A stretch of 64,000 nucleotides of DNA. It comes from Macrostomum lignano (lineage: Eukaryota). The stretch is taken from positions 248,001 through 312,000 of the forward strand of contig NIVC01000494.1 in the NCBI GenBank assembly GCA_002269645.1, given 5' to 3'. Below are positions 1 to 64,000 of this stretch, piece after piece. Positions within the stretch are counted from its first letter, which is position 1, and the number at the start of each line of letters is the position of its first letter. Both the position numbers and the translations under genes were made by a program. Below the pieces are notes generated by a model. The model worked only from the letters and a program-made list of their open reading frames with translations. It ran no database searches and was not told the origin of the DNA.

Positions 1-61
1 CCAAAATGCTGCAACAATGTATCTGATTGTTTACACGTACATGGCGTCGTTTTAAAGTCTA

Positions 62-428
62 CTTTTTTTTCTTAGAGGCAGGGGGGTTGTGTGCACCCTG
101 GCGCACTTTAAGCGACATAGGCACACAACCGGCGAGAGGCATTACTGCCCATTCCGCCGACTTCCCTGAGCAGGCAAACAAGCGCGCGGATACGTACGCA
201 GGCACACACTCACACAGGAGTGTACAGCGGCCCTAACTTTATATTATCGTTAGGCATGTACACTTCACTGCGCCTTGGGGGGTTGGCTCTCAAGGCCGTT
301 AATTGCACGAGCAGAGCCAAGCGGCCGAGATTCTAATTCAGCCCCAAATTAATGTGACTGCACTTGGAATCGAGCCTGGGTCGCTGGCACACCAGAGCAG
401 CTGCGCTACCGCTGGGCTATGGCCCCCC
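62..428 (-). mobile_element. tRNA-derived SINE with 15-bp target-site duplication
   Basis: Flanked by tcgttttaaagtcta at 47-61 and 429-443. The minus strand starts GGGGGGCCATAGCCCAGCGGTAG (A-box-like) ... GGCTCGATTCC (B-box-like) and ends in an A-rich tail. Absent from the right arm of the foldback. Confidence 0.85.
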
Positions 429-607
429 TCGTTTTAAAGTCTAAATGAAACTATAATTTTCCCCCAGCTTTAGGCCTAGCTTAAGAAACTCCGCTAGTAG
501 CACATGGCCATGTGAATTATATGCTTATCTCGTATGCTTCCTTTAGCAAATTGAGCATTATTGTATAAGATGGTGTTGCTTAACTGCATCAATAGTGGCT
601 ACAGCTA

Positions 608-1542
608 CCCACTGGGAAAAATCATAGCGAGCCACAGTGGCTGCCTCCAACGGCCCGCTTGCGTCCTGTCACGTGGTCCACTCTTAGACCGCTAGCGCCC
701 TAGCGGCATTTCGCTAGATAGCGACTAGTGATCAGCTATAACGGTCCATGTCTAGCAATTCTATTACATGTATTGAATATACAATAAATGCGCCGCTTTA
801 TGTCGGATTTGTACAGGCCTAATTAATTCCGTGTAGCTCTGATGATACACCGCACATGCATGGTATTTAAGAATGCATTATCTTCAAATAATTCATTATA
901 CAGACTTTCGGCATAAGAACTGTAAGAAGCAGTACGTGATCACTGATCAGTACAATTAGAATTTGTTGTGTATTGCAAGGCATGCAATGCGTAGGGATAG
1001 TTCGGGGACAGGGTTTCTAGAAACTTCCACAGCAGGACTTGTTTACGCATTGTTCCAGAAGTTTCCTGACTTTCCTCCCCCGGTCTTTCTAGAACTTTCC
1101 TTCCCCGCGTGCATAAATATACGAGCCGCCCTCCTATTGGCCAAGCCCTCTTTTGGTGCCACTGAGCGCCCGGATAATTATCTACTTGTTTCTGCGTTCG
1201 TTAATTCAACAACAGAACAGAATTGTCACTGGCTCCTGAAGGCTAATAATAAAAAAAACTTAAGATTGGCTAAAAGCGCAGTTACAAATTTAGATTTTCA
1301 TAAGCTGCATGAAGTGACCAATGACCATATAGTGAAGAAATCGCCTTCACATATAATTAGTTATTACAAAATGCAACACATGTATGTAAATATATACACT
1401 TTAATTCCAGATAAAATAGGAACTTGCAATACAATAGATCAACAGAAAAATGCCAAATCGATGTCTTTATTTTAAGTTTCCTCCATGATGCCGCTAAGGG
1501 TTAAGTGGCACACAAGAGGCCCACTAGAACTTTCCCAGTGGG
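608..1542. mobile_element. Non-autonomous DNA transposon (935 bp), CCCACTGGGAAA TIRs, TA target duplication
   Basis: Starts cccactgggaaa (608) and ends tttcccagtggg (1542), with TA at 606-607 and 1543-1544. The right arm shows the empty site cagcTAgggcgc. No transposase ORF. Confidence 0.85.
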
Positions 1543-2151
1543 TAGGGCGCAGATTAATATAAATTTATTTGACTTTGATTAGTGTTACTGACTAAATTAG
1601 CGCATTGTTGTGTTTTCTATTGAATGCATATCACACTTATCATGGTTAGGCCTATGGCTATGTAGCAGTAGTTATACCCGATTTGATCGAACCCTAGCTG
1701 CTTTGCCCCCGGCTCTGCCACCCTGCTCTCCCTCTTCCTACTCTGCATGCCCCCTTCCTTGCTTTGCCACACTGCTTTCCCTCCCTTGCTCTGATCTGCC
1801 ACCCTGCTCTCCCTCCCTGCTCTGCCCCCTGCTCTACCCCTGCCCTGCCACCCTGCTTTGTATCCCTGCTGTGCCCACTACACTCTCCCTCCCTGTTCTG
1901 CTACCCCGCTCTATCCCCTTCCTCTCCCTTCCTGCTCTACCCCCTGCCCTGCATCTAAGTCAGTCAACGAAAGTAAAGAGCACAGAGAGAATCCCATTCG
2001 ACAAAAGTTCCACAAGACTTAGCAAGAGTCGCAACAACAGGTGTTTTACACCTGTAAGCCAATTTATGCTTTTTTGTGACCAAAATATAAAAAAGCAGGT
2101 ATTACAAACTCAGCCACACTCTTAGAGCGCTAAGACAGTTGTTTTAAAACA

Positions 2152-2830
2152 GTTGCCGCCACCTTCCCGCTCTCTGCCGCCACCTTCCCGCTCCTCTGCC
2201 GCCACCTTCCCGCTCCTCTGCCGCCACCTTCCCGCTCCTCTGCCGCCACCTTCCCGCTCCTCTGCCGCCACCTTCCCGCTCCTCTGCCGCCACCTTCCCG
2301 CTCCTCTGCCGCCACCTTCCCGCTCCTCCGCCGCCACCTTCCCGCTCCTCTGCCGCCACCTTCCCGCTCCTCTGCCGCCACCTTCCCGCTCCTCTGCCGC
2401 CACCTTCCCGCTCCTCTGCCGCCACCTTCCCGCTCCTCCGCCGCCACCTTCCCGCTCCTCTGCCGCCACCTTCCCGCTCCTCTGCCGCCACCTTCCCGCT
2501 CCTCTGCCGCCACCTTCCCGCTCCTCTGCCGCCACCTTCCCGCTCCTCTGCCGCCACCTTCCCGCTCCTCTGCCGCCACCTTCCCGCTCCTCTGCCGCCA
2601 CCTTCCCGCTCCTCTGCCGCCACCTTCCCGCTCTCTGCCGCCACATTCCCGCTCTCCGCCGCCACCTTCCCGCTCTCCGCCGCCACCTTCCCGCTCTCCG
2701 CCGCCACCTTCCCGCTCTCCGCCGCCACCTTCCCGCTCTCTGCCGCCACCTTTCCGCTCTCCGCCGCCACCTTCCCTCTCTCTGCCGCCACCTTCCCGCT
2801 ATCAGCTGCCACCTTCCCGCTCTCAACTGC
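2152..2830. repeat. 22-bp minisatellite (cctctgccgccaccttcccgct) with shorter variants
   Basis: Direct tandem array; explains the repetitive ORFs in all frames. Confidence 0.95.
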
Positions 2831-3234
2831 CTCCACCTTCTCCCGCCCTAATCAACTTCTGCCAACATTAGATATATATGGCTTGTGATGAATGCATGGC
2901 TTTTCTGTTTTAGCTATTGGCGAGTTGTAAAACCTCACTAACGGTGATCGGAAGTACTACTGCATGTACATGTGTATGAATACATGAGCAAGAAGCTAAG
3001 TTAAGAGTAGAACAAGGGTAAGAAGTACAGTTAAACAAAGTTAAAAATTTGACTGAAAATAGAGCTAAACTGAGGTGTCAATGCTACGAATTTCCTTTTG
3101 CTAACAGCTCAAGACAGAATCCTTTCAATGACCGTTCCATCCTGAGCTAACTTTGATACGACCACACCGCATTGCTGAAGGGTATGGTACGCTTTACACC
3201 GACTGCAGTGTTGTTGGGTAGAAAAGCAGTCGGC

Positions 3235-4060
3235 AGAGCAGGGTGGAAGGGCAGGGGGGCAAAGCAGGGAGGGAGAGCAGGGGGGCAAAGCAGGGAGGGA
3301 GAGCAGGGGACAAAGCAGGGAGGGAGAGCAGGGGGCAAAGCAGGGAGGGAGAGCAGGGGGGAAAAGCAGGGAGGGAGAGCAGGGGGGAAAAGCAGGGAGG
3401 GAGAGCAGGGGCAAAGCAGGGAGGGAGAGCAGGGGGCAAAGCACGGAGGGAGAGCAGGGGCAAAGCAGGGAGGGAGAGCAGGGGGGCAAAGCAGGGAGGG
3501 AGAGCAGGGGGGCAAAGCAGGGAGGGAGAGCAGGGGGCAAAGCAGGGAGGGAGAGCAGGGGGCAAAGCACGGAGGGAGAGCAGGGGGCAAAGCAGGGAGG
3601 GAGAGCAGGGGGGCAAAGCAGGGAGGGAGAGCAGGGGGCAAAGCAGGGAGGGAGAGCAGGGGGCAAAGCAGGGAGGGAGAGCAGGGGGCAAAGCAGGGAG
3701 GGAGAGCAGGGGGGCAAAGCAGGGAGGGAGAGCAGGGGCAAAGCAGGGAGGGAGAGCAGGGGGCAAAGCAGGGAGGGAGAGCAGGGGGCAAAGCAGGGAG
3801 GGAGAGCAGGGGGGCAAAGCAGGGAGGGAGAGCAGGGGGGCAAAGCAGGGAGGGAGAGCAGGGGGTAGAGCAGGGTGGCAGAGCGGGTGGGGGAGCACGG
3901 AGGGAGAGCAGTGTGGCAAAGCAAGGGGCAGAGCAGGGAGGAGGAGCAGCTGCATGGGGGCAGAGCAGGGAGGGAGAGCAGGGTGGCAGAGCAGGGAGGG
4001 AGAGCAGGGTGGCAGAGCAGGGGGCAGAGCAGAGCAGGAGGTAGAGCAAGGGGTATAGGC
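3235..4060. repeat. ~25-bp purine-rich minisatellite (aaagcagggagggagagcagggggc) inside the foldback right arm
   Basis: Direct tandem array with G-run length variation. Confidence 0.95.
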
Positions 4061-6709
4061 AGGGTTGCAGAGCAAATCGGGTATAACTACAGTACTACTT
4101 AGCCATAGGCCCATAACCATGATAAGTGTGATATGCATACAATACAAAAACACAATAATGATTGCGCTCATTTAGTCAGTAACACTAATCAAAGTCAATT
4201 TATATTATACTGCGCCCTAGCTGTAGCCACAATTGATGCAGTTAAGCAACACCATCTTATACAATAATGCTCAATTCGCTAAAGGAAGCATACAAGATGA
4301 GCATATAATTCACATGGCCATGTGCTACCAGCGGAGTTTCTTAAGCTAGGCCTAATGCTGGGGGAAAATTATCCTTCATTTAGACTTTAAAACGACACCA
4401 TGTAAACAATCCCAACTAGATACATTGTTGCAGCATTTTGGCTAAGAATATCATGATACATAATATCACCGTATTGTGACGATTATTCGGTGCCTCAAGA
4501 GTAATTAACGAAGGCAAACACGGCAGAGGCAAATTTGATGATGATAGCACTTGATGATAGTACGATTGATGCGGGCAATGACCGCAGTCTTTGTTTATAG
4601 TAACCGTATGAGAGGAATATAGTTAGGCTTTCTATTATCAATTCTGTCTGGGTGGACAACAGAGATAGGCCAGAGTACTTGCTGAATCCGTAGGAAATGC
4701 ACTGGGCGGCTACGCAACAATAAGATAGATAATATACGAAAGAGTGAGTCGATGAAGCCTGAGACAATGGTGACGATGTGATGGCAGTGAACGTGTGGTG
4801 GCGGTGCTCGTAGCGAGAGCTCGTACAGACAGTAGAGGTGGCGTGACTGAGTTTTTGGCGGAGCAAGGCGGAGAGAGAAGGCAAAGCAAACAAGGAGTGC
4901 CGCGGTGGCAAGGCTCAAGGGGTCTACGGGCAGGAGGGGTGAAGGAGGATACCACGAGCGCCCCAGCCAGACGACTGATAAGGAGCGGACTGGGGGTGGG
5001 TGCGCGCGGAGAACTTAATTTCAGGCAAACATAATTTATGCGCGGCTTTTCTATTGGCCGGCGAGAAAAACAGAATTTATCGATCGCCTACTGTACTTAG
5101 GCTTTACAAACGTACGCAAGTTGATTAAAATTCTTTGGGAACTACTTTAAGCAGTCGTGAGAGTACGGGACCATTAAATTAACAATATTACAGATTGGTA
5201 CCGTATGTTAAAACGGCCCTTGACGGGGCTACTAAAATTGACAACGTCACAGTATCATGATATCTGAGCCTTTCCCGCAGGGTTTTTAATTTTGGAATTC
5301 AAGTCAAATCGGATTTGAAATCTAGTCTAGTCTAGTTCTAATCTAGTCTAGTTTTTATTCTAGTCATAGTTTATGTCTAGTCTAGCCTAGGCTACAATAG
5401 TTCTATAATATCCATCATTTCTGACTGCATGCATTGGGATTTGACTAATTGAAAGATCCGACTGTAAAAACTCTCGTGGGAAAACTCAGCGGGAAAAGCT
5501 CGCACGGGCAAACCTCGGCGAGAAAACTATACCTCCCGTAACAAATTCCATATACATGTAAGATTTGCAGCTGTAGTTTGAGGCTCCACTCCCTCACTTA
5601 CATGTATGACAATAAGTTTTAATGCATAGATAAAGCGATGCTGATTATCAGTCTTGCACGCAGGGTCTCAAACTCTAATAAAAAACATACTGCATTCGTA
5701 TTCGTATTTCGAACTTTTGTCTATGGGATTCGACTCAACCCCAACCCCAACCCCTTATAACGGTCGAACAAACGTTTCATGTTTGTTTCGATTCTTCGTT
5801 TTTTATTATCGCATACCGCGCGAACTTAAATAGCACGGCTAAAAAAAGAACTTTTTTATTGCCTCTTGTCTTAGCTATCTCTACGCTAGCTTTTTAAGAT
5901 AGGCCTATTTGAATTATGTTAACGTTGCGTATTTACTTATTTATTTGTTTAAGTCCATTTTGATCAAGCCAGTCAAAGAAACAGACTAAGTTTTGGTTTT
6001 TAAGTCATATGTTTTATTTTTACATTTTATGCAGTCAAACTTTTCAATTTTAACCAGATTACCAAATATATAGTGTAAATACTTTAAGTATATTACCATA
6101 TAGATATAGATATAGTATAATTATGTCGTTGTGCCTAGGCCCAATATAATTGGGCTACAACTAAAATGATATTATCCTTGAGTTGAGCTTAAAGTAGAGG
6201 TAGTATAGTAGGCCTAATATGACTATGACTATGACATCTTGATCCTAAACCTAGCCTGCCTACTAGGCCAGCTGCCAGCCACACTAGATCATAGTATATT
6301 TTGGGCATGCATTGGCCTTGAATGCCAAAAGTTGGGTCAAGGACAACTTAAGTAGAATTAGAAGGATGGGAAACCTCATTTCTTAGAAAATTTTAGAAGG
6401 CAGGTTTTAATTCCCAAAAAATACATTATAGAGAAAGGAAGTTTTCATTTTTTCAGCACAAAAATTGTTATTGCTTTTGATAGAAGGCAGATCCAGTGTT
6501 TATCTTTTGATATGTTATGCCTTTTTTATTGCTCTATTAATATTTATGAAGCTTTTTGTTTAGAAAATTCAGATTTTATGTTATTTTTTTATTCTATTTG
6601 TTTTTATATGACAAGGGTACATTTGGATCCTAAATTTAAATTTAGCATCTTGAAATTCAATCAAAAATGCCAATTTGCATAATCTTGATCTTTTTCTAAT
6701 GACTAAAGA

Positions 6710-7019
6710 CCCTATTGCAGCCAAGGTCTGAACCGCGCCGGACGCCCCCCTTTCCCGCGCTAGACATCTACTCGTACCGCGCCAGGGCCAGTCCCCAGGA
6801 TCAGTGATTTGCTTCAATATAACCCTCTGTGCCCCTCCTCATGTGTGCCCCCACACCCCTCTCCCATGCCCTCGCGCCACGCCGCCGCGCGCCGCCGCCA
6901 CACGCCACGCCACCGCGCGCCACCGCCATGCGCCGCGCCGCCGCCGCGCGCCGCGCCGCCGCCAGGCCAAAATCCGCGCCGGACGCCGTCCACGAAAATG
7001 GCCATTGGCTGCAATAGGG
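6710..7019. mobile_element. GC-rich 310-bp MITE, 15-bp TIR, 8-bp TSD
   Basis: ccctattgcagccaa (6710-6724) and ttggctgcaataggg (ending 7019), flanked by actaaaga at 6702-6709 and 7020-7027. Confidence 0.85.
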
Positions 7020-7236
7020 ACTAAAGATATTTATAAATAAATAAGTATATATATATATAAGTAAAACATGTAACAAATTTCTTTATTAATATATTTCAAT
7101 GTATTGATTTATTGTCCCAGAACTAAAATGATTTTTTTAATTTTTTATAATAAAAAAATTATAAAACTAATTATATATAATGTATTTTGACTTTAAAATT
7201 AGTAGCATCTAGCTTAAGAGGAATAAAAGGTTATTA

Positions 7237-7809
7237 TAGCCTAGTGATTAAAGTGTTGGACTTACAACATGAAAAGTTGGATGATCCCTAATCATACATG
7301 CGCAACCCCCCTGATTTACACTGGCTATGCAACTTACTTTTTGACCAAAAATGCAACTTACTTGTGAAAAAAACCCTAAAGCAAAATGAATGCAATTTTG
7401 GGTAAACAGCAAGAGTAACTATGACTGTCTTATCAGGCCTAAATGCCTCCGCAACTAATTAGTACTACATCTGTATTTTTGGAGTGGCATTTTTGCAACT
7501 TACCCCTGGTCCACCACAATTTATGGTAGCTAGATCGGCCAGGTTAGCCAGCAGTTGCGCATGTATGTCCCTAATCCCACTGAAACAATTTGTGTCCTTG
7601 AGCAAGACACTTAACTTTATATTACTTCAGTTCACCCAGCTGAAAAATGGGTGCCAGCATTAGCTGGGGAAATTGAAGGTGTGTGGCAACCCCCCAGTCC
7701 TTGTACTAAACAGCCATATGTAGCCTTCAGATATGCTGCACAATAGCTGCAACTGAGCTGTTGGTTGCCATCTGGCCCAATGGGGGCAGGTGTAATCAGT
7801 TACTATTAA

Positions 7810-7855
<46 letters not shown>
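7237..7855 (+). mobile_element. tRNA-derived SINE (CORE-like body, (ATT)n tail) interrupted by a MITE
   Basis: Head tagcctagtgattaaag at ~7237. The body after 7575 (ccttgagcaagacacttaac...cccagctgaaaaatggg...caggtgtaatca) matches the copies at 21.8, 33.8 and 61.1 kb. (att)n tail at 7810-7855. Confidence 0.75.
7293..7567. mobile_element. 275-bp MITE, 14-bp perfect TIR (catacatgcgcaac), 8-bp TSD (hAT/P-sized)
   Basis: TSD tccctaat at 7285-7292 and 7568-7575. Internal sequence is related to 39500-39750. Confidence 0.85.
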
Positions 7856-7926
7856 GATTTTGGAAGTTTCATCATATTTCAAAAAAATTTCACTCTACTG
7901 CATGCTCCATAGTAAACTGCCACACT

Positions 7927-10703
7927 ATGCCTGGCCAACAATCAGAAGATGCCATACCAGTGCTATCAAGGCTGGATTTACTGGGCAATCACACTGCTGC
8001 CATAGAGAGTCTACTGACCCACTATAGTAAAACATTTGACAATTCTGAACCGGCATTTGTTGCCAGAGCACCAGGCCGCGTAAATCTCATTGGCGAGCAC
8101 ATTGACTATTGCGGCTACTCTGTCCTGCCTATGGCCATTGATCGGCACATTCTTATTGCGGTTGGCTATCCTAGTAATGCGCGTAGCAACCAAAATGAAC
8201 GCTCATCTTCAACACTGAGAATTTGTCATATCGATAGTAGTGATCGACCAGCTGCCACTGTCACAGTTGAAGCGGACGGGGTGGCTGTAGATAAAGAAAA
8301 CCTGGCCTGGCATCAGTATGTTCTGTGTGGATTTCGCGGCGTGCAAGACTACCTGTTGAAGGTGTGTTTCTTTTCTAAGAAGCATAACCATAATTATGTG
8401 TTACATAAGTTTCATTTCATAATTTCCATAAATAATCCCAGGGAGGCGGATTTCCTCAGCTAGACATCAACCTCATGGTCACTGGCGATATTCCATCCAG
8501 TTCCGGTCTATCCAGCAGCAGCGCTTTAGTTGTCTGCTCCGCTTTAGTTGCTATGCGAGCCTACACTGGTAGTTTGAGCCTGCTGGATAGGCGGGGAATG
8601 GCTTCCCTGTGCGCCACTGCCGAGCGGTACATTGGCACCGAGGGCGGCGGCATGGACCAGGCCATCTCACTGTGCGCCAGGCCCGGCCAGGCTATGTGGA
8701 TTAACTTCAAATCTGGATTGGAAACCCGACCGGTGAGAGGCGCCCGATTTCTGGCTGGTTGAAACAAAGCCGGAAGTGGGGTTATCCCGAGCGAATTATC
8801 CCGATCCAACCGGAAGTGAGATTTAGTGCCAAGAACACCATCCCGATTCAACCGGAAGTGGGATTTAGTGCCAAGAACACCATCCCGATTCAACCGGAAG
8901 TGGGATTTAGTGCCAAGAAAACCATCCCGATTCAACCGGAAGTGGGATTTAGTGCCAAGAACACCATCCCGATTCAACCGGAAGTGGGATTTATTGCCAA
9001 GAAAACCACCCCGATTCAACCGGAAGTGGGATTTAGTGCCAAGAAAACCATCCCGATTCAACCGGAAGTTGGGATTTAGTGCCAAAAAAACCATCCCGAT
9101 TCAACCGGAAGTGGGATTTATTGCCAAGAAAGACCATCCCGATTCAACCGGAAGTGGGATTTATTGCCAAGAAAACCATCCTGATTCAGCCGAAAGTGGG
9201 ATTTAGTGCCAAGAAAGACCATCCCGATTCAAGCGGAAGTGGGATTTAGTGCTAAGAAAACCATCCTAATCCAGCCAGAAGTGGGGTTCTTGGCTAGGCT
9301 CTGATTCAGTCGGACATGATGATGAACAATATTAAAACTAATTTTTGCTGCCTTTGCAACCTAGGTAAATCTGCCGCCAGGCTACAGCTGGGTGGTGGCT
9401 CACTGCGGTCAGGTGCTCAACAAGGCGGCCACCGACCAGTTTAATCAGCGTGTTGCCGAGTGCCGTCTCGCCGCCAGGTTGCTTAGCAAAAATACCGACT
9501 CTGCCAATATGCGTCTGGTGGATGCGCAGGTAGGTAACCGCGCTTCCGGTACTGACATCCTCTCTTGCCGATACTGATATCCTCTGCACTCCCCGATCCT
9601 GACATTCTCACTCCCGATCCCTGACAACCTCATTCCCGATCCCGGGATGTGGAGCCTACCTGACTCTCACTCCAGATCCCTGACACCCTGACTTCCCAAT
9701 CCTGACACCCTCACTCCCGATCCTGACATCCTAACTTCCCGATCCTGACACCCTAACTCCCGATCCTGACACCCTAACTCCCGATCCTGACACCCTCACT
9801 CCAGATCCCTGACACCCTGACTTCCCGATCCTGACACCCTCACTCCCGATCCTGACATCTAACTTCCCGATCCTGACACCCTAACTCCCGATCCTGACAC
9901 CCTCACTCCAGATCCCTGACACCCTGACTTCCCAATCCTGACACCCTCACTCCCGATCCTGACACCCTAACTTCCCGATCCTGACACCCTAACTCCCGAT
10001 CCTGACACCCTAACTCCCGATCCTGACACCCTCCCTCTTGACCTTGACACCCTCACTCCCATCTTGTCTCCACCCTGACACCTGAACCTGACCTACCGAA
10101 TCAATCGGAACTCCTCAGGATGCTCTTGGCGTGACCCAGCCAGGCGCCGCGGCCGATCTCGCAGCCCAGCGCCTTCGCGCCGAGCCACCCTACAGCCTGG
10201 CCGAGGTGGCGGCCGAACTGTCTGTTGAATCGTCAGCTCTGTCCGCCATCTGCCTGACGTCAGAGGCTGCCAAACGGCTGGCCGGATTCCAGCTCCACCA
10301 GCGAGCTCTGCACGTATTCAACGAGGCCCAACGCGTGCTGGACTTTCGCGACGCTTGCGGCCGAGCTGGCAGCGGTGACAACGACGAGAATTTGGCTGCC
10401 AGGCTGGGCGAGCTGATGAACGCGAGTCACCAGAGCTGCTCGGAGCTGTACAACTGCTCCTGTCCGGAGTTGGACCGGCTCTGCCAGATCTGCCGGGACG
10501 TCGGCGGCGCTCTGGGCAGCCGTTTGACCGGCGCCGGCTGGGGCGGCTGCTGCGTCTCGCTGGTGCCTGACAGCGGGGTTGAGAAATTTCTCAGCAGCGT
10601 CAGGGACGCCTTCGCTGGACCAACTGGACTGGTTGGCGGTCGGCCGTTTCTGGCCTTCGCTAGTTCGCCTAGCACGGGAGCCTACCTACTGGAGTTAAAT
10701 TAA
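7927..10703 (+). CDS. GALK2: Galactokinase / N-acetylgalactosamine kinase (GHMP family); exons 7927-8361, 8442-8732, 9365-9529, 10119-10703; ~491 aa
   Basis: Motifs RAPGRVNLIGEHIDYCGYSVLPMA, IPSSSGLSSSSA, YIGTEGGGMDQ, CSCPELD and GSRLTGAGWGGC. All three introns are GT-AG and phase-consistent; total 1476 nt. Confidence 0.92.
8790..9290. repeat. 42-bp intronic minisatellite (GALK2 intron 2)
   Basis: Tandem atcccgattcaaccggaagtgggatttagtgccaagaacacc. Confidence 0.95.
9590..10080. repeat. ~21-22-bp intronic minisatellite (GALK2 intron 3)
   Basis: Tandem tcctgacaccctcactcccga variants. Confidence 0.9.
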
Positions 10704-10869
10704 CCGTCTGGTTGGATGCTTTGCCTAAATCTCTACGGCTAGCTAACAGCATGGATTTCTGTGAGCAGTATGCTTCTAACACTACTTACTAAGTAGCTTT
10801 AATATTATTGAGCAGATTTTTTCTTTAAAAATGTTATTAAAAACTTAAAAAATTGCCTTTGAACTTTTT

Positions 10870-11612
10870 CATAAGAATCGCCCTTGAGCTGTCTCAGAAG
10901 AATCGCCCTTGAGCTGTCTCAGAAGAAACGCCCTTGAGCTGTCTCAGAAGAATCGCCCTTGAGCTGTCTCAGAAGAATCGCCCTTGAGCTGTCTCAGAAG
11001 AATCGCCCTTGAGCTGTCCTAGAAGAATCGCCCTTGAGCTGTCTCAGAAGAATCGCCCTTGAGCTGTCTCAGAAGAATCGCCCTTGAGCTGTCTCAGAAG
11101 AATCGCCCTTGAGCTGTCCTAGAAGAATCGCCCTTGAGCTGTCTCAGAAGAATCGCCCTTGAGCTGTCTCAGAAGAATCGCCCTTGAGCTGTCTCAGAAG
11201 AATCGCCCTTGAGCTGTCCTAGAAGAATCGCCCTTGAGCTGTCTCAGAAGAATCGCCCTTGAGCTGTCTCAGAACTGAAAACCCACTTGAGCTGTCCTAG
11301 AAGAATCGTCCTTGAGCTGTCTCAGAAGAATCGCCCTTGAGCTGTCTCAGAAGAATCGCCCTTGAGCTGTCCTAGAAGAATCGCCCTTGAGCTGTCTCAG
11401 AAGAATCGCCCTTGAGCTGTCCTAGAAGAATCGCCCTTGAGCTGTCTCAGAAGAATCGCCCTTGAGCTGTCTCAGAACTGAAAACCCACTTGAGCTGTCC
11501 TAGAAGAATCGTCCTTGAGCTGTCTCAGAAGAATCGCCCTTGAGCTGTCTCAGAAGAATCGCCCTTGAGCTGTCTCAAAAGAATCGCCCTTGAGCTGTCT
11601 CAGAAGAATCGC
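10870..11612. repeat. 25-bp minisatellite (gaatcgcccttgagctgtctcagaa)
   Basis: Near-perfect tandem array. Confidence 0.95.
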
Positions 11613-12839
11613 CTCCAGCCATATTTATTCTAACTTAATAACTATTTTTATATAATGCGGATTCCTATTCTGTCAGAGTGAGTCGACATAAAATTTTGAT
11701 TTTTTTACAACGCAATTTTCGGTGTATTTTATTTGTTAATAAATATCGTGCATAGTTTTTGATCTAGTTCAATATAAGGTGCCAATGTCTATTATTAGTA
11801 ATCAATTTTCCACTCCTTATAATTAAATTTTACTAACGCCTTTTAACACTTCTAAGAATAAATTTTTCCTGCACTTTAACGGCATTCTTGTTTAGTTAGA
11901 CAAACTTACGTAATCGATGGAAAAAAGGTTTTTTACGCTCGTATAACCCATACTAGAAAATATAACGGTGATGAATTTTAATTAAAGAGTTTGTGACATT
12001 TTTTATTTGTGATTTTATAGGGCCAACCACCAAACATAGAGGCTTCTATGTTAATTTTTATTCTACGTAAAAATTGCACATGTCCTGTGCTTAAAAACTA
12101 TTAAAATGGCACGGCTCAGCTCATTGGTTTTATGAATCTATTTTATCATCCATCATCCAATATACTAAAAATGGTCTGTCGGTATGTGTGTGTGTGTATG
12201 TGTGTGTGTGTGATCGATTTTAGCAAAAACGGCTCAACCGATTTTCTTCGAACTTGCACTGTTCGATCAGAAATTTTCCCGTGACAGTACATGCATCGTG
12301 GCTAAGAAATTGCTTGATGCTAAAGGGATTAAATATTCGAAAAACATGCTTTTTTGCAAAGGTCAAGCAGCTCTTTCGACTTGAAATGCATCGTAAGAAT
12401 GCTAGCAGAAAAACTGACTGGTTGAATTCTGATTCTGAAATAGATTGCATCACAATACACTTTATTTATCGTCTGTGTACTGGCTGAATTTGACACTCAA
12501 TTGAATTGCGTCACAGCTTTGAGTGTGAAAGCATAGCGCAGTACTGAATTTATATTACGTAACCATATTGTAAACTTTCATAGACACTGGTACTGACTTG
12601 CCTAAGAAATTGATTATGTCATAACTGCTTCGTGAGACTTTTTACTCTACCTGACTTGGTGTGAGTGTTGAATTATATAAGTGGTACAACATCACTGATA
12701 ACTTCGATGAGAGCTAGCCTAGAGCTGAACAGACCAGACTGCTAATGCAGCGACCTAGGTTCGAATCTAAGTAGTTTAAAAGTAGTAGTGTAAAATTTTT
12801 TATTAAAAGGTTTTATTAAAGGACTAAATAAAAACACTT

Positions 12840-13600
12840 AGATTACTGCACTCGATAAGCCAAGGATTATTGCTATTAATAAACCAAGGACTACTGCACT
12901 CGATAAACCAAGGACTATTGCTCTTGGCAAACCAAAGATTACTGCACTTGATTAATCAATGATTATTGCTATTAATAAACCAAGGATTACGGCACTTGGA
13001 AAACCAAGGATTACTGCACTCGATAAACCAAGGACTATTGCTCTTGGCAAACCAAGGATTACTGCACTCAAGAAGCCAAGAATTATTGCACTTGGAAAAC
13101 CAAGGATTAATGCACTCGATAAACCAAGGACTATTGCTCTTGGCAAACCAAGGATTACTGCACTCAAGAAGCCAAGGATTATTGCTATTAATAAACCAAG
13201 GATTACTGCACTTGGAAAACCAAGGATTACTGCACTCGATAAACCAGGGACTATTGCTCTTGGCAAACCAAGGATTACTGCACTCAAGAAGCCAAGGATT
13301 ATTGCACTTGGAAAACCAAGGATTACTGCACTCGATAAACCAAGGACTATTGCACTTGATAGGCCAAAGATTACTGCGCTTGATAAACCAAGGATTATTG
13401 CACTTGATAAACCAAGGATTATTGCACTTGATAAGCCGAGGATTACTGCGCTTGATAAACCAAGGATTATTGCACTTGATAAACAAAGGATTATTGCACT
13501 TGATAAACCAAGGATTATTGCACTTGATTAATCAAGGATTATTGCTATTAATAAACCAAGGATTATTGCACTAGCTGAGAAGCTGATTACTGCGCTGTCT
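12840..13600. repeat. 24-bp minisatellite (aaaccaaggattattgcacttgat) with higher-order variants
   Basis: Tandem array; source of the spurious KPRIIALD ORFs. Confidence 0.93.
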
Positions 13601-14550
13601 AAAAAAGAGATTATTGCGCTCGCTGAGACGTGGATTGTTGCACAACCTGAGAAAGCGATTATTGCATTAGCGGAAGTAACATTTGCACTAGCTACTTGCT
13701 GTCTCGTGGATGCTTGCTCTCGAGGGGGGATACTTGCTATTTGGGAGAGGGGGTACTGGCTACATGCATGGGATTCTTTCTATCCAGGGATGCTTGCTAT
13801 TCAGGGATTCTTGCTATCTGCAGGATGCTTGCTATTTAGGGATTCTTGCTATCTGCAGGATGCTTGCTATCTGGGTGGATGCTTCTATAATATCTGGGGG
13901 GTGCTTGCTATCTGCAGGATGCTTTTATAATATCTGGGGGTGCTTGATATCTGCAGAATGCTTGCTATCTGAGTGGATGCTTGCTATCTGGGTGGATGCT
14001 TCTATAATATCTGGGGGGTGCTTGCTAATCTGCAGATGCTTGCTATCTGTGGTGATTCTTGCTATGAGCATTAGAGGATGCTTGCTATCTGCGATTGTTC
14101 ACTTTTGGAGGGGGTTGCTTGCTGTCTTGGAAATATTTTCTATTCAGGGAAACGATATTTTGTTGACTGTTTGTTAATTTTAGTGAAAAAGTGATTTTTT
14201 AATTTTGCAAACATCTTAGTCCGTGACAATTTTACACGAATAAGGTGATTTTTAAAATGTGAAGAAGGAATTAGTGTTTAAGAAAATGTGTTTTTTTATT
14301 GTTTTCCATGAACTATTTTTGCTCCTTTCTTATTGGGCGCCCCGAAGGGGGGCCGCACTAGATTGCTAGTTCTTAGCTGACTGTGGGACAATATTTAAAA
14401 CAGAGATGATAATGCTTTTTTCAGCTCTCCGCAATTAAATCTGGTCGAACGCTGCACACTCTACTGACCAGTGCTAGTAGTAGTAGTATAATTAGTGCTA
14501 CTAGTCCGAGCTTTACCACCAGCGGCATCGTCAGTAGTTGCGGCAGCGGC

Positions 14551-14931
14551 ATGGGCAACAAGCAGAGCAGCGACGGCAAGTCCAATTTAACACCTTCCGA
14601 GTTCATCGTTGACACGGTGAAGCGCAACCCTGTAGTTGTGTTCAGCAAGACCACCTGTCCCCACTGCGTCCAGGTGAAGTCTCTGTTTGGCCAGCTGAAA
14701 GTGCCCGCTACTGTTATCGAACTGGACAAGCGTCAAGATGCTGACAAGCTTCATCCGGAGCTAATTAAACAGACCGGTGCCAGAACTGTGCCCCAGGTGT
14801 TCGTCTGCGGCCAACGCGTGGGCGGCGCCTCGGACACGATGTCCCTGCACAAGGCTGGCGGCCTCGAGGAGCTCATCGCCAAATGCTGGAAGCCGTCCAG
14901 GTGCGGCGAGTCCAAGTGCGATGGAGCCTGA
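14551..14931 (+). CDS. Dithiol class I glutaredoxin (GLRX2-like), 126 aa, single exon as seen
   Basis: VVVFSKTTCPHC active site, cis-Pro TVPQVF motif, GG motif. The N-terminus MGNKQS fits the MGxxxS myristoylation consensus. Confidence 0.9.
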   Translation: MGNKQSSDGKSNLTPSEFIVDTVKRNPVVVFSKTTCPHCVQVKSLFGQLKVPATVIELDKRQDADKLHPELIKQTGARTVPQVFVCGQRVGGASDTMSLHKAGGLEELIAKCWKPSRCGESKCDGA

Positions 14932-15049
14932 CATTATTATGGGATTGGACTGACTCGTATAGATGGAACTGCAGCATCTGATTCGTTGAGACTAGTCAAG
15001 CGCTTCTTTTAGTGGGATTATACGTGCGTAGATTGTCGGGAAGCTGAAC

Positions 15050-15315
15050 AACAAATGTGCAAATGTGTGAAAGTGCGCGTGTACTATTGTGTGAAGTTCG
15101 CGTGTTCTGTTGTGTGAAAGTGCGCGTGTTCTGTTGTGTGAAAGTTCGCGTGTACTATTGTGTGAAAGTTCGCGTGTTCTGTTGTGTGAAAGTGCGCGTG
15201 TACTTTTGTGTGAAAGTGCGCGTGTACTATTGTGTGAAAGTGCGCGTGTACCTTTGTGTGAAAGTGCGCATGTACTAGTGTGTAAAAGCGCGCGTGTACT
15301 TTTGTGTGATATGCG
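15050..15315. repeat. 24-bp minisatellite (gtgtgaaagtgcgcgtgtactatt)
   Basis: Tandem array. Confidence 0.9.
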
Positions 15316-16089
15316 CGTGTAGTTGCAAAAGCCGTGAATGTACTTCTGTTAAAAATGAGCGAAGTTCGTTTTTTGGAGGAAATTTCAACCAATCGCTTTC
15401 TGCTTTCACCTCAAGTGCTCAAATAGGTAAAGCAATTAACTAGTGCTTTTATTTGCTCGACAATATTTCAATATTTTTCATTGTCAACAGAAGAGTTTCT
15501 AAATACTATTTGTTTTTAACTGATCTGTGCTCACTGAGCTCAGTTACTCTTGAAATCAGCGGCAATGTCAATCATTGGCGCATATAAACATATCCTTATG
15601 TCAAATTGAACAGCGAACTTTGGTTGATTAAAATAGCTAATGAGTAATATAAAAATACACGGGCTGTCGTGGCGTTTGATATATTTTAATTGCCTATAAT
15701 TTCACGGCGGATTCTGCGTGTTTATCTTCTGGCTCTATTTTTATTATTATTGCTAAGGTGGAACTTTGTAAATTGTTTATTTTCTAGAAGTTTCTAACGG
15801 CTACCAGAAGGTTACTGAAGTTGTTTAATCTTCGCTGGCTACTGGTCTAATTTATGATTATTCTACTTGACTCTGCTTTTGGACGTTCGCTTGCATTTTT
15901 GGCAGAAGTGTTGCCTGCATCCGCTTCTCGGCTTCAGTTCGCCATGCGGGCTTCGTAGATGAAGATTGCTATTACCAGAGTCTATCGCTTTGTCCGGCAT
16001 CATCTAGCTGGCAATTTGACAGCCCGGATTTTAAATTTACCCCCAGTTGTCACACTGCACGTATCATGTGCGTTGCCTTTACATTCCGA

Positions 16090-18765
16090 TGTGCCAGCCT
16101 CTTAGATCCTCAGTTGCTGAGCTGCCAGTCTCCCAGATCCTCAGTTGCTGAGCTGCCAGCCTCCCAGATCCTCAGTTGCTGGGCTGCCAGCCTCCCAGAT
16201 CCTCAGTTGCTGGGCTGCCAGCCTCCCAGATCCTCAGTTGCTGAGCTGCCAGCCTCCCAGATCCTCAGTTGCTGAGCTGCCAGCCTCCCAGATCCTCAGT
16301 TGCTGAGCTGCCAGCCTTTGAGATCCTCAGTTGCTGGGCTGCCAGCCTCCCAGATCCTCAGTTGCTGGACTGCCAGCCTCCCATATCCTCAGTTGCTTGG
16401 CTTCCAGCCTCCCAAATCCTCAGTTGCTGAGCTGCCAGCCTCCCAGATCCTCAGTTGCTGAGCTGCCAGCCTCCCAGATCCTCAGTTGCTGAGCTGCCAG
16501 CCTCCCAGATCCTCAGTTGCTGAGCTGCCAGCCTCCCAGATCCTCAGTTGCTGAGCTGCCAGCCTCCCAGATCCTCAGTTGCTGAGCTGCCAGCCTCTGA
16601 GATCCTCAGTTGCTGAGCTGCCAGCCTCAGAGATCCTCAGTTGCTGGGCTGCCAGCCTCCCAGATCCTCAGTTGCTGAGCTGCCAGCCTCCCAGATCCTC
16701 AGTTGCTGGGCTGCCAGCCTCCCAGATCCTCAGTTGCTGAGCTGCCAGCCTCCCAGATCCTCAGTTGCTGAGCTGCCAGCCTCCCAGATCCTCAGTTGCT
16801 GAGCTGCCAGCCTTTGAGATCCTCAGTTGCTGGGCTGCCAGCCTCCCAGATCCTCAGTTGCTGAGCTGCCAGCCTTTGAGATCCTCAGTTGCTGGGCTGC
16901 CAGCCTTTGAGATCCTCAGTTGCTGGGCTGCCAGCCTTTGAGATCCTCAGTTGCTGAGCTGCCAGCCTCCCAGATCCTCAGTTGCTGGGCTGCCAGCCTC
17001 CCAGATCCTCAGTTGCTGAGCTGCCAGCCTTTGAGATCCTCAGTTGCTGGGCTGCCAGCCTCTGAGATCCTCAGTTGCTGGGCTGCCAGCCTCTGAGATC
17101 CTCAGTTGCTGGGCTGCCAGCCTCCCAGATCCTCAGTTGCTGGGCCAGCCTCCCAGATCCTCAGTTGCTGGGCTGCCAGCCTCCCAGATCCTCAGTTGCT
17201 TGGCTGCCATCCTCCCAGATCCTCAGTTGCTGAGCCAGCCTCCCAGATCCTCAGTTGCTGAGCCAGCCTCCCAGATCCTCAGTTGCTGGGCTGCCAGCCT
17301 CCCAGATCCTCAGTTGCTTGGCTGCCATCCTCCCAGATCCTCAGTTGCTGAGCCAGCCTCCCAGATCCTCAGTTGCTGGGCCAGCCTCCCAGATCCTCAG
17401 TTGCTGGACCAGCCTCCCAGATCCTCAGTTGCTGGGCTGCCAGCCTCCCAGATCCTCAGTTGCTGAACCACCAGCCTCCCAGATCCTCAGTTGCTGGGCT
17501 GCCAGCCTCCCAGATCCTCAGTTGCTGAGCTGCCAGCCTCCCAGATCCTCAGTTGCTGGGCTGCCAGCCTCCCAGATCCTCAGTTGCTGGGCTGCCAGCC
17601 TCCCAGATCCTCAGTTGCTAGGCTGCCAGCCTCCCAGATCCTCAGTTGCTGGGCTGCCAGCCTCCCAGATCCTCAGTTGCTGGGCTGCCAGCCTCCCATA
17701 TCCTCAGTTGCTTGGCTTCCAGCCTCCCAGATCCTCAGTTGCTGAGCTGCCAGCCTCTGAGATCCTCAGTTGCTGGGCTGCCAGCCTCCCAGATCCTCAG
17801 TTGCTGAGCTGCCAGCCTCCCAGATCCTCAGTTGCTGAGCTGCCAGCCTCCCAGATCCTCAGTTGCTGAGCTGCCAGCCTCCCAGATCCTCAGTTGCTGA
17901 GCTGCCAGCCTCTGAGATCCTCAGTTGCTGAGCTGCCAGCCTCCCAGATCCTCAGTTGCTGAGCTGCCAGCCTCTGAGATCCTCAGTTGCTGGGCTGCCA
18001 GCCTCCCAGATCCTCAGTTGCTGAGCTGCCAGCCTCCCAGATCCTCAGTTGCTGGGCTGCCAGCCTCCCAGATCCTCAGTTGCTGAGCTGCCAGCCTCCC
18101 AGATCCTCAGTTGCTGAGCTGCCAGCCTCCCAGATCCTCAGTTGCTGAGCTGCCAGCCTCTGAGATCCTCAGTTGCTGGGCTGCCAGCCTCCCAGATCCT
18201 CAGTTGCTGAGCTGCCAGCCTTTGAGATCCTCAGTTGCTGGGCTGCCAGCCTCTGAGATCCTCAGTTGCTGGGCTGCCAGCCTCCCAGATCCTCAGTTGC
18301 TGGGCTGCCAGCCTCCCAGATCCTTAGTTGCTGAGCTGCCAGCCTTTGAGATCCTCAGTTGCTATGCTGCCAGCCTCTGAGATCCTCAGTTGCTGGGCTG
18401 CCAGCCTCCCAGATCCTCAGTTGCTGGGCCAGCCTCCCAGATCCTCAGTTGCTGGGCTGCCAGCCTCCCAGATCCTCAGTTGCTTGGCTGCCATCCTCCC
18501 AGATCCTCAGTTGCTGAGCCAGCCTCCCAGATCCTCAGTTGCTGGGCCAGCCTCCCAGATCCTCAGTTGCTGGGCCAGCCTCCCAGATCCTCAGTTGCTA
18601 GGCTGCCAGCCTCCCAGATCCTCAGTTGCTTGGCTGCCAGCCTCCCAGATCCTCAGTTGCTGAGCCAGTCTCCCAGATCCTCAGTTGCTGAGCCAGCCTC
18701 CCAGATCCTCAGTTGCTGGGCCAGCCTCCCAGATCCTCAGTTGCTGGGCTGCCGGCCTCCCAGAT
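16090..18765. repeat. ~2.7-kb array of a 31-bp unit (cagcctcccagatcctcagttgctgagctgc) with 27-bp deletion variants
   Basis: Long homogeneous tandem array; all ORFs here are repeat artefacts. Confidence 0.97.
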
Positions 18766-19469
18766 CGTCAAGTTTGGCACCTAGCCTATAGCGTGTTTAC
18801 GCAAATCCATCAGCTTCCAACTGTAATAAGTTACCCAACTGATCCATCACAGTCAGGTGCATAATCGTGACGAATTTCCTTCTGCAAGGCGCACCTGTGC
18901 CGGATGTTGTTACAGCCGTCAAGTTTTTGGACCGGAAAGGGCCGAGATAAATATCGAGGTTGGGGCTGCACGGGTTTCCTCGCGTAGCCATGCGGCTTCA
19001 TCGGCTGTGTTGTGTTATTTGGATAGGTACAATATGATTTACTTTGCGCGTCGCCTAGGCCTGTGCTTGACGGGGTAATTGTATTAATTATACAGTATAA
19101 TAATAACATCAGGTATATTTTAACACAGCACAGAAGTTGAACAACTTTTGGAAGCCAAGGACTACTGAACTAACTAACGTGAACTACCCGCGAAAATCTA
19201 GCTATCTTTTTTTAAAGAAAACATTTCTTATGACAGCGCAGCCTTGTATTTGCAACTGTGGGTTTAAATTGAATTTGTCATAATCCGAAGATTTAATACT
19301 GATCGCAATACTGTGTGCTTCGAATGCCGTTAGGAATATGGCATTAATGCATTGGTCTTAAAATTGTAACTTAATTAGCTTTGGTGGACTTTACATACGC
19401 ACACGTGTACGCTTTCAAATGTATTGATATCGATGGAGATTGCAGCTTCCACTAAAAAGTCAAGGGGAA

Positions 19470-20102
19470 TTACATTCAAGGATAGCAGCTCCCACTGAAG
19501 GCCAGGGGAATTATTGTACATGTACATGCAGAGATAGTATTTCCAACTGAAGGTCAAGAAGGGGAATTACATGCAGGGGATAGCAGTTCCAACTGAAGGT
19601 CAATGGGAATTACATGCAGGGGATAGCAGTTCCAACTGAAGGTCAATGGGAATTACATGCAGGGGATAGCAGTTCCAACTGAAGGTCAAGGGAATTACAT
19701 GCAGGGGATAGCAGTTCCATCTGAAGGTCAATGGGAATTACATGCAGGGGATAGCAGTTCCAACTGAAGGTCAAGGGGAATTACATGCAGGGGATAGCAG
19801 TTCCAACTGAAGGTCAATGGGAATTACATGCAGGGGATAGCAGTTTCATCTGAAGGTCAATGGGAATTACATGCAGGGGATAGCAGTTCCAACTGAAGGT
19901 CAAGGGGAATTACATGCAGGGGATAGCAGTTCCAACTGAAGGTCAATGGGAATTACATGCAGGGATAGCAGTTCCAACTGAAGGTCAATGGGAATTACAT
20001 GCAGGGATAGCAGTTCCAACTGAAGGTCAAGGGGAATTACATGCAGGGGATAGCAGTTCCAACTGAAGGTCAAGGGGAATTACATGCAGGGGATAGCAGT
20101 TC
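19470..20102. repeat. ~43-bp minisatellite (gggaattacatgcaggggatagcagttccaactgaaggtcaat)
   Basis: Tandem array. Confidence 0.93.
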
Positions 20103-20679
20103 TCTGGAAATAATACGAGTCAAATTGCCTTTGCCTGCAGCAGAAAATGAACATCCCCCCCCCTAGCAACACATTCCCACTGCTTCATGCTTGACTGTTG
20201 GCTTCAGCTGGCTGGCATTTTTAAAGGAATTGTTTAGCAGGCGCCTCGTACGTGTAGCGTTTTCATGGTTGACCAAAACATTTAATCCTAGCATTTGGTC
20301 TCGTCTTTAAACACAAGACTTCTCCAAAAGTTAACACCTGGTTTGCTGCAGATACCAGTTTATATTACATTCAAACCTCCAATAAACGAAAATATTGCTC
20401 AATTTTTGTTTCAGTCGCTTGTTTCGTTCTTTAGTTATCGATTTTTTTCTAAAAATGGTTGTTAGGGGTGAACCTAATTAATTGCATGCATCTGTACATC
20501 ATAATTAATTTTTCCAAAAAGCAGGTAAATATTTTACTCATCCTGTTGACTCATCCGTTTATGAACTTTTTTTAAATTTGAGGCCAGCAATTATATCATA
20601 TTTATAAATATTACTACATACAATATACTATTTATATACTTTACGAGCTACTGTGTACTTAAACATCTTCTTTATAACT

Positions 20680-20851
20680 TGAGACTGAGCCAGATAGAGA
20701 ATCTCGCGCATGACTGCGGGCCGGACGAAAGAGACAGGAAAGTGAATAGGAGAGAAAAGAGAGAGAGGAGAGGAGAGAAGAGAGCTAAGAAGAGACAAGA
20801 AGAGGGCCGGATACAGAAGCTTCCGTGCAGGCCGGAGTTCGCCGACCCCTG
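20680..20851 (-). mobile_element. Truncated hAT-type MITE related to 33134-33346
   Basis: The minus strand starts CAGGGGTCGGCGAAC and shares a pyrimidine-rich interior and gattct.tatctggc with the 33.1-kb copy. The second TIR was not found. Confidence 0.5.
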
Positions 20852-21831
20852 CTCCACAAGCTGAGAGTATGATATGTAAAGGAATTAAAGCTGTCATGGC
20901 TAAAAATAGCACAAGAGCATTCAGCATATAGGTATAGTTGTGTTTTATTGTTTTAGCCGTGAGGGTACGCCCAAATACGATATTCACACGAGTGCAAGAA
21001 GCTACTTCAGCAACAATTGTATACTGTACACCCATGTGTACACATGCATGTACACTCTTTTCAAAATGCACTCTCTTCTCTTCTCTGCGTGAAAGGATTT
21101 TTGTGTTGCAGCGCTCTGAGAGCTGGCGCTTAAAACAATTGAAGAGTGAAGAGTGAATTATACTCGTACATGTATATGTGCTGATGCTCGTACCTAATAA
21201 CATAGCTCACTTCCAGCCAATATCAGTTATTGAAAAGCGGAAGTTCCTTGTTTTCTGAAAGTTCCTTCTTTGAGTTTTTTTAGAACATTCACAAATACAT
21301 ACTGAACAGTCGTTTGGAGTGTATTGATTTGATTGGATTTGCAATTTTGTGAACGAATTTTTACACTTCTCACACGAATTCTTGAGTTTCTGCTTACCGT
21401 GGTGAGTAACTCTTAATAATGGTAGAATTACCACTATTCACATAGATTTGGGAAGTGTCATAACTCCGATACCCCAAAACCAAAATATCTTTACGGTATT
21501 ATGATATTTCGGGCTTGTGATATTTCAGGTTTTTGGCATTTCGGAATTGTGATATTTCATGATTGTGATATTTAAGGTTTGTGATATTCGGGTTTGTGAT
21601 ATTTCGGGTTTGTGATATTTCGGGATTGTGATATTTCGGGTTTGTGATACTGCTGGTTATGAATAGGAAGTGCCTTAATTTCGGTGATGAGGTCTATTTT
21701 AATGATTTGTGGTCGGCCGCTAAGAGAGGGTTAGGGCCGCTACACTCATTGGATTGATATTTTTTGTTAGCAACTTAATTTGAACTGAAAAATGAATTCA
21801 ATTTCACTACATGCTAATGATACAATTAATC

Positions 21832-22115
21832 ATAATAATAATTGACTACACCTGCCCAAATTGGGCCAGATGTGCAACCGACAGCTCAGCCGCAGCTATT
21901 GCGCGGCGCATCTGAAGGCTGCGTACGGCTGTTCAGTCCAAGGACTGGGGGTCGCCACACACCCTCAATTACCCCAGCTAATGCTGGTATACATTTTACA
22001 GCTGGGTAAAATGAAGCAATGCAAAGTTAACTGTCTTGCTCAAAGACACAAATTGTTCCCGTGGGATCGGGAATCGAACCCCGACCTTCAAGTCGTAAGT
22101 CTCTACTCTAACCTA
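21832..22115 (-). mobile_element. tRNA-derived SINE copy
   Basis: B-box ggttcgattcc on the minus strand; body nearly identical to 61066-61344. Confidence 0.8.
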
Positions 22116-23326
22116 ACCCTACAACAAAAACTGCATGCGGCAAATTGATGGGGGCGGGCAGTTTACAAGCTGGAAACTTTAAAATGAGAATTTATCGTCT
22201 TAGAATTTAGCAACAATAATTTTTTCGACATTGTGAAGTTTCGAGTTTGTCAAATTTCTATCTTTTTAAGTCTTACTGTCTTCGAGGAGGTGATATTTCG
22301 AGATTGTAAAAACCCATCATTAACCCTAACCCTATAACATGCAATAGCGTTGGCAGTCAAATAGGCACAAGTCAAGTGTTGGTCTCCTGGCTACACAAAA
22401 GCAGCAGCACAGAGATTCAAAATAAATTCCAATAAATTTCAGGCAACCGTTATTCGCCATTTTGTCACCGTGTGCATTGCTGTATGAAATTGGCAGCTCT
22501 TTCCTGCATCGCCTATTATTTACAGCTTTTGCAGCCTCGGGCAGTTAATTTCTAATTCAGTTTATATTTTATTTTAAGTTTTAAATCAATTAATATAAAC
22601 TATGAAAGCATCTAGCAGAAACTTGTGTTGTGCTAAATGTGTGACTTTTGAAAATGAACACACGGCGAACGAATGGCAGTCGTGTGCTGGTTTCAGCAGT
22701 GGCGTCTACCACTACCACGCGCGGGGGTGCAATTTAAAGATAAGCGCGTGCAATTATTTCAGCATTTTCAAAAACAATAAGAATTATTTCGCGTACGTAG
22801 GAGGCCCCAGCCCTCTCCGTTCCCTTCGCGCGGGCCCGGCTGCATGTCCACCCTCAAATCGTCATTTTCGTTTTTAAAAACAAACACGGCACCAAAAACG
22901 CCTCTATCTCCGCTCTCCGCTAATTACACTTGTCTTTTCTCTGCAGCTGGCACAGGGGGAGAGAGAGAGATAGTCAGCCAGGAGGAGCTCCGAGCTCTTA
23001 TCTGATTGGCTAGAAAACAGCACCCTTCCGCGCCCAGTTTTCCTTCCCTCTGGACTATCTGGAGGGCGCGCAGGCCTGTGAGTGTGTTGTGTGTGTACAC
23101 GCACGTATAAATAGCTCTTATCAGCAGCAGCGCCGGCGGGTGGCGAAGGTAATAGAGAACTACTAACCCTCCTTGTATACAAAAGGCGACTGCAGCGAGG
23201 GGGCGAGAAACAGAGAAAAAAGAACTAGTGTCCTAAAATAAAAAAAGGTTCTTAACAAGCAGTGTTACACCTGTAGACGCTATAGAGTAAATGCATTTTT
23301 CAGACATTGGAATCGGTCTACCTGAG

Positions 23327-24906
23327 ATGGGCAAGTGGCGTCAGCAGCACCAGTTCGGCCTGCCTTCTATGTACGCCAACCCGATGGCTCCCAGCCAGCA
23401 GCCAGTCTGCCTGCTGCCGCCGCCGCCGCCGCTGCTGCCCCGGCCTGGACTGCGGTCCTGCTACAACGACCAAGACGACGAGCAGCGCGAATATCAGGAG
23501 CAGCAACAACTAGACGAGCCGTTGGACTATTCAATGAAATCTCTGGCCAGACAGCAGCCGCTGCCATCTCCTCCGCCACCGTCGTCGATGTCGGCGTCGC
23601 CGTTGTCGATGGGCAGCGGCTCGGCGCCGGAGGAAGCTCCACGAGGTGGTAGCGGCGGTGAGTTGTTGCACAGGCTGAGGCACACGGTGCTGCAGCGGGG
23701 TCACCAGCGATCGGCATTTAGCAATCTGGCCTTGTTGAAGCAGTCGCAAGCTTTGCCCATGCTGAAGGAGGCCGCGGCCAATTCATCGGCGGCAGCTAGC
23801 GGCGCATCGGCTGGGAAATCGGCGTCGCATCAGCAGCGACGGGGGACTGGGTCGATCGCGGACTCCGAAGCCGAGGCTAAGGCGGCTTATGCTGCCGATT
23901 GTATCAAGTCGCGACTTGGTGAGTGGCGAAGTCATGCTTTGGTTGTTTTTTTGGGCCACGGGTGGGTAGGTGCAGGGGCTTCAGTGGGCCGCCGCTCCCT
24001 GAGGAAGTTAGGGCGTGGTGAGTGCAGGGGTTTCAGTGAGCCGCCGCTCCCTGATTAAGTTATGGCGTGGTGGGTGCAGTGGTTTCAGTGAGCCGCCGCT
24101 CCACGAGGAAGTTTTGGGGGTGGTGGGTGAAGGGGTTTCAGTGGACCGCCGCTCCCCTAGGAAGTTTTGGGGTGGTGGGTGAAGGGGTTTCAGTGGGCCG
24201 CCGCTCCCCTAGGAGTTTTAGGGTGGTGGGTGAAGGGGTTTCAGTGGACCGCCGCTCGCCTAGGAAGTTTTGGGGTGGTGGGTGAAGGGGTTTCAGTGGA
24301 CCGCCGCTCCAGAGAAAGTAGGGTATTGGCGGTTTGGTATTCTGGACATTTAGGTTTCTTTGACTTCAAATTACTATGCTAATCGGTTTTCTTAAAACAC
24401 CCCCAATTCATATAGACGGTTGCGGCAAGCGGGTGCACTTATTCCTGGGCATTCTGCTCCACTTCGGTATGCCGCCCGGACCGCACGGCGAGACATTTTT
24501 CGACCGGGTGATTTCCTTCAGCGACGAGCACAAGAATCTGAGCGACAGTCCTACTGCCTATTTTATGGTACTCGATTCTAAACTGCTGGCCCTAATCTGG
24601 AGCAAGTTTAAGGGAAATTCTAGCAACGAATACAGCACTCTGACTAGGGCTATCAGGTAAGAAATTCAATCAATATTTATCAACCATCGAAGCAAATTAA
24701 ATTTTTAGAAAATTGAAATTTTATGACTTTTGAATCATTATCTGACTGTTTCCAGGAGCACCCGGCAGAAATACCGGGGCATATTTGAGTCAGTGAAGAA
24801 CCCTGGTAAAAAGCTTTACAAGTTCGGCCCAGTGGCGGTTGAGCAGTTCAGAAATCTGTTCCCGAGCAGCTACTCGAGTTCCGCTACTGAGGCGGCGAAC
24901 CAATGA
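23327..24906 (+). CDS. Divergent ETS-domain transcription factor; coding exons ~23327-23918, 24416-24656, 24756-24906
   Basis: Spliced product contains HLFLGILL...ISFSDE...FMVLDSKLLALIWSKFKGNSSNEYSTLTRAIR|STRQKYRGIFESVKNPGKKLYKFG, which aligns by eye with the ETS winged helix. GT-AG introns join in phase 1 and phase 2. An acceptor at 23303 suggests an upstream exon. N-terminal PLDYS (CtBP-motif-like). Confidence 0.7.
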
Positions 24907-25744
24907 AAGACTCGAAAAGTCGTTTTGAAGGCCGATTGTCAGAAATCTTGAGACAATAAGATTCTGAATAAATTTGAAAGGAATAACATATTTTAGGACA
25001 GTTGAACCAGATCGGCCTTCAAAAGATTTTGGGAAGCATATTTGCCATGAAACAAGCAACACAATTGATATACACAGCATTAGCTAACATATTTCTAATC
25101 ATAAAATCGTAAAACCGTTTTAGATATCATATATATATATATATTGATTGATTTATTGGCAGTGGCGCTTTGGATATTAACGCCTAACAAAGCATTAATA
25201 CCTCATATTTGAGCATGAGACCCCTATCTTTCATTCCGTGTCGCATATCTCATTATAAAATGTTACTAATAAGACTTTATAAGGCTTAAACAAATTCTCC
25301 GTGTTCTCTCGACAGCCCCTTTCAAATTCTAATAGCGGCCAAAAAAACTTTTTCAAAAGCTTCTGTCAAAGACACGACATGTTTGATTTATTTAGCAGCT
25401 ATTGTTATGCCCGTGTTGCCATGCAAATTTGTTTTGTAGAGATGTGTACAGTATTGACTGATTGCCAAGCATTGGAGATCACTGGTGATTCTACAAGAAA
25501 TCGATTACCGTAGTGGGCAAAGCGAATCCTTGCACGAACCTGCTGCTTCATCTTTTAAGGAAATGTATATTTATTATTGATGAATCAATTATATTTGCTA
25601 ACAAAAATAGAATTTTTGTGGCTAATTAATTTGCTCAAGGCAACTCAGCCCAGTGCTAATTTTGTTTAACAAAATTTCAAATCCACTTGTGTTTGTTTTT
25701 TATTTGGAAACTCCTTTATTTAAACTCCTTAAGTATTTTTCCGA

Positions 25745-26385
25745 AGCTCGAAACTTCAGCTCGAAACTTCACAAGCTCGAACTTCACAAACTCGAAACTT
25801 CACAAGCTCGAACTTCACAAGCTCGAAACTTCATAAAATCGAAACTTCATAAACTCGAAAGCCACAAACTCTAAACTTCACAAGCTCGAAACTTCACAAA
25901 CTCGAAACTTCACAAGCTCGAACTTCACAAGCTCGAAACTTCACAAGCTCGAAATTTACAAGCTCGAACTTCACAAGCTCGAACTTCACAAGCTCGAAAC
26001 TTCACAAGCTCGAGACTTCATAAACTCGAAACTTCATAAAATCGAAACTTCATAAACTCGAAACTTCATAAACTCGAAACTTCACAAGCTCGAAAGCCAC
26101 AAACTCTAAACTTCACAAGCTCGAAACTTCACAAACTCGAAACTTCACAAGCTCGAACTTCACAAGCTCGAAACTTCACAAGCTCGAACTTTACAAGCTC
26201 GAACTTCACAAGCTCGAACTTCACAAGCTCGAAACTTCACAAGCTCGAGACTTCATAAACTCGAAACTTCATAAAATCGAAACTTCATAAACTCGAAACT
26301 TCATAAACTCGAAACTTCACAAGCTCGAAAGCCACAAACTCGAAAGCCACGAGCTCGAAACTTCACAAGCTAGAAACTCCCAACT
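25745..26385. repeat. 15-16-bp minisatellite (ctcgaaacttcacaag)
   Basis: Tandem array. Confidence 0.93.
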
Positions 26386-27649
26386 TGCTTTTCCATTTAT
26401 AAAAATCATAGCTGCTTCTCATTTTCCAAGGTACAGGTAACTCTAAAACACTCGATGATTTTCTTTCAATATTTTCGAAATCGGCAATCTGATTTTAATT
26501 GAAAAAAAGACGGCTAGTAAACCTAAGATTTTTGAGTTTCTTATAAACTGGTTTGTGGTTTATCTGTTGGTTTATCTAGAGATTGGCGGTTGTTAAGGGA
26601 GAAAAAACTCTACATGTGACTGAAAGTACTGTACGGGTGATGTGGCGTGCATTAGCTAACTGTTTGGCGCTCTAAGAAATTGCAGCGGTTGAAAAAATGT
26701 ACACGTGAATTGCAATCAGATAGGGCATGCAGATTATAACAGGCGCGGCACTGAGACTGATTAGAGAATCTCACGGTAAGCGTTTACAGGTGCAAGAATT
26801 CATGCAGTTCTGTGGTGCCAGTTCTGTGCAAACATTCTTTTGCATTTACGACCGCGGTAACCCGCGTGCGGACGGTAAATCCGCGGATTTTCCGGCTATG
26901 TTGCACACATAGCAGGCTGATTGTTGATGGCCATAGACTATATGATTCGCACACCCCCCCCCCCCCAGTGTTCAAGGCCATTACCATTTGTTTCCTCGCT
27001 TATACCTGTGCCGCGTAACTTTGTATCCCGGCGTCTCATTTGATAAGCTAGCCTGCCCTGTGCGCTCAGGTATATAGATAGGCTTTAGACTGAGTCCAAA
27101 AACTTCTACTAGCCTTCTACTAGGGTTATATAGAATAGCGACTCTTTATGTGCCAGAAGGAACTTGCTTCATTTTTATGAGTTGTCTGCGCTGCGCTCGA
27201 CGAACGTATAAGCTAGCTAGCGAGCACACACACACTTCACTGCAGGTGTTGCTATTTTAGTACCTGATGCAATCACTAACTTTGCGCAAGTACAAGTCTT
27301 GGACTCGTTTTAACACTGAGTATTTTTTCTTTTTAAAAATTGCTCTCATCCTTGTTGTATATGCTTAAGCAATAAAACTTAAACCGCTTAAAATGAAGTG
27401 AAAATACACTGTAAATAGCAAACATTCTCTCTTGTATATAATTTTGCTGCATATATGGCTTCAATTAGAGAGACGGAAATTTGATAATGAAATTTCAAGG
27501 TGGAACTCTTGCGATTGTCTTTAGGGCTGCAGTATTAGGCTCAGGGTGGCAGTCGCAGCATCAAATGCAGCCACATTTTAACCGCCCACACAACTTGAGC
27601 ACTCAAACACGCTTTTTTGCTTTCCTTTCCTTTTAACCAGTATTTTTTA

Positions 27650-28210
27650 TGTCCGCATTCTTCTCCACCCTGACTCTCTGTTTCTCACCCTGCCTCTCCC
27701 TGTTTCTCACCCTGCATCTCCACGCTTCTCACCCTGCCTCTCCCTGTTTCTCACCCTGCCTCTCCATGTTTCTCACCTTGACTCTCCCTGTTTCTCACCC
27801 TGACTCTCCCTGTTTCTCACCCTGCCTCTCCCTGTTTCTCACCCTGCCTCTCCCTGTTTCTCACCCTGCCTCTCCCTGTTTCTCACCCTGCCTCTGCCTG
27901 TTTCTCACCCTGCCTCTCCCTGTTTCTCACCCTGCCTCTCCATGTTTCTCACCTTGACTCTCCCTGTTTCTCACCCTGCCTCTCCCTGTTTCTCACCCTG
28001 CCTCTCCCTGTTTCTCACCCTGCTTCTCCCTGTTTCTCACCCTGCCTCTCCCTGTTTCTTACCCTGACTCTCCCTGTTTCTCACCCTGCTTCTCCCTGTT
28101 TCTCACCCTGCTTCTCCCTGTTTCTCACCCCGCCTCTCCCTGTTTCTTACCCTGACTCTCCCTGTTTCTTACCCTGACTCTCCCTGTTTCTTACCCTGAC
28201 TCTCTGACTC
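27650..28210. repeat. 22-bp pyrimidine-rich minisatellite (ctctccctgtttctcaccctgc)
   Basis: Tandem array. Confidence 0.93.
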
Positions 28211-29883
28211 TCACTCCGCTTTCGGTATTTTTCTAATCTAATTCAGTGTGTCTGATATATGAGTTGCTCTCTTTTATATCACAATTCTGTGTTTCATCGT
28301 TTTCTCCGCCACGTATTCTAATAAAAGAACTCCGAATTCTCTGTCCCCCATTTACAAGGAGCATTTACACCATCCAACTATCTGTATAATGCAGCTTACA
28401 CACACCTTTACATCCTTAACACAATTGCGTATTATATTCATTGAATTTAAAGGCATATCCTGTAATTTGGCCAATTTTAGCAAACAGTAGGCGGATTTTG
28501 TAGATTCACCTGCGCACCGCAGATTTGCATCCGTTGTCAAATTATTAAGCTATATATACATATGCGGCATCCGCGCTATATATATAATTGCATATGATGA
28601 CAACTCACGGAATCTCATTGCAGGGAAGTTAAAGACGAAGTACATGTAGTAAAGACGCTAATTTAAACACTCAGCTCTTTTAGAGCCGGGTAGGGAATGT
28701 ATATGCTTAAACCACCGAATTAAGTCACTTTTCAGGTTATTGCCATAGATTTTTATTTGCAGGATTTAATTAACCTGCATTTAATATATAATATTTAATA
28801 TACGTGTATATATATAAGTTATAATATACTCCAGAGAACGCATCCCATAGCGTTGACTACGAGAGGTTTCGCTCATGGACAATAAGTTCGGTAATAAACC
28901 TTAACTCGATTAACTCGAATATATTACGTCCCTAATTCTACTGTCCGTGGGCCATTGCGTGGCGTGATTCTCTTAATATAGCAAAGGTTGACTGCTCTGA
29001 ATTCAACCATTGAACCAGAACTTTTTAACATTTTGTGGCTGCATCAACTCGCTTAGCTCTCTCTGTCTCTCTCAGCGACCATAAGCCGACCATTTAATTA
29101 TCCAGCAGCTGAGACAGTCTATAGAACTATAGTCCTATAGACTATAGAACTATAGTCTAGTTCATAGCAGCTCGAGTTTTGACTCATTGTTCTCGCTTGC
29201 ACACTGCAGGCTAGGCGTCTTGTGAACTACCTATAGAGTCAGTCTATAGTTGTTTTCTTTTATTCATTGTGCAACTCTCCTGAAGTTCTGCTACATACCA
29301 AAGCACACTTGCTAGATCATCCACTTGCAAATGCGAACTTCTTTTAGTAAAGGAAGTGCTTATGTCCATATATTATTAAGCTAAAATATATTTCTGCAGT
29401 TTCTTAATGGTCGAACTTGAAATTCCGCGCATTCATTCGCATCTATTGTCGAAAATTATACACGATGGTTGCAAACTATTTCGTATTGATATGCTACTTA
29501 CCGGCCGAATGAGCCTACTTATAGTAGTGCAAATGCAAAAAAAAAAGATTTGACAAGTTACGAGTGTTAGCTCCTATGTAGCGTTTTTGTTGGAATAACT
29601 AAATTATTGCCGATGTAGCCTACTCATAGTAGTGTAAATGCAAAAGGAGCATAAAACTGAAGACAGACGGTTTGCTTCACGTGAATTAATAAAAACTTTA
29701 TTACGACACCAGAATGAAATAAGAGAGTTTTTTTTCAGCTGTTATTGTTGATTAATAAAGCAATAACTTAGGGCAATCTTTCAGGCAATAGAAAAGGCAA
29801 GATCGTACCGTAGATGGCAAAGTTACGACTTATCTAAATTAGAAGGACAACGCGCTGAACAATCAATCAGTTGATAGATAGGT

Positions 29884-42345
<12,462 letters not shown>

Positions 42346-43968
42346 AATTAAAAATCTGTAGACTATAGTTATAAGATAGAAATTTCCTTGTGATGAGTTA
42401 GTTATTCTAAGCCGAGTCAGTCAAGTTGTAACTGTTATTCTGTTAAGTGAGGCCTTCTCAACTGCGCTCTTCTGTTTCTTGTCTCTTTTGAAGCGCTTGC
42501 CTTTTGAAAAGAATGAGAGTGAAGGGTCAGTCAGTCACTCACTGTCCTTCACTCTGGCTAAAGCCCGTTCACTCGCAGAGTAAAGGAAGATAGGATGACG
42601 GTTTAATTATAATTGACGAGAGCTTGCGGAGTCGGGGTCAGTAAAGAGAGATACGAGACGCGGAGTAGGGAGGTTTGGAAGAGGGGTTGGGGTAGGTTGG
42701 ACTGCGGAGGGAGGGGGGGGGCTGATGGCCAACCAAGCTCACTGCTGCTCCAGTCCAGACTGTCAAAATTTGGCGTGGGCACGACGGGACGGGTCGTAAT
42801 AAAACGTCAAATAAATTTATACACAGTCACGGCAGACTTGGCAGAGCGGCAATTGCTATTGCTAAACGGAGCTTGAGCAGGGGGGGGGCTTGCCTTGCAA
42901 TGCAAAAGAGAATGAATGAATGAATGAAAGAGCGATCTTTCTTTTTAATAACTCGGTTCTGCTCTCTTTGTGAACAGAGCGGCAAGCGGGTGGAGAGGGT
43001 GGGTGCTGACTGCCGTTGCTGGTTGGCTAAATAACAAAAGTGGCAGCTCTCAAAGGAAAATTATACCTATGCAACAAACACCAAGGCAGCTAAGCGGATT
43101 CTTCTGACTTCTTGAAGTTGTGCCGCCGTCTTTTGTAGGTTTGGATTGGGTTGGATTGACTGCCAACGCCAAGCCTGTCTCTTTAGTCTTTACGGTTCTC
43201 AGACTGGCAGCTTAAAGCTGACTGCAGGTTTAGTTATGCCGGTGGCCCGTATATTATAATTGGTTTCCTCCTTGTGGGTGGCACAGTGGCAGGCACAAAA
43301 TCTCTCTTGTTTCGTCTGGACCCGGACCCCGGTTGGGGTTGGGAGAGTGCGCCAGCCGGGCATTGGAGGGTCCGGGGTCCCTTCTTTACCCCCACCTCAC
43401 TCCCCGGGGGTTGAGGCGGTTGAAAAAGTCACACAATCGCAAGTTAAACCTCAGCGGGGGGCATATTATCTCTACCTATAAAAATCAAAACTCTGTGTGT
43501 CTGTCTGTGTGTGGACAATTTTTAGGTTATATAGCATAGTATGAATAATAGTCCAAGTATACTTAATTGACGTTAGTACAAAACCACTACAACAAAGCTT
43601 ACAGGACACCGGTTACATTACATTTTTTACTTCAAACTCAAGACATTTAGAGAATTTAGAGAATAACAGAAATACGCTGACTAGACTAAATGTTAAATGC
43701 TTTCGAAGAATTTCTTTTCGAAGCGTTGGCTACCACTTTTATATTCTAAGCAAGCTACTAATAAAAAAACCATGCTGATACCCCCTTTGTATTTTAATAC
43801 AAAATATTCAAACGCATATTCCGAAATACAAACTACTATAAGTAGACCGTAAAGACCACAACTTTTATTAGGCATTTAATCCGCTGCTGCAGATCACTTT
43901 GTGTTTGTATTCATTAAGGGAATTAAGAAAGGATAATTAGAAACAAGAAGTCGACAATCTGAACGCGT

Positions 43969-44330
43969 AGTAGTAGGAAAGTGGTACCCTCTACCGCCAT
44001 CGCACCGGATTGGCCGGGGCACCCGGCCAATGAGGAGAGACGGCGCCCCCAAAAACGCCCACCCCGACGCCAAACCCACCCCGACCCCCAAACCCACCCC
44101 GACCCAAACCCACCACCGCCACGCACCCAATCCCGACCCCCAAACCCACCCCGACCCCGGCCAAACCCACCACCGCCACGCACCCACCCCGACCCCAAAC
44201 CGGGCCCCCAAAGACGCCCACCCGACCCCAAACCCACCACCGCCGCACCTACCTCCGACCCCAAACCGGGCCCCCTCCTGTCCTGCACCCCATCCCATAC
44301 CAAGGCCCCTTCCTGTCCAGCACACCATCC
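43969..44330 (+). repeat. Left terminal inverted repeat
   Basis: Reverse complement of ~55400-55865, with differences in internal repeat copy number. Confidence 0.9.
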
Positions 44331-44594
44331 CATACCGGAGGCCGGAGAAGGGGGTCGGGCAAGCCCAGGTTGGGGTCGGGCAAGCCGGTCGGGCAAGCCG
44401 GTCGAGCAGGCCAGATGAGGGGTTGGGCAGCTGAGTGTCTGGGTGAGTGTCCAAGGGTGAGTTAAGTGAGTGTTCAAGGGTGAGTTTTGAGATGTGAATG
44501 AGTGTCCATAGTTGAGTATCCTCTACCGCATGTGGTGATACGCAAGACAGAGTTTCAATGTGATCTTAACGGGTAGAGGGTCTGATTGCTTGGA

Positions 44595-44757
44595 ATTTCC
44601 GAGTAGAGAGGGGAAGGGATTCTATTGGTCGAGCAAGCATTTGAAGTGATTTCCGAGTAAAATGTGGAGAATGGATTCTATTGGTCGAGAGGTCCCTGAT
44701 GAACGATTTGGTTTGGACCCTGCGGGAGAAGGGCTCCAGTACCCTTTATAAATAAAG
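44595..44757 (+). promoter_or_regulatory. Putative pPolB promoter: duplicated module with inverted CCAAT boxes plus TATA
   Basis: atttccgagta at 44595 and 44649; ggattctattggtcgag at 44617 and 44673; tataaataaag at 44747, ~70 bp before the ATG at 44815. Confidence 0.45.
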
Positions 44758-44814
44758 CACCTCGGCCCCATATATTTTTTTTTTATTTTAGATTAAATTA
44801 AAAATACAACGAAA

Positions 44815-45590
44815 ATGCAAATAACTTGCGACTTTTGCGAGTCATCAGTAATCGGGGGCATTGAGGAGCACTATGCGGTATGGCCTGCGATACCAGCACT
44901 GTTTGAGTCAGATGACTCCCCAGCGATTCATTTTCAACTGATCAAGGAGGCGTTTAATGGCAGGTCCCAACTTTACCGGGCCAGTGCATGCGGCGACCCG
45001 ATGAATGTTTTGGAAAACACTCGTCAAGCTTTCATTGACTTGATCACCCAGCATCAACGTGAGCCAGGAACCGCCATCAAAGTTCAGCTGCGCCTCGGGG
45101 TCCTGATGCAGCGCATCATTAATGGTAGCTGCGCCGCCGAGAACACTGCCTGGTTTGCTGCCAAGGTCCACTCTCTTCTCCAGAGTGAGGAGGAGTACTA
45201 CTTCTCTGACGACATGCAGACTATCCTCAACCGGATAGAGAAGTAACTACGCAATGGCAGTGGCTGGGTAATCAGGACCACTCGGTGTGTTGACGTGTCA
45301 ACCGCAAGTTATTATCTACCGCATAGAGCGTCGTGCAAAAGGCCAAGAATGAGTTCAAGAAAGACTGCAACAAGCTGCTAAACAACTCCCTGTAGACCAT
45401 CGAGTATGTTCGCAAGCAAGTGGACTACGTGCTGGTTTATTCAGCAGGGAAGCCTGTGGCCCAGCCGACGTTCCGCGATCAGATGATTTTCAACGGGGAT
45501 TTAGCTCTAGTGCACATTCTCAAGACGAATGTTGTGCTCGACAGGCTAGTGTATATCGGCCAGTGCGATCTGTCTGGACACTAGCAAGCT
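44815..45590 (+). pseudogene. Collapsed protein-primed family B DNA polymerase (pPolB)
   Basis: N-terminal region ...KVQLRLGVLMQR...TAWF...ILNRIEK*LRNGSGWVI is typical of the Maverick pPolB N-terminus, with a TAA at 45244. It is joined directly to a motif-B segment AKNEFKKDCNKLLNNSL*TIEYVRKQVD...QPTF...VVLDRLVYIG. Exonuclease, motif A and motif C were not found. Confidence 0.8.
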
Positions 45591-46200
45591 CTTTTTCCCA
45601 CAAATTTTTTTTCTTTGTAAATATCTGATTTAAAACAACTATATGCATGTAAATTTAATACGAACATACTATATTTTGAATAATAATAAATACAAGCTTT
45701 ACTCTATGATATCTAATACGCAGAAATAGAGAAAAATGCTCTTTCACAAAAATATTTTTGCTATAATTAGTCATTTTTTGTGCACAGCTCTGGGGTAAAA
45801 TCCCCATTGAAATGTATGTATTTTATCCACAAGTATGCAAGTTTTCGTCCAGTGATTAAAAGTATGCAATACGGCGTGAATTTTTCGACAAAATGCGTCA
45901 ATTTTCATGCACAGGTTCGGGTACAAATCCCTATTGAAATACATGTATTTTGTGCACAAGTATGCAAGTTTTCGTGCACAGTGTTAAAAAGTATGCAAAG
46001 TGTTGAGGTTTTTTGTGCACACATTCGGGTAAAAATTCCCATTGAAATGTATGTATTTTGTGCAAACATGCATGCTTTTTCGCGCACAACAGAGGCTAGA
46101 AACGCTAAATCCGCAGAAACTGGTGGGGGTGGGCTGTTATTTTTTTTTTTCAAGCAGGTGTTTGGCATAAGAAAATGATAGGTACTAGAAATTTGGTAAA

Positions 46201-47419
46201 ATGAAAAAGAAAAAGGCAATTTCAAACCTTCTGCCAGGTATTTATTTTGACTGCAGTAGACCGGGCAGCTATGGCGGCTATCAGGCATTAAAACGAGAGT
46301 TGCACAAACAGCACGGACCCAAGTTTAGTGTAGGGCAGGTATGTATATACGATATACTTCTAAACCAATTATTTTTTAGAAAATTCCAGCTTAGGTTTTT
46401 AGTTTTATCCACTAGCTAGCAATTTCCAGTTTTTACAATTAAAGGTAAAAACGTGGCTCCAAGACCAAGATGTCTACACACTGCATAGAGATAAACGCAA
46501 AAACTTTCGTCGAGCACCGATTGTGGTGCGGGGCATGGATGACCAGTGGGAACTGGACCTGGTTGAAATGCTACCGTTTGCCAAGTACAATGGCGGCGTA
46601 CGATATATTTTATGCTGCATTGATGTGCTCAGCAAGTTTGCCTGGGCTCAGCCGGTGCGCCGCAAGACAGCCGAGGAGGTTGCAGCCGGATTCGAAGCGA
46701 TCCTAAATCGAGCTCACCCTCGATGCCCACGAGCAGTTCGGACCGACCGTGGAAAAGAGTTTTGTAACACCCAGTTCCGAGCCTTCTGCGTAAACCACAA
46801 AATTCATGCATTCACATCAAGTAGTGACCAGAAATGCGCAGTCATTGAGAGATGGAACCGCACACTGAAATCCCGAATGTGGCGGTACTTCCGTCACAAG
46901 TCAACATTAACCTGGACCGATGTGCTTCAACCCTTAGCAAAGGCATACAACCAGAGTATTCATCGGAGTATTCAAAGCCGACCAGTTGATGTCGACAAGT
47001 CAAACGAGATGGAAATTTGGCACCGGCTTTACGATGGGAAGCTTCCTGAGACTCGTGAAAAGGTCTCCAGACCAAAGTTCAAGGCAGGAATGATGGTGCG
47101 AATCTCTCTTCGCAATCTGGCCAACCCATTCACCAAGGGATACACAAGGGGATGGAGTGAGGAAGTATTTGAAGTCAAGTCCCTCCACCCCAAGCATTAT
47201 CCATACATGTACACTCTGATCGATGCCCGAGGTGAAGAGTTGGAAGGCAAGTTTTACGAGCCGGAAATGCAGCAAGTGACAGGAAACAAGAAGCTGTGGA
47301 TCATCGACAAGGTTCTCAACATTAAGAAGCTGAAGAGTGGAAAGATTCGGTATTTGGTTCAGTGGCGCGATTCAGAAAAACCCAGTTGGATTGACGAAAA
47401 AGACTTAAGAAAAATATGA
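46201..47419 (+). CDS. RVE-family (DDE) integrase with C-terminal chromodomain-like region; exons 46201-46338 and 46445-47419, ~370 aa
   Basis: IYFDCSRPGSYGG...|VKTWLQDQDVYTLH; WELDLVEM, TDRGKEF and VIERWNRTLK catalytic motifs; C-terminal IDKVL...RYLVQWRDSEKPSWI. Confidence 0.9.
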
Positions 47420-48198
47420 AAAGGCAAAGATTTCAGGTAATGTCCGGCCCCGATGATGACCCGGCCAACTTTACTGCTGAGCTGCTGCATCCTGTGCTGC
47501 TGGATTCTGCTTTGGACTATGAGTTGGGTCTGCTTGGAATCAGTTTTATCAACTGCATCTACACGATCCCTCATCCATTGTCGCTATATTATCAGCTTGA
47601 GGGTTCAATGCAATGTGCTGAAATTCCAGCTGGGCGCTACAATGACTTGAATGAGCTGATTGATGCAGTAAATGCTTTACTGATTGTAAAAGATTTTGAT
47701 GAGTCTGGAATTGGCGAAACACCTATAAATGTGCATCTAATTAAATTTACCCTTGATTCAGTTAGCCATTATGTATACTATCAAATGGCTGGGATCTGTG
47801 AGAGATTTATGTTTCCAGAAAACAGCCAGATGGGGAAAATCTTTGGTGCTGCGCAGACAACCTATAGCGAGCAGGCAGGATGCTTTGAACGACCTGGCAT
47901 GAACCCGGCCTGGAATACGGATTTGCTGCTTGTTGAGTGCGATCAGATTAGCCCGCGCTGTATTGGAAATCAGTTTACTCCAGCACTGCAGACTTTGAAT
48001 ATTGGTGGTCTTTTGCAGGATCACCGGTCGGAACTCATCTATAAGAATAAGCTGTTCTTCCCAATAGCAGCAAACCACCGCTTAACACACATGCAAATAC
48101 GGCTACGACCGATCAACTGTATCGAATCTATCCGATTACTCTTTGGACCCACAGTCTTGACTTTTGAGCTGCGTGAGTCATGGACATTCGACAAGTGA
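47416..48198 (+). CDS. Probable minor capsid (penton-like) protein, 260 aa
   Basis: ANFTAELLHPVLLDSALDYELGLLGI resembles the Polinton mCP N-terminus; position between integrase and MCP. Confidence 0.65.
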   Translation: MKRQRFQVMSGPDDDPANFTAELLHPVLLDSALDYELGLLGISFINCIYTIPHPLSLYYQLEGSMQCAEIPAGRYNDLNELIDAVNALLIVKDFDESGIGETPINVHLIKFTLDSVSHYVYYQMAGICERFMFPENSQMGKIFGAAQTTYSEQAGCFERPGMNPAWNTDLLLVECDQISPRCIGNQFTPALQTLNIGGLLQDHRSELIYKNKLFFPIAANHRLTHMQIRLRPINCIESIRLLFGPTVLTFELRESWTFDK

Positions 48199-48443
48199 CC
48201 GAGTTTTATCGAGGCAGTTGCTTCAAACTTCCTCATGGGCACGGATATCCCACATCGCTGCTATCTCGACTGCCCCCTGAGACTCATGAAAATGCAGTTC
48301 TCCTTTCCCGCATACCACCTCCATCGCAGAAAAAACATAAGAAAACGCCAAAAATCAAACCAAAGAAGAGCAAGCCAGTGCCCACAAAAAAGCGCAAGAT
48401 ACCGTTAAAAACAGTCAACCGAGTGCTCGATTCACTCTCATAA
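48180..48443 (+). CDS. Small basic protein (87 aa), candidate virion core/DNA-condensing protein
   Basis: Lys/Pro-rich C-half; fills the gap exactly and overlaps the MCP start (TAATG). Confidence 0.45.
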   Translation: MDIRQVTEFYRGSCFKLPHGHGYPTSLLSRLPPETHENAVLLSRIPPPSQKKHKKTPKIKPKKSKPVPTKKRKIPLKTVNRVLDSLS

Positions 48444-49713
48444 TGTATCGGACAAATCCACGGCTCAATCTGTTTGAGCCAATGACGCATGAAATTGGAG
48501 TGGATAGGTCTCACTTCACGGACTTTCATCCCATCGGCAGTCTCACGACTCCTGATGCACCGATTGAATTCGACTGCCACGCCTCCTCTGAGGACTACAC
48601 CGATCTGCACGCCACAGTGCTGCAAGTCACTTGCCGGATAACTCGTGTGATAAACAATGCAGAGCTGACTAATGAAGATGATGCCCATGTCGGACTATCG
48701 AATCTCCCGCTTGCCAGCCTGTTTCGTGATGTCACTGTAAAACTCAACCAGCGGGTTGTGAGTGGTGGGGACCAGCTCTACCCATATCGAGCAATGCTTC
48801 AAGTGCTGACCAGCAGCAATGCCAACCAGCTTCAAGAACTGGCGGCCGCAGGTTATTATCCAGACACCGCTGGAGAGAGTGACACCATTGGGGAGCAAAA
48901 TCATGGATTCACAAATCGTGCGAGATTGCATGAGGCTTCTGCTGTTGTGCAATATGCCGGCCCGTTGTTTTCAGACATTTTCTCAATCCGGCAGTATCTG
49001 CTAAACCAAATCAGCCTGCAGGTCAAATTGACCCGGCATTGCAGCGCTTTTTCGTTGATGGTACCCAATAATGGAGTTCAATATCGTATTGAAGTCGACA
49101 ATGCTATTCTGCTTTTGAGGCGTCTCCGAGTAAACCCAACAGTGGCTCTCGCACATGAACAGGGGCTCTCACAGCGTAATGCTCTCTACCACTTTGATAG
49201 AAGAGAGCTTCAGACATTCACATTTTCTGTTGGGACAAGAAACAAGAGTCTCGATTCAATCACGCATGGTCAGCTGCCAAAATTTGTGCTCCTTGGAATG
49301 GTCAGCCAGACTGCTTTCAATGGATCTCTGCACCACAACCCGTTTTGGTTCCAAGCATTTGGGTTGAATAGTTTAAGCCTGTTTGTCAATGGAGAGCCAA
49401 TTACTGGGCAGCCCATAGAACCACAGCAGCAGCACTCATCCGAATTTTTGCAGTTTGCCCGCAGTCTCGGTGGAAAATATTGCATAGCTTTGATGAATTT
49501 CGAAATAGTGCCTATCTGCTTGCGTTTGACCTTAGTCCAAGTGGCGATGAAGTAGGCAGCTGGTTTGGTCATAGGCAGGGTCAACTACGACTGGATATTC
49601 GCTTTTCCAACGCTCTCGCACAGCCAGTCACACTCATCTGCTTGTGCGTGTATGATTCATGCATGGAAATCACTAAAGAGAGGGATGTGCTGCTGGATTA
49701 TCGCAGAGCATGA
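48443..49713 (+). CDS. Major capsid protein (double jelly-roll), one frameshift near 49485
   Basis: FHPIGSL...PIEFDCHASSEDYTDL..TVLQVTCRI, SLFRDVTVKLN, YPYRA and LPKFVLLGMV. The C-terminus continues in another frame as SFDEFRNSAYLLAFDLSP...GQLRLDIRF...DSCMEITKERDVLLDY. Confidence 0.88.
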
Positions 49714-50183
49714 ATTCCGAAGAGTTGGAAGCGTTCATTTCTCGCTGCCCCACATCTGTGCGGGATGCCTATTGCGGAAATTTTACAGTTGGAACAGTGA
49801 CACCATTTTTCGATTCAACCTGCCGACCCTGCTGCTTCATTTTGTATGAGCCATGGAATGATGAGTGCGGTCACTGGATTGCTGGAGTAGTAACAAGTAA
49901 AGTGCATTGTGAAATTTTCAACTCTTTAGGAGGCTTGAGTAAAAATATGAAGAGCTGGTTAAAGAAAACTAAACCGACGCGGATGGTGCTGCAATGGAAT
50001 ACGGTCCCTGTTCAGCCCAGTTCGTCAACTCTATGCGGCTGGTATTGCATTTTTTACTTGATCCATCGACTACATAAGAGAATGTCATATAATGCCTTGT
50101 TCATCAAGGTTTTGCACCCGGCAGCTGTGGCTCAAAACGATGCAATCATACTCAGACTCAAAAATCAGTTGCAAGGTGTTTGA
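49710..50183 (+). CDS. Adenain-like cysteine protease, 157 aa
   Basis: GHWIAG (His), IFNSLG and VQPSSSTLCGWYCIFYL (Gln...Cys). Confidence 0.88.
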   Translation: MNSEELEAFISRCPTSVRDAYCGNFTVGTVTPFFDSTCRPCCFILYEPWNDECGHWIAGVVTSKVHCEIFNSLGGLSKNMKSWLKKTKPTRMVLQWNTVPVQPSSSTLCGWYCIFYLIHRLHKRMSYNALFIKVLHPAAVAQNDAIILRLKNQLQGV

Positions 50184-50798
50184 TTCCAGACTGCGGATGG
50201 GAGGCTGCATGATGGTTTCGGGCCCTTCTCGAGCGGGAAAATCAACATTCTGTTTGCGGTTGCTGTCCCAACGACTGCTTTGTTCGACCAACCTCCCAAG
50301 CGGATGATTTGGTATCACGGATGCCCGCAGCCGGAACTCCACGCGACTCTGCGGCGGCTAGGAGTGCAAGTATGTGAAGGATTATCGAATTTGGATCTGC
50401 AGCCCCATGACCTGATTGTGATTGACGATTTACTGGATGAAGCAGCTGCAAGTCGAGAGCTACGACATCTGTTCACCCGTGAGGCCCACCACAAGCCCTG
50501 CTTTGTCATTCTCATCACGCAAAATCTATTTTTCAAAGGCAGAGAGTGGCGCACAATTAGCATAAATTGCACCTACATTGTGTTGTTCAACAACCCCAGA
50601 GACGCCTCTGCGGTCCAAGCTTTAAGTCAGCAATGCTTTCCCAAACGGCGCACTCTGCTAGTAGAACTGATGGATCGATTGGTGCGAGATGGAGATCAGC
50701 GCTATCTGCTGCTTGATTTTCACCCCGCTTCGCCCCATGAACTGCGCCTGAGAGCCAATTTTCTCCCCGATGAGGCCCCGCAGCGAGTTTATCTATAA
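50140..50798 (+). CDS. A32/FtsK-like packaging ATPase, one frameshift near 50275
   Basis: Walker A GPSRAGKS (frame from ATG 50140); Walker B LIVIDD and FTREAHH...ITQNLF...RTISINCTYIVLFNNPRD (frame from 50280). Confidence 0.9.
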
Positions 50799-50828
50799 GA
50801 ATGGCTCAGTATCTGCACTGAGTTAAAC

Positions 50829-51161
50829 ATGGATAAACACATTGCACTAATAACTGTCTTTTGTGAGGGCACTATATCCTTGCGTCGCTGCATACTTACC
50901 TATGCAAATAAAAGCACCATTTGCTTTTTGGTTGAGTGTATTATAAATCTACTAGCAGGAAAAGTTTGTTGTGAAGATAGCTTGAAGCGGAGACTCAGGC
51001 GATATCGAAATACTCTCCGGCTTGTTGCACAAAGCAAAAGTGTGAAAGAGGCTCGGCGCAATCTCTCACACCCGCATATCCTTCGTTGTCTTCCTCTGAT
51101 TCTCACCTGTATAAAAAGACATGTACAAGGAAATGATACTGGTACCCCGGTTGCAGTATGA
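50829..51161 (+). CDS. Conserved small Polinton-type ORF (110 aa), function unknown
   Basis: ICFLVECIINLLAGKV...LKRRLRRYRNTLR resembles an ORF pattern I associate with Mavericks; located in the co-oriented block. Confidence 0.55.
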   Translation: MDKHIALITVFCEGTISLRRCILTYANKSTICFLVECIINLLAGKVCCEDSLKRRLRRYRNTLRLVAQSKSVKEARRNLSHPHILRCLPLILTCIKRHVQGNDTGTPVAV

Positions 51162-51717
51162 GGCACTTGTGAATCAGAGGGGCATGGAGACAGTCTGTGA
51201 ACCCGAGCTAGAGGCGGAAAAACAGTTGCGCAAGATTAGGGACGAGCGTTGCGTGCAGCAGCTGCAGGCAAGTGCGACCCAAGAACAGCCTCCAGTAATT
51301 CACAAAGAACCGCAGTGGAAGGAGGTTTTATATCTGACGGTGAATCAGAAATGGCATCATCGTCTGCAGGCATTGATTAGCTTCATAACCGTAAAGTGCA
51401 AGTCGATTAGCATAGATGATACGTATGAAGTTTCTGTCAATGGTAAACCGTTGTACAACTCAAATATCGTGGACCTGCTGTATTTCATAGTTAAAGATAC
51501 GTACTCTAAGTATCTTCAGCCACCGAATGGGATTAATGAGTTTGTTACGTGTCTTCAAGAAAACCACGTGCCTCTGTCTGCAGTTGGTCTGAACACTACA
51601 AAATTGCTGGAAAAGCCTCGGGAAGAAAAGTCCAGTCCTAAAAAACCTCGACTGCAAGGCTATAAGAAGACTCAGTCTCAGAAAGGATACGGCAAGTGGA
51701 TCAAGTGGCCAAGATGA
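51121..51717 (+). CDS. Conserved Polinton-type ORF (198 aa), function unknown
   Basis: VNGKPLYNSNIVDLL...PPNGINEFVTCLQENHVP pattern; the stop overlaps the next ATG. Confidence 0.55.
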   Translation: MYKEMILVPRLQYEALVNQRGMETVCEPELEAEKQLRKIRDERCVQQLQASATQEQPPVIHKEPQWKEVLYLTVNQKWHHRLQALISFITVKCKSISIDDTYEVSVNGKPLYNSNIVDLLYFIVKDTYSKYLQPPNGINEFVTCLQENHVPLSAVGLNTTKLLEKPREEKSSPKKPRLQGYKKTQSQKGYGKWIKWPR

Positions 51718-52229
51718 TTGTCATTGATTTTGAAGGATTTCCGCACCTCTACAAAACAGAGGACTTTGTGATTAAGGAAATTGCATGGGTTGAGTTTGCA
51801 TGCGGTCAAACGACGGCTCATTACTATTGCTACCAGCCGCCGCACAGCTTTGAGCTCTTTGATCGAGGACAGCGACGAACCTGCTACTGGCTCACCAATA
51901 AGCGGCACGGTCTAGACTGGGACAGGAGTGGGTTCCGACCCTACTCTTGTCTCTGGAGCGATATCTCCCACTTGCAAGGCCCGATATTCAGCAAGGGGGA
52001 TGTCAAGTGCCAGTTCCTGTCGCGTCTGCTGCTACAGCCTGTCTACGACCTCGCACACCTGGCCTTTCCGAGTGCCTCGAAGTACGTGCTACCCTGCGCC
52101 CTGGCCAAGGTGGCGCTGTACGCTGATTGGCTGCGGCCTCGCGGCTACGGGTCTATAAAAGTAGCGATCTGCAGCAGGCACTGGCATTTCTCTCGATTGT
52201 CTGGTTTTGTCTCGCATAGAGACGCCTAA
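51714..52229 (+). CDS. DEDD/DnaQ-like 3'-5' exonuclease
   Basis: MIVIDFEGF (ExoI DxE), FVIKEIA, HGLDW, IFSKG and CALAKV. Confidence 0.65.
   Translation: MIVIDFEGFPHLYKTEDFVIKEIAWVEFACGQTTAHYYCYQPPHSFELFDRGQRRTCYWLTNKRHGLDWDRSGFRPYSCLWSDISHLQGPIFSKGDVKCQFLSRLLLQPVYDLAHLAFPSASKYVLPCALAKVALYADWLRPRGYGSIKVAICSRHWHFSRLSGFVSHRDA
52154..52202 (+). promoter_or_regulatory. TATA box plus initiator-like leader
   Basis: TATAAAAG at 52154-52161; CATT with A at 52186 (32 nt downstream). The leader aggcactggcatttctctcgattgtct is repeated exactly at 53063-53089. Confidence 0.5.
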
Positions 52230-53093
52230 CCGCAGTCACTTCTGTGAAACTTGTCTCTGCCTGGCTGAAAGCTTGTAATGAGTGAGTAGGCTGGGTTGGA
52301 GGGTAATAGTGGATCGGGAGGGGCTGTGGGTAGCTGTATAGGAAGGCAGGCCTATACCTGTACCAAGGTGCTCTGACGGTATCCCTCAGGCGCCCTCTGA
52401 GCGTACAGCCAGCGACCCTATTAAAGCTGGAGTGTGCCAGAACCAGGACTGAGTCTGAGCAGGACGGGACCGTTGGCACGGTCACAATAGAAATGGCGGG
52501 TTGGCGAAGCAAAGGGTGAAACAGTCCCGGCGATTAGCCCTCCTGCCGCTTCAAAGATAAGAGACTGTCTGTTGGCAAGAGTACCCGGGGTCTAGTTGGG
52601 GGGGGAGGCTCCTTCGGGTTGCCACGGCCGTGGGGGGCGGTCAAATGACCGGCATTGGCTTAACTAACCCAGGAGTAGGCACGGGCTTCCCTGAATGGTT
52701 CACTCAACCCCCTCTGGCCCCGGGGAGGTTTTTGATTTGTACCCGGGGTGGTGGGCGGTCGGCCCCAGCATGGTTGCCACGGCTCTAGGCCTTCGGGCCA
52801 TCTCTAATAGGCTTTGGGGGCCTTCTAACCTGGTTTTTTGGGCACGGGCTTCCTGACTGGTTCGTCGAACCGCTGTCACTGTCCCCCGGGGAGGTTTGGT
52901 TTTTCTGATACTGCCCTGTACAGTCCTCTATAGTCTAATTTGGCTTTTAGTGTACATGAGTACACTCCCAATCTGGAATCTAAATTATCTCTAGTGGCGT
53001 AAGAGCCTTTTTACTTAGGCTGAGGCGCCGGAAGTACTTATCATAGTCATAGTCATAGTCATAGGCACTGGCATTTCTCTCGATTGTCTAAAG

Positions 53094-53744
53094 ATGGCCG
53101 CAACAATTCGCGTAACAAACATCGTGACAGGAGCCGACCTGGCGACCCGGGTGGGTCTGCCACAACTAGCGAATTTCCTGACTCTTCATCTGCCTCAGTA
53201 TCACACAATCCGCCATCGCCTGGTTCATCCTCGAACACTGGCTGTGGTGATGAAGAGCGGGCAGCATCGAGTAACCGCGCTGGTGTATCCGACCGGACAA
53301 GTGTCTGTCTGTGGAGCCAAAAGCATGGAGGAAGCTCTCGTAGAGACAGAGAAGATTGTGAAGCTGTGTGCAGACTTCTTGCGATTGACCAGTCTGCCCC
53401 AGATTCGCATCAAGACTATTACCTCTGTGACGACCTTTCCCGCGGGTCGGCATCCACTCCGGTTGGGGGAAGTCAAGTCTAAATGGCCGCATCGGGCCAC
53501 CTACGAGCCGGAAATGTTTAACGGACTTGTGCTCGAGTTTACTGCTTCTGTAAAGTTGATTTTGTTTCATTCATATCGCTGTATAATAGCTGGTGCTCGC
53601 AGCGTGGTTGAGGCTCAGACTGCAGCTGATGCCCTCTCCCGCATTTTGCATGCAGACCAAGCATCCGAACCTACTTTGCTGGACTCTGACTCAGCTCCTC
53701 TACGGCATAACAGTAGTAGTGAGATCTGCCTATGCACCGAGTAA
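53094..53744 (+). CDS. Divergent TATA-binding protein (TBP)-like protein, 216 aa
   Basis: Two TBP-like repeats: VTNIVTGADL...AVVMK...TALVYPTGQVSVCGAKS and ...TYEPEMFNGLVL...KLILFHSYRCIIAGARS. Compare TBP QNIVAT, TALIFASGKMVVTGAKS and SYEPELFPGLIY...LLIFVSGKIVLTGAK. Confidence 0.82.
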   Translation: MAATIRVTNIVTGADLATRVGLPQLANFLTLHLPQYHTIRHRLVHPRTLAVVMKSGQHRVTALVYPTGQVSVCGAKSMEEALVETEKIVKLCADFLRLTSLPQIRIKTITSVTTFPAGRHPLRLGEVKSKWPHRATYEPEMFNGLVLEFTASVKLILFHSYRCIIAGARSVVEAQTAADALSRILHADQASEPTLLDSDSAPLRHNSSSEICLCTE

Positions 53745-54130
53745 TAATAATAATAATAATAATAATATTTTTGCTGTAACTTTACTTCTGTATTTCTTTT
53801 GTGTACAAAAGATAAGAAAAAATAAACGCGAATGCAACTATGTTTGTGCAACAATGCTTACAAAAATGAAACGTTTTTTTTTTGTTTATTTTATTGGCAG
53901 GTCCATGGATTGCTAAGCATAAAATTACATGTTAAAAGCTCCTATTAGCACAAAAAAAGTTTATGAAGAATGGAAGGGCAGTATTAAGGCCTGTCACGTG
54001 TATTTACAAAACAGGTATTATCGCAAGAAATTAAAGCATCATGGGGCAATATTATAGCCAGTATTGACAAAGCAGTATATACAACAGTGCATGATCAGTA
54101 CTATGGTTCAAAACTATATTAAAAAAAAAG

Positions 54131-54826
54131 TTACTTGACGAAATGACCAGTTGTCGCTTCATGCATTGCGCGTCGCTTCATTGGTGGCTGGTGGCATGAA
54201 GGCTGTTGGTTCTTCTCAGCTGTTGATGGCTCTTCCAGAGTTTCGGATGCAAATCTCTTTCTAAATTCAGCCTGAACTGCCTGGAAAGCCTCCCAGTGGT
54301 CGTCCCACTCTGCCGGCTGCCTGTCAGGTACTTGTATAAGTTGGTCGAGTGTAAGCCTTGCTGCCCATGCTGCACACTCTTCAGGCTCCGTAGGGTGGTA
54401 TCCCATCCACCATGGATCGCCGATCGGTGGCTTGACCGGAGGTTCTCGCTTGTCAATTTTGTCTAGGACCCAATGCTTTTGAGCCCAGACTTCGCGCCAA
54501 AGTTTTGTAGGAAGCGGTAAGGCGTGCCTTAGGTGCACCGGCGGTCCGAGTACAGTTGGAAGGCGCCAGAGTGTGATTACGCCATTTTGCACAACCACTT
54601 GCCTGTTGCCACCCAGAAGGCATTGCGCATCGATACACTTTCTTGCAAACTCTTCCAGTCGTTCCTTCAGGCTGCCCAAGTGGCAAAACTGGTGGACGGT
54701 GAGCTCCATGCCAGGCAGACCTGGTCGATACTCTTCATCAAATTTGTACCACTTTCTGATGCTGATGCACTTCGAGTGCGACCTGACGCCGATTCGAAAT
54801 CTGTTCGATAATGTCTTGAAGTTCAT
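54131..54826 (-). CDS. PC4 (Sub1/p15)-like ssDNA-binding/coactivator domain protein, ~231 aa
   Basis: N-terminus FKTLSNRFRIGV...ISIRKWYKFDEEYRPGLPGMELTVHQFCHL fits the PC4 pattern (vdIRe.Y....kPgkKGIsLt.eQw..L). TATATAA ~45 nt upstream of the ATG on the minus strand. Confidence 0.65.
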   Translation of the reverse strand: MNFKTLSNRFRIGVRSHSKCISIRKWYKFDEEYRPGLPGMELTVHQFCHLGSLKERLEEFARKCIDAQCLLGGNRQVVVQNGVITLWRLPTVLGPPVHLRHALPLPTKLWREVWAQKHWVLDKIDKREPPVKPPIGDPWWMGYHPTEPEECAAWAARLTLDQLIQVPDRQPAEWDDHWEAFQAVQAEFRKRFASETLEEPSTAEKNQQPSCHQPPMKRRAMHEATTGHFVK

Positions 54827-55399
54827 TTTGTTCACTGTGAGCTTTCCTTCCGGCTGTGTGCGAGATTATATACGACGAGAGTTGGTAAGTAACACCAGCT
54901 CCCGCTCCATCGCAATAACCAATCCGAACCCCGAATCCAACCCCACACAACAGCCCTCTCGCAGGAACTCTCGGCAAATCAGGAGCCCTTCCGGGGACCA
55001 CTCAGCCATTTAGAAACCAGCTCCTGTTCCATAGCAATAACTAATCCGAACCCCAAATCCAACCCCCACACAGCAGCCCTTTCGCAGGAACTCGGGCCTC
55101 AACAAAGTCTCAGCCATCAACGTAACAGGAGGTGGCGGGACCTTCTTGCGGCCCTCTGGCCGCCAAGAAGTAGCGTTCTAGGTCTAACGACCTCACGCTG
55201 TACCCGCCACAGCAAGATACAGTACAACCAAAGCATGGAATGAGGGTTTTGCCTTGGCTAGCTTTAAAGGCGGTAAGTGAGACAGGTAATAAGACTTGGG
55301 TTTAGGAATTAGGAGGGGGGAATTGGTTTTGGTTAGGGTACAGGATAGAAGGACCTTGCTACATGGGATGGGGCAAGGCGTAGGATAGGAGGGGGCCTT

Positions 55400-55865
55400 G
55401 GTATGGGATGCATGGGGTGCAGGACAGGAGGGGGTCTTGGTATGGGATGCACGGGGTGCAGGACAGGAGGGGTGTAGGACAGGAGGGGGTCTTGGTATGG
55501 GATGCATGGGGTGCAGGACAGGAGGGGGTCTTGGTATGGGATGCACGGGGTGCAGGACAGGAGGGGGTCTTGGTATGAGATGCACGGGGTGCAGGACAGG
55601 AGGGGTCTTGGTATGGGATGCACGGGGTGCAGGACAGGAGGGGTGTAGGACAGGAGGGGGCCTGGTTTGGGGTCGGGGTGGGTGCGTGGGTTTGGGGTCG
55701 GGATTGGGTGCGTGGCGGTGGTGGGTTTGGGGTCGGGGTGGGTTTGGGGGTCGGGGTGGGTTTGGCGTCGTGGTGGGCGTCTTCGGGGCGCCCTCTCCCC
55801 TCATTGGCCGGGTGCCCCGGCCAATCCCGTGCGATGGCGGTAGAGGGTACCACTTTCCTACTACT
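55400..55865 (-). repeat. Right terminal inverted repeat with expanded internal tandem units
   Basis: Multiple cttggtatgggatgcacggggtgcaggacaggagggggt units, versus about 1-2 in the left TIR. Confidence 0.88.
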
Positions 55866-57114
55866 ACGCGTATTAACCACCTGCGTGAGTTTAAGCACAC
55901 AACAGAATTTTATGCAACGGCTGCTCTTGATGCAAGCAAATGTTTAGTTTTCAATGGACATTTATTTATCAAAGGTAACATAAAAGTGAAACAAATTAAA
56001 CAAACAGTCAATTTTTTTCTAATTTTATTTTCGACACAAAAATACATTTAGATCAAATGGTTTTTATTGTATATGCATAAGAATAATTAACACATACCTG
56101 CTCTATGTATTACCTTCTTAGCTAATCGGCAGACATTGAAAGGTGAACACACCAAGGCGGCAACAAACTTCAAACTAAATTAGCCGGGAAAAGCAAAGTA
56201 AGACTTGTAAGACAAAGCAATTGCTCAGCTAGTGCAGCCAGTAGAAAAAGCGCATATAGCACGTAACTAAGCGCATGAAAGCTAGAGAGAGAGATGAGAC
56301 CGCGCCTCACGGGTCAGCAGATTAAGGAATGAGCTAAATCTATAATTAGCCAATGAATCAACAACTAAAATTTTGATTTCTCACTATATTATTAATAAAG
56401 CAAAATGGTAGAAACACTCAAAGCTTAGTAATGATTACATCCGATTGGAATGGCCAAAATGCCTTGAATAAATTTTTACATATTATAAGAATAATTAAAG
56501 GAACAAAACTGTGTATTTAAATAAATAAAATAGAATAAAACAAACTAATTACAGGTGCAAAGCAAGCAAAAATGTCAGACAACAACACAATTCCCAAAGA
56601 AGAGTCAAAATCAACACAGCGATAATTTTTCTCCACAGAATCAAACACAGACAGTTGATTGGTTGCCTCAGATTCGGACACGCGGCACAAGTTGAGAGGC
56701 AACAAGTCGTACAGCAAAGAAAAAAAACAGAAACTGCAACAACAGTTCCACTAATCAAGGTAATTATTAGTAAGTTTTTTTTATAAGTCCGATTCTGCAA
56801 ACAAGGAAAGAAAAGACACACGTTACGTAACTTTCATTATATTGAAGTTGTACCTTCTTGTATATACTACTTACTTGCTTAGTAGATCGAATTTCTTTGG
56901 CTTTAACCGTCTATTTATACTACTTAGTTCAACGAGTAATAAGTAGGGTGAACGATTACAATTCTTGAAACAGTTGACGCTGTTAAGCAGGCATGAACTG
57001 GATGTAAATATTAAATAACTAATTATTGTGGCCATATATTAATTAGTAGAAAAAAAATTACACACTGAGCTGCTATTACAATCAATATAGTCATAATTAT
57101 GAATAGTTATTAAA

Positions 57115-60100
57115 TCACTGATTGTGATGATTGTGTCGATGACTTCGGCTGGAGCTTCTTCGCCTAGATTTGTGATGCGAGGATTTCCGTTTGTGCCGCT
57201 TGTGATGGTTTTGGCGGCGACTGTGGTGGCGATCGTGCTGCTGGTGATGGTGACGCTTGCTGCGTTTCTGTGGGAAAAATTTAATGGAAAAATATCACAA
57301 CGGTAAAGCAGCTCAGCGCTTAACGCGTCTGACTGTTGCGCGTCAAGTCAGTGGGGCCACATTCAAGAAATTCGTGCACGGCATTTAGCGGATGCGCTGC
57401 ATAAGCGCGCAGTTGCATAAGCGCAGCAGTTGCATAAGCGCGCAGTTGCATTAGAGCACATTTGCATAAGCGCCAGTTGCATAAGCGCCAGTTGCATAAG
57501 CGCCAGTTGCATAAGCGCAGCAGTTGCATAAGCGCGCAGAGTAATAAGCCCGCAGTTGCATAAGCGCGCAGTGTGATAAGTGCACAGCTGCATAAGCGCA
57601 GCAGTTGCATAAGCGCGCAGTTGAATTAGAGCACATTTGCATAAGCGCAAATTTGCAAAAGCGCGCAGTGTAATAAGCACGCATTTGCATAAGCGCTAGT
57701 TGCATAAGCGCTAGTTGCATAAGCGCAAAATTGCAATAAACAATATAAACAATGTAGCAAATTTCAAGTTACCTTAGCGGTTTCCCGGTCGCTGCTACTA
57801 CTGATTTCGTCACTGTCGCTGTTGCAGTCTTCTTTGGCGCTATTGTGAGCACTGTGCGCTGCTGCGGCGGAAGCGGCGGCGGCGGTGGCCGCGGCTGCGG
57901 CGGGCCCGGAGCAGCATTCCACCCAGTCGTATTCAGACGAGGAAGGCGACGAAGAGGACTGGTCTTGGCTTGCTTTCCGCTTCAAGCTGGACGATTGTTG
58001 ATGCCGCTGCTGCTGCTGAGGCTCGGAGTTCGAAGCGGCTGGCAGCTGATACGACGGCGGCGGAGTCCGTGCCGACGCTCTAGCATCAACTGGCGCAGAT
58101 GCCGACGCCACGACTGACTTAGTAGGCTGCGGAGGCGTCAACTGCATCACGAGTTGTTGCTTTTGCTGTTGCTGCTGCTGCTGCAGAGGAACCGGGACAC
58201 AGCTGAACTTGTTGCCCTCAACCTTGTGTATTTTCAATCGAATACAAGTGGACGACGGCGACGCGGCGGCAGAGGCGGACGAATGAGACGGCGACTGGGA
58301 AGGACTGCCGTAGCTAACTAATAACTCACTGTTGCCAGACTGAGCTGCTGCAGCCTGAGCTGTCGAATCGCTTGTAGAACCGTTGTTGCTCTTTGAAGAA
58401 TAGCAACTAGAGTTGACATTGCGAGCGGACATGAACTGTAACAGGTCGGTTTTGCTGCCACTACTGGTGCTGCTACCGCTGCTAACTGATCCGTTGCCAT
58501 TGCAATTGCCATTGCTGGAGTTATTGCGCAGGACAAACACTGGACGCGGTGTAAACATCGGTCCAGACGATGTTGTCGACGTTATAGTGGACTGAATCGG
58601 ACTAGCGGCCGATGACACCAGCACGCGAATAGTGGAAGTGGACGGAATCGATCGAACGGCAGCCGTCTGGCTAGTCGGTATCGATGACACCGGTATCGGC
58701 GGAGCAGCAGCAATAGGCGGCGTCGGATGAGGCGCATCCACAGTGGACACGGGCCTGGCGCCGTTGCTACTATTGCTGTTATTGTTGACAAGAGCTGACA
58801 GGTCAGTCCGCCTGTAGAACAGAATATACGGGCAAGAGTTCAGCACCCGAGTCTCGCTGATTCGTTCAACCGAGGCATCGTTCAAGCACCACCAGGCTTC
58901 GTTGCGTTTAGCGTAGCAATAATAGTGCCCAAACTTGGTGCTGGCGCCGTGGTGTATGACCACGGAGTACAGGTCGTATTGCACTGGCCGGCCTCGCTTA
59001 GACATGAACGGACGCAGGTCCAGACTAAGCGGAAACTCAACAAACCGGCTAATCTTGCTGTTGTGACCCCATTGGAATCGGTTCAACTGGATAGTTAAGA
59101 TTGGCGGGCCAACAGCGATGCTGAAACTCTTCATAGCAGTCACTTTTGTGCGACATTTCTCGCATTTGTAAGCGTTGGAGTCTTTCAACAGATCGGCGGA
59201 TACAAACCGCTGCAGACAGTCGATCAAGTTGTTGCTGCTCTGGATGCACAGGCTTAGATCCATGAAATCGTCGAATGTCTGCGACTGGGCGCCGCATTTT
59301 GAGCAGAGTACGGACGATTTGAGCTTGCCACAGAATAGCACTCGGATTGGATTGGATGCGCGCCTGTTGGTTGCAAAAAAGCAGTAAATTTTATAAATTG
59401 CTCAGGTACCTAACGGTATTACTGCTCCCGCAACTTATCAGCAGGTATAGCTCGTATTATCGGGACACTGCTACTCATCACACAGGTACTTTTGACGGCC
59501 ACAACTCGGGTACTTTTGACAGGACACAGCTACTCATCAACCGGTATGTTTGACTGGACACACAGCTACTCATCAACCGGTATGTTTGGCAGGACACACA
59601 GCAACTCATCAACCGGTATGTTTGGTAGAACACACAGCTACTCATCAACCGGTATGTTTGACTGGACACACAGCTACTCATCAACCGGTATGTTTGACTG
59701 GACACACAGCTACTCATCAACCGGTATGTTTGACTGGACACACAGCTACTCATCAACCGGCATGTTTGGCAGGACACACAGCAACTCATCAACCGGTATG
59801 TTTGGTAGAACACACAGCTACTCATCAACCGGTATGTTTGGTAGAACACACAGCTACTCATCAACCGGTATGTTTGGCAGGACACACAGCTACTCATCAA
59901 CCGGTATGTTTGACAGGACACAGCTACTCATCAACCGGTATGTTTGGTAGAACACACAGCTACTGATCAACCGGAATGTTTGACTGGACACACAGCTACT
60001 CATCAACCGGTATGTTTGACAGGACACAGCTACTCATCAACCGGTATGTTTGGTAGAACACACAGGTACTCATCAACCGGTATGTTTGGTAGAACACACA

Positions 60101-60860
60101 GCTACTCATCAACCGGTACGTTTGACAGGACACAGCTACTCATCAACCGGTCCTTTGGTGGTTAATAGTTGAAAAAAACGGGACGAGACAATGATCAATT
60201 TAGTAGAGATTTTAAATGAAATGAAACAAAATTAGACACAAAAGAACCTACTTCAAGTAATATAAATGTCACAAAATGTCTAAAAAAGGACACAGCGGAC
60301 TCTTACTTAGACTCGGCGCCCGTATAACCGTGCAAACAATTGCTCTCCATATAGTCCAATAGGCCGCGCAAAAACTCGTGCGCATCCTCTTGCCGATTAA
60401 GGCGCATTGTAGGCGATATAGCGCTCAATCTGTTCATGAAAGCGCGCGGATAACAGGCCGACCCGGGGCCGCAGCTGTAGCGCTTATAATAGCGCACAAA
60501 TTCGCAAACTGCGCACCATTTGTCAACGCTAGGCACAATTCTACAAGTTGACACGTGACTGCTCAATACGAAATTGATAAAAGCCGGCGTGTGCAGCAGA
60601 GACTGGAGCACAGAGATCATATAGCAGTAGTTGCCTTCGTTAGTGAAGCCAAACGGTAGACCAGTGTAGCTGTGCTGCAGCTGTACCAGCTTGTAGGAGA
60701 ACAGCTTTGGTTGCTGCTGCTGCTGCTGCTGCAGATGCTGCTGCCTGTCTCCATTCAATAATCTGTGATGCCCGTAGCCGTTCGAAGTTGAAGCGATCGA
60801 TCCGTTGCTATTAGAGCCATTCTGCTGCTGCTGCTGCTGCTGCAGGATGGGTGCCAGCAT
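57115..60860 (-). CDS. USP36/USP42-like ubiquitin-specific protease; exons 60860-60307, 59363-57773, 57267-57115
   Basis: Cys box GFTNEGNYCYMISVLQSL; QEDAHEFLRGLLD; Zn-finger C..C; His box YSVVIHHGASTKFGHYYCY...WWCLNDASV. Phase-consistent GT-AG introns; Ser-rich tail and His/Arg/Lys-rich last exon. The start codon is uncertain. Confidence 0.88.
57400..57730. repeat. Intronic repeat on gcataagcgc core
   Basis: Tandem variants. Confidence 0.85.
59500..60150. repeat. 36-bp intronic minisatellite (cacagctactcatcaaccggtatgtttgactggaca)
   Basis: Tandem array. Confidence 0.93.
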
Positions 60861-61065
60861 CCCGGGACGCTGGGCGGCGATTGATGAAGCCAGAATTGTC
60901 AAATTAGTATCACTTGTAACCAGATAAATTTATATTAATTATTATTTAATCCAGATTCCAAAACTGCGGCGACTCAATTCGGCATGCGATCAGATCAGGA
61001 ATGTTTGGCAACCTTTCTGATTAAGCTACTAAAAGTAGTATTATGATTCAATTTTAGGTCTACAT

Positions 61066-61344
61066 AATAATAATAATTTGATTACACCTGCCCTAATGGG
61101 AAGATGTGCAACCGACAGCTCAGCCGCAGCTATTGCGCGGCGCATCTGAAGGCTGCGTACGGCTGTTCAGTCCAAGGACTGGGGGGTCGCCACACACACC
61201 CTCAATTACCCCAGCTGGGTGAACTCAAGCAATGTAGAGTCAAGTGTCTTGCTCAAGGACACAAATTGTTCCGAGTGGGTCGAGAATCGAACCCCAGACC
61301 TTCAAGTCGTGAGTTCGACGCTTTAACCACTAGGCTACAACCCC
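61066..61344 (-). mobile_element. tRNA-derived SINE, apparently full-length copy
   Basis: Minus strand GGGGTTGTAGCCTAGTGG (A-box) ... GGTTCGATTC (B-box); (att)n tail; same family as the 7.2, 21.8 and 33.8 kb copies. Confidence 0.85.
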
Positions 61345-62163
61345 TAGTTCTACAAAGATCGACAAAAACTTAAAATAAATCAGGTAAATAAATGAAGAGC
61401 AAAAATGCACTTAATCAGCAATAAAATCCCAAAAACCATAAATTAACCTTGTATTTTTATTTAATAAATTCTCAGTAACATTGACAGAAGAAAAAACACG
61501 ATTGGAAACACACTGGACAAGATAGTTATGTATATAGTTTTTTTAATTCTGACCACAGATACTATAATAACTAGATGGGCCTCTCAGCACATTTGCGTGT
61601 AAGCTACTGTCAGTTCAGTAGTAAGTTGTTAAACAGAAGCATCTTAATGTATTTTTTAAGCCAAGGTTCATTTATTAGCTCTTACCCTCCACTAAATCCT
61701 GTAATTGCGCCTTATCAAGACTACCCCTTGCCCCACCCCAATTTTTATTGCCTTTCTCGGAATTCCAGTCTAAAGTAGCCATGTACATTTCAGTGGACTG
61801 GCTAATGAACATTATTGCTGAACCAATTAGCAAGTTGTTCTTCCAAACTTATCAACGTCATTCCAGCTGCCTTTATTTTTATAAAATAGCTTATGTTTTC
61901 TTCTTTGCTACTGAACTGAAAGTAGAAAGCTGATTTGCTAAGTATATGTGCCTGAGTGGCCTATCTAGACATTTTATTATCTGCGACTCTGACTAACATT
62001 TCGAAAACCAATTTTTGCTAGACTACTAACTCAAGAGTAGTTTAAGCGATTATTAATACCATAATTTATGATAGAACATCTAGAGATATATATCTAGGGA
62101 TACTATAGTCATTAACAATGCCCTACACCATCAGTTATTGGAGCTAAGACAAAAAAATCTAAT

Positions 62164-64000
62164 CTACCAACGTCCGCCGCGAGCTTTCTTCTTTTTCTGC
62201 TGCTGCTGTTGCTGCTTCGGCTTAGTCGCCGTGGCGGCGGCGGCTGCTGCTCCGACAGCCGATTCTGAAGGGGCAGCAGCGGCCGCGGCGGCGCCTTCGG
62301 CAGCTTCAGCGGCGGCGGCCATCTGTCTGGCTCGAACGTCCAAATCGCCGGAGGCCGCGGTGGCGCCCTGCGGTCCGCGCGTCATCTGCCTGTGCTTGTC
62401 CTTCTTCTTGCCCCGATAGTAGGAGCGCTCCCGGCGGGGCAGCCAGCGCTCGGTGTCGGGCGGCGGCCCGGCAGGATCGAAGTTCTTAGGCAGCTTGCCC
62501 TTCTTCTTTTTCTTCTTCTGAGCGGCGGCAGCCGAGGCTGGCGAAGCGGCGGCCTGCTTAGCCGCTTCTCTGCGGATGCGAGAAATATATTGATTTTGAT
62601 CTGTTTGTCAACAATAATTGCCGCCGAAGTTGAGATACTGGCGCTAAAGTTGAGATACTGGCGCTAAAGTTGAGATACTGGCGCTTAATTTGAGTTACTG
62701 GCGCTAAAGTTGAGATACTGGCGCATAATTTGAGTTACTAGCGCGTTAAAGTTGAGATACTGGCGCTAAAGTTGAGATACTGGCGCTAAAGTTGAGATAC
62801 TGGCGCTAAAGTTGAGATACTGGCGCTAAAGTTGAGATACTGGCGCTAAAGTTGAGATACTGGCGCTAAAGTTGAGATACTGGCGCATAATTTGAGTTAC
62901 TGGCGCGTTAAAGTTGAGATACTGGCGCTAAAGTTGAGATACTGGCGCTAAAGTTGAGATACTGGCGCTAAAGTTGAGATACTGGCGCTAAAGTTGAGAT
63001 ACTGGCGCTAAAGTTGAGATACTGGCGCTAAAGTTGAGATACTGGCGCTAAAGTTGAGATACTGGCGCATAATTTGAGTTACTGGCGCGTTAAAGTTGAG
63101 ATACTGGCGCTAAAGTTGAGATACTGGCGCTAAAGTTGAGATACTGGCGCATAATTTGAGTTACTGGCGCGTTAAAGTTGAGATACTGGCGCTAAAGTTG
63201 AGATACTGGCGCATAATTTGAGTTACTGGCGCATAATTTGAGTTACTGGCGCGTTAAAGTTGAGATACTGGCGCTAAAGTTGAGATACTGGCGCATAATT
63301 TGAGTTACTGGCGCGTTAAAGTTGAGATACTGGCGCTAAAGTTGAGATACTGGCGCTAAAGTTGAGATACTGGCGCATAATTTGAGTTACTGGCGCGTTA
63401 AAGTTGAGATACTGGCGCTAAAGTTGAGATACTGGCGCATAATTTGAGTTACTGGCGCATAATTTGAGTTACTGGCGCGTTAAAGTTGAGATACTGGCGC
63501 TAAAGTTGAGATACTGGCGCTAAAGTTTAGATGATACTGGCGCTAAAGTTGATGCTGGCGCTAAATTTGAGATACTGGCGCTAAAGTTGAGATACTGGCG
63601 CATAATTTGAGTTACTGGCGCGTTAAAGTTGAGATACTGGCGCCAAAGTTGAGATACTGGCGCCAAGTTGAGATACTGGCGCTAAAGTTGAGATACTGGC
63701 GCTAAAGTTGAAATACTGGCGTGTTAAAGTTGAGATACCGGCGCTAAAGTTGAGATACTGGCGCCAAAGTTGAGTTGCTGGCGCGTTAAAGTTGAGATAC
63801 TGGCGCTAAAGTTCAGATGATACTGGCGCTAAAGTTGATGCTGGCGCTAAATTTGAGATACTAGCGCCAAAGATTAACTACTGCGCTAAGGGTTAGCTAC
63901 TGGTGCTAAAGTTGAGATATAATAAACAAGTCAAACTTACTTTTCACCGGATTTAGCCGGTCCAGGAGCCCGCTTGGCCGAATATTTCGAGCCGAACGCG
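62164..64000 (-). CDS. SRP72: Signal recognition particle subunit SRP72, last two exons (64000-63941 partial; 62569-62164)
   Basis: KKKKKKGKLPKNFDPAGPPPDTERWLPRRERSYYRG (SRP72 RNA-binding domain); phase-2 GT-AG intron. Confidence 0.9.
62630..63890. repeat. 20-bp intronic minisatellite (ctaaagttgagatactggcg) with interleaved variant unit
   Basis: Tandem array in the SRP72 intron. Confidence 0.95.

Follow-up and report, generated by a model that had tools for sequence, protein, structure and literature searches.

The window element and its genes

The window analysed here is a stretch of 64,000 nucleotides of Macrostomum lignano DNA (assembly GCA_002269645.1, contig NIVC01000494.1, positions 248,001 to 312,000). 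It contains a Polinton that spans 43969-55865 (11,897 bp), with AGTAGTAGG ends and a 6-bp target-site duplication (TSD) that is perfect, as a preliminary description of this DNA had stated. Terminal inverted repeats (TIRs) that start with AG, the 6-bp TSD, an RVE integrase and a double-jelly-roll (DJR) major capsid protein (MCP) mark the element as a Polinton. Autonomy calls for an intact protein-primed polymerase B (pPolB, encoded by polB) in cis, and of this enzyme only residues 4-166 and 950-1030 are left. The features are collected in Table 1. Host exons lie around the element at 32700-39450, 57760-60930 and 62080-62610; from the motifs in their open reading frames (ORFs) we take them to resemble a TALE homeobox gene, a ubiquitin-specific protease and SRP72. 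Minisatellite makes up a large part of the window.

Table 1. Features of the polB-deleted Polinton in the window, with the positions of three related copies elsewhere in the genome. TP, terminal protein; vOTU, viral OTU protease.
Feature	Position	Strand	Basis or remark
Left TSD, 6 bp	43963-43968	.	same letters as 55866-55871
Whole polB-deleted Polinton copy	43969-55865	+	termini, TSD, colinear copies
Outer left TIR, helper-type family	43969-44336	+	first 37 nt equal the right end; ~77% over 370 nt
Inner left arm from older sister family, where it belongs to the long TIR	44387-44814	+	74-79% to C3293, C13, C1228
polB remnant 1, TP domain	44815-45325	+	tblastn, residues 4-166
Premature TAA ending the polB ORF	45244-45246	+	in 6 of 16 sites that hold this codon
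Internal deletion junction in TP-vOTU linker, 4-bp microhomology	45326-45329	+	removes vOTU, exonuclease, motif A
polB remnant 2, motif-B region, 6-bp loss creating a stop	45330-45590	+	tblastn, residues 950-1030
Second deletion junction at ~45590 (motif C and C-terminus lost), then native AT-rich polB-integrase spacer	45591-46200	+	
Spacer repeat units, three	45770-45869, 45897-46008, 46010-46088	+	
RVE integrase, chromodomain-like C-terminus	46201-47419	+	Pfam PF00665, E 7.5e-14
Predicted phase-0 GT-AG integrase intron	46339-46444	+	read from sequence
Probable minor capsid (penton) protein, open	47416-48198	+	Atlas lead only: feature match of 0.97 with a cluster in which 26% of members have PF21507; position of the gene
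MCP, double jelly roll, one 1-bp gap	48443-49713	+	modelled from open copy C4138
Ulp1/adenain-like cysteine protease, open	49710-50183	+	Pfam PF02902, E 0.0097, below cut-off
Probable A32-like packaging ATPase, 1-bp gap near 50280	50140-50798	+	Atlas: 25 of 30 named matches fall in a set in which 13% of members have PF04665
Two conserved Polinton ORFs, both open	50829-51161 and 51121-51717	+	
Exonuclease-like ORF	51714-52229	+	strong synonymous excess
860-bp insertion of abundant unrelated repeat, with 27-bp duplication	52203-53062	.	between exonuclease and TBP ORFs
TBP-like ORF	53094-53744	+	Pfam PF00352, E 9e-19
PC4-like (single-stranded DNA-binding) ORF	54131-54826	-	Pfam PF02229, E 6e-5, below cut-off
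Right end, 1.03 kb; its inverted copy is the left TIR of helper-type copies, directly 5' of polB there	54834-55865	-	
Right TSD	55866-55871	.	matches left TSD
Inverted-arm copies	C592:149057-159651; C862:327172-340125; C1016:331990-336311		perfect TSD

To model the MCP we used an open copy of the gene (C4138) that is 99.6% identical to the window gene. The model (pLDDT 83) matched the Sputnik MCP with a Foldseek E-value of 8.6e-16, and the Sputnik, mavirus and iridovirus MCPs at E 1e-15; no match to the MCP was found in the phage collection. The probable packaging ATPase had no sequence match in the PDB. We take the first of the two conserved Polinton ORFs to be PW-like and the second to be PZ-like, homologs of the latter being present in one of three sister-family copies, and the exonuclease-like ORF is, from its motif, presumably of the DEDD type. 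Four runs yielded no contig with a spliced integrase, a result that says nothing on expression.

A 363-aa frame that fuses exonuclease and TBP occurs in few copies and hinges on a 1-bp difference; since nearly all copies have two ORFs, a fusion was rejected. The 860-bp repeat that lies between the two ORFs is found there in the window copy alone among element copies. It contains an internal duplicated GC-rich unit and is also present in the left arm of C1277 and next to C255; with 40 of 311 candidates scored, it is matched over nearly its full length, at 93-100%, in at least 40 places of the genome. Rfam searches gave no match, either for this repeat or across the whole Polinton.

The preliminary description allowed the ORFs other than polB at most one indel each. 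Consistent with this, eight of the ten reference frames compared (exonuclease and TBP counted as one reference) have no frame-breaking lesion in the window copy, and the MCP and ATPase genes have one 1-bp gap apiece. Short-read contigs, which collapse copies, carry one extra base at both of these gaps. Among 66 1-bp gaps in the copies, 24 lie in runs of at least three, against a background of 17%, and 29 lie in no run, so a homopolymer origin explains them only in part. Some of the gaps recur at two or three sites, including that in the window ATPase gene.

Loss of polB and its recurrence at independent sites

Measured by tblastn against the full-length polB of a copy with the same TIRs, ~780 codons are gone from the window gene, and with them the vOTU protease, the exonuclease and motif A; the two remnants sit in different reading frames. 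Much of this had been recognized beforehand: the in-frame TAA is where it was reported, and the N-terminal domain is indeed joined straight to motif B. The junction, placed earlier at ~45315, lies at 45326-45329. Motif B is 6 bp shorter than in copies C746 and C16, as had been proposed, although the original motif guessed at, NNSLYGKTIE, differs from that of relatives by some letters. The C-terminus, in turn, was thought to be replaced by AT-rich DNA and ~120-bp repeats; it is in fact deleted, and this DNA and its repeats are the ordinary spacer between polB and integrase. One unit of these repeats (~112-127 bp) was searched in nine other copies and found as two or three units each in seven of them, both polB-bearing and deleted; it is also present in the decayed sister copy C13 and missing only from C2038. 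One contig of an independent run (X3) crosses both polB junctions, which are therefore no assembly artefacts, and the TAA allele was found in two independent runs.

The first 350 residues of a polB from a copy with the same TIRs were modelled with a 66-row alignment (pLDDT 88.6). In the model, residues 36-162 form one domain, which a linker of low confidence (166-171) separates from a second. Structural comparison pairs residues 43-164 with the little-finger/PAD domain of Y-family polymerases (best Z 8.3, rmsd 2.9, 109 aligned), and residues 175-305 with viral OTU proteases (Z 7.6, rmsd 4.1, 106 aligned). Both Z values are middling, yet the predicted folds agree with the TP-vOTU layout reported in the available text of 10.1101/2024.03.18.585575, where pPolB likewise has a TP with a PAD-like fold followed by vOTU. 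Ser144 is invariant in the alignment, and Cys196 and His296 are nearly so; the conserved Ser is the predicted linking residue of the TP. On this model the deletion begins in the TP-vOTU linker, and the TAA falls a few codons 5' of the predicted linking Ser.

We refer to copies that have the window's termini and the deleted polB as type B, and to copies with the same termini and a different polB as type A. A genome search with 44600-46500 gave at least 48 matches (40 of 66 candidates scored), and the terminal 33-mer has 55 exact matches; the copy and site counts given here are lower bounds. The same internal junction is present in 26 of the 28 copy arms that match the polB remnant, and the two arms without it (C13 and C2657) are one decayed sister insertion that retains the polB middle. 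The 22 type-B arms lie on 20 contigs and represent 17 independent sites, with flanks that are unrelated save for allelic pairs. At 15 of these sites the TSD is perfect, at one it has a one-base mismatch, and one site is present as two halves with the same TSD. Given these flanks and the junctions in the contig of the independent run, we rejected the view that the copies stem from assembly artefact or haplotype duplication. C753/C570, a fragment of the cassette with no polB arm within 20 kb, was left unclassified; C3/C236/C2213 and C84 are isolated termini. Each of the 55 terminal matches belongs to the present family or is an isolated terminus.

The lesions are nested. All type-B arms have the internal deletion, all but C16/C317 have the C-terminal loss, 21 of 22 have the 6-bp loss in motif B, and 7 of 21, from six sites, have the TAA. 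The arms with the TAA form a clade (SH-aLRT 96) with a mean divergence of 0.41%, versus 3.87% for all type B. One ancestral deletion thus took vOTU, exonuclease and motif A, and the later deletions, the 6-bp loss and the stop accrued within its descendants. Because one junction is shared by 17 independent sites and later lesions are nested within it, type B spread after the polymerase was lost, and the lineage went on inserting through repeated rounds of spread. This bears out the proposal from which we started, that the lineage kept propagating without its replicase, and the check suggested for it, since the junction is not unique to the window copy and does recur at independent insertion sites.

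Frame breaks recur across type-B sites in the MCP, ATPase and PC4 genes, with the MCP gene break-free at only 3 of 13 sites; in this assembly error and inheritance are not separable as their source. Of the 17 type-B sites, 14 have integrase exon 2, which is break-free at 8. Within the element, a 44-47-bp piece of the ATPase gene has been expanded to a tandem array in two copies (C460:449038-449696 and C1769:126770-126941).

Copies with the same termini and a different polB

Type A was found at eight sites, which have the window's termini and, from 45797 onward, its cassette (95-99% identity, the integrase up to 99.8%). Their left arm repeats the right 1 kb in inverted orientation and continues with a polB that matches PF03175 at E 5.6e-12 and is 65-70% identical in nucleotides to that of the older family (47-48% in amino acids over the TP domain). 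A UniRef protein from the genus Macrostomum matches the polB of this family. The polB frame is uninterrupted (1236 aa) at one of the eight sites (C254:490287-506966 / C1157, one haplotype having a 5-kb insertion), where the allelic copy has a stop; two sites have one or two frame breaks and in the rest the gene is deleted or decayed. C254/C1157 is itself without the equivalent of window positions 47193-49935, which hold the end of the integrase, both capsid genes and the start of the protease. Two further, independent polB deletions were found in type-A copies at one site each. The first (C110:295700-308567) removes residues 153-692 in frame, with its junction also present in run X7, and the second (C291:245674-258535 / C2385) is a loss after residue 825. 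DNA of type-A polB was present in three of four independent runs; run X19 gave no match to this polB, a result that has no bearing on expression.

The suggested check for an autonomous copy with the same TIRs has a positive outcome in so far as same-TIR copies encode a full-length polB, but this polB is a different one and no undamaged version of the deleted gene. Two features of helper dependence are found in the genome, namely an identical inactivating lesion at 17 sites and a partner with the same termini at eight, one of which encodes the missing function in an uninterrupted frame.

All 73 candidates for an open full-length polB of the deleted gene's own lineage were scored and none qualified. 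That lineage persists as one decayed insertion with other termini (C13/C382/C1228/C2657), in which the TP is 9% diverged, the cassette mostly 83-94% identical and PC4 67-70%. One site with the older termini (C1489/C3293/C2017/C1794) already has both polB deletions, and 44501-44762 of the window's inner left arm also matches the right ends of C13, C1228 and C382. Judged by these sequence comparisons, type B is a chimera of an A-type outer TIR, an inner arm with the deleted polB from the older family, and a shared cassette. The deleted arm would have come from the older sister family, with the A-type termini gained by B later.

Exchange between the two types is seen throughout the cassette. Using quick trees with one copy per site and allelic duplicates dropped, AU tests rejected type-B monophyly in four of four segments, with p-AU values of 1e-59 for the integrase (14 B versus 6 A rows), 0.026 for the capsids (12 versus 6), 4e-44 for protease to exonuclease (14 versus 7) and 7e-9 for TBP-PC4 (14 versus 6); the AU test assumes one tree per segment, and recombination breaks this assumption. 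As B copies form no clade in any cassette tree, types A and B recombine, and they do so at 97-100% identity. The nearest non-allelic copy of a type-B copy is type A in 16 of 86 cassette bins. The allelic pairs C2126/C5126, C254/C1157 and C291/C2385 differ by no more than ~0.2% except in one bin, and the mosaics are thus reproducible; the two copies of the pair C1131/C1769 conflict over their right half, and 1.5% separates C1330 from C414. Such mosaics could also come from misassembly or from gene conversion among chromosomal copies.

Gene conversion might even account for type B as a whole, if the sites were first A-type and the deleted arm was copied in later, in which case no polymerase-less genome transposed. 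Mosaicism is pervasive, and the outer TIR and spacer repeats would provide homology flanking the arm. This history nevertheless requires 17 replacements of ~4.8 kb by 1.4 kb, and the site with older termini already has both deletions. In addition, the integrase alleles of the six-site TAA clade are near-identical (0-0.31% to the window) and divergence grows away from the deleted arm, which fits recent co-amplification. We regard conversion in place as highly improbable.

Selection was assessed from variants in 18 B arms and 8 A copies, codons near gaps being left out. Shared variants are neutral in the TP remnant (15 of 43 synonymous versus 11.5 expected, p=0.15) and in the motif-B remnant (5 of 13 versus 3.5 expected). 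Cassette variants common to A and B are strongly biased (105 of 178 synonymous versus 51.7 expected, p=1e-16). Shared cassette variants found in B only give 19 of 46 versus 13.6 expected (p=0.059; Fisher p=0.68 against the remnant), and private B variants are neutral (64 of 220 versus 60.8). The contrast between polB and the other genes noted in the preliminary description is real (Fisher p=0.003), but it may reflect import from A copies and not selection within B. The purifying signal of the cassette resides in variants shared with helper-type copies. The virion genes look near-intact in the window, as had been noted, and owe this largely to a young cassette exchanged with helper-type copies.

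The same counts bear on the idea that selection favoured the deletion for leaving a stand-alone TP gene, which B would express to prime its own genome. The left breakpoint does lie in the TP-vOTU linker (model residues 166-171), 8 of 16 sites have one or more assembled copies with a break-free TP frame, and stand-alone TPs are known in adenovirids and one coral polinton (10.1101/2024.03.18.585575). Against this, the neutral variants of the TP remnant and the stop 5' of the predicted linking Ser in the youngest clade (six sites) give no support to purifying selection on such a TP, and the idea itself is scarcely credible.

Spread of the polymerase-less form

It is assumed that Polintons are copied by the polymerase that they encode, and to our knowledge their multiplication has never been observed. 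Dependence on a helper is familiar from adenoviruses, and non-autonomous Polintons were reportedly described by Kapitonov and Jurka in 2006. For type B, the TP-pPolB of type A probably replicates excised B genomes from a shared terminal origin, with recombination between co-replicating genomes and reinsertion by an integrase. When a type-A copy is expressed, its TP-pPolB would start at the terminal origin that excised B genomes share with it, and the shorter B genomes would be copied alongside A genomes and recombine with them. B would then re-enter the chromosome through an RVE integrase, its own or a neighbour's, leaving 6-bp TSDs, and would act like a defective-interfering genome that still bears integrase and virion genes. 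The termini are needed equally by the integrase, so that sharing them is no proof that the A polymerase is used.

Three type-B sites have giant inverted arms inside one TSD (C592, 4.8-kb arms, 98.9%; C862, 2.7 kb, 99.6%; C1016, two left arms, 83%), and these copies resemble products of snap-back replication. C1016 has a perfect TSD and no integrase, from which it follows that complementation in trans occurs in this Polinton family. They also weigh on whether B needs a pPolB at all, as its own integrase might cut and paste it while copies are gained by host replication and gap repair. The retention of integrase exon 2 and the perfect 6-bp TSDs would be expected if so, and gap repair from other copies would likewise yield mosaics. 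However, C1016 integrated without an integrase of its own, inverted arms within one TSD (C592, C862) would better fit strand-displacement or hairpin replication, and Maverick end repeats are expected to serve protein-primed replication (PMC8097293). We therefore consider movement by integrase without pPolB unlikely.

A polymerase could instead be supplied by another Polinton family. With 91 of 974 candidates scored, the genome holds at least 119 further matches to pPolB, many with long open frames. Few A copies are uninterrupted, and three sister-family copies (C114:462-477 kb, C393 and C754) agree with the window in gene order and in the first 9-10 terminal bases and have a polB 42-47% identical, their termini being otherwise different. 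Yet of 40 positions at the window terminus those families share only 11-23, and it is with A that B recombines at 97-100% identity and from A that it took its termini. Ten other polB loci that were sampled have only 7-10 terminal bases in common with the window and no extended nucleotide match. Replication by a family other than type A is accordingly quite improbable.

Replication in trans by type A, our preferred reading, leaves room for a more speculative one, which we put forward tentatively and think rather doubtful, namely that these are cooperating partial genomes. The polymerase-less majority would give integrase and virion proteins and a minority the polymerase; the one site with an uninterrupted polB frame is indeed without the capsid genes and the end of the integrase. 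The polymerase-less lineage would have persisted beyond the polymerase family it began with by adopting the termini of a new helper. If true, this would be a natural, recombining, multipartite-like Polinton with a helper switch recorded in the genome.

Helper dependence of non-autonomous elements is a general concept (PMC6431247). As in non-autonomous transposons and defective-interfering genomes, type B has kept its cis ends and lost an enzyme, would need autonomous relatives, and is commoner than the form that encodes the enzyme. Non-autonomous derivatives typically arise by loss of the integrase or of every gene, whereas B keeps integrase and virion genes and is without its replicase only. 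Polintons with a TP-vOTU-EXO-PALM pPolB, as described in the available text of 10.1101/2024.03.18.585575, resemble the present element in AG termini, 6-bp TSD, RVE integrase, DJR capsid, and probable protease, ATPase and penton; unlike those, the majority form here is without any polymerase, and none has been put in its place, nor a helicase. Displacement of pPolB has been reported in nematode Polintons (10.1101/2023.08.22.554363), mosaicism of replication modules in 10.64898/2026.10.13.758929 and recombination between elements in 10.1101/2022.07.12.499685, and here too one cassette is combined with two polB lineages and elements recombine. The difference from the first two, as far as their available text goes, is that one polB lineage survives here only as a deleted remnant and decayed copies, with the remnant form at 17 sites versus 8.

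Mavericks of axolotl, tuatara and pike have many copies with a broken pPolB, and the amplification of hundreds of defective copies was called "perplexing" (PMC8097293). In its available text that study invokes complementation in trans for retroviral env only and does not trace lesions across sites, whereas in M. lignano one junction can be followed to 17 sites and has a candidate helper beside it. The present case offers a testable account of those amplified copies in other animals. The same study takes purifying selection on virion genes as a sign of spread that is mainly by reinfection; our data suggest that intact-looking capsid genes can be kept by recombination with helpers, which complicates arguments from dN/dS. 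A literature search, with supplements, Repbase reports and most subscription papers outside its scope, returned no polymerase-less Polinton lineage that keeps capsid and integrase at many sites, and the available text of 10.1101/2024.01.15.575659 has nothing on replicase-less Polinton lineages. Helper dependence, polB replacement and mosaicism are already known, and what appears to be new here is a replicase-less lineage that keeps its integrase and virion genes. Such a genome can go on colonising sites and outnumber the polymerase-bearing copies (17 versus 8 sites).

The TIRs were also compared for signs of copying between the two ends. The two ends agree at terminal position 24 in 24 of 26 copies, but only 8 of the 26 have a left 160 nt that is matched best by the right end of the same copy; with so mixed an outcome we rejected TIR copy-back as a demonstration of panhandle replication. 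The long TIR of both families appears to place the same sequence 5' of polB on the left and of PC4 on the right (43969-44800 and 54834-55865 in the window). This arrangement suggests a promoter shared by the two genes within the long TIR of both Polinton families, and the inner left arm (44387-44814) may have such a promoter role.

Follow-up and report, generated by a model that had tools for sequence, protein, structure and literature searches.

A very probable, family-specific functional spliceosomal intron in the integrase gene of a Polinton of Macrostomum lignano

The window analysed, which is the whole stretch of 64,000 nucleotides taken from contig NIVC01000494.1 of Macrostomum lignano, contains an 11.9-kb copy of a Polinton/Maverick element on its forward strand (43969..55865), delimited by its inverted repeats, its sequence and its sister copies. 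The element belongs to a Polinton family. It is bordered by a 6-bp target-site duplication, the hexamer on the left (43963..43968) being identical to that on the right (55866..55871), both given on the forward strand. The termini read AGTAGT...ACTACT, and the terminal inverted repeats extend over approximately 370 nt with internal tandem repeats. The inverted arms at 43963-44052 and 55782-55871 were found to be 96% complementary. The flanking host gene encodes a ubiquitin C-terminal hydrolase (Pfam UCH; 57330-60929, reverse strand) whose apparent introns contain minisatellites, and an exon at 62164-62607 on the same strand presumably resembles the RNA-binding end of SRP72.

All genes of the element but the last lie on the forward strand. 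The first one is an N-terminal stub of a gene for a protein-primed DNA polymerase (44797..45600, from the list of open reading frames), which contains a stop and whose remainder is absent in the window copy. This assignment was made by resemblance: a similar N-terminus heads a long DNA_pol_B_2 frame in sister copies (1112 aa, E = 3e-12), and the stub would thus be the polymerase N-terminus. The integrase gene follows, with an exon 1 of 46 codons that covers the first part of the N-terminal domain, as judged from homologue N-termini (46201..46338), a putative spliceosomal GT-AG intron of 106 nt in phase 0 (46339..46444), and an exon 2 of 324 codons with the rve core identified by Pfam (46445..47419). 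The next open reading frame (47416..48198, 260 aa) was taken from the same list and may encode a minor-capsid-like protein, judged by its position only; a Pfam search with it gave no match. Its substitutions amounted to 7/579 at nonsynonymous (N) and 14/165 at synonymous (S) sites, and in the gene-by-gene N/S table, from which the TBP-like gene was left out, the other three non-integrase genes had too few changes for comparison. The major capsid protein gene (48443..49712) has a frame broken near 49.5 kb in the window copy and is a longer single frame in sister copies. Its first ESM Atlas match was "Major capsid protein" (score 0.98), with a double-jelly-roll-like family assigned to 16% of the members. 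Neither a Pfam match nor a PDB sequence match was obtained for it, and the double-jelly-roll identity is that of the ESM Atlas clusters. A cysteine protease of the adenain/Ulp1 type is suggested at 49710..50183 by a weak Peptidase_C48 match (E = 0.0097, below cut-off). It is followed by a packaging-type ATPase from the list of reading frames (50184..50798), broken near 50.3 kb in the window copy, for which weak AAA matches, below cut-off, were obtained in a sister copy. At the right end, a TBP-like gene is carried by the element (53094..53744; Pfam TBP, E = 9e-19, two stretches) together with a PC4-like gene on the reverse strand (54131..54865; Pfam PC4, E = 6e-5, below cut-off). Both genes are common to the sister copies.

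A high-copy repeat of 887 nt is inserted at 52176..53062 (forward strand) with a 27-nt duplication. It was found in the window copy only, being missing from the sister copies that span its site, and the joint 52175-53063 was present in all four sequencing runs used. The repeat ends in an (AGTCAT)n tail, has 313 candidate sites in the genome, many of them 96-99% identical, and is very deep in run X1; it looks like a young non-autonomous retroelement. The polymerase stub, the broken capsid and ATPase frames and this insertion make the window copy defective, and many other copies of the family are also defective in genes other than the integrase.

Some further features were observed in the left part of the element. 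When the left arm (44337-45797) was compared with loci L083, L091, L093 and L095, the polymerase regions could not be aligned, and the integrase and capsid genes were near-identical. The existence of two left-arm types in the family suggests that Polinton lineages have exchanged polymerases. Ahead of the integrase start, at 45770-46088, two to three imperfect units of about 115-125 nt are present and are kept in sister copies and relics; they are possibly promoter or origin repeats. T-rich tracts ending in AG were also detected shortly upstream of the integrase (46139-46157) and polymerase (44775-44791) starts, and T-rich stretches precede the integrase ATG in other families (L054-L074). These tracts could be acceptors of a 5'-UTR intron or of trans-splicing.

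Exon 2 of the integrase matched Pfam rve (PF00665) with an E value of 6.5e-14, above the curated cut-off. Its homologues carry PF00665 and, mostly, also PF00385, and going by these labels the C-terminal end of exon 2 would be chromodomain-like. The closest outside homologues were the proteins P0001 (77% identical) and P0002 (72%), and the nearest solved structures to P0001 were foamy-virus integrases. Exon 1 matched the N-termini of both proteins (E = 5e-8 and 1e-10, respectively). P0001 and P0002 read Q|V across the site, the end of exon 1 and the start of exon 2 meeting in them at an offset of exactly 0. An exon-1 match at E < 0.01 was obtained for 11 of 54 homologues, with offsets from 0 to -5, in a set of intron-blind gene calls where interrupted relatives would be under-represented. 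The source of P0001 and P0002 could be DNA or RNA, and the P0002 cluster has members on JGI contigs of 6.6-7.3 kb. A metagenome scan for the DNA of close outside homologues gave 18 loci, all of them 48% identical or less, and a viral-contig scan with P0002 gave zero loci.

The integrase frame starts at the ATG at 46201 and is interrupted by a segment with the donor CAG|GTATGT at 46338/46339 and the acceptor TTTTACAATTAAAG|GTA at 46444/46445. The preliminary description had placed the end of the N-terminal part and the continuation after a T-rich acceptor at these same positions, and the coordinates were reproduced. The 106-nt segment has a GC content of 26%, versus 45% and 48% in the upstream and downstream coding flanks, respectively. 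Exon 1 (138 nt, 46 codons) and exon 2 (975 nt, 324 codons and a stop) join in phase 0 into 370 codons, in agreement with the reading frame of about 370 aa predicted after removal of the 106 bp. When left unspliced, the frame of the window copy terminates at a TAG (46417-46419); the stop proposed at 46419 was therefore correct for this copy, but 24 of 27 copies stop earlier, at a common TGA. The segment is flanked by a 5-nt direct repeat, AGGTA. Based on the dinucleotide frequencies of the element, the chance of finding GT and AG both at the two fixed points was estimated as ~0.004.

A branch-point-like sequence, CACTAGC, was detected at 46410..46416 (forward strand); in the alignment it reads CACTAAC, a CTRAY motif, in L015-L017. 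It is a putative branch point of the window copy, in whose segment a CTRAY motif was not found and whose T tract near the acceptor is short. The site is deleted in the 95- and 96-nt copies. In the relics and in L015-L017, CTRAY motifs lie 16-39 nt from the acceptor. A second in-frame CAG, an alternative acceptor candidate, is located at 46427-46429 (forward strand), 15 nt upstream of the AAG acceptor, and it leaves an uncertainty of five codons in the acceptor of the window copy. As an acceptor, AAG is less common than CAG. The upstream CAG is in frame at offsets of 15 in the 106-nt copies and of 21 and 24 in others, and out of frame at offsets of 14 (95-nt copies) and 20 (111-nt copies). The AAG acceptor is favoured because only this one stays in frame in all copies.

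In order to place the segment within the family, a DNA search of the 764-Mb genome was carried out, which yielded 42 matches at 30 loci, with scores for 40 of the 54 candidates. The segment is present at each of the 27 loci, among them the window copy, in which both junctions are covered, so that a copy-specific lesion, for which the preliminary description envisaged other copies without the 106 bp, was clearly ruled out. CAG|GT and AAG|GT were conserved in 27/27 copies, with a donor CAG|GTATG in all of them except one GTATT, and the acceptor was retained in the three partial loci. The segment measured 106 nt in 15 copies, 95 nt in five, 112 nt in three, 126 nt in two, and 96 and 111 nt in one copy each. 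In two older relics, GTATGT and AAAG were kept around 187 and 178 nt; positions +1 to +5 of the donor and the terminal AAAG thus persist even where the segment has nearly doubled. Ten copies were fetched end to end, and eight of them had both termini and their own perfect 6-bp duplication; the ends of the other two were not recognisable. As the segment is found at many independent insertion sites with their own duplications, it has been inherited through many recent integrations. Several copies (L083/L084, L087/L088 and L093/L094) lie inside simple-repeat or minisatellite DNA, a possible target preference of the family. Locus L124 (G000:C254:494400-502900) carries some 5 kb of inserted DNA within the intron, located a few bases past the donor.

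With the window copy as reference, substitutions were scored at 29 loci, L026 and L027 being set aside; the unit counted is the copy and not the independent event, and duplication in the assembly may account for some of the loci. In exon 2, changes common to at least three copies were 11/763 at nonsynonymous and 21/209 at synonymous sites (ratio 0.14). Singletons, which are mostly post-insertion, were 51/763 for nonsynonymous changes plus stops and 16/209 for synonymous ones (ratio 0.87), and the two classes differed significantly (Fisher P = 1e-4). For exon 1, the shared changes were few, 5/110 and 4/28 (ratio 0.32, P = 0.09). Pairwise comparison of exon 1 with L023 gave pN = 1/110 and pS = 4/28 (P = 0.006), and comparison with L026 gave P = 0.024. 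These values indicate that both exons are under purifying selection among the segment-bearing copies, in the case of exon 1 from few changes. Shared indels showed a different distribution, with five in the 106-nt segment versus a single in-frame event in the 1113 nt of the exons (P = 3e-5), in a post hoc test that omits the indels present in L026/L027 only (three in the segment and four in the exons), as the two loci could stem from a double assembly of one decayed insertion. Four of the five segment indels, or their sums, are frame-changing in some copies; the +5 and +6 events are possibly a single poly-T event. With respect to L026, 13 of 106 segment sites differ, which is below the synonymous-site divergence (0.23-0.32) and suggests that the segment is not evolving fully freely. 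Taking together the constraint on the exons and the frame-changing indels of the segment, the simplest reading is that a single protein is translated from the two exons after the segment has been cut out of the RNA.

Regarding the origin of the segment, the site was uninterrupted in 26/26 sampled loci of other integrase families of the same genome (picked from 151 protein matches), which are only 55-63% identical in protein. In a quick IQ-TREE analysis of 41 exon-2 regions, with SH-aLRT as the only support measure, the four segment-bearing rows formed one group (SH-aLRT 96), nested in a group with P0001 and P0002 (SH-aLRT 100). The continuous relatives and the grouping in the tree point to the family having gained the segment once, at a CAG|GT site and on its own branch. 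An introner was rejected, as similar copies in unrelated genes were absent: in a genome search with the segment, 30/30 matches sit at the integrase of the segment-bearing family. A search of Rfam over 43900-56000 with E up to 1 gave no match, and the folding of the segment was not unusual (z = -0.47), on which grounds group I and group II introns were also discarded. A tandem duplication of exon sequence was dismissed by eye, the segment ends sharing only AGGTA with the flanks. According to PMC3443670 and PMC4202315, a repeat of this type is expected where an AG|GT proto-splice site has received inserted DNA and been duplicated, and in the former source 5-bp repeats are described as equally frequent around old introns in Drosophila. 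Since such repeats are equally common at old introns, AGGTA does not prove a repair origin, and the route of the gain stays conjectural.

Four contig-only sequencing runs, chosen from 24 listed, were inspected over 44700-54880; they are only guessed to be RNA, and none of the listed holders is on record as RNA. The joint 46338-46445 was not listed in these four runs, and two contigs, X5 (46196-46780) and X8 (46155-46572), run uncut through the segment. The runs cover the element evenly, both coding and non-coding parts, and reproduce deletions of defective genomic copies, such as 49356-49871, which is also found in locus L086. They look as if they came from many silent copies, whether as DNA or as unprocessed RNA, and were taken as uninformative on splicing.

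We consider it very likely that the segment is a real, family-specific and functional spliceosomal intron of the Polinton integrase gene. One Polinton family would have gained an ordinary spliceosomal intron, and the host spliceosome would remove it to give the 370-codon integrase. The intron would have arisen once, on the branch leading to the segment-bearing family, when a piece of AT-rich DNA entered a proto-splice site, CAG|GT, and the short duplication of AGGT(A) that came with it provided both splice sites. Nuclear transcription of the element by the host machinery would explain why the insertion was tolerated. Transcripts that retain the intron would hit a stop after some ten codons and yield no integrase. 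The splicing most probably takes place constitutively, or is simply leaky, and does not serve as a dedicated switch. The comparative evidence of copies, homologues and selection, from which we infer splicing, lends good support to two proposals of the preliminary description, namely a spliceosomal nature of the segment and a dependence of integrase expression on splicing by the host.

The same description also suggested a control like that of the P element, or a functional short product, for which direct support was not obtained and which we regard as unlikely. Splicing would then be restricted to certain tissues or states, and a conserved 56-aa N-terminal peptide made from the retained transcript would lower integration, for instance as a poison of integrase multimers; the P element intron IVS3 offers a precedent (PMC7776569). 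The common TGA is compatible with such a peptide, as it follows 10 retained codons in 23 copies and 12 in one, giving a product of 56 aa (58 in one copy). Within the first ten retained codons, the three shared substitutions are all synonymous in the exon-1 frame (6.3 S sites of 30; carried by 7, 10 and 4 copies), the single replacement is a singleton and the sole indel among young copies is in frame; in the four runs only unspliced contigs were seen. However, the synonymous hint is weak, coming from three changes selected post hoc, all of them transitions and one at donor position +6, with a rough chance of ~0.03. The peptide of about 56 aa has no catalytic core and ends before the conserved WL...TLH of the N-terminal domain, whereas the 66-kDa P repressor keeps its DNA-binding domain. 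Moreover, the length of the product is not kept in older copies, with four retained codons in L119/L120 and a frame that reads through in L026/L027, and the common TGA has disappeared from the window copy. We are equally doubtful of the full picture of a capsid-encoding, still-moving animal DNA virus with its integrase under a host splicing switch, in which the retained RNA would make a selected 56-aa repressor peptide. If true, it would be an independent invention of P-element-type control, choosing between integration and a latent or episomal state.

An inactivating insertion fixed in a non-autonomous family, moved by the integrase of another, intronless Polinton family, would explain the absence of a spliced contig in the four runs, and the AGGTA direct repeat alone would yield GT and AG ends without splicing, as a by-product of a duplicated AGGT target. 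Intronless integrase families are numerous in the genome and many copies of this family are defective in other genes. Nevertheless, the N/S ratio of 0.14 on shared changes versus 0.87 on singletons is not expected of a dead integrase, the exon frames stay intact while the segment changes in length, and the relics retain both the terminal AAAG and the donor from +1 to +5. The candidate helper integrases also have only the 55-63% protein identity given above. By the selection signal this explanation appears strongly disfavoured, and we rate it as quite improbable. Hardly any weight is given to translation of exon 2 from its own first ATG, with exon 1 as a relic or a separate peptide and no need of splicing. 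Exon 2 does contain the entire rve core, but no Met occurs in it until codon 31, and the first catalytic Asp (codon 38) follows only seven residues later, so that the N-terminal domain would be lost. Furthermore, exon 1 itself is constrained, and a full N-terminus is present in all close homologues.

Introns are ordinary in nuclear DNA transposons. The surprise is therefore limited to the virus-like class of the element and to the assumption in annotation that is broken. Polinton core genes are treated as intronless in PMC8097293 and 10.1101/2022.07.12.499685, the former relaying a statement of "no introns" by Kapitonov and Jurka 2006. The premise of the preliminary description that Polinton genes are usually regarded as intronless thus agrees with these sources, but the segment-bearing integrase is very likely an exception. 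The element shares with the animal Polintons/Mavericks described there its terminal inverted repeats, AGT-type ends and 6-bp duplications, as well as the rve integrase, the capsid gene and, in sister copies, pPolB, with a putative protease and a putative ATPase besides; it differs from them in the inherited intron of a core gene with a signal of selection. Spliceosomal-type introns are also found inside the introner-bearing Maverick-Polinton-like proviruses of dinoflagellates (PMC11957031 / PMC12166617). Those are transposable introners, mostly acquired post-integration, in contrast to the present intron, inherited through many transpositions in an animal. Ginger1 (PMC2836005), with 1-4 introns, and the P element (PMC7776569) have GT-AG introns in an integrase-like or transposase gene, as observed here, but both are small cut-and-paste transposons without capsid or polymerase. 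For the P element, tissue-specific retention and a large repressor are demonstrated, whereas the present intron was deduced from sequence. The gained introns of Daphnia (PMC4202315; review PMC3443670) resemble this case in the AT-rich insert, the duplicated AG|GT and the lack of codon loss, although they lie in host genes and not in a virus-like element. Group I introns in protist Polinton-like viruses (PMC12220804) likewise interrupt a Polinton-like gene; they are ribozymes of 300-380 nt, unlike the 106-nt, unstructured segment, which has no Rfam match. A literature search by title, abstract or passage listed no paper in which a core gene of an animal Polinton is described with a spliceosomal intron that is inherited; Repbase/Dfam entries and paper supplements may already annotate such introns.

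Large surveys call Polinton genes with intron-blind tools, and one of the two counts interrupted copies as decayed (PMC10120064; 10.1101/2025.04.19.649669). With an inherited integrase intron in a recently active family, active families would be misclassified in such surveys, or their protein cut short. The TATA-binding-protein homologue carried by an animal Polinton may merit a separate study. The integrase intron would also be indirect evidence for nuclear transcription of Polintons by the host machinery. With a dated single gain, intronless sister lineages and some thirty descendants, the family would offer a clean system for studying how the ends and the length of a new intron settle.

Follow-up and report, generated by a model that had tools for sequence, protein, structure and literature searches.

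The 64,000-nucleotide stretch of Macrostomum lignano DNA analyzed here (the window) contains a Polinton/Maverick element that carries a gene for a TATA-binding protein (TBP)-like protein, and the interpretation we favor, with moderate confidence and from sequence comparison, is that this is a Polinton TBP with altered specificity that recruits host TFIIB and RNA polymerase II (Pol II) to the late genes of the element. Altered sequence specificity was among the possibilities raised in a sequence-only reading of the gene, and it is upheld by substitutions that are fixed among aligned proteins 29-37% identical to each other, by purifying selection and by a non-canonical box that precedes the cassette genes.

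The element was identified as a Polinton because of its terminal inverted repeats (TIRs), target duplication, integrase, protease, ATPase and capsid-like ORFs, PC4-like ORF and polymerase remnant. It is 11.9 kb long and is flanked by a 6-bp target duplication (43963-43968 and 55866-55871), and the hallmarks of Polintons (TIRs, 6-bp target duplication, AG..CT ends) are all present. The features below refer to sister copies of the same family (A) and to a second family (B), both of which are delineated later.

43969..55865, Polinton/Maverick (adintovirus-like) element, ends AGTAGT..ACTACT
43969..44167, plus strand, left TIR, 93% identical to the right one over 210 nt
55664..55865, minus strand, right TIR
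44815..45590, plus strand, internally deleted remnant of a protein-primed DNA polymerase (two short tblastn matches with family B pPolB)
46535..47419, plus strand, integrase (rve, E 6e-14) with a chromo-like tail; additional N-terminal sequence is found upstream
47416..48198, plus strand, minor capsid (penton-like) gene, named by position, no family match
start at 48180, small basic ORF
48443..49555, plus strand, major capsid-like gene, named by position, frame disturbed near the end in the window copy
49710..50183, plus strand, cysteine protease (weak Peptidase_C48 match, E 0.0085)
50140..50798, plus strand, packaging ATPase (visible Walker A and homology), frame broken in the window copy
50829..51717, plus strand, two conserved unnamed cassette ORFs of 110 and 198 aa
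51714..52229, plus strand, DEDD-like ORF, 293 aa in sister copies, truncated here by an insertion
52154..52161, plus strand, canonical TATAAAAG, from which the TBP start is 53 nt away in all seven sister copies checked and 940 nt away here
52203..53089, non-coding high-copy insertion of 887 bp that has a 27-bp duplication and a tail of TCATAG repeats
53094..53744, plus strand, TBP-like ORF, 216 aa here and 199 aa in most sister copies
54131..54826, minus strand, PC4-like ORF (PF02229, E 5.8e-5, under the curated cut-off)

We take the gene at 47416..48198 to be penton-like from the usual Polinton gene order, and the gene at 48443..49555 is presumed to encode the major capsid protein from its position in that order; the latter ORF had no Pfam match in the window element or in the sister copies searched. 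The protein-primed DNA polymerase domain (PF03175) was found in sister and family B copies. A TFIIB profile run over the genome gave 15 matches on seven contigs, none of them at any Polinton position examined, and Rfam gave no matches within 43900-55900. The N-terminus of the family A integrase is interrupted in frame, as judged by eye, by an AT-rich stretch bounded by GT..AG (46339-46444), which is absent in family B; the contigs that cover it are unspliced. Just outside the element, on the minus strand at 57764-60860, lies a host ubiquitin-specific protease gene (Pfam UCH) with at least two exons.

The TBP-like ORF matches the Pfam family PF00352 in two stretches (E 5.8e-19; 68.2 bits against a curated cut-off of 22.9), which indicates two TBP repeats. 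The AlphaFold model of the 216-aa product (mean pLDDT 89.7) predicts a saddle fold, with residues 31-60 as the weakest segment of the family A model (pLDDT 62-77). Structural matching of this model placed TBPs on top (Z 20.0, rmsd 2.4 Å, 174 residues aligned), and TBP structures were also the best Foldseek matches (E 7e-14). The ORF extends 17 codons beyond the usual stop, and its last 17 residues are peculiar to the window copy. It is 26% identical to the host TBP and 23% identical, over 104 aa, to the host TRF2; the host TBP (three loci, canonical) and the host TRF2 (three loci), represented in these comparisons by L049 and L055, respectively, are genes distinct from the Polinton TBP. The ORF is cargo of the Polinton and not a host retrocopy.

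The window copy of the element is damaged. The 887-bp insertion, which is present in one of 30 family A loci, separates the TBP ORF from its TATA box and cuts the DEDD-like gene, and deletions or disruptions affect the frames of the polymerase, capsid and ATPase genes, with the qualification that some of these breaks may be assembly errors. The inserted repeat has 313 candidates genome-wide, with copies 93-99% identical and no Rfam match, and is very deep in one sequencing run; it is a young mobile sequence. Contigs from four of the 24 listed runs, the RNA origin of which is a guess, contained no spliced joints, the only joint being one that skips the 887-bp insertion, along with deletions. 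The window copy probably does not supply functional TBP protein, and the argument developed here rests on the family rather than on this copy.

Genome-wide, 150 of 194 candidate matches to the TBP gene were scored: 26 loci, 83-100% identical over at least 156 residues, constitute family A, and most of the remaining scored matches, at 35-40%, constitute family B. The TBPs of the two families are about 37% identical. The DEDD-like ORF precedes the TBP gene in all nine family B loci fetched, and an ATPase homolog is found in eight of these nine. The dN/dS ratio is 0.18-0.33 in each of the 13 family B pairs computed (of 36 pairs) and about 0.43 when pooled over the distinct variants in ten family A copies; the TBP gene is under purifying selection.

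The DEDD-like gene overlaps the region encoding the TBP N-lobe in the -1 frame; the overlap measures 389 nt in nine of the family A loci analysed and 323-335 nt in family B. Under recoding, an open run of this kind has a probability of 0.005-0.03. In both families, the overlap yields a Ser-rich tail of the DEDD-like protein, and synonymous change in it is about one third lower than in the DEDD core. Dual coding was considered as the cause of the asymmetry between the TBP lobes but set aside: pN exceeds pS in the -1 tail, and the lobe contrast in family B is mostly due to recombination. Pairs of family B copies are 94-100% identical up to the inter-lobe linker, beyond which identity falls to 67-83% for the C-lobe and 45-75% for the polymerase arm next to it; the recombination junction, at about nt 330 of the TBP gene, recurs in four pairs (L031, L034, L039, L042, L044 and L045). 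At one locus (L079, G000:C592:149300-159299), two deletion derivatives of family A, each with a polymerase stub, the integrase and the PC4-like ORF, form a large inverted pair. In four public gene models (P0010-P0013), the Polinton TBP is fused with exons of the host or with the DEDD-like ORF; these models look like annotation or frameshift artefacts.

Beyond this genome, ENA, Logan and JGI data yielded six more relatives, which lie on short contigs that give no gene context. A profile search of 1.84 billion representatives yielded eight matches below 1e-30, of which seven are of the Polinton type and one is a tandem ordinary TBP. The Polinton-type TBPs form a single branch in the trees (support 98 in one and 100/99 in another, from which 25 of 70 rows were omitted and to which one TRF2 was added), and five small TBPs from metagenomes adjoin this branch (96/87), in a region where long branches meet. 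According to the AU test, a sister relationship of the Polinton group to the host TBP is not rejected (p 0.39), and neither is one to the host TRF2 (p 0.57), the likelihood of which is above that of the quick free tree; the Polinton group and TRF2 are apart in both free trees. The small metagenomic TBPs (P0036, P0037, P0059, P0099, P0119, L137 and L138; 170-193 aa) keep the first intercalating Phe and share with the Polinton group a Pro after the second Phe or a His after the fourth. They possibly represent an intermediate state. For the closest outside relatives, no locus that would provide gene context was found in viral or metagenome contigs. On the 2.5-kb metagenome contig that carries one small TBP (L138), a neighboring ORF with a VIDAQGF motif was considered as a DEDD-like homolog and rejected because its score was no better than those of shuffled sequences.

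For the DNA-facing residues of canonical TBP, we use the yeast numbering, anchored on the host TBP, which matches every label but one conservative change. The ORF has Phe at positions 28, 95, 115, 142, 149 and 158 and nowhere else; with no Phe in the interval from F28 to F95, there is no register that supplies the first intercalating Phe, as the by-eye alignment had suggested for the N-terminal repeat. The other assignments of that alignment are confirmed as well: Y65 occupies the position of the second Phe (ALVYPTG), the first Asn is retained as N9 (TNIV), the second is replaced by T108 (KTIT vs QNIV), and the C-lobe keeps its Phe pair as F142 (EMFNG) and F158 (ILFHS). The alignments give two of the canonical four intercalating Phe rather than all four, and the symmetry of the two Asn of canonical TBP is lost, with T108 present in all 17 aligned rows, which are not independent given that eight come from the M. 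lignano genome and three are near-duplicates.

When the host TBP is included in the alignment, Leu49 falls on the first-Phe position, reproducing the register initially proposed (HPRTLAV vs PKRFAAV). When only Polinton proteins are aligned, VHPRTL pairs with VWPRVL, with His in four rows and Trp in 13. W47 of the family B model (pLDDT 90.4, without a host row) lies in a loop and the next strand begins three residues on, like F144 in the C-lobe; H45 in the family A model is likewise three residues before the next strand, the offset of F142 in the C-lobe. Given the Polinton-only alignment and the strand offset in both models, the first-Phe position probably holds His45 (Trp47 in family B) rather than Leu49, and we infer that an aromatic ring still fills this site.

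The changes at DNA-contact residues had been described as asymmetric, which is accurate for the Phe pattern, but the C-lobe is non-canonical too: the equivalents of yeast Q158, N159, V161, P191, R196, V203 and T215 are all changed, and F99, F116, V122 and T124 complete the set of altered canonical positions. At the level of sequence, then, both lobes are rewired and the asymmetry is confined to the Phe pattern. In all 17 rows, drawn from both Polinton families and from metagenomic relatives, the substitutions T8, Y65, S/T71, C73, K107, T108, T/S110 and K154 are fixed, N9, V11, T61, L63, E138, E140, F142 and F158 are retained, and the P191 equivalent is missing; the R196 equivalent is also lost. 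The acidic C-lobe stirrup, with the TFIIB-binding glutamates E138 and E140, is intact in every row as far as sequence can tell, which answers the earlier question of its conservation, whereas the N-stirrup is shortened or rebuilt. The basic patch on helix 2 of the N-lobe is absent in the window protein (L82, E86, K87, K90, D94) and mostly lost in family A, whereas in family B it is mostly basic.

Upstream of the cassette genes, at matching places in the two families, lies a sense-strand box that reads YATAAGAA in family A and YTTAAGAA in family B. The boxes of the window element, all on the plus strand, are as follows.

46166..46173, CATAAGAA, before the integrase
47321..47328, ATTAAGAA, before the penton-like gene
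47404..47411, CTTAAGAA, before the penton-like gene, 12 nt to Met1 and 36 nt to Met9
48040..48047, TATAAGAA, before the small basic ORF at 48180
48336..48343, CATAAGAA, before the major capsid-like gene
50073..50080, CATAAGAG, before the ATPase
50794..50801, TATAAGAA, before the 110-aa ORF
51661..51668, TATAAGAA, before the DEDD-like ORF

In the window element, TAAGAA occurs eight times on the sense strand and never on the antisense strand; the sense to antisense ratio of the box is 8:0 in family A and 10:2, 12:1 and 9:1 in family B. In three family A copies, 7/10, 6/9 and 6/9 genes have the core WTAAGA 25-150 nt upstream, and in three family B elements 8/10, 8/10 and 7/10 genes do, compared with 1.4-2.1 genes for random anchors (p at most 0.0012). 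An unbiased scan of 6-mers returned the box core as the top 6-mer in all five elements scanned. Under a codon-preserving null, in which the upstream protein was kept and its codons were redrawn (for the family A penton window, shuffling took the place of recoding, and the anchor of the family A integrase is a codon close to the gene start but not at it), the expectation is 1.45-1.85 genes and the observed count was reached in none of 1500 draws for each of three elements. As controls, we used six Polintons of a PLA2-integrase group that gave no TBP match; a TBP profile gave no match under E 0.09 in nine copies of this type, some of them covered in part. The box precedes 1/11, 2/9, 3/12, 4/14, 2/14 and 2/11 of their ORFs (p 0.64, 0.29, 0.20, 0.04, 0.49 and 0.47), so that it is not enriched in five of the six, where the ORF sets are automatic and may include flanking host ORFs. 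In these AT-rich PLA2-integrase Polintons (L111-L128), many ORFs start at (TA)TAAAAATG or TAAAAATG abutting the ATG, a motif unlike the box; the poxvirus late motif TAAAT resembles it.

Gene starts lie at least 35 nt past the box, with the single exception of the penton Met1 at 12 nt, and several boxes are followed by a stray ATG 9-17 nt downstream. This spacing and the stray ATGs fit the geometry of a TATA element better than that of an initiator, since a transcription start about 30 nt downstream would skip these ATGs. No box is suitably placed ahead of the protease gene or the 198-aa ORF. The TBP gene itself stands behind the canonical TATAAAAG, at -53, in seven of seven family A sisters, and behind the box in family B.

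In the mechanism that we propose, the Polinton TBP would bind its own YWTAAGAA box and thereby switch on the integrase, capsid and packaging genes. In a TATA complex, the 5' half of the box is read by the C-lobe of TBP and the 3' half by the N-lobe, and the requirement for T at position 1 has been ascribed to Pro191 (PMC1636458). Projected onto the box, the C-lobe Phe pair would make the upstream kink, loss of the P191 equivalent may permit the frequent C at box position 1, and His/Trp together with Tyr could form a modified downstream contact. In canonical TBP, Val122 contacts the base at position 6, and the Ser/Thr found at this position in the Polinton proteins would suit the fixed G at box position 6. 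Two glutamates of TBP bind TFIIB (PMC7221094), and their equivalents, E138 and E140, would dock host TFIIB, the host protein being the presumed partner because no TFIIB gene was found in the elements. The canonical TATA box in front of the family A TBP gene suggests an early-to-late cascade, in which host TBP would read TATAAAAG and make the viral TBP first, after which the viral TBP would drive the genes with a box; the box in front of the family B TBP gene suggests feedback.

Several considerations count against this mechanism. The association between TBP and box comprises three lineages in one genome, one of the six control elements reached p 0.04, two cassette genes lack a suitably placed box, and the R196 equivalent and, in family A, most of the basic patch of helix 2 are gone. 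The cavity of wild-type TBP accommodates G at position 6 (PMC1636458), and the structure 1qn5 is such a complex, so that host TBP could read the three family A TATAAGAA sites unaided. Furthermore, ORF24, the TBP of a herpesvirus, requires all four Phe (PMC12529657) and a Phe-to-Tyr change affects TATA binding (PMC7221094), so that the Polinton TBP may bind weakly.

This weakness is the starting point of the best surviving alternative, also raised at the outset as a half-functional decoy saddle, which we consider unlikely: a weak DNA binder would soak up host TFIIB or regulators of TBP, and host TBP/TFIID would read the boxes. The loss of the first Phe, the change of the second Phe to Tyr and of the second Asn to Thr, the loss of the R196 equivalent and the invariance of the TFIIB glutamates are all compatible with such a decoy, as is the tolerance of host TBP for G6 (PMC1636458). 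However, at least eight new DNA-facing residues are invariant across about 30% identity rather than drifting, and a non-binding surface would have no need of them; the family B boxes (CTTAAGAA) depart from TATA at three positions, and family A is without the basic patch that regulators bind (PMC7221094). Marginally less probable still is a repressor or timer, whereby the protein would bind the box in a weakly bent, unproductive complex and keep the virion genes quiet while the element is integrated. It draws on the same box and selection evidence as the altered-specificity reading, a weaker downstream kink could result from the altered N-lobe pair, and the box before the family B TBP gene suits feedback of either sign; but a repressor does not need the invariant TFIIB-binding glutamates, and the non-canonical box of family B leaves host TBP little to be blocked from.

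We regard as improbable the possibility that the TAAG core is an initiator for the polymerase of a helper virus, as in baculovirus late promoters, with the TBP gene having another role. TAAG, the baculovirus late motif, is contained in every box (PMC3828166), and integrated virophages bear promoter motifs tied to helper viruses (PMC8547959), but conservation spans eight positions and is family-specific at position 2, the spacing to gene starts and the stray ATGs just downstream disagree with an initiator, and there is no enrichment in five of six TBP-less Polintons. Finally, a neutrally decaying retrocopy of host TBP or TRF2 within the transposon, the outcome that the sequence-only reading had itself named as fatal to its proposal, is highly improbable despite the damage to the window copy and the AU tests that leave both host sisterhoods unrejected, given the low identity to host TBP, dN/dS well under 1, at least 150 genome matches in two families and the single Polinton-type branch with relatives in ENA, Logan and JGI; neutral decay is largely refuted by dN/dS, and the gene may have an old host origin.

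Returning to the altered-specificity TBP, a broader proposal can be made tentatively, as a possibility that in our judgment falls somewhat short of probable. Polintons may contain the smallest known private promoter code, consisting of a bare TBP core with a rewritten saddle, a family-specific box and unmodified host TFIIB, with natural orthogonal TBP-promoter pairs as the result; in family B, recurrent recombination at the inter-lobe linker would shuffle the lobes, so that the N-lobe stays with the genes that have a box while the C-lobe accompanies the polymerase.

Some of these components are already in print, namely a TBP-like gene in an element with an adintovirus-like PolB and herpesvirus TBPs with private boxes. 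The former appears as a 'TBP' label in a MELD virus map (Starrett 2021; PMC8502044), the legend of which gives no residues, promoter or mechanism. In the literature searched, which included few subscription journals, no Polinton TBP-box pair was found; the supplements of Starrett 2021 and of PMC7221094 could list such proteins. New here are a table of the DNA-facing residues, the placement of His/Trp in the register, controls that preserve codons or come from TBP-less Polintons, and the recombination between the lobes of family B.

With cellular TBP, the Polinton TBP shares the two-lobe saddle and the equivalents of N69, V71, T112, L114, F190, F207, E186 and E188. The analogy to TRF2/TLF offered in the sequence-only reading holds loosely, in that TRF2/TBPL1 is also a TBP paralog with lost intercalating Phe; it fails in detail, since the host TRF2 has both Asn and only the last Phe whereas the Polinton TBP has two Phe, one Asn and no long low-complexity tail, and identity is low over a short alignment. 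The TBPs of large dsDNA viruses (PMC7221094) are likewise virus-borne two-lobe proteins with a diverged N-lobe regulator surface, but most are accompanied by a viral TFIIB and the two glutamates vary (about 40% kept at one), whereas in the Polinton TBP both are invariant, with neither a TFIIB found in the element nor a viral RNA polymerase. The closest functional parallel is KSHV ORF24, the vTBP of beta- and gamma-herpesviruses with its TATTWAA late box, which resembles the Polinton TBP in having a more polar DNA face, a non-canonical late-gene box and, presumably, the use of host Pol II; ORF24, however, keeps and needs all four Phe, has lost the acidic TFIIB pair, carries additional domains at both termini and has five viral partners (PMC12529657), in contrast to the bare core, two Phe plus Tyr and His/Trp, and both glutamates of the Polinton TBP. 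The residue and domain pattern of the herpesvirus vTBPs (ORF24/BcRF1/UL87) is absent in the Polinton TBP, and a non-canonical box before genes is what they share. If the proposed mechanism is correct, a one-protein late switch would bear on the timing of capsid gene expression in Polintons, which have no RNA polymerase of their own; a TBP that works with His/Trp and Tyr in place of two Phe would probe which parts of the canonical saddle are required to bend DNA; natural altered-specificity TBP-promoter pairs would be on offer; and the Polinton TBP would represent another viral hijack of Pol II, in which TFIIB is retained, in contrast to KSHV, which seems to do without it.

What the first reader, a model, noticed from the sequence alone, without database searches (positions are those of the whole stretch)
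53094..54826. Polinton carrying its own candidate Pol II transcription module: convergent TBP-like and PC4-like genes
Seen: inside TSD-bounded TIRs, two intact, intronless, convergent ORFs follow the structural block. One shows both TBP repeats and the other a PC4-type N-terminal domain. Established: TBP nucleates the Pol II preinitiation complex, PC4/Sub1 is a TFIIA/TBP-linked coactivator and ssDNA-binding protein, and neither belongs to the core Polinton set (pPolB, INT, MCP, mCP, protease, ATPase). TBP homologues are familiar from large DNA viruses; I do not recall them as standard in ~12-kb Polintons. Inference: the element may encode a private promoter-recognition system (or a dominant-negative against host TBP) that switches on its own genes. 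TATA-like boxes occur at 44747, 51111, 52154 and 54872 (minus strand).
Basis: partly seen in the sequence, partly recalled or inferred. Interest (0 to 1): 0.92.

Follow-up and report, generated by a model that had tools for sequence, protein, structure and literature searches.

The report
Flatworm Maverick carrying TBP-like and PC4-like genes
A decayed virus-like Maverick/Polinton element, most likely in the flatworm Macrostomum lignano, carries a divergent copy of the TATA-binding protein and a PC4-type single-strand nucleic-acid-binding protein; both are conserved, selected cargo of a small Maverick clade, but their working together as a private transcription module is not shown.

Summary
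Window 43969-55865 is an 11.9-kb Maverick with a 6-bp target duplication (ACGCGT), AGTAGT.../...ACTACT ends and repeat-rich TIRs. Near its right end, two convergent, uninterrupted ORFs encode a two-repeat TBP-family protein (Pfam TBP E=6e-19) and a protein whose N-terminus has the PC4/Sub1 fold (Pfam just under threshold; Foldseek MoSub1 prob 1.0).

Both are element genes, not one-off captures. The TBP-like gene follows the same unknown ORF (X1) in every relative found, including a second M. lignano Maverick lineage at only 34-37% identity. The family forms its own clade among TBPs. dN/dS is 0.14-0.34 for both genes. Each has its own CCAAT+TATA promoter, conserved in relatives.

The "module" reading is only partly supported. 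The pair is adjacent only in the window's lineage. Lineage B has TBP-like without PC4-like; a third lineage has PC4-like without TBP-like next to it.

This copy is defective: pPolB is reduced to remnants, MCP and ATPase each carry one frameshift, and one insertion separates the TBP-like ORF from its TATA box.

The only precedent I found in the held library is a figure-legend mention of TBP homologues in non-animal MELD viruses. Verdict: new variant of a known kind, moderately interesting.

The parts
43963..43968 (.). left target-site duplication ACGCGT
   Evidence: the same 6 bp directly flank both element ends
43969..44336 (.). left terminal inverted repeat, starting AGTAGTAGG, with internal GC-rich tandem repeats
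44815..45566 (+). ORF X0 plus remnants of the protein-primed DNA polymerase B gene. Broken: most of the gene is deleted and two short remnants are left.
   Evidence: weak match to residues 1-73 of the L011 PolB (E 0.006); 61% identity over 59 aa to the L004 PolB fragment (E 1e-15). X0 itself has no match.
46201..47419 (+). integrase (rve core plus weak chromodomain); the N-terminal exon-like ORF is in another frame, consistent with one short intron
   Evidence: PF00665 E 4.9e-14; Chromo E 0.024
47416..48198 (+). ORF in the position of the minor capsid (penton) protein
   Evidence: assigned by position in the conserved Maverick order (PMC8097293), not tested by fold
48180..48443 (+). small ORF in the position of PW
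   Evidence: assigned by position only
48443..49713 (+). major capsid protein gene. Broken: one frameshift.
   Evidence: the two window ORFs match one continuous frame in M. lignano locus L012 (42% and 50% identity)
49710..50183 (+). cysteine protease
   Evidence: Peptidase_C48, weak, E 0.0085; 25% identity to the L012 homologue
50092..50798 (+). packaging ATPase. Broken: one frameshift between the Walker A part and the rest.
   Evidence: both parts match one frame in L012 (49% and 45% identity)
50829..51161 (+). PM-position ORF
   Evidence: match to L007 ORF 347-658, E 4e-5
51121..51717 (+). PZ-position ORF
   Evidence: homologues in L007, L008, L009 and L012
51696..52229 (+). X1: conserved ORF of unknown function that precedes the TBP-like gene in all relatives
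   Evidence: no Pfam or PDB match
52126..52161 (+). promoter of the TBP-like gene: inverted CCAAT box (52126-52130) and TATAAAAG (52154-52161), inside the 3' end of X1
   Evidence: same arrangement about 55 bp upstream of the ATG in L001, L002 and L009; TATA-like box also in L007/L008
52230..53093 (.). spacer between X1 and the TBP-like ATG. It holds one nested insertion of about 0.86 kb, flanked by a 26-bp direct duplication and ending in a hexamer microsatellite. Relatives lack it: there X1 and TBP-like are about 10 bp apart.
53094..53744 (+). TBP-like gene, 216 aa. Two TBP repeats lie in residues about 1-186. The C-terminal tail of about 30 residues has no counterpart in relatives' proteins.
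53745..54130 (.). shared 3' intergenic region with (TAA)n and AATAAA-type signals for both convergent genes
   Evidence: homologous intergenic DNA links L001 and L005
54131..54826 (-). PC4-like gene, 231 aa. It has an N-terminal two-repeat PC4-fold domain (about 1-128), a variable linker, a conserved C-terminal W/P-rich domain and a short basic tail.
54865..54923 (-). promoter of the PC4-like gene: TATATAAT (54872-54865) and an inverted CCAAT (54923-54919)
   Evidence: CCAAT plus TATA at matching distance in L004, L005 and L006
55380..55865 (.). right terminal inverted repeat, ending CCTACTACT
55866..55871 (.). right target-site duplication ACGCGT

Best explanation
The region holds the right-hand accessory genes of a Maverick/Polinton clade found in the flatworm Macrostomum lignano and in unidentified environmental samples.

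Shown:
- One gene encodes a short, N-terminal-domain-less, two-repeat member of the TBP family that forms its own clade.
- The other encodes a protein whose first ~128 residues are predicted to fold as an intramolecular two-repeat (type I) PC4-like nucleic-acid-binding domain. A conserved domain of unknown function and a basic, NLS-like tail follow.
- Both genes are inherited with the element, evolve under purifying selection, and are separate transcription units with CCAAT+TATA promoters and AATAAA signals.

Inferred mechanism:
- Host Pol II, with host TBP and NF-Y, first transcribes these two small genes from their canonical promoters.
- The TBP-like protein keeps the second-repeat DNA-kinking Phe pair and the E-P-E stirrup that in cellular TBP contacts TFIIB. 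Its first repeat is remodelled: it has a stirrup insertion and has lost one Phe.
- It then nucleates Pol II initiation complexes on element promoters of altered specificity, presumably those driving the long same-strand INT-capsid-protease-ATPase block. This resembles what herpesvirus TBP mimics do for late genes.
- The PC4-like protein binds melted or single-stranded DNA. It assists promoter opening, protein-primed strand-displacement replication, or both. It is an optional partner rather than an obligate one.

The copy in the window is a non-autonomous, decaying relic, so any activity would have to come from intact relatives.
For: Identity:
- TBP-like.
- PC4-like. Type I/type II definitions are from PMC7549692.

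Element cargo:
- The order ATPase-PM-PZ-X1-TBP-like is conserved in L007, and its PZ-X1-TBP-like part in L009; L012 extends the order upstream to MCP-PRO, and L011 has PZ-X1-TBP-like. TBP identity falls as low as 34%.
- A second near-identical copy lies at another M. lignano locus (P0009, 132/135 aligned residues).
- The family is monophyletic in a neighbour-joining tree of 73 TBP cores.

Selection: dN/dS is 0.14-0.21 for TBP-like and 0.16-0.34 for PC4-like, with dS above 1 in most pairs.

Retained TBP features:
- The window protein is identical at 15 of 18 columns that are at least 85% conserved in 65 other TBPs. These include E-P-E-x-F and the second-repeat Phe.
- The invariant family columns are E138, P139, E140, F142 and F158.

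Promoters conserved in position. Poly(A)-type signals.

Pairing in a second sub-lineage: the DNA 3' of TBP-like in L001 is 89% identical, on the opposite strand, to the DNA 3' of PC4-like in L005 from the same sample.
Against: - No expression, binding or interaction data exist.
- The pair is not universal. Lineage B lacks PC4-like within 10 kb. L004/L006 lack TBP-like next to PC4-like. L010 has no PC4-like within 0.9 kb downstream of TBP-like.
- No distinctive promoter motif for the TBP-like protein was found.
- TATA boxes are not enriched. The promoters that are conserved look host-type.
- First-repeat changes (Phe to Thr/Ile/Val, Phe to Tyr; second-repeat Asn to Thr) could mean weak or no TATA binding.
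- The PC4 Pfam score is below the curated cut-off.
- The second PC4-like half-repeat rests on one model built from 7 sequences.
- dS is saturated, so the dN/dS values are rough.
Confidence: 0.5

Rival explanations
1. The two genes serve different processes and are neighbours by accident of genome layout. The TBP-like protein acts in transcription. The PC4-like protein is the element's single-strand DNA-binding protein for protein-primed, strand-displacement replication. That is the role DBP plays for adenovirus, and the role proposed for the PC4 homologue of phage T5.
For: - PC4-fold proteins bind ssDNA, and the phage T5 homologue is described as a recombination-dependent replication factor (PMC7549692).
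- In L004 the PC4-like gene lies next to, and convergent with, the 3' end of pPolB; L006 is homologous to L004 through this region.
- The two genes occur independently in different lineages.
- No other SSB candidate was seen among the element's ORFs.
Against: - Lineage-B elements with an intact pPolB have no PC4-like gene at all within the stretches seen. It is therefore not required for replication of every relative.
- Adjacency to PolB is weak evidence.
- The best sequence and fold matches are to the transcription cofactor Sub1.
Confidence: 0.3
2. The TBP-like protein is a decoy rather than an activator. It titrates TFIIB or other TBP partners, or occupies host TATA boxes unproductively. This would dampen host transcription or silence competing elements.
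For: - The TFIIB-contacting E-P-E stirrup and the second-repeat Phe pair are kept, while the first repeat (TFIIA side in cellular TBP, established knowledge) is remodelled.
- There is no N-terminal domain.
Against: - No evidence of toxicity or host shut-off.
- A germline-resident element gains little from harming host transcription.
- Both repeats are conserved across lineages at 34% identity, including 15 of 18 core TBP columns. That argues for a complete working saddle.
Confidence: 0.1
3. Both ORFs are passenger copies of host genes picked up by one element. They have no function for it, and their intactness here is chance.
For: - This copy is decayed, and its TIR arms differ by 4-8%. Two ORFs of about 650-700 bp could survive that much drift by chance.
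- Starrett et al. call such genes 'homologs of host proteins'.
Against: - Synteny is conserved across lineages with 34-63% protein identity.
- dN/dS is well below 1.
- The family forms its own clade, with no affinity to animal TBPs; its nearest outsiders are assorted protist TBPs.
- Promoters are conserved.
Confidence: 0.04

Closest known systems
Cellular TATA-binding protein (TBP; Pfam PF00352)
   Same: Two tandem TBP repeats. The protein matches 15 of 18 of the most conserved TBP columns. The E-P-E-x-F stirrup and the second-repeat Phe pair are kept.
   Different: - Encoded by a mobile element, with no N-terminal domain.
- A 7-residue insertion in the first-repeat stirrup.
- First-repeat Phe replaced by Thr/Ile/Val, and the next by Tyr.
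- Second-repeat Asn replaced by Thr.
- Forms a separate clade at BLOSUM distance 0.75-0.79 from all sampled TBPs.
TBP-related factors TBPL1/TRF2/TLF (own knowledge)
   Same: Short, core-only TBP paralogues with an altered DNA-binding face that direct specialised Pol II programmes.
   Different: No specific affinity was found. The nearest non-family neighbours that could be named were protist TBPs. Labelled TLF sequences were not in the comparison, so the relation is untested.
Virus-encoded TBP homologues and mimics: beta/gamma-herpesvirus ORF24/UL87 (PMC12529657), poxvirus VITF-3 (PMC12917281), giant-virus and ASFV TBP-like proteins (own knowledge)
   Same: A virus supplies its own promoter-recognition factor. 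The herpesvirus mimic works in the nucleus with host Pol II on late promoters, which is the mechanism proposed here.
   Different: Those viruses have genomes above 100 kb, and their proteins are similar to TBP mainly in fold. Here the gene is a clear sequence-level TBP family member in a 12-20 kb element. No homology to the viral proteins was tested.
TBP-annotated genes on maps of non-animal MELD (Polinton-like) viruses, Starrett et al. 2021 (PMC8502044 Fig. 5; bioRxiv 10.1101/697771)
   Same: Small PolB-type virus-like elements carrying a TBP homologue.
   Different: The hosts are non-animal. The gene is mentioned only in figure legends. No PC4-like partner is listed. No sequence was available to compare.
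PC4/Sub1 transcription cofactor and the wider PC4-like fold family (PMC7549692)
   Same: The beta-beta-beta-beta-alpha unit. The best sequence and fold match is MoSub1 (28% identity, rmsd 1.7 A). The IR-x-aromatic-aromatic and PG-x-x-G-x-x-L motifs are shared.
   Different: - Predicted to form the full domain within one chain (type I, as in Whirly and MRP1/2) rather than as a homodimer (type II, as in PC4 and the T5 homologue).
- No N-terminal Ser/Lys-rich regulatory region.
- Has an extra conserved C-terminal domain.
- The Pfam score is under the cut-off.
Vertebrate Mavericks (Barreat & Katzourakis 2021, PMC8097293)
   Same: The 6-bp TSD, the (AGT)2...(ACT)2 end motif, TIRs of a few hundred bp, the int-mcp-pw-MCP-pro and atp-pm-pz gene runs, and accessory regions next to the TIRs.
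   Different: - The host is a flatworm.
- All core genes lie on one strand.
- An extra conserved X1 gene is present.
- The accessory genes are TBP-like and PC4-like, which that paper does not mention.
- This copy (11,897 bp) is shorter than any intact element reported there because pPolB is lost.

Membership tests
TBP family (PF00352) | Two tandem TBP repeats scoring above the curated threshold | tested here: met
   68.2 bits against a cut-off of 22.9, two stretches; 7 of 7 family members match; the profile aligns to solved TBPs over positions 8-190.
TBP family (PF00352) | Saddle fold, S1-H1-S2-S3-S4-S5-H2 repeated twice | tested here: inconclusive
   The single-sequence model has the right order of secondary-structure elements, and its top 40 PDB matches are all TBPs (prob about 1.0). 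But mean pLDDT is 53.6 and global TM about 0.3.
TBP family (PF00352) | Four DNA-kinking phenylalanines, two per repeat (established knowledge of TBP-TATA structures) | tested here: not met
   The second-repeat pair is invariant in the family (F142, F158). In the first repeat one position is Thr/Ile/Val and the other Tyr.
TBP family (PF00352) | C-terminal stirrup E-P-E that contacts TFIIB | tested here: met
   E138-P139-E140 are invariant in 7 family members and match the consensus of 65 other TBPs. The contact itself was not tested.
TBP family (PF00352) | Binds TATA-box DNA and nucleates a pre-initiation complex | not testable with these tools
   No binding or interaction data.
TBPL1/TRF2/TLF subfamily | Groups with TLF proteins in phylogeny | tested here: inconclusive
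   The family is monophyletic on its own. The neighbours that could be named are protist TBPs. No labelled TLF sequence was available from the tools.
PC4/Sub1 (PF02229) | Sequence match above the curated threshold | tested here: not met
   22.9 bits against 25. However, 6 of 7 members hit PC4 as the only family at E<=0.01, and the profile hits MoSub1 at E 5.6e-4.
PC4/Sub1 (PF02229) | Four-stranded curved antiparallel sheet followed by a helix | tested here: met
   The model has E5-9, E13-18, E23-32, E35-46 and H47-65, with block-mean pLDDT 80-92. Foldseek matches MoSub1 4agh with prob 1.0, TM 0.70 and rmsd 1.7 A.
PC4/Sub1 (PF02229) | Full domain formed by a homodimer (type II, PMC7549692) | tested here: not met
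   The model shows a second beta-beta-beta-(beta)-alpha unit at residues 70-128 in the same chain. Weaker matches to Whirly and MRP1/2 cover about 150 columns. This rests on a prediction only.
PC4/Sub1 (PF02229) | N-terminal Ser/acidic and Lys-rich regulatory region (own knowledge of PC4) | tested here: not met
   The fold starts at residue about 5 of the protein.
PC4/Sub1 (PF02229) | Binds single-stranded DNA; coactivator contacts with TFIIA and activators | not testable with these tools
   None.
Maverick/Polinton | TIRs and a 6-bp target-site duplication | tested here: met
Maverick/Polinton | [quoted passage not shown] | tested here: not met
   In this copy only two short remnants are left. 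Related elements L011 and L012 carry a long pPolB (uninterrupted 1152-aa ORF in L011; 46% identity over 1163 aligned positions in L012); the L011 ORF matches PF03175 at E 2e-12.
Maverick/Polinton | Retrovirus-type (rve) integrase | tested here: met
   PF00665, E 4.9e-14.
Maverick/Polinton | Double and single jelly-roll capsid proteins, adenain-type protease, FtsK-type packaging ATPase | tested here: inconclusive
   The ORFs are in the expected order and are homologous to those of M. lignano Maverick L012. Pfam support is weak only (C48, E 0.0085; P-loop hits). No fold test was done. MCP and ATPase each carry one frameshift.

The most novel reading that the evidence does not exclude
A clade of animal Mavericks encodes its own minimal Pol II initiation kit. 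A divergent TBP, possibly acting with the always-adjacent unknown protein X1 and in some lineages a PC4-fold cofactor, redirects host RNA polymerase II to element-specific promoters. This would be the first virus-specific pre-initiation system in the Polinton/adenovirus-sized class of nuclear DNA elements. It would parallel the herpesvirus late-gene TBP mimic, but derive from a true TBP.
Probability: 0.3. Interest if true: 0.8.

Novelty: new variant of a known kind. Interest (0 to 1): 0.62.

Why it matters
How Mavericks/Polintons control their own transcription is essentially unknown. Their accessory regions have been left as "diverse ORFs" (PMC8097293).

This finding adds three things:
- A bona fide TBP paralogue that has travelled with a Maverick clade long enough to diverge to 34% identity and stay under selection. 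It shows that even 12-20 kb nuclear virus-like elements can carry basal transcription factors, a trait usually linked with giant viruses and herpesviruses.
- A concrete, checkable handle, through expression, structure and distribution, on early/late regulation in these elements.
- A new, compact branch of the TBP family and a new single-chain PC4-fold architecture.

It also flags chimeric gene models in the M. lignano annotation that list Maverick genes as host TBPs.

Tried and rejected
- Vertebrate host: assumed at first because of the (AGT)2 ends and gene order. Rejected when P0009 proved to be a Macrostomum lignano model.
- X0 as the pPolB N-terminus: BLASTP against the L011 PolB was not significant. 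Only the 3' third of X0 and the DNA after it give a weak tblastn match, so X0 is left unassigned.
- L004 ORF as PolB by Pfam or PDB: no hit. It was confirmed instead by 47-53% identity to the Pfam-positive PolBs of L011 and L012.
- A contig carrying both genes outside M. lignano: none found. All metagenome contigs are under 4 kb.
- X1 function: no Pfam or PDB match, even with a 4-sequence profile.
- Rfam on the whole window: nothing. The nested insertion has no other copy in the window.
- TATA-box enrichment in the element: not above chance.
- Viral structure library for the PC4-like model: only weak matches to uncharacterised phage and giant-virus proteins (E above 5e-3, high rmsd). Not informative.
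- Exact-sequence look-ups of the window's own TBP-like and PC4-like proteins: not on record.
- Shared high-identity repeats between the window and the two M. lignano contigs: none. The host assignment therefore rests on P0009.
Full report
**1. The observation**

53094-53744 (+) encodes 216 aa. 54131-54826 (-) encodes 231 aa, counted from the ATG at which all relatives start. They are convergent, uninterrupted and 386 bp apart.

TBP-like evidence:
- Pfam TBP (PF00352) at E=5.8e-19, 68 bits against a cut-off of 22.9, with two matched stretches.
- A three-sequence profile aligns to solved TBPs over positions 8-190 at E about 1e-11.
- A poor single-sequence AlphaFold model (pLDDT 54) has the S1-H1-S2-S5-H2 x2 order. 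Its top 40 PDB matches are all TBPs.

PC4-like evidence:
- Pfam PC4 (PF02229) at E=5.9e-5, but 22.9 bits against a cut-off of 25.
- Six of seven family members hit PC4 and nothing else.
- The family profile hits Magnaporthe Sub1 at E=5.6e-4.
- An AlphaFold model from the 7-sequence alignment has block-mean pLDDT 80-92 for residues 1-93. It matches MoSub1 with prob 1.0, TM 0.70 and rmsd 1.7 A at 28% identity.

TBP is firm. PC4 is good but sub-threshold by sequence.

**2. The element**

The 6-bp sequence ACGCGT directly flanks both ends (43963-43968 and 55866-55871). The element (43969-55865, 11,897 bp) begins AGTAGTAGG and ends CCTACTACT. Its arms are 96% complementary over the first 90 nt and then run into GC-rich tandem repeats. 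The (AGT)2...(ACT)2 ends and the 6-bp TSD are the commonest Maverick termini described for vertebrates (PMC8097293).

All core genes lie on the + strand, in this order: pPolB remnant, integrase, penton-position ORF, PW-position ORF, MCP, protease, ATPase, PM, PZ, X1, TBP-like. PC4-like then lies on the - strand next to the right TIR. The integrase has an rve core (E 5e-14) and a weak chromodomain.

The copy is defective. By comparison with relatives as they stand:
- pPolB has lost most of its length and survives as two short remnants.
- MCP carries one frameshift.
- The packaging ATPase carries one frameshift.
- The integrase N-terminus is in another frame, in a way that fits one short intron.
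- The TBP-like coding sequence is open. However, one insertion of about 0.86 kb sits in the spacer between its TATA box and its ATG. The insertion is flanked by a 26-bp direct duplication and ends in a hexamer microsatellite. Relatives lack it.

The TBP-like C-terminal tail of about 30 residues, and the weakened basic tail of the PC4-like protein, also have no counterpart in relatives.

Entries cannot be edited. This report gives only the spacer bounds.

**3. Host**

An exhaustive profile search returned P0009, which is UniRef A0A1I8HX20 of Macrostomum lignano. It is a chimeric model that strings together PZ, X1, TBP-like (132 of 135 aligned residues identical to the window), the antisense of the PC4-like gene, and an ABCC transporter.

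The window is therefore most likely M. lignano or a very close relative. A second, near-identical copy carrying both genes lies at another locus. The window's own proteins are not on record.

**4. Relatives and conservation**

Word-indexed and exhaustive searches show a very small family.

| Group | Members | Identity to window TBP-like |
|---|---|---|
| Lineage A | window, P0009, P0001, P0159, P0002 | 61-63% for P0001, P0159 and P0002; P0009 about 98% |
| P0010 | single protein | 45-48% |
| Lineage B | P0012, P0160, P0161 (Logan); P0162, P0016, P0163, P0164 (annotated M. lignano proteins) | 34-39% |
| P0094 | single protein | placed in the clade by the tree; identity to the window not measured |

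Everything else among 779 hits is ordinary TBP.

In a neighbour-joining tree of 73 two-repeat cores, these proteins form one clade. They sit at distance 0.75-0.79 from all others. The nearest outsiders that could be named are protist TBPs. Origin from a recent host TBP capture is therefore not supported, and the ultimate source is unresolved.

Synteny is the strongest result:
- X1 directly precedes TBP-like in L001-L003 and L009.
- L007/L008: ATPase-PM-PZ-X1-TBP-like.
- M. lignano contigs L011 and L012: MCP-PRO-ATPase-PM-PZ-X1-TBP-like, then a convergent pPolB (uninterrupted 1152-aa ORF in L011, PF03175 E 2e-12).

The PC4-like family has six database relatives at 38-55% identity. They share the N-terminal domain, a variable Q/D/P-rich linker, a conserved W/P-rich C-terminal domain and a KRKR tail.

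Nei-Gojobori dN/dS is 0.14-0.21 for TBP-like and 0.16-0.34 for PC4-like, with dS mostly above 1.4 and therefore saturated.

**5. Is it a pair?**

Only partly.

Both genes are together in three cases:
- the window;
- the P0009 copy;
- by inference, an environmental sub-lineage. There, the 300 bp after the TBP-like stop in L001 are 89% identical, on the opposite strand, to the DNA after the PC4-like stop in L005 from the same sample.

They are apart in three cases:
- Lineage B has no PC4-like gene within 10 kb downstream of TBP-like in L011 or L012, even with a profile search of all six frames.
- L010 has none within 0.9 kb.
- L004/L006 have PC4-like convergent with pPolB and no TBP-like within 2.5 kb and 1 kb.

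TBP-like with X1 is the constant. PC4-like is a separate, movable accessory gene.

**6. Promoters**

But TATAWAWR occurs 4 times in the element against about 3 expected.

What is informative is position:
- Upstream of TBP-like, an inverted CCAAT, TATAAA(A/G)G and CACTGGCATT recur at the same spacing in the window, L001, L002 and L009. L007/L008 have a TATA-like box. This stretch also encodes the X1 C-terminus, so coding constraint contributes.
- Upstream of PC4-like, CCAAT plus TATA recur in the window, L004, L005 and L006.
- AATAAA-type signals for both genes lie in the shared intergenic region.

These are ordinary Pol II promoters of the host type. The two genes look like independently transcribed "early-type" units rather than targets of a private system.

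**7. What the sequences suggest about mechanism**

Against 65 other TBPs, the window protein is identical at 15 of 18 columns that are at least 85% conserved.

Kept in all family members:
- the E-P-E-x-F stirrup of repeat 2, which is the TFIIB contact and one kinking Phe in cellular TBP (established knowledge);
- the second repeat-2 Phe;
- the repeat-1 Asn.

Changed:
- one repeat-1 Phe, now Thr/Ile/Val;
- the other repeat-1 Phe, now Tyr;
- a 7-residue insertion in the repeat-1 stirrup, which is the TFIIA side;
- the repeat-2 Asn, now Thr.

Inference: a working saddle that can still engage TFIIB but reads a different or asymmetric DNA element.

The PC4-like model shows beta4-alpha twice in one chain (residues 5-65 and 70-128). 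That is the type I arrangement of Whirly and MRP1/2, not the PC4 homodimer (PMC7549692). Weaker Foldseek matches to MRP1/2 and Whirly fit this.

**8. Best explanation and rivals**

Best (0.5): conserved accessory genes of a flatworm-associated Maverick clade. The TBP-like protein nucleates Pol II complexes on element promoters, analogous to herpesvirus TBP mimics (PMC12529657). The PC4-like protein is an optional single-strand or bubble-binding helper.

Rivals:
- PC4-like is the replication SSB and is unrelated to TBP-like (0.3).
- TBP-like is a decoy (0.1).
- Both are functionless passengers (0.04; contradicted).

**9. Novelty**

The held literature links Polintons/Mavericks with TBP only in the figure legends of the adintovirus paper. 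[quoted passage not shown] The vertebrate Maverick survey mentions neither TBP nor PC4. No paper links Macrostomum with Mavericks. No paper links PC4 with Polintons.

This is a new variant of a known kind: a Maverick clade with an unreported accessory set, a new TBP sub-family and a new PC4-fold architecture. It is not a new category. Virus-encoded TBP homologues and sporadic TBP cargo in Polinton-like viruses are precedents.

**10. Verdict**

The particular copy is a relic. Interest 0.62.

Noticed in passing
window 51696-52229; L007 1356-1784; L009 560-1054; L012 3032-3499: X1 is a conserved ORF of about 150-177 aa with no Pfam or PDB match. It sits immediately upstream of the TBP-like gene in every relative, and its 3' end carries that gene's CCAAT/TATA promoter. 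It may be the real constant partner of the TBP-like protein.
   Followed up: partly
window 52230-53093: The spacer between X1 and TBP-like holds one nested insertion of about 0.86 kb, flanked by a 26-bp direct duplication and ending in a (TCATAG)n tail. It looks like a retroposon-type insertion. No other copy occurs in the window and there is no Rfam match.
   Followed up: partly
P0009 (UniRef A0A1I8HX20), P0016, P0163, P0164: Several M. lignano database proteins are Maverick genes or chimeras. Some (P0163, P0164) are named TATA-box-binding protein; the others are named uncharacterised or hypothetical protein or, for P0009, ABC transporter domain-containing protein. P0009 fuses PZ, X1, TBP-like and antisense PC4-like to an ABCC transporter. 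P0016 fuses X1 to TBP-like.
   Followed up: partly
L011 2401-5859 (-); L012 about 4834-8277 (-): Lineage-B Mavericks of M. lignano carry an apparently intact pPolB (an uninterrupted 1152-aa ORF in L011). The L011 ORF has an Endonuclease_7-like segment (PF02945, E 1e-5) ahead of the polymerase domain. The gene is inverted relative to the window's layout, so gene order differs between lineages.
   Followed up: partly
L011 7563-8981 (-); L012 9690-10937 (-): A Cys-rich N-terminal ORF followed by long low-complexity repeats lies beyond pPolB in both lineage-B loci. It may be another accessory gene.
   Followed up: no
window 46201-46530: The integrase N-terminal ORF and its core are in different frames. 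An AT-rich stretch of about 100 nt between them starts GT and ends AG, which suggests a short intron in an element gene.
   Followed up: partly
window 44815-45246: ORF X0 (143 aa) lies behind a TATAAATA box at 44747. It has no database or Pfam match. Only its last third overlaps a weak match to a pPolB N-terminus.
   Followed up: partly
window 57764-59341 (-): A host ubiquitin-specific protease exon (UCH, E 4e-32) with a long Ser/Ala/Gln-rich tail lies 1.9 kb right of the element.
   Followed up: no
window 41600-42240, 2100-4200, 35800-39100: Long tandem or low-complexity repeat tracts give spurious ORFs in several frames. One example is the PQVIPVC-type repeats left of the element.
   Followed up: no
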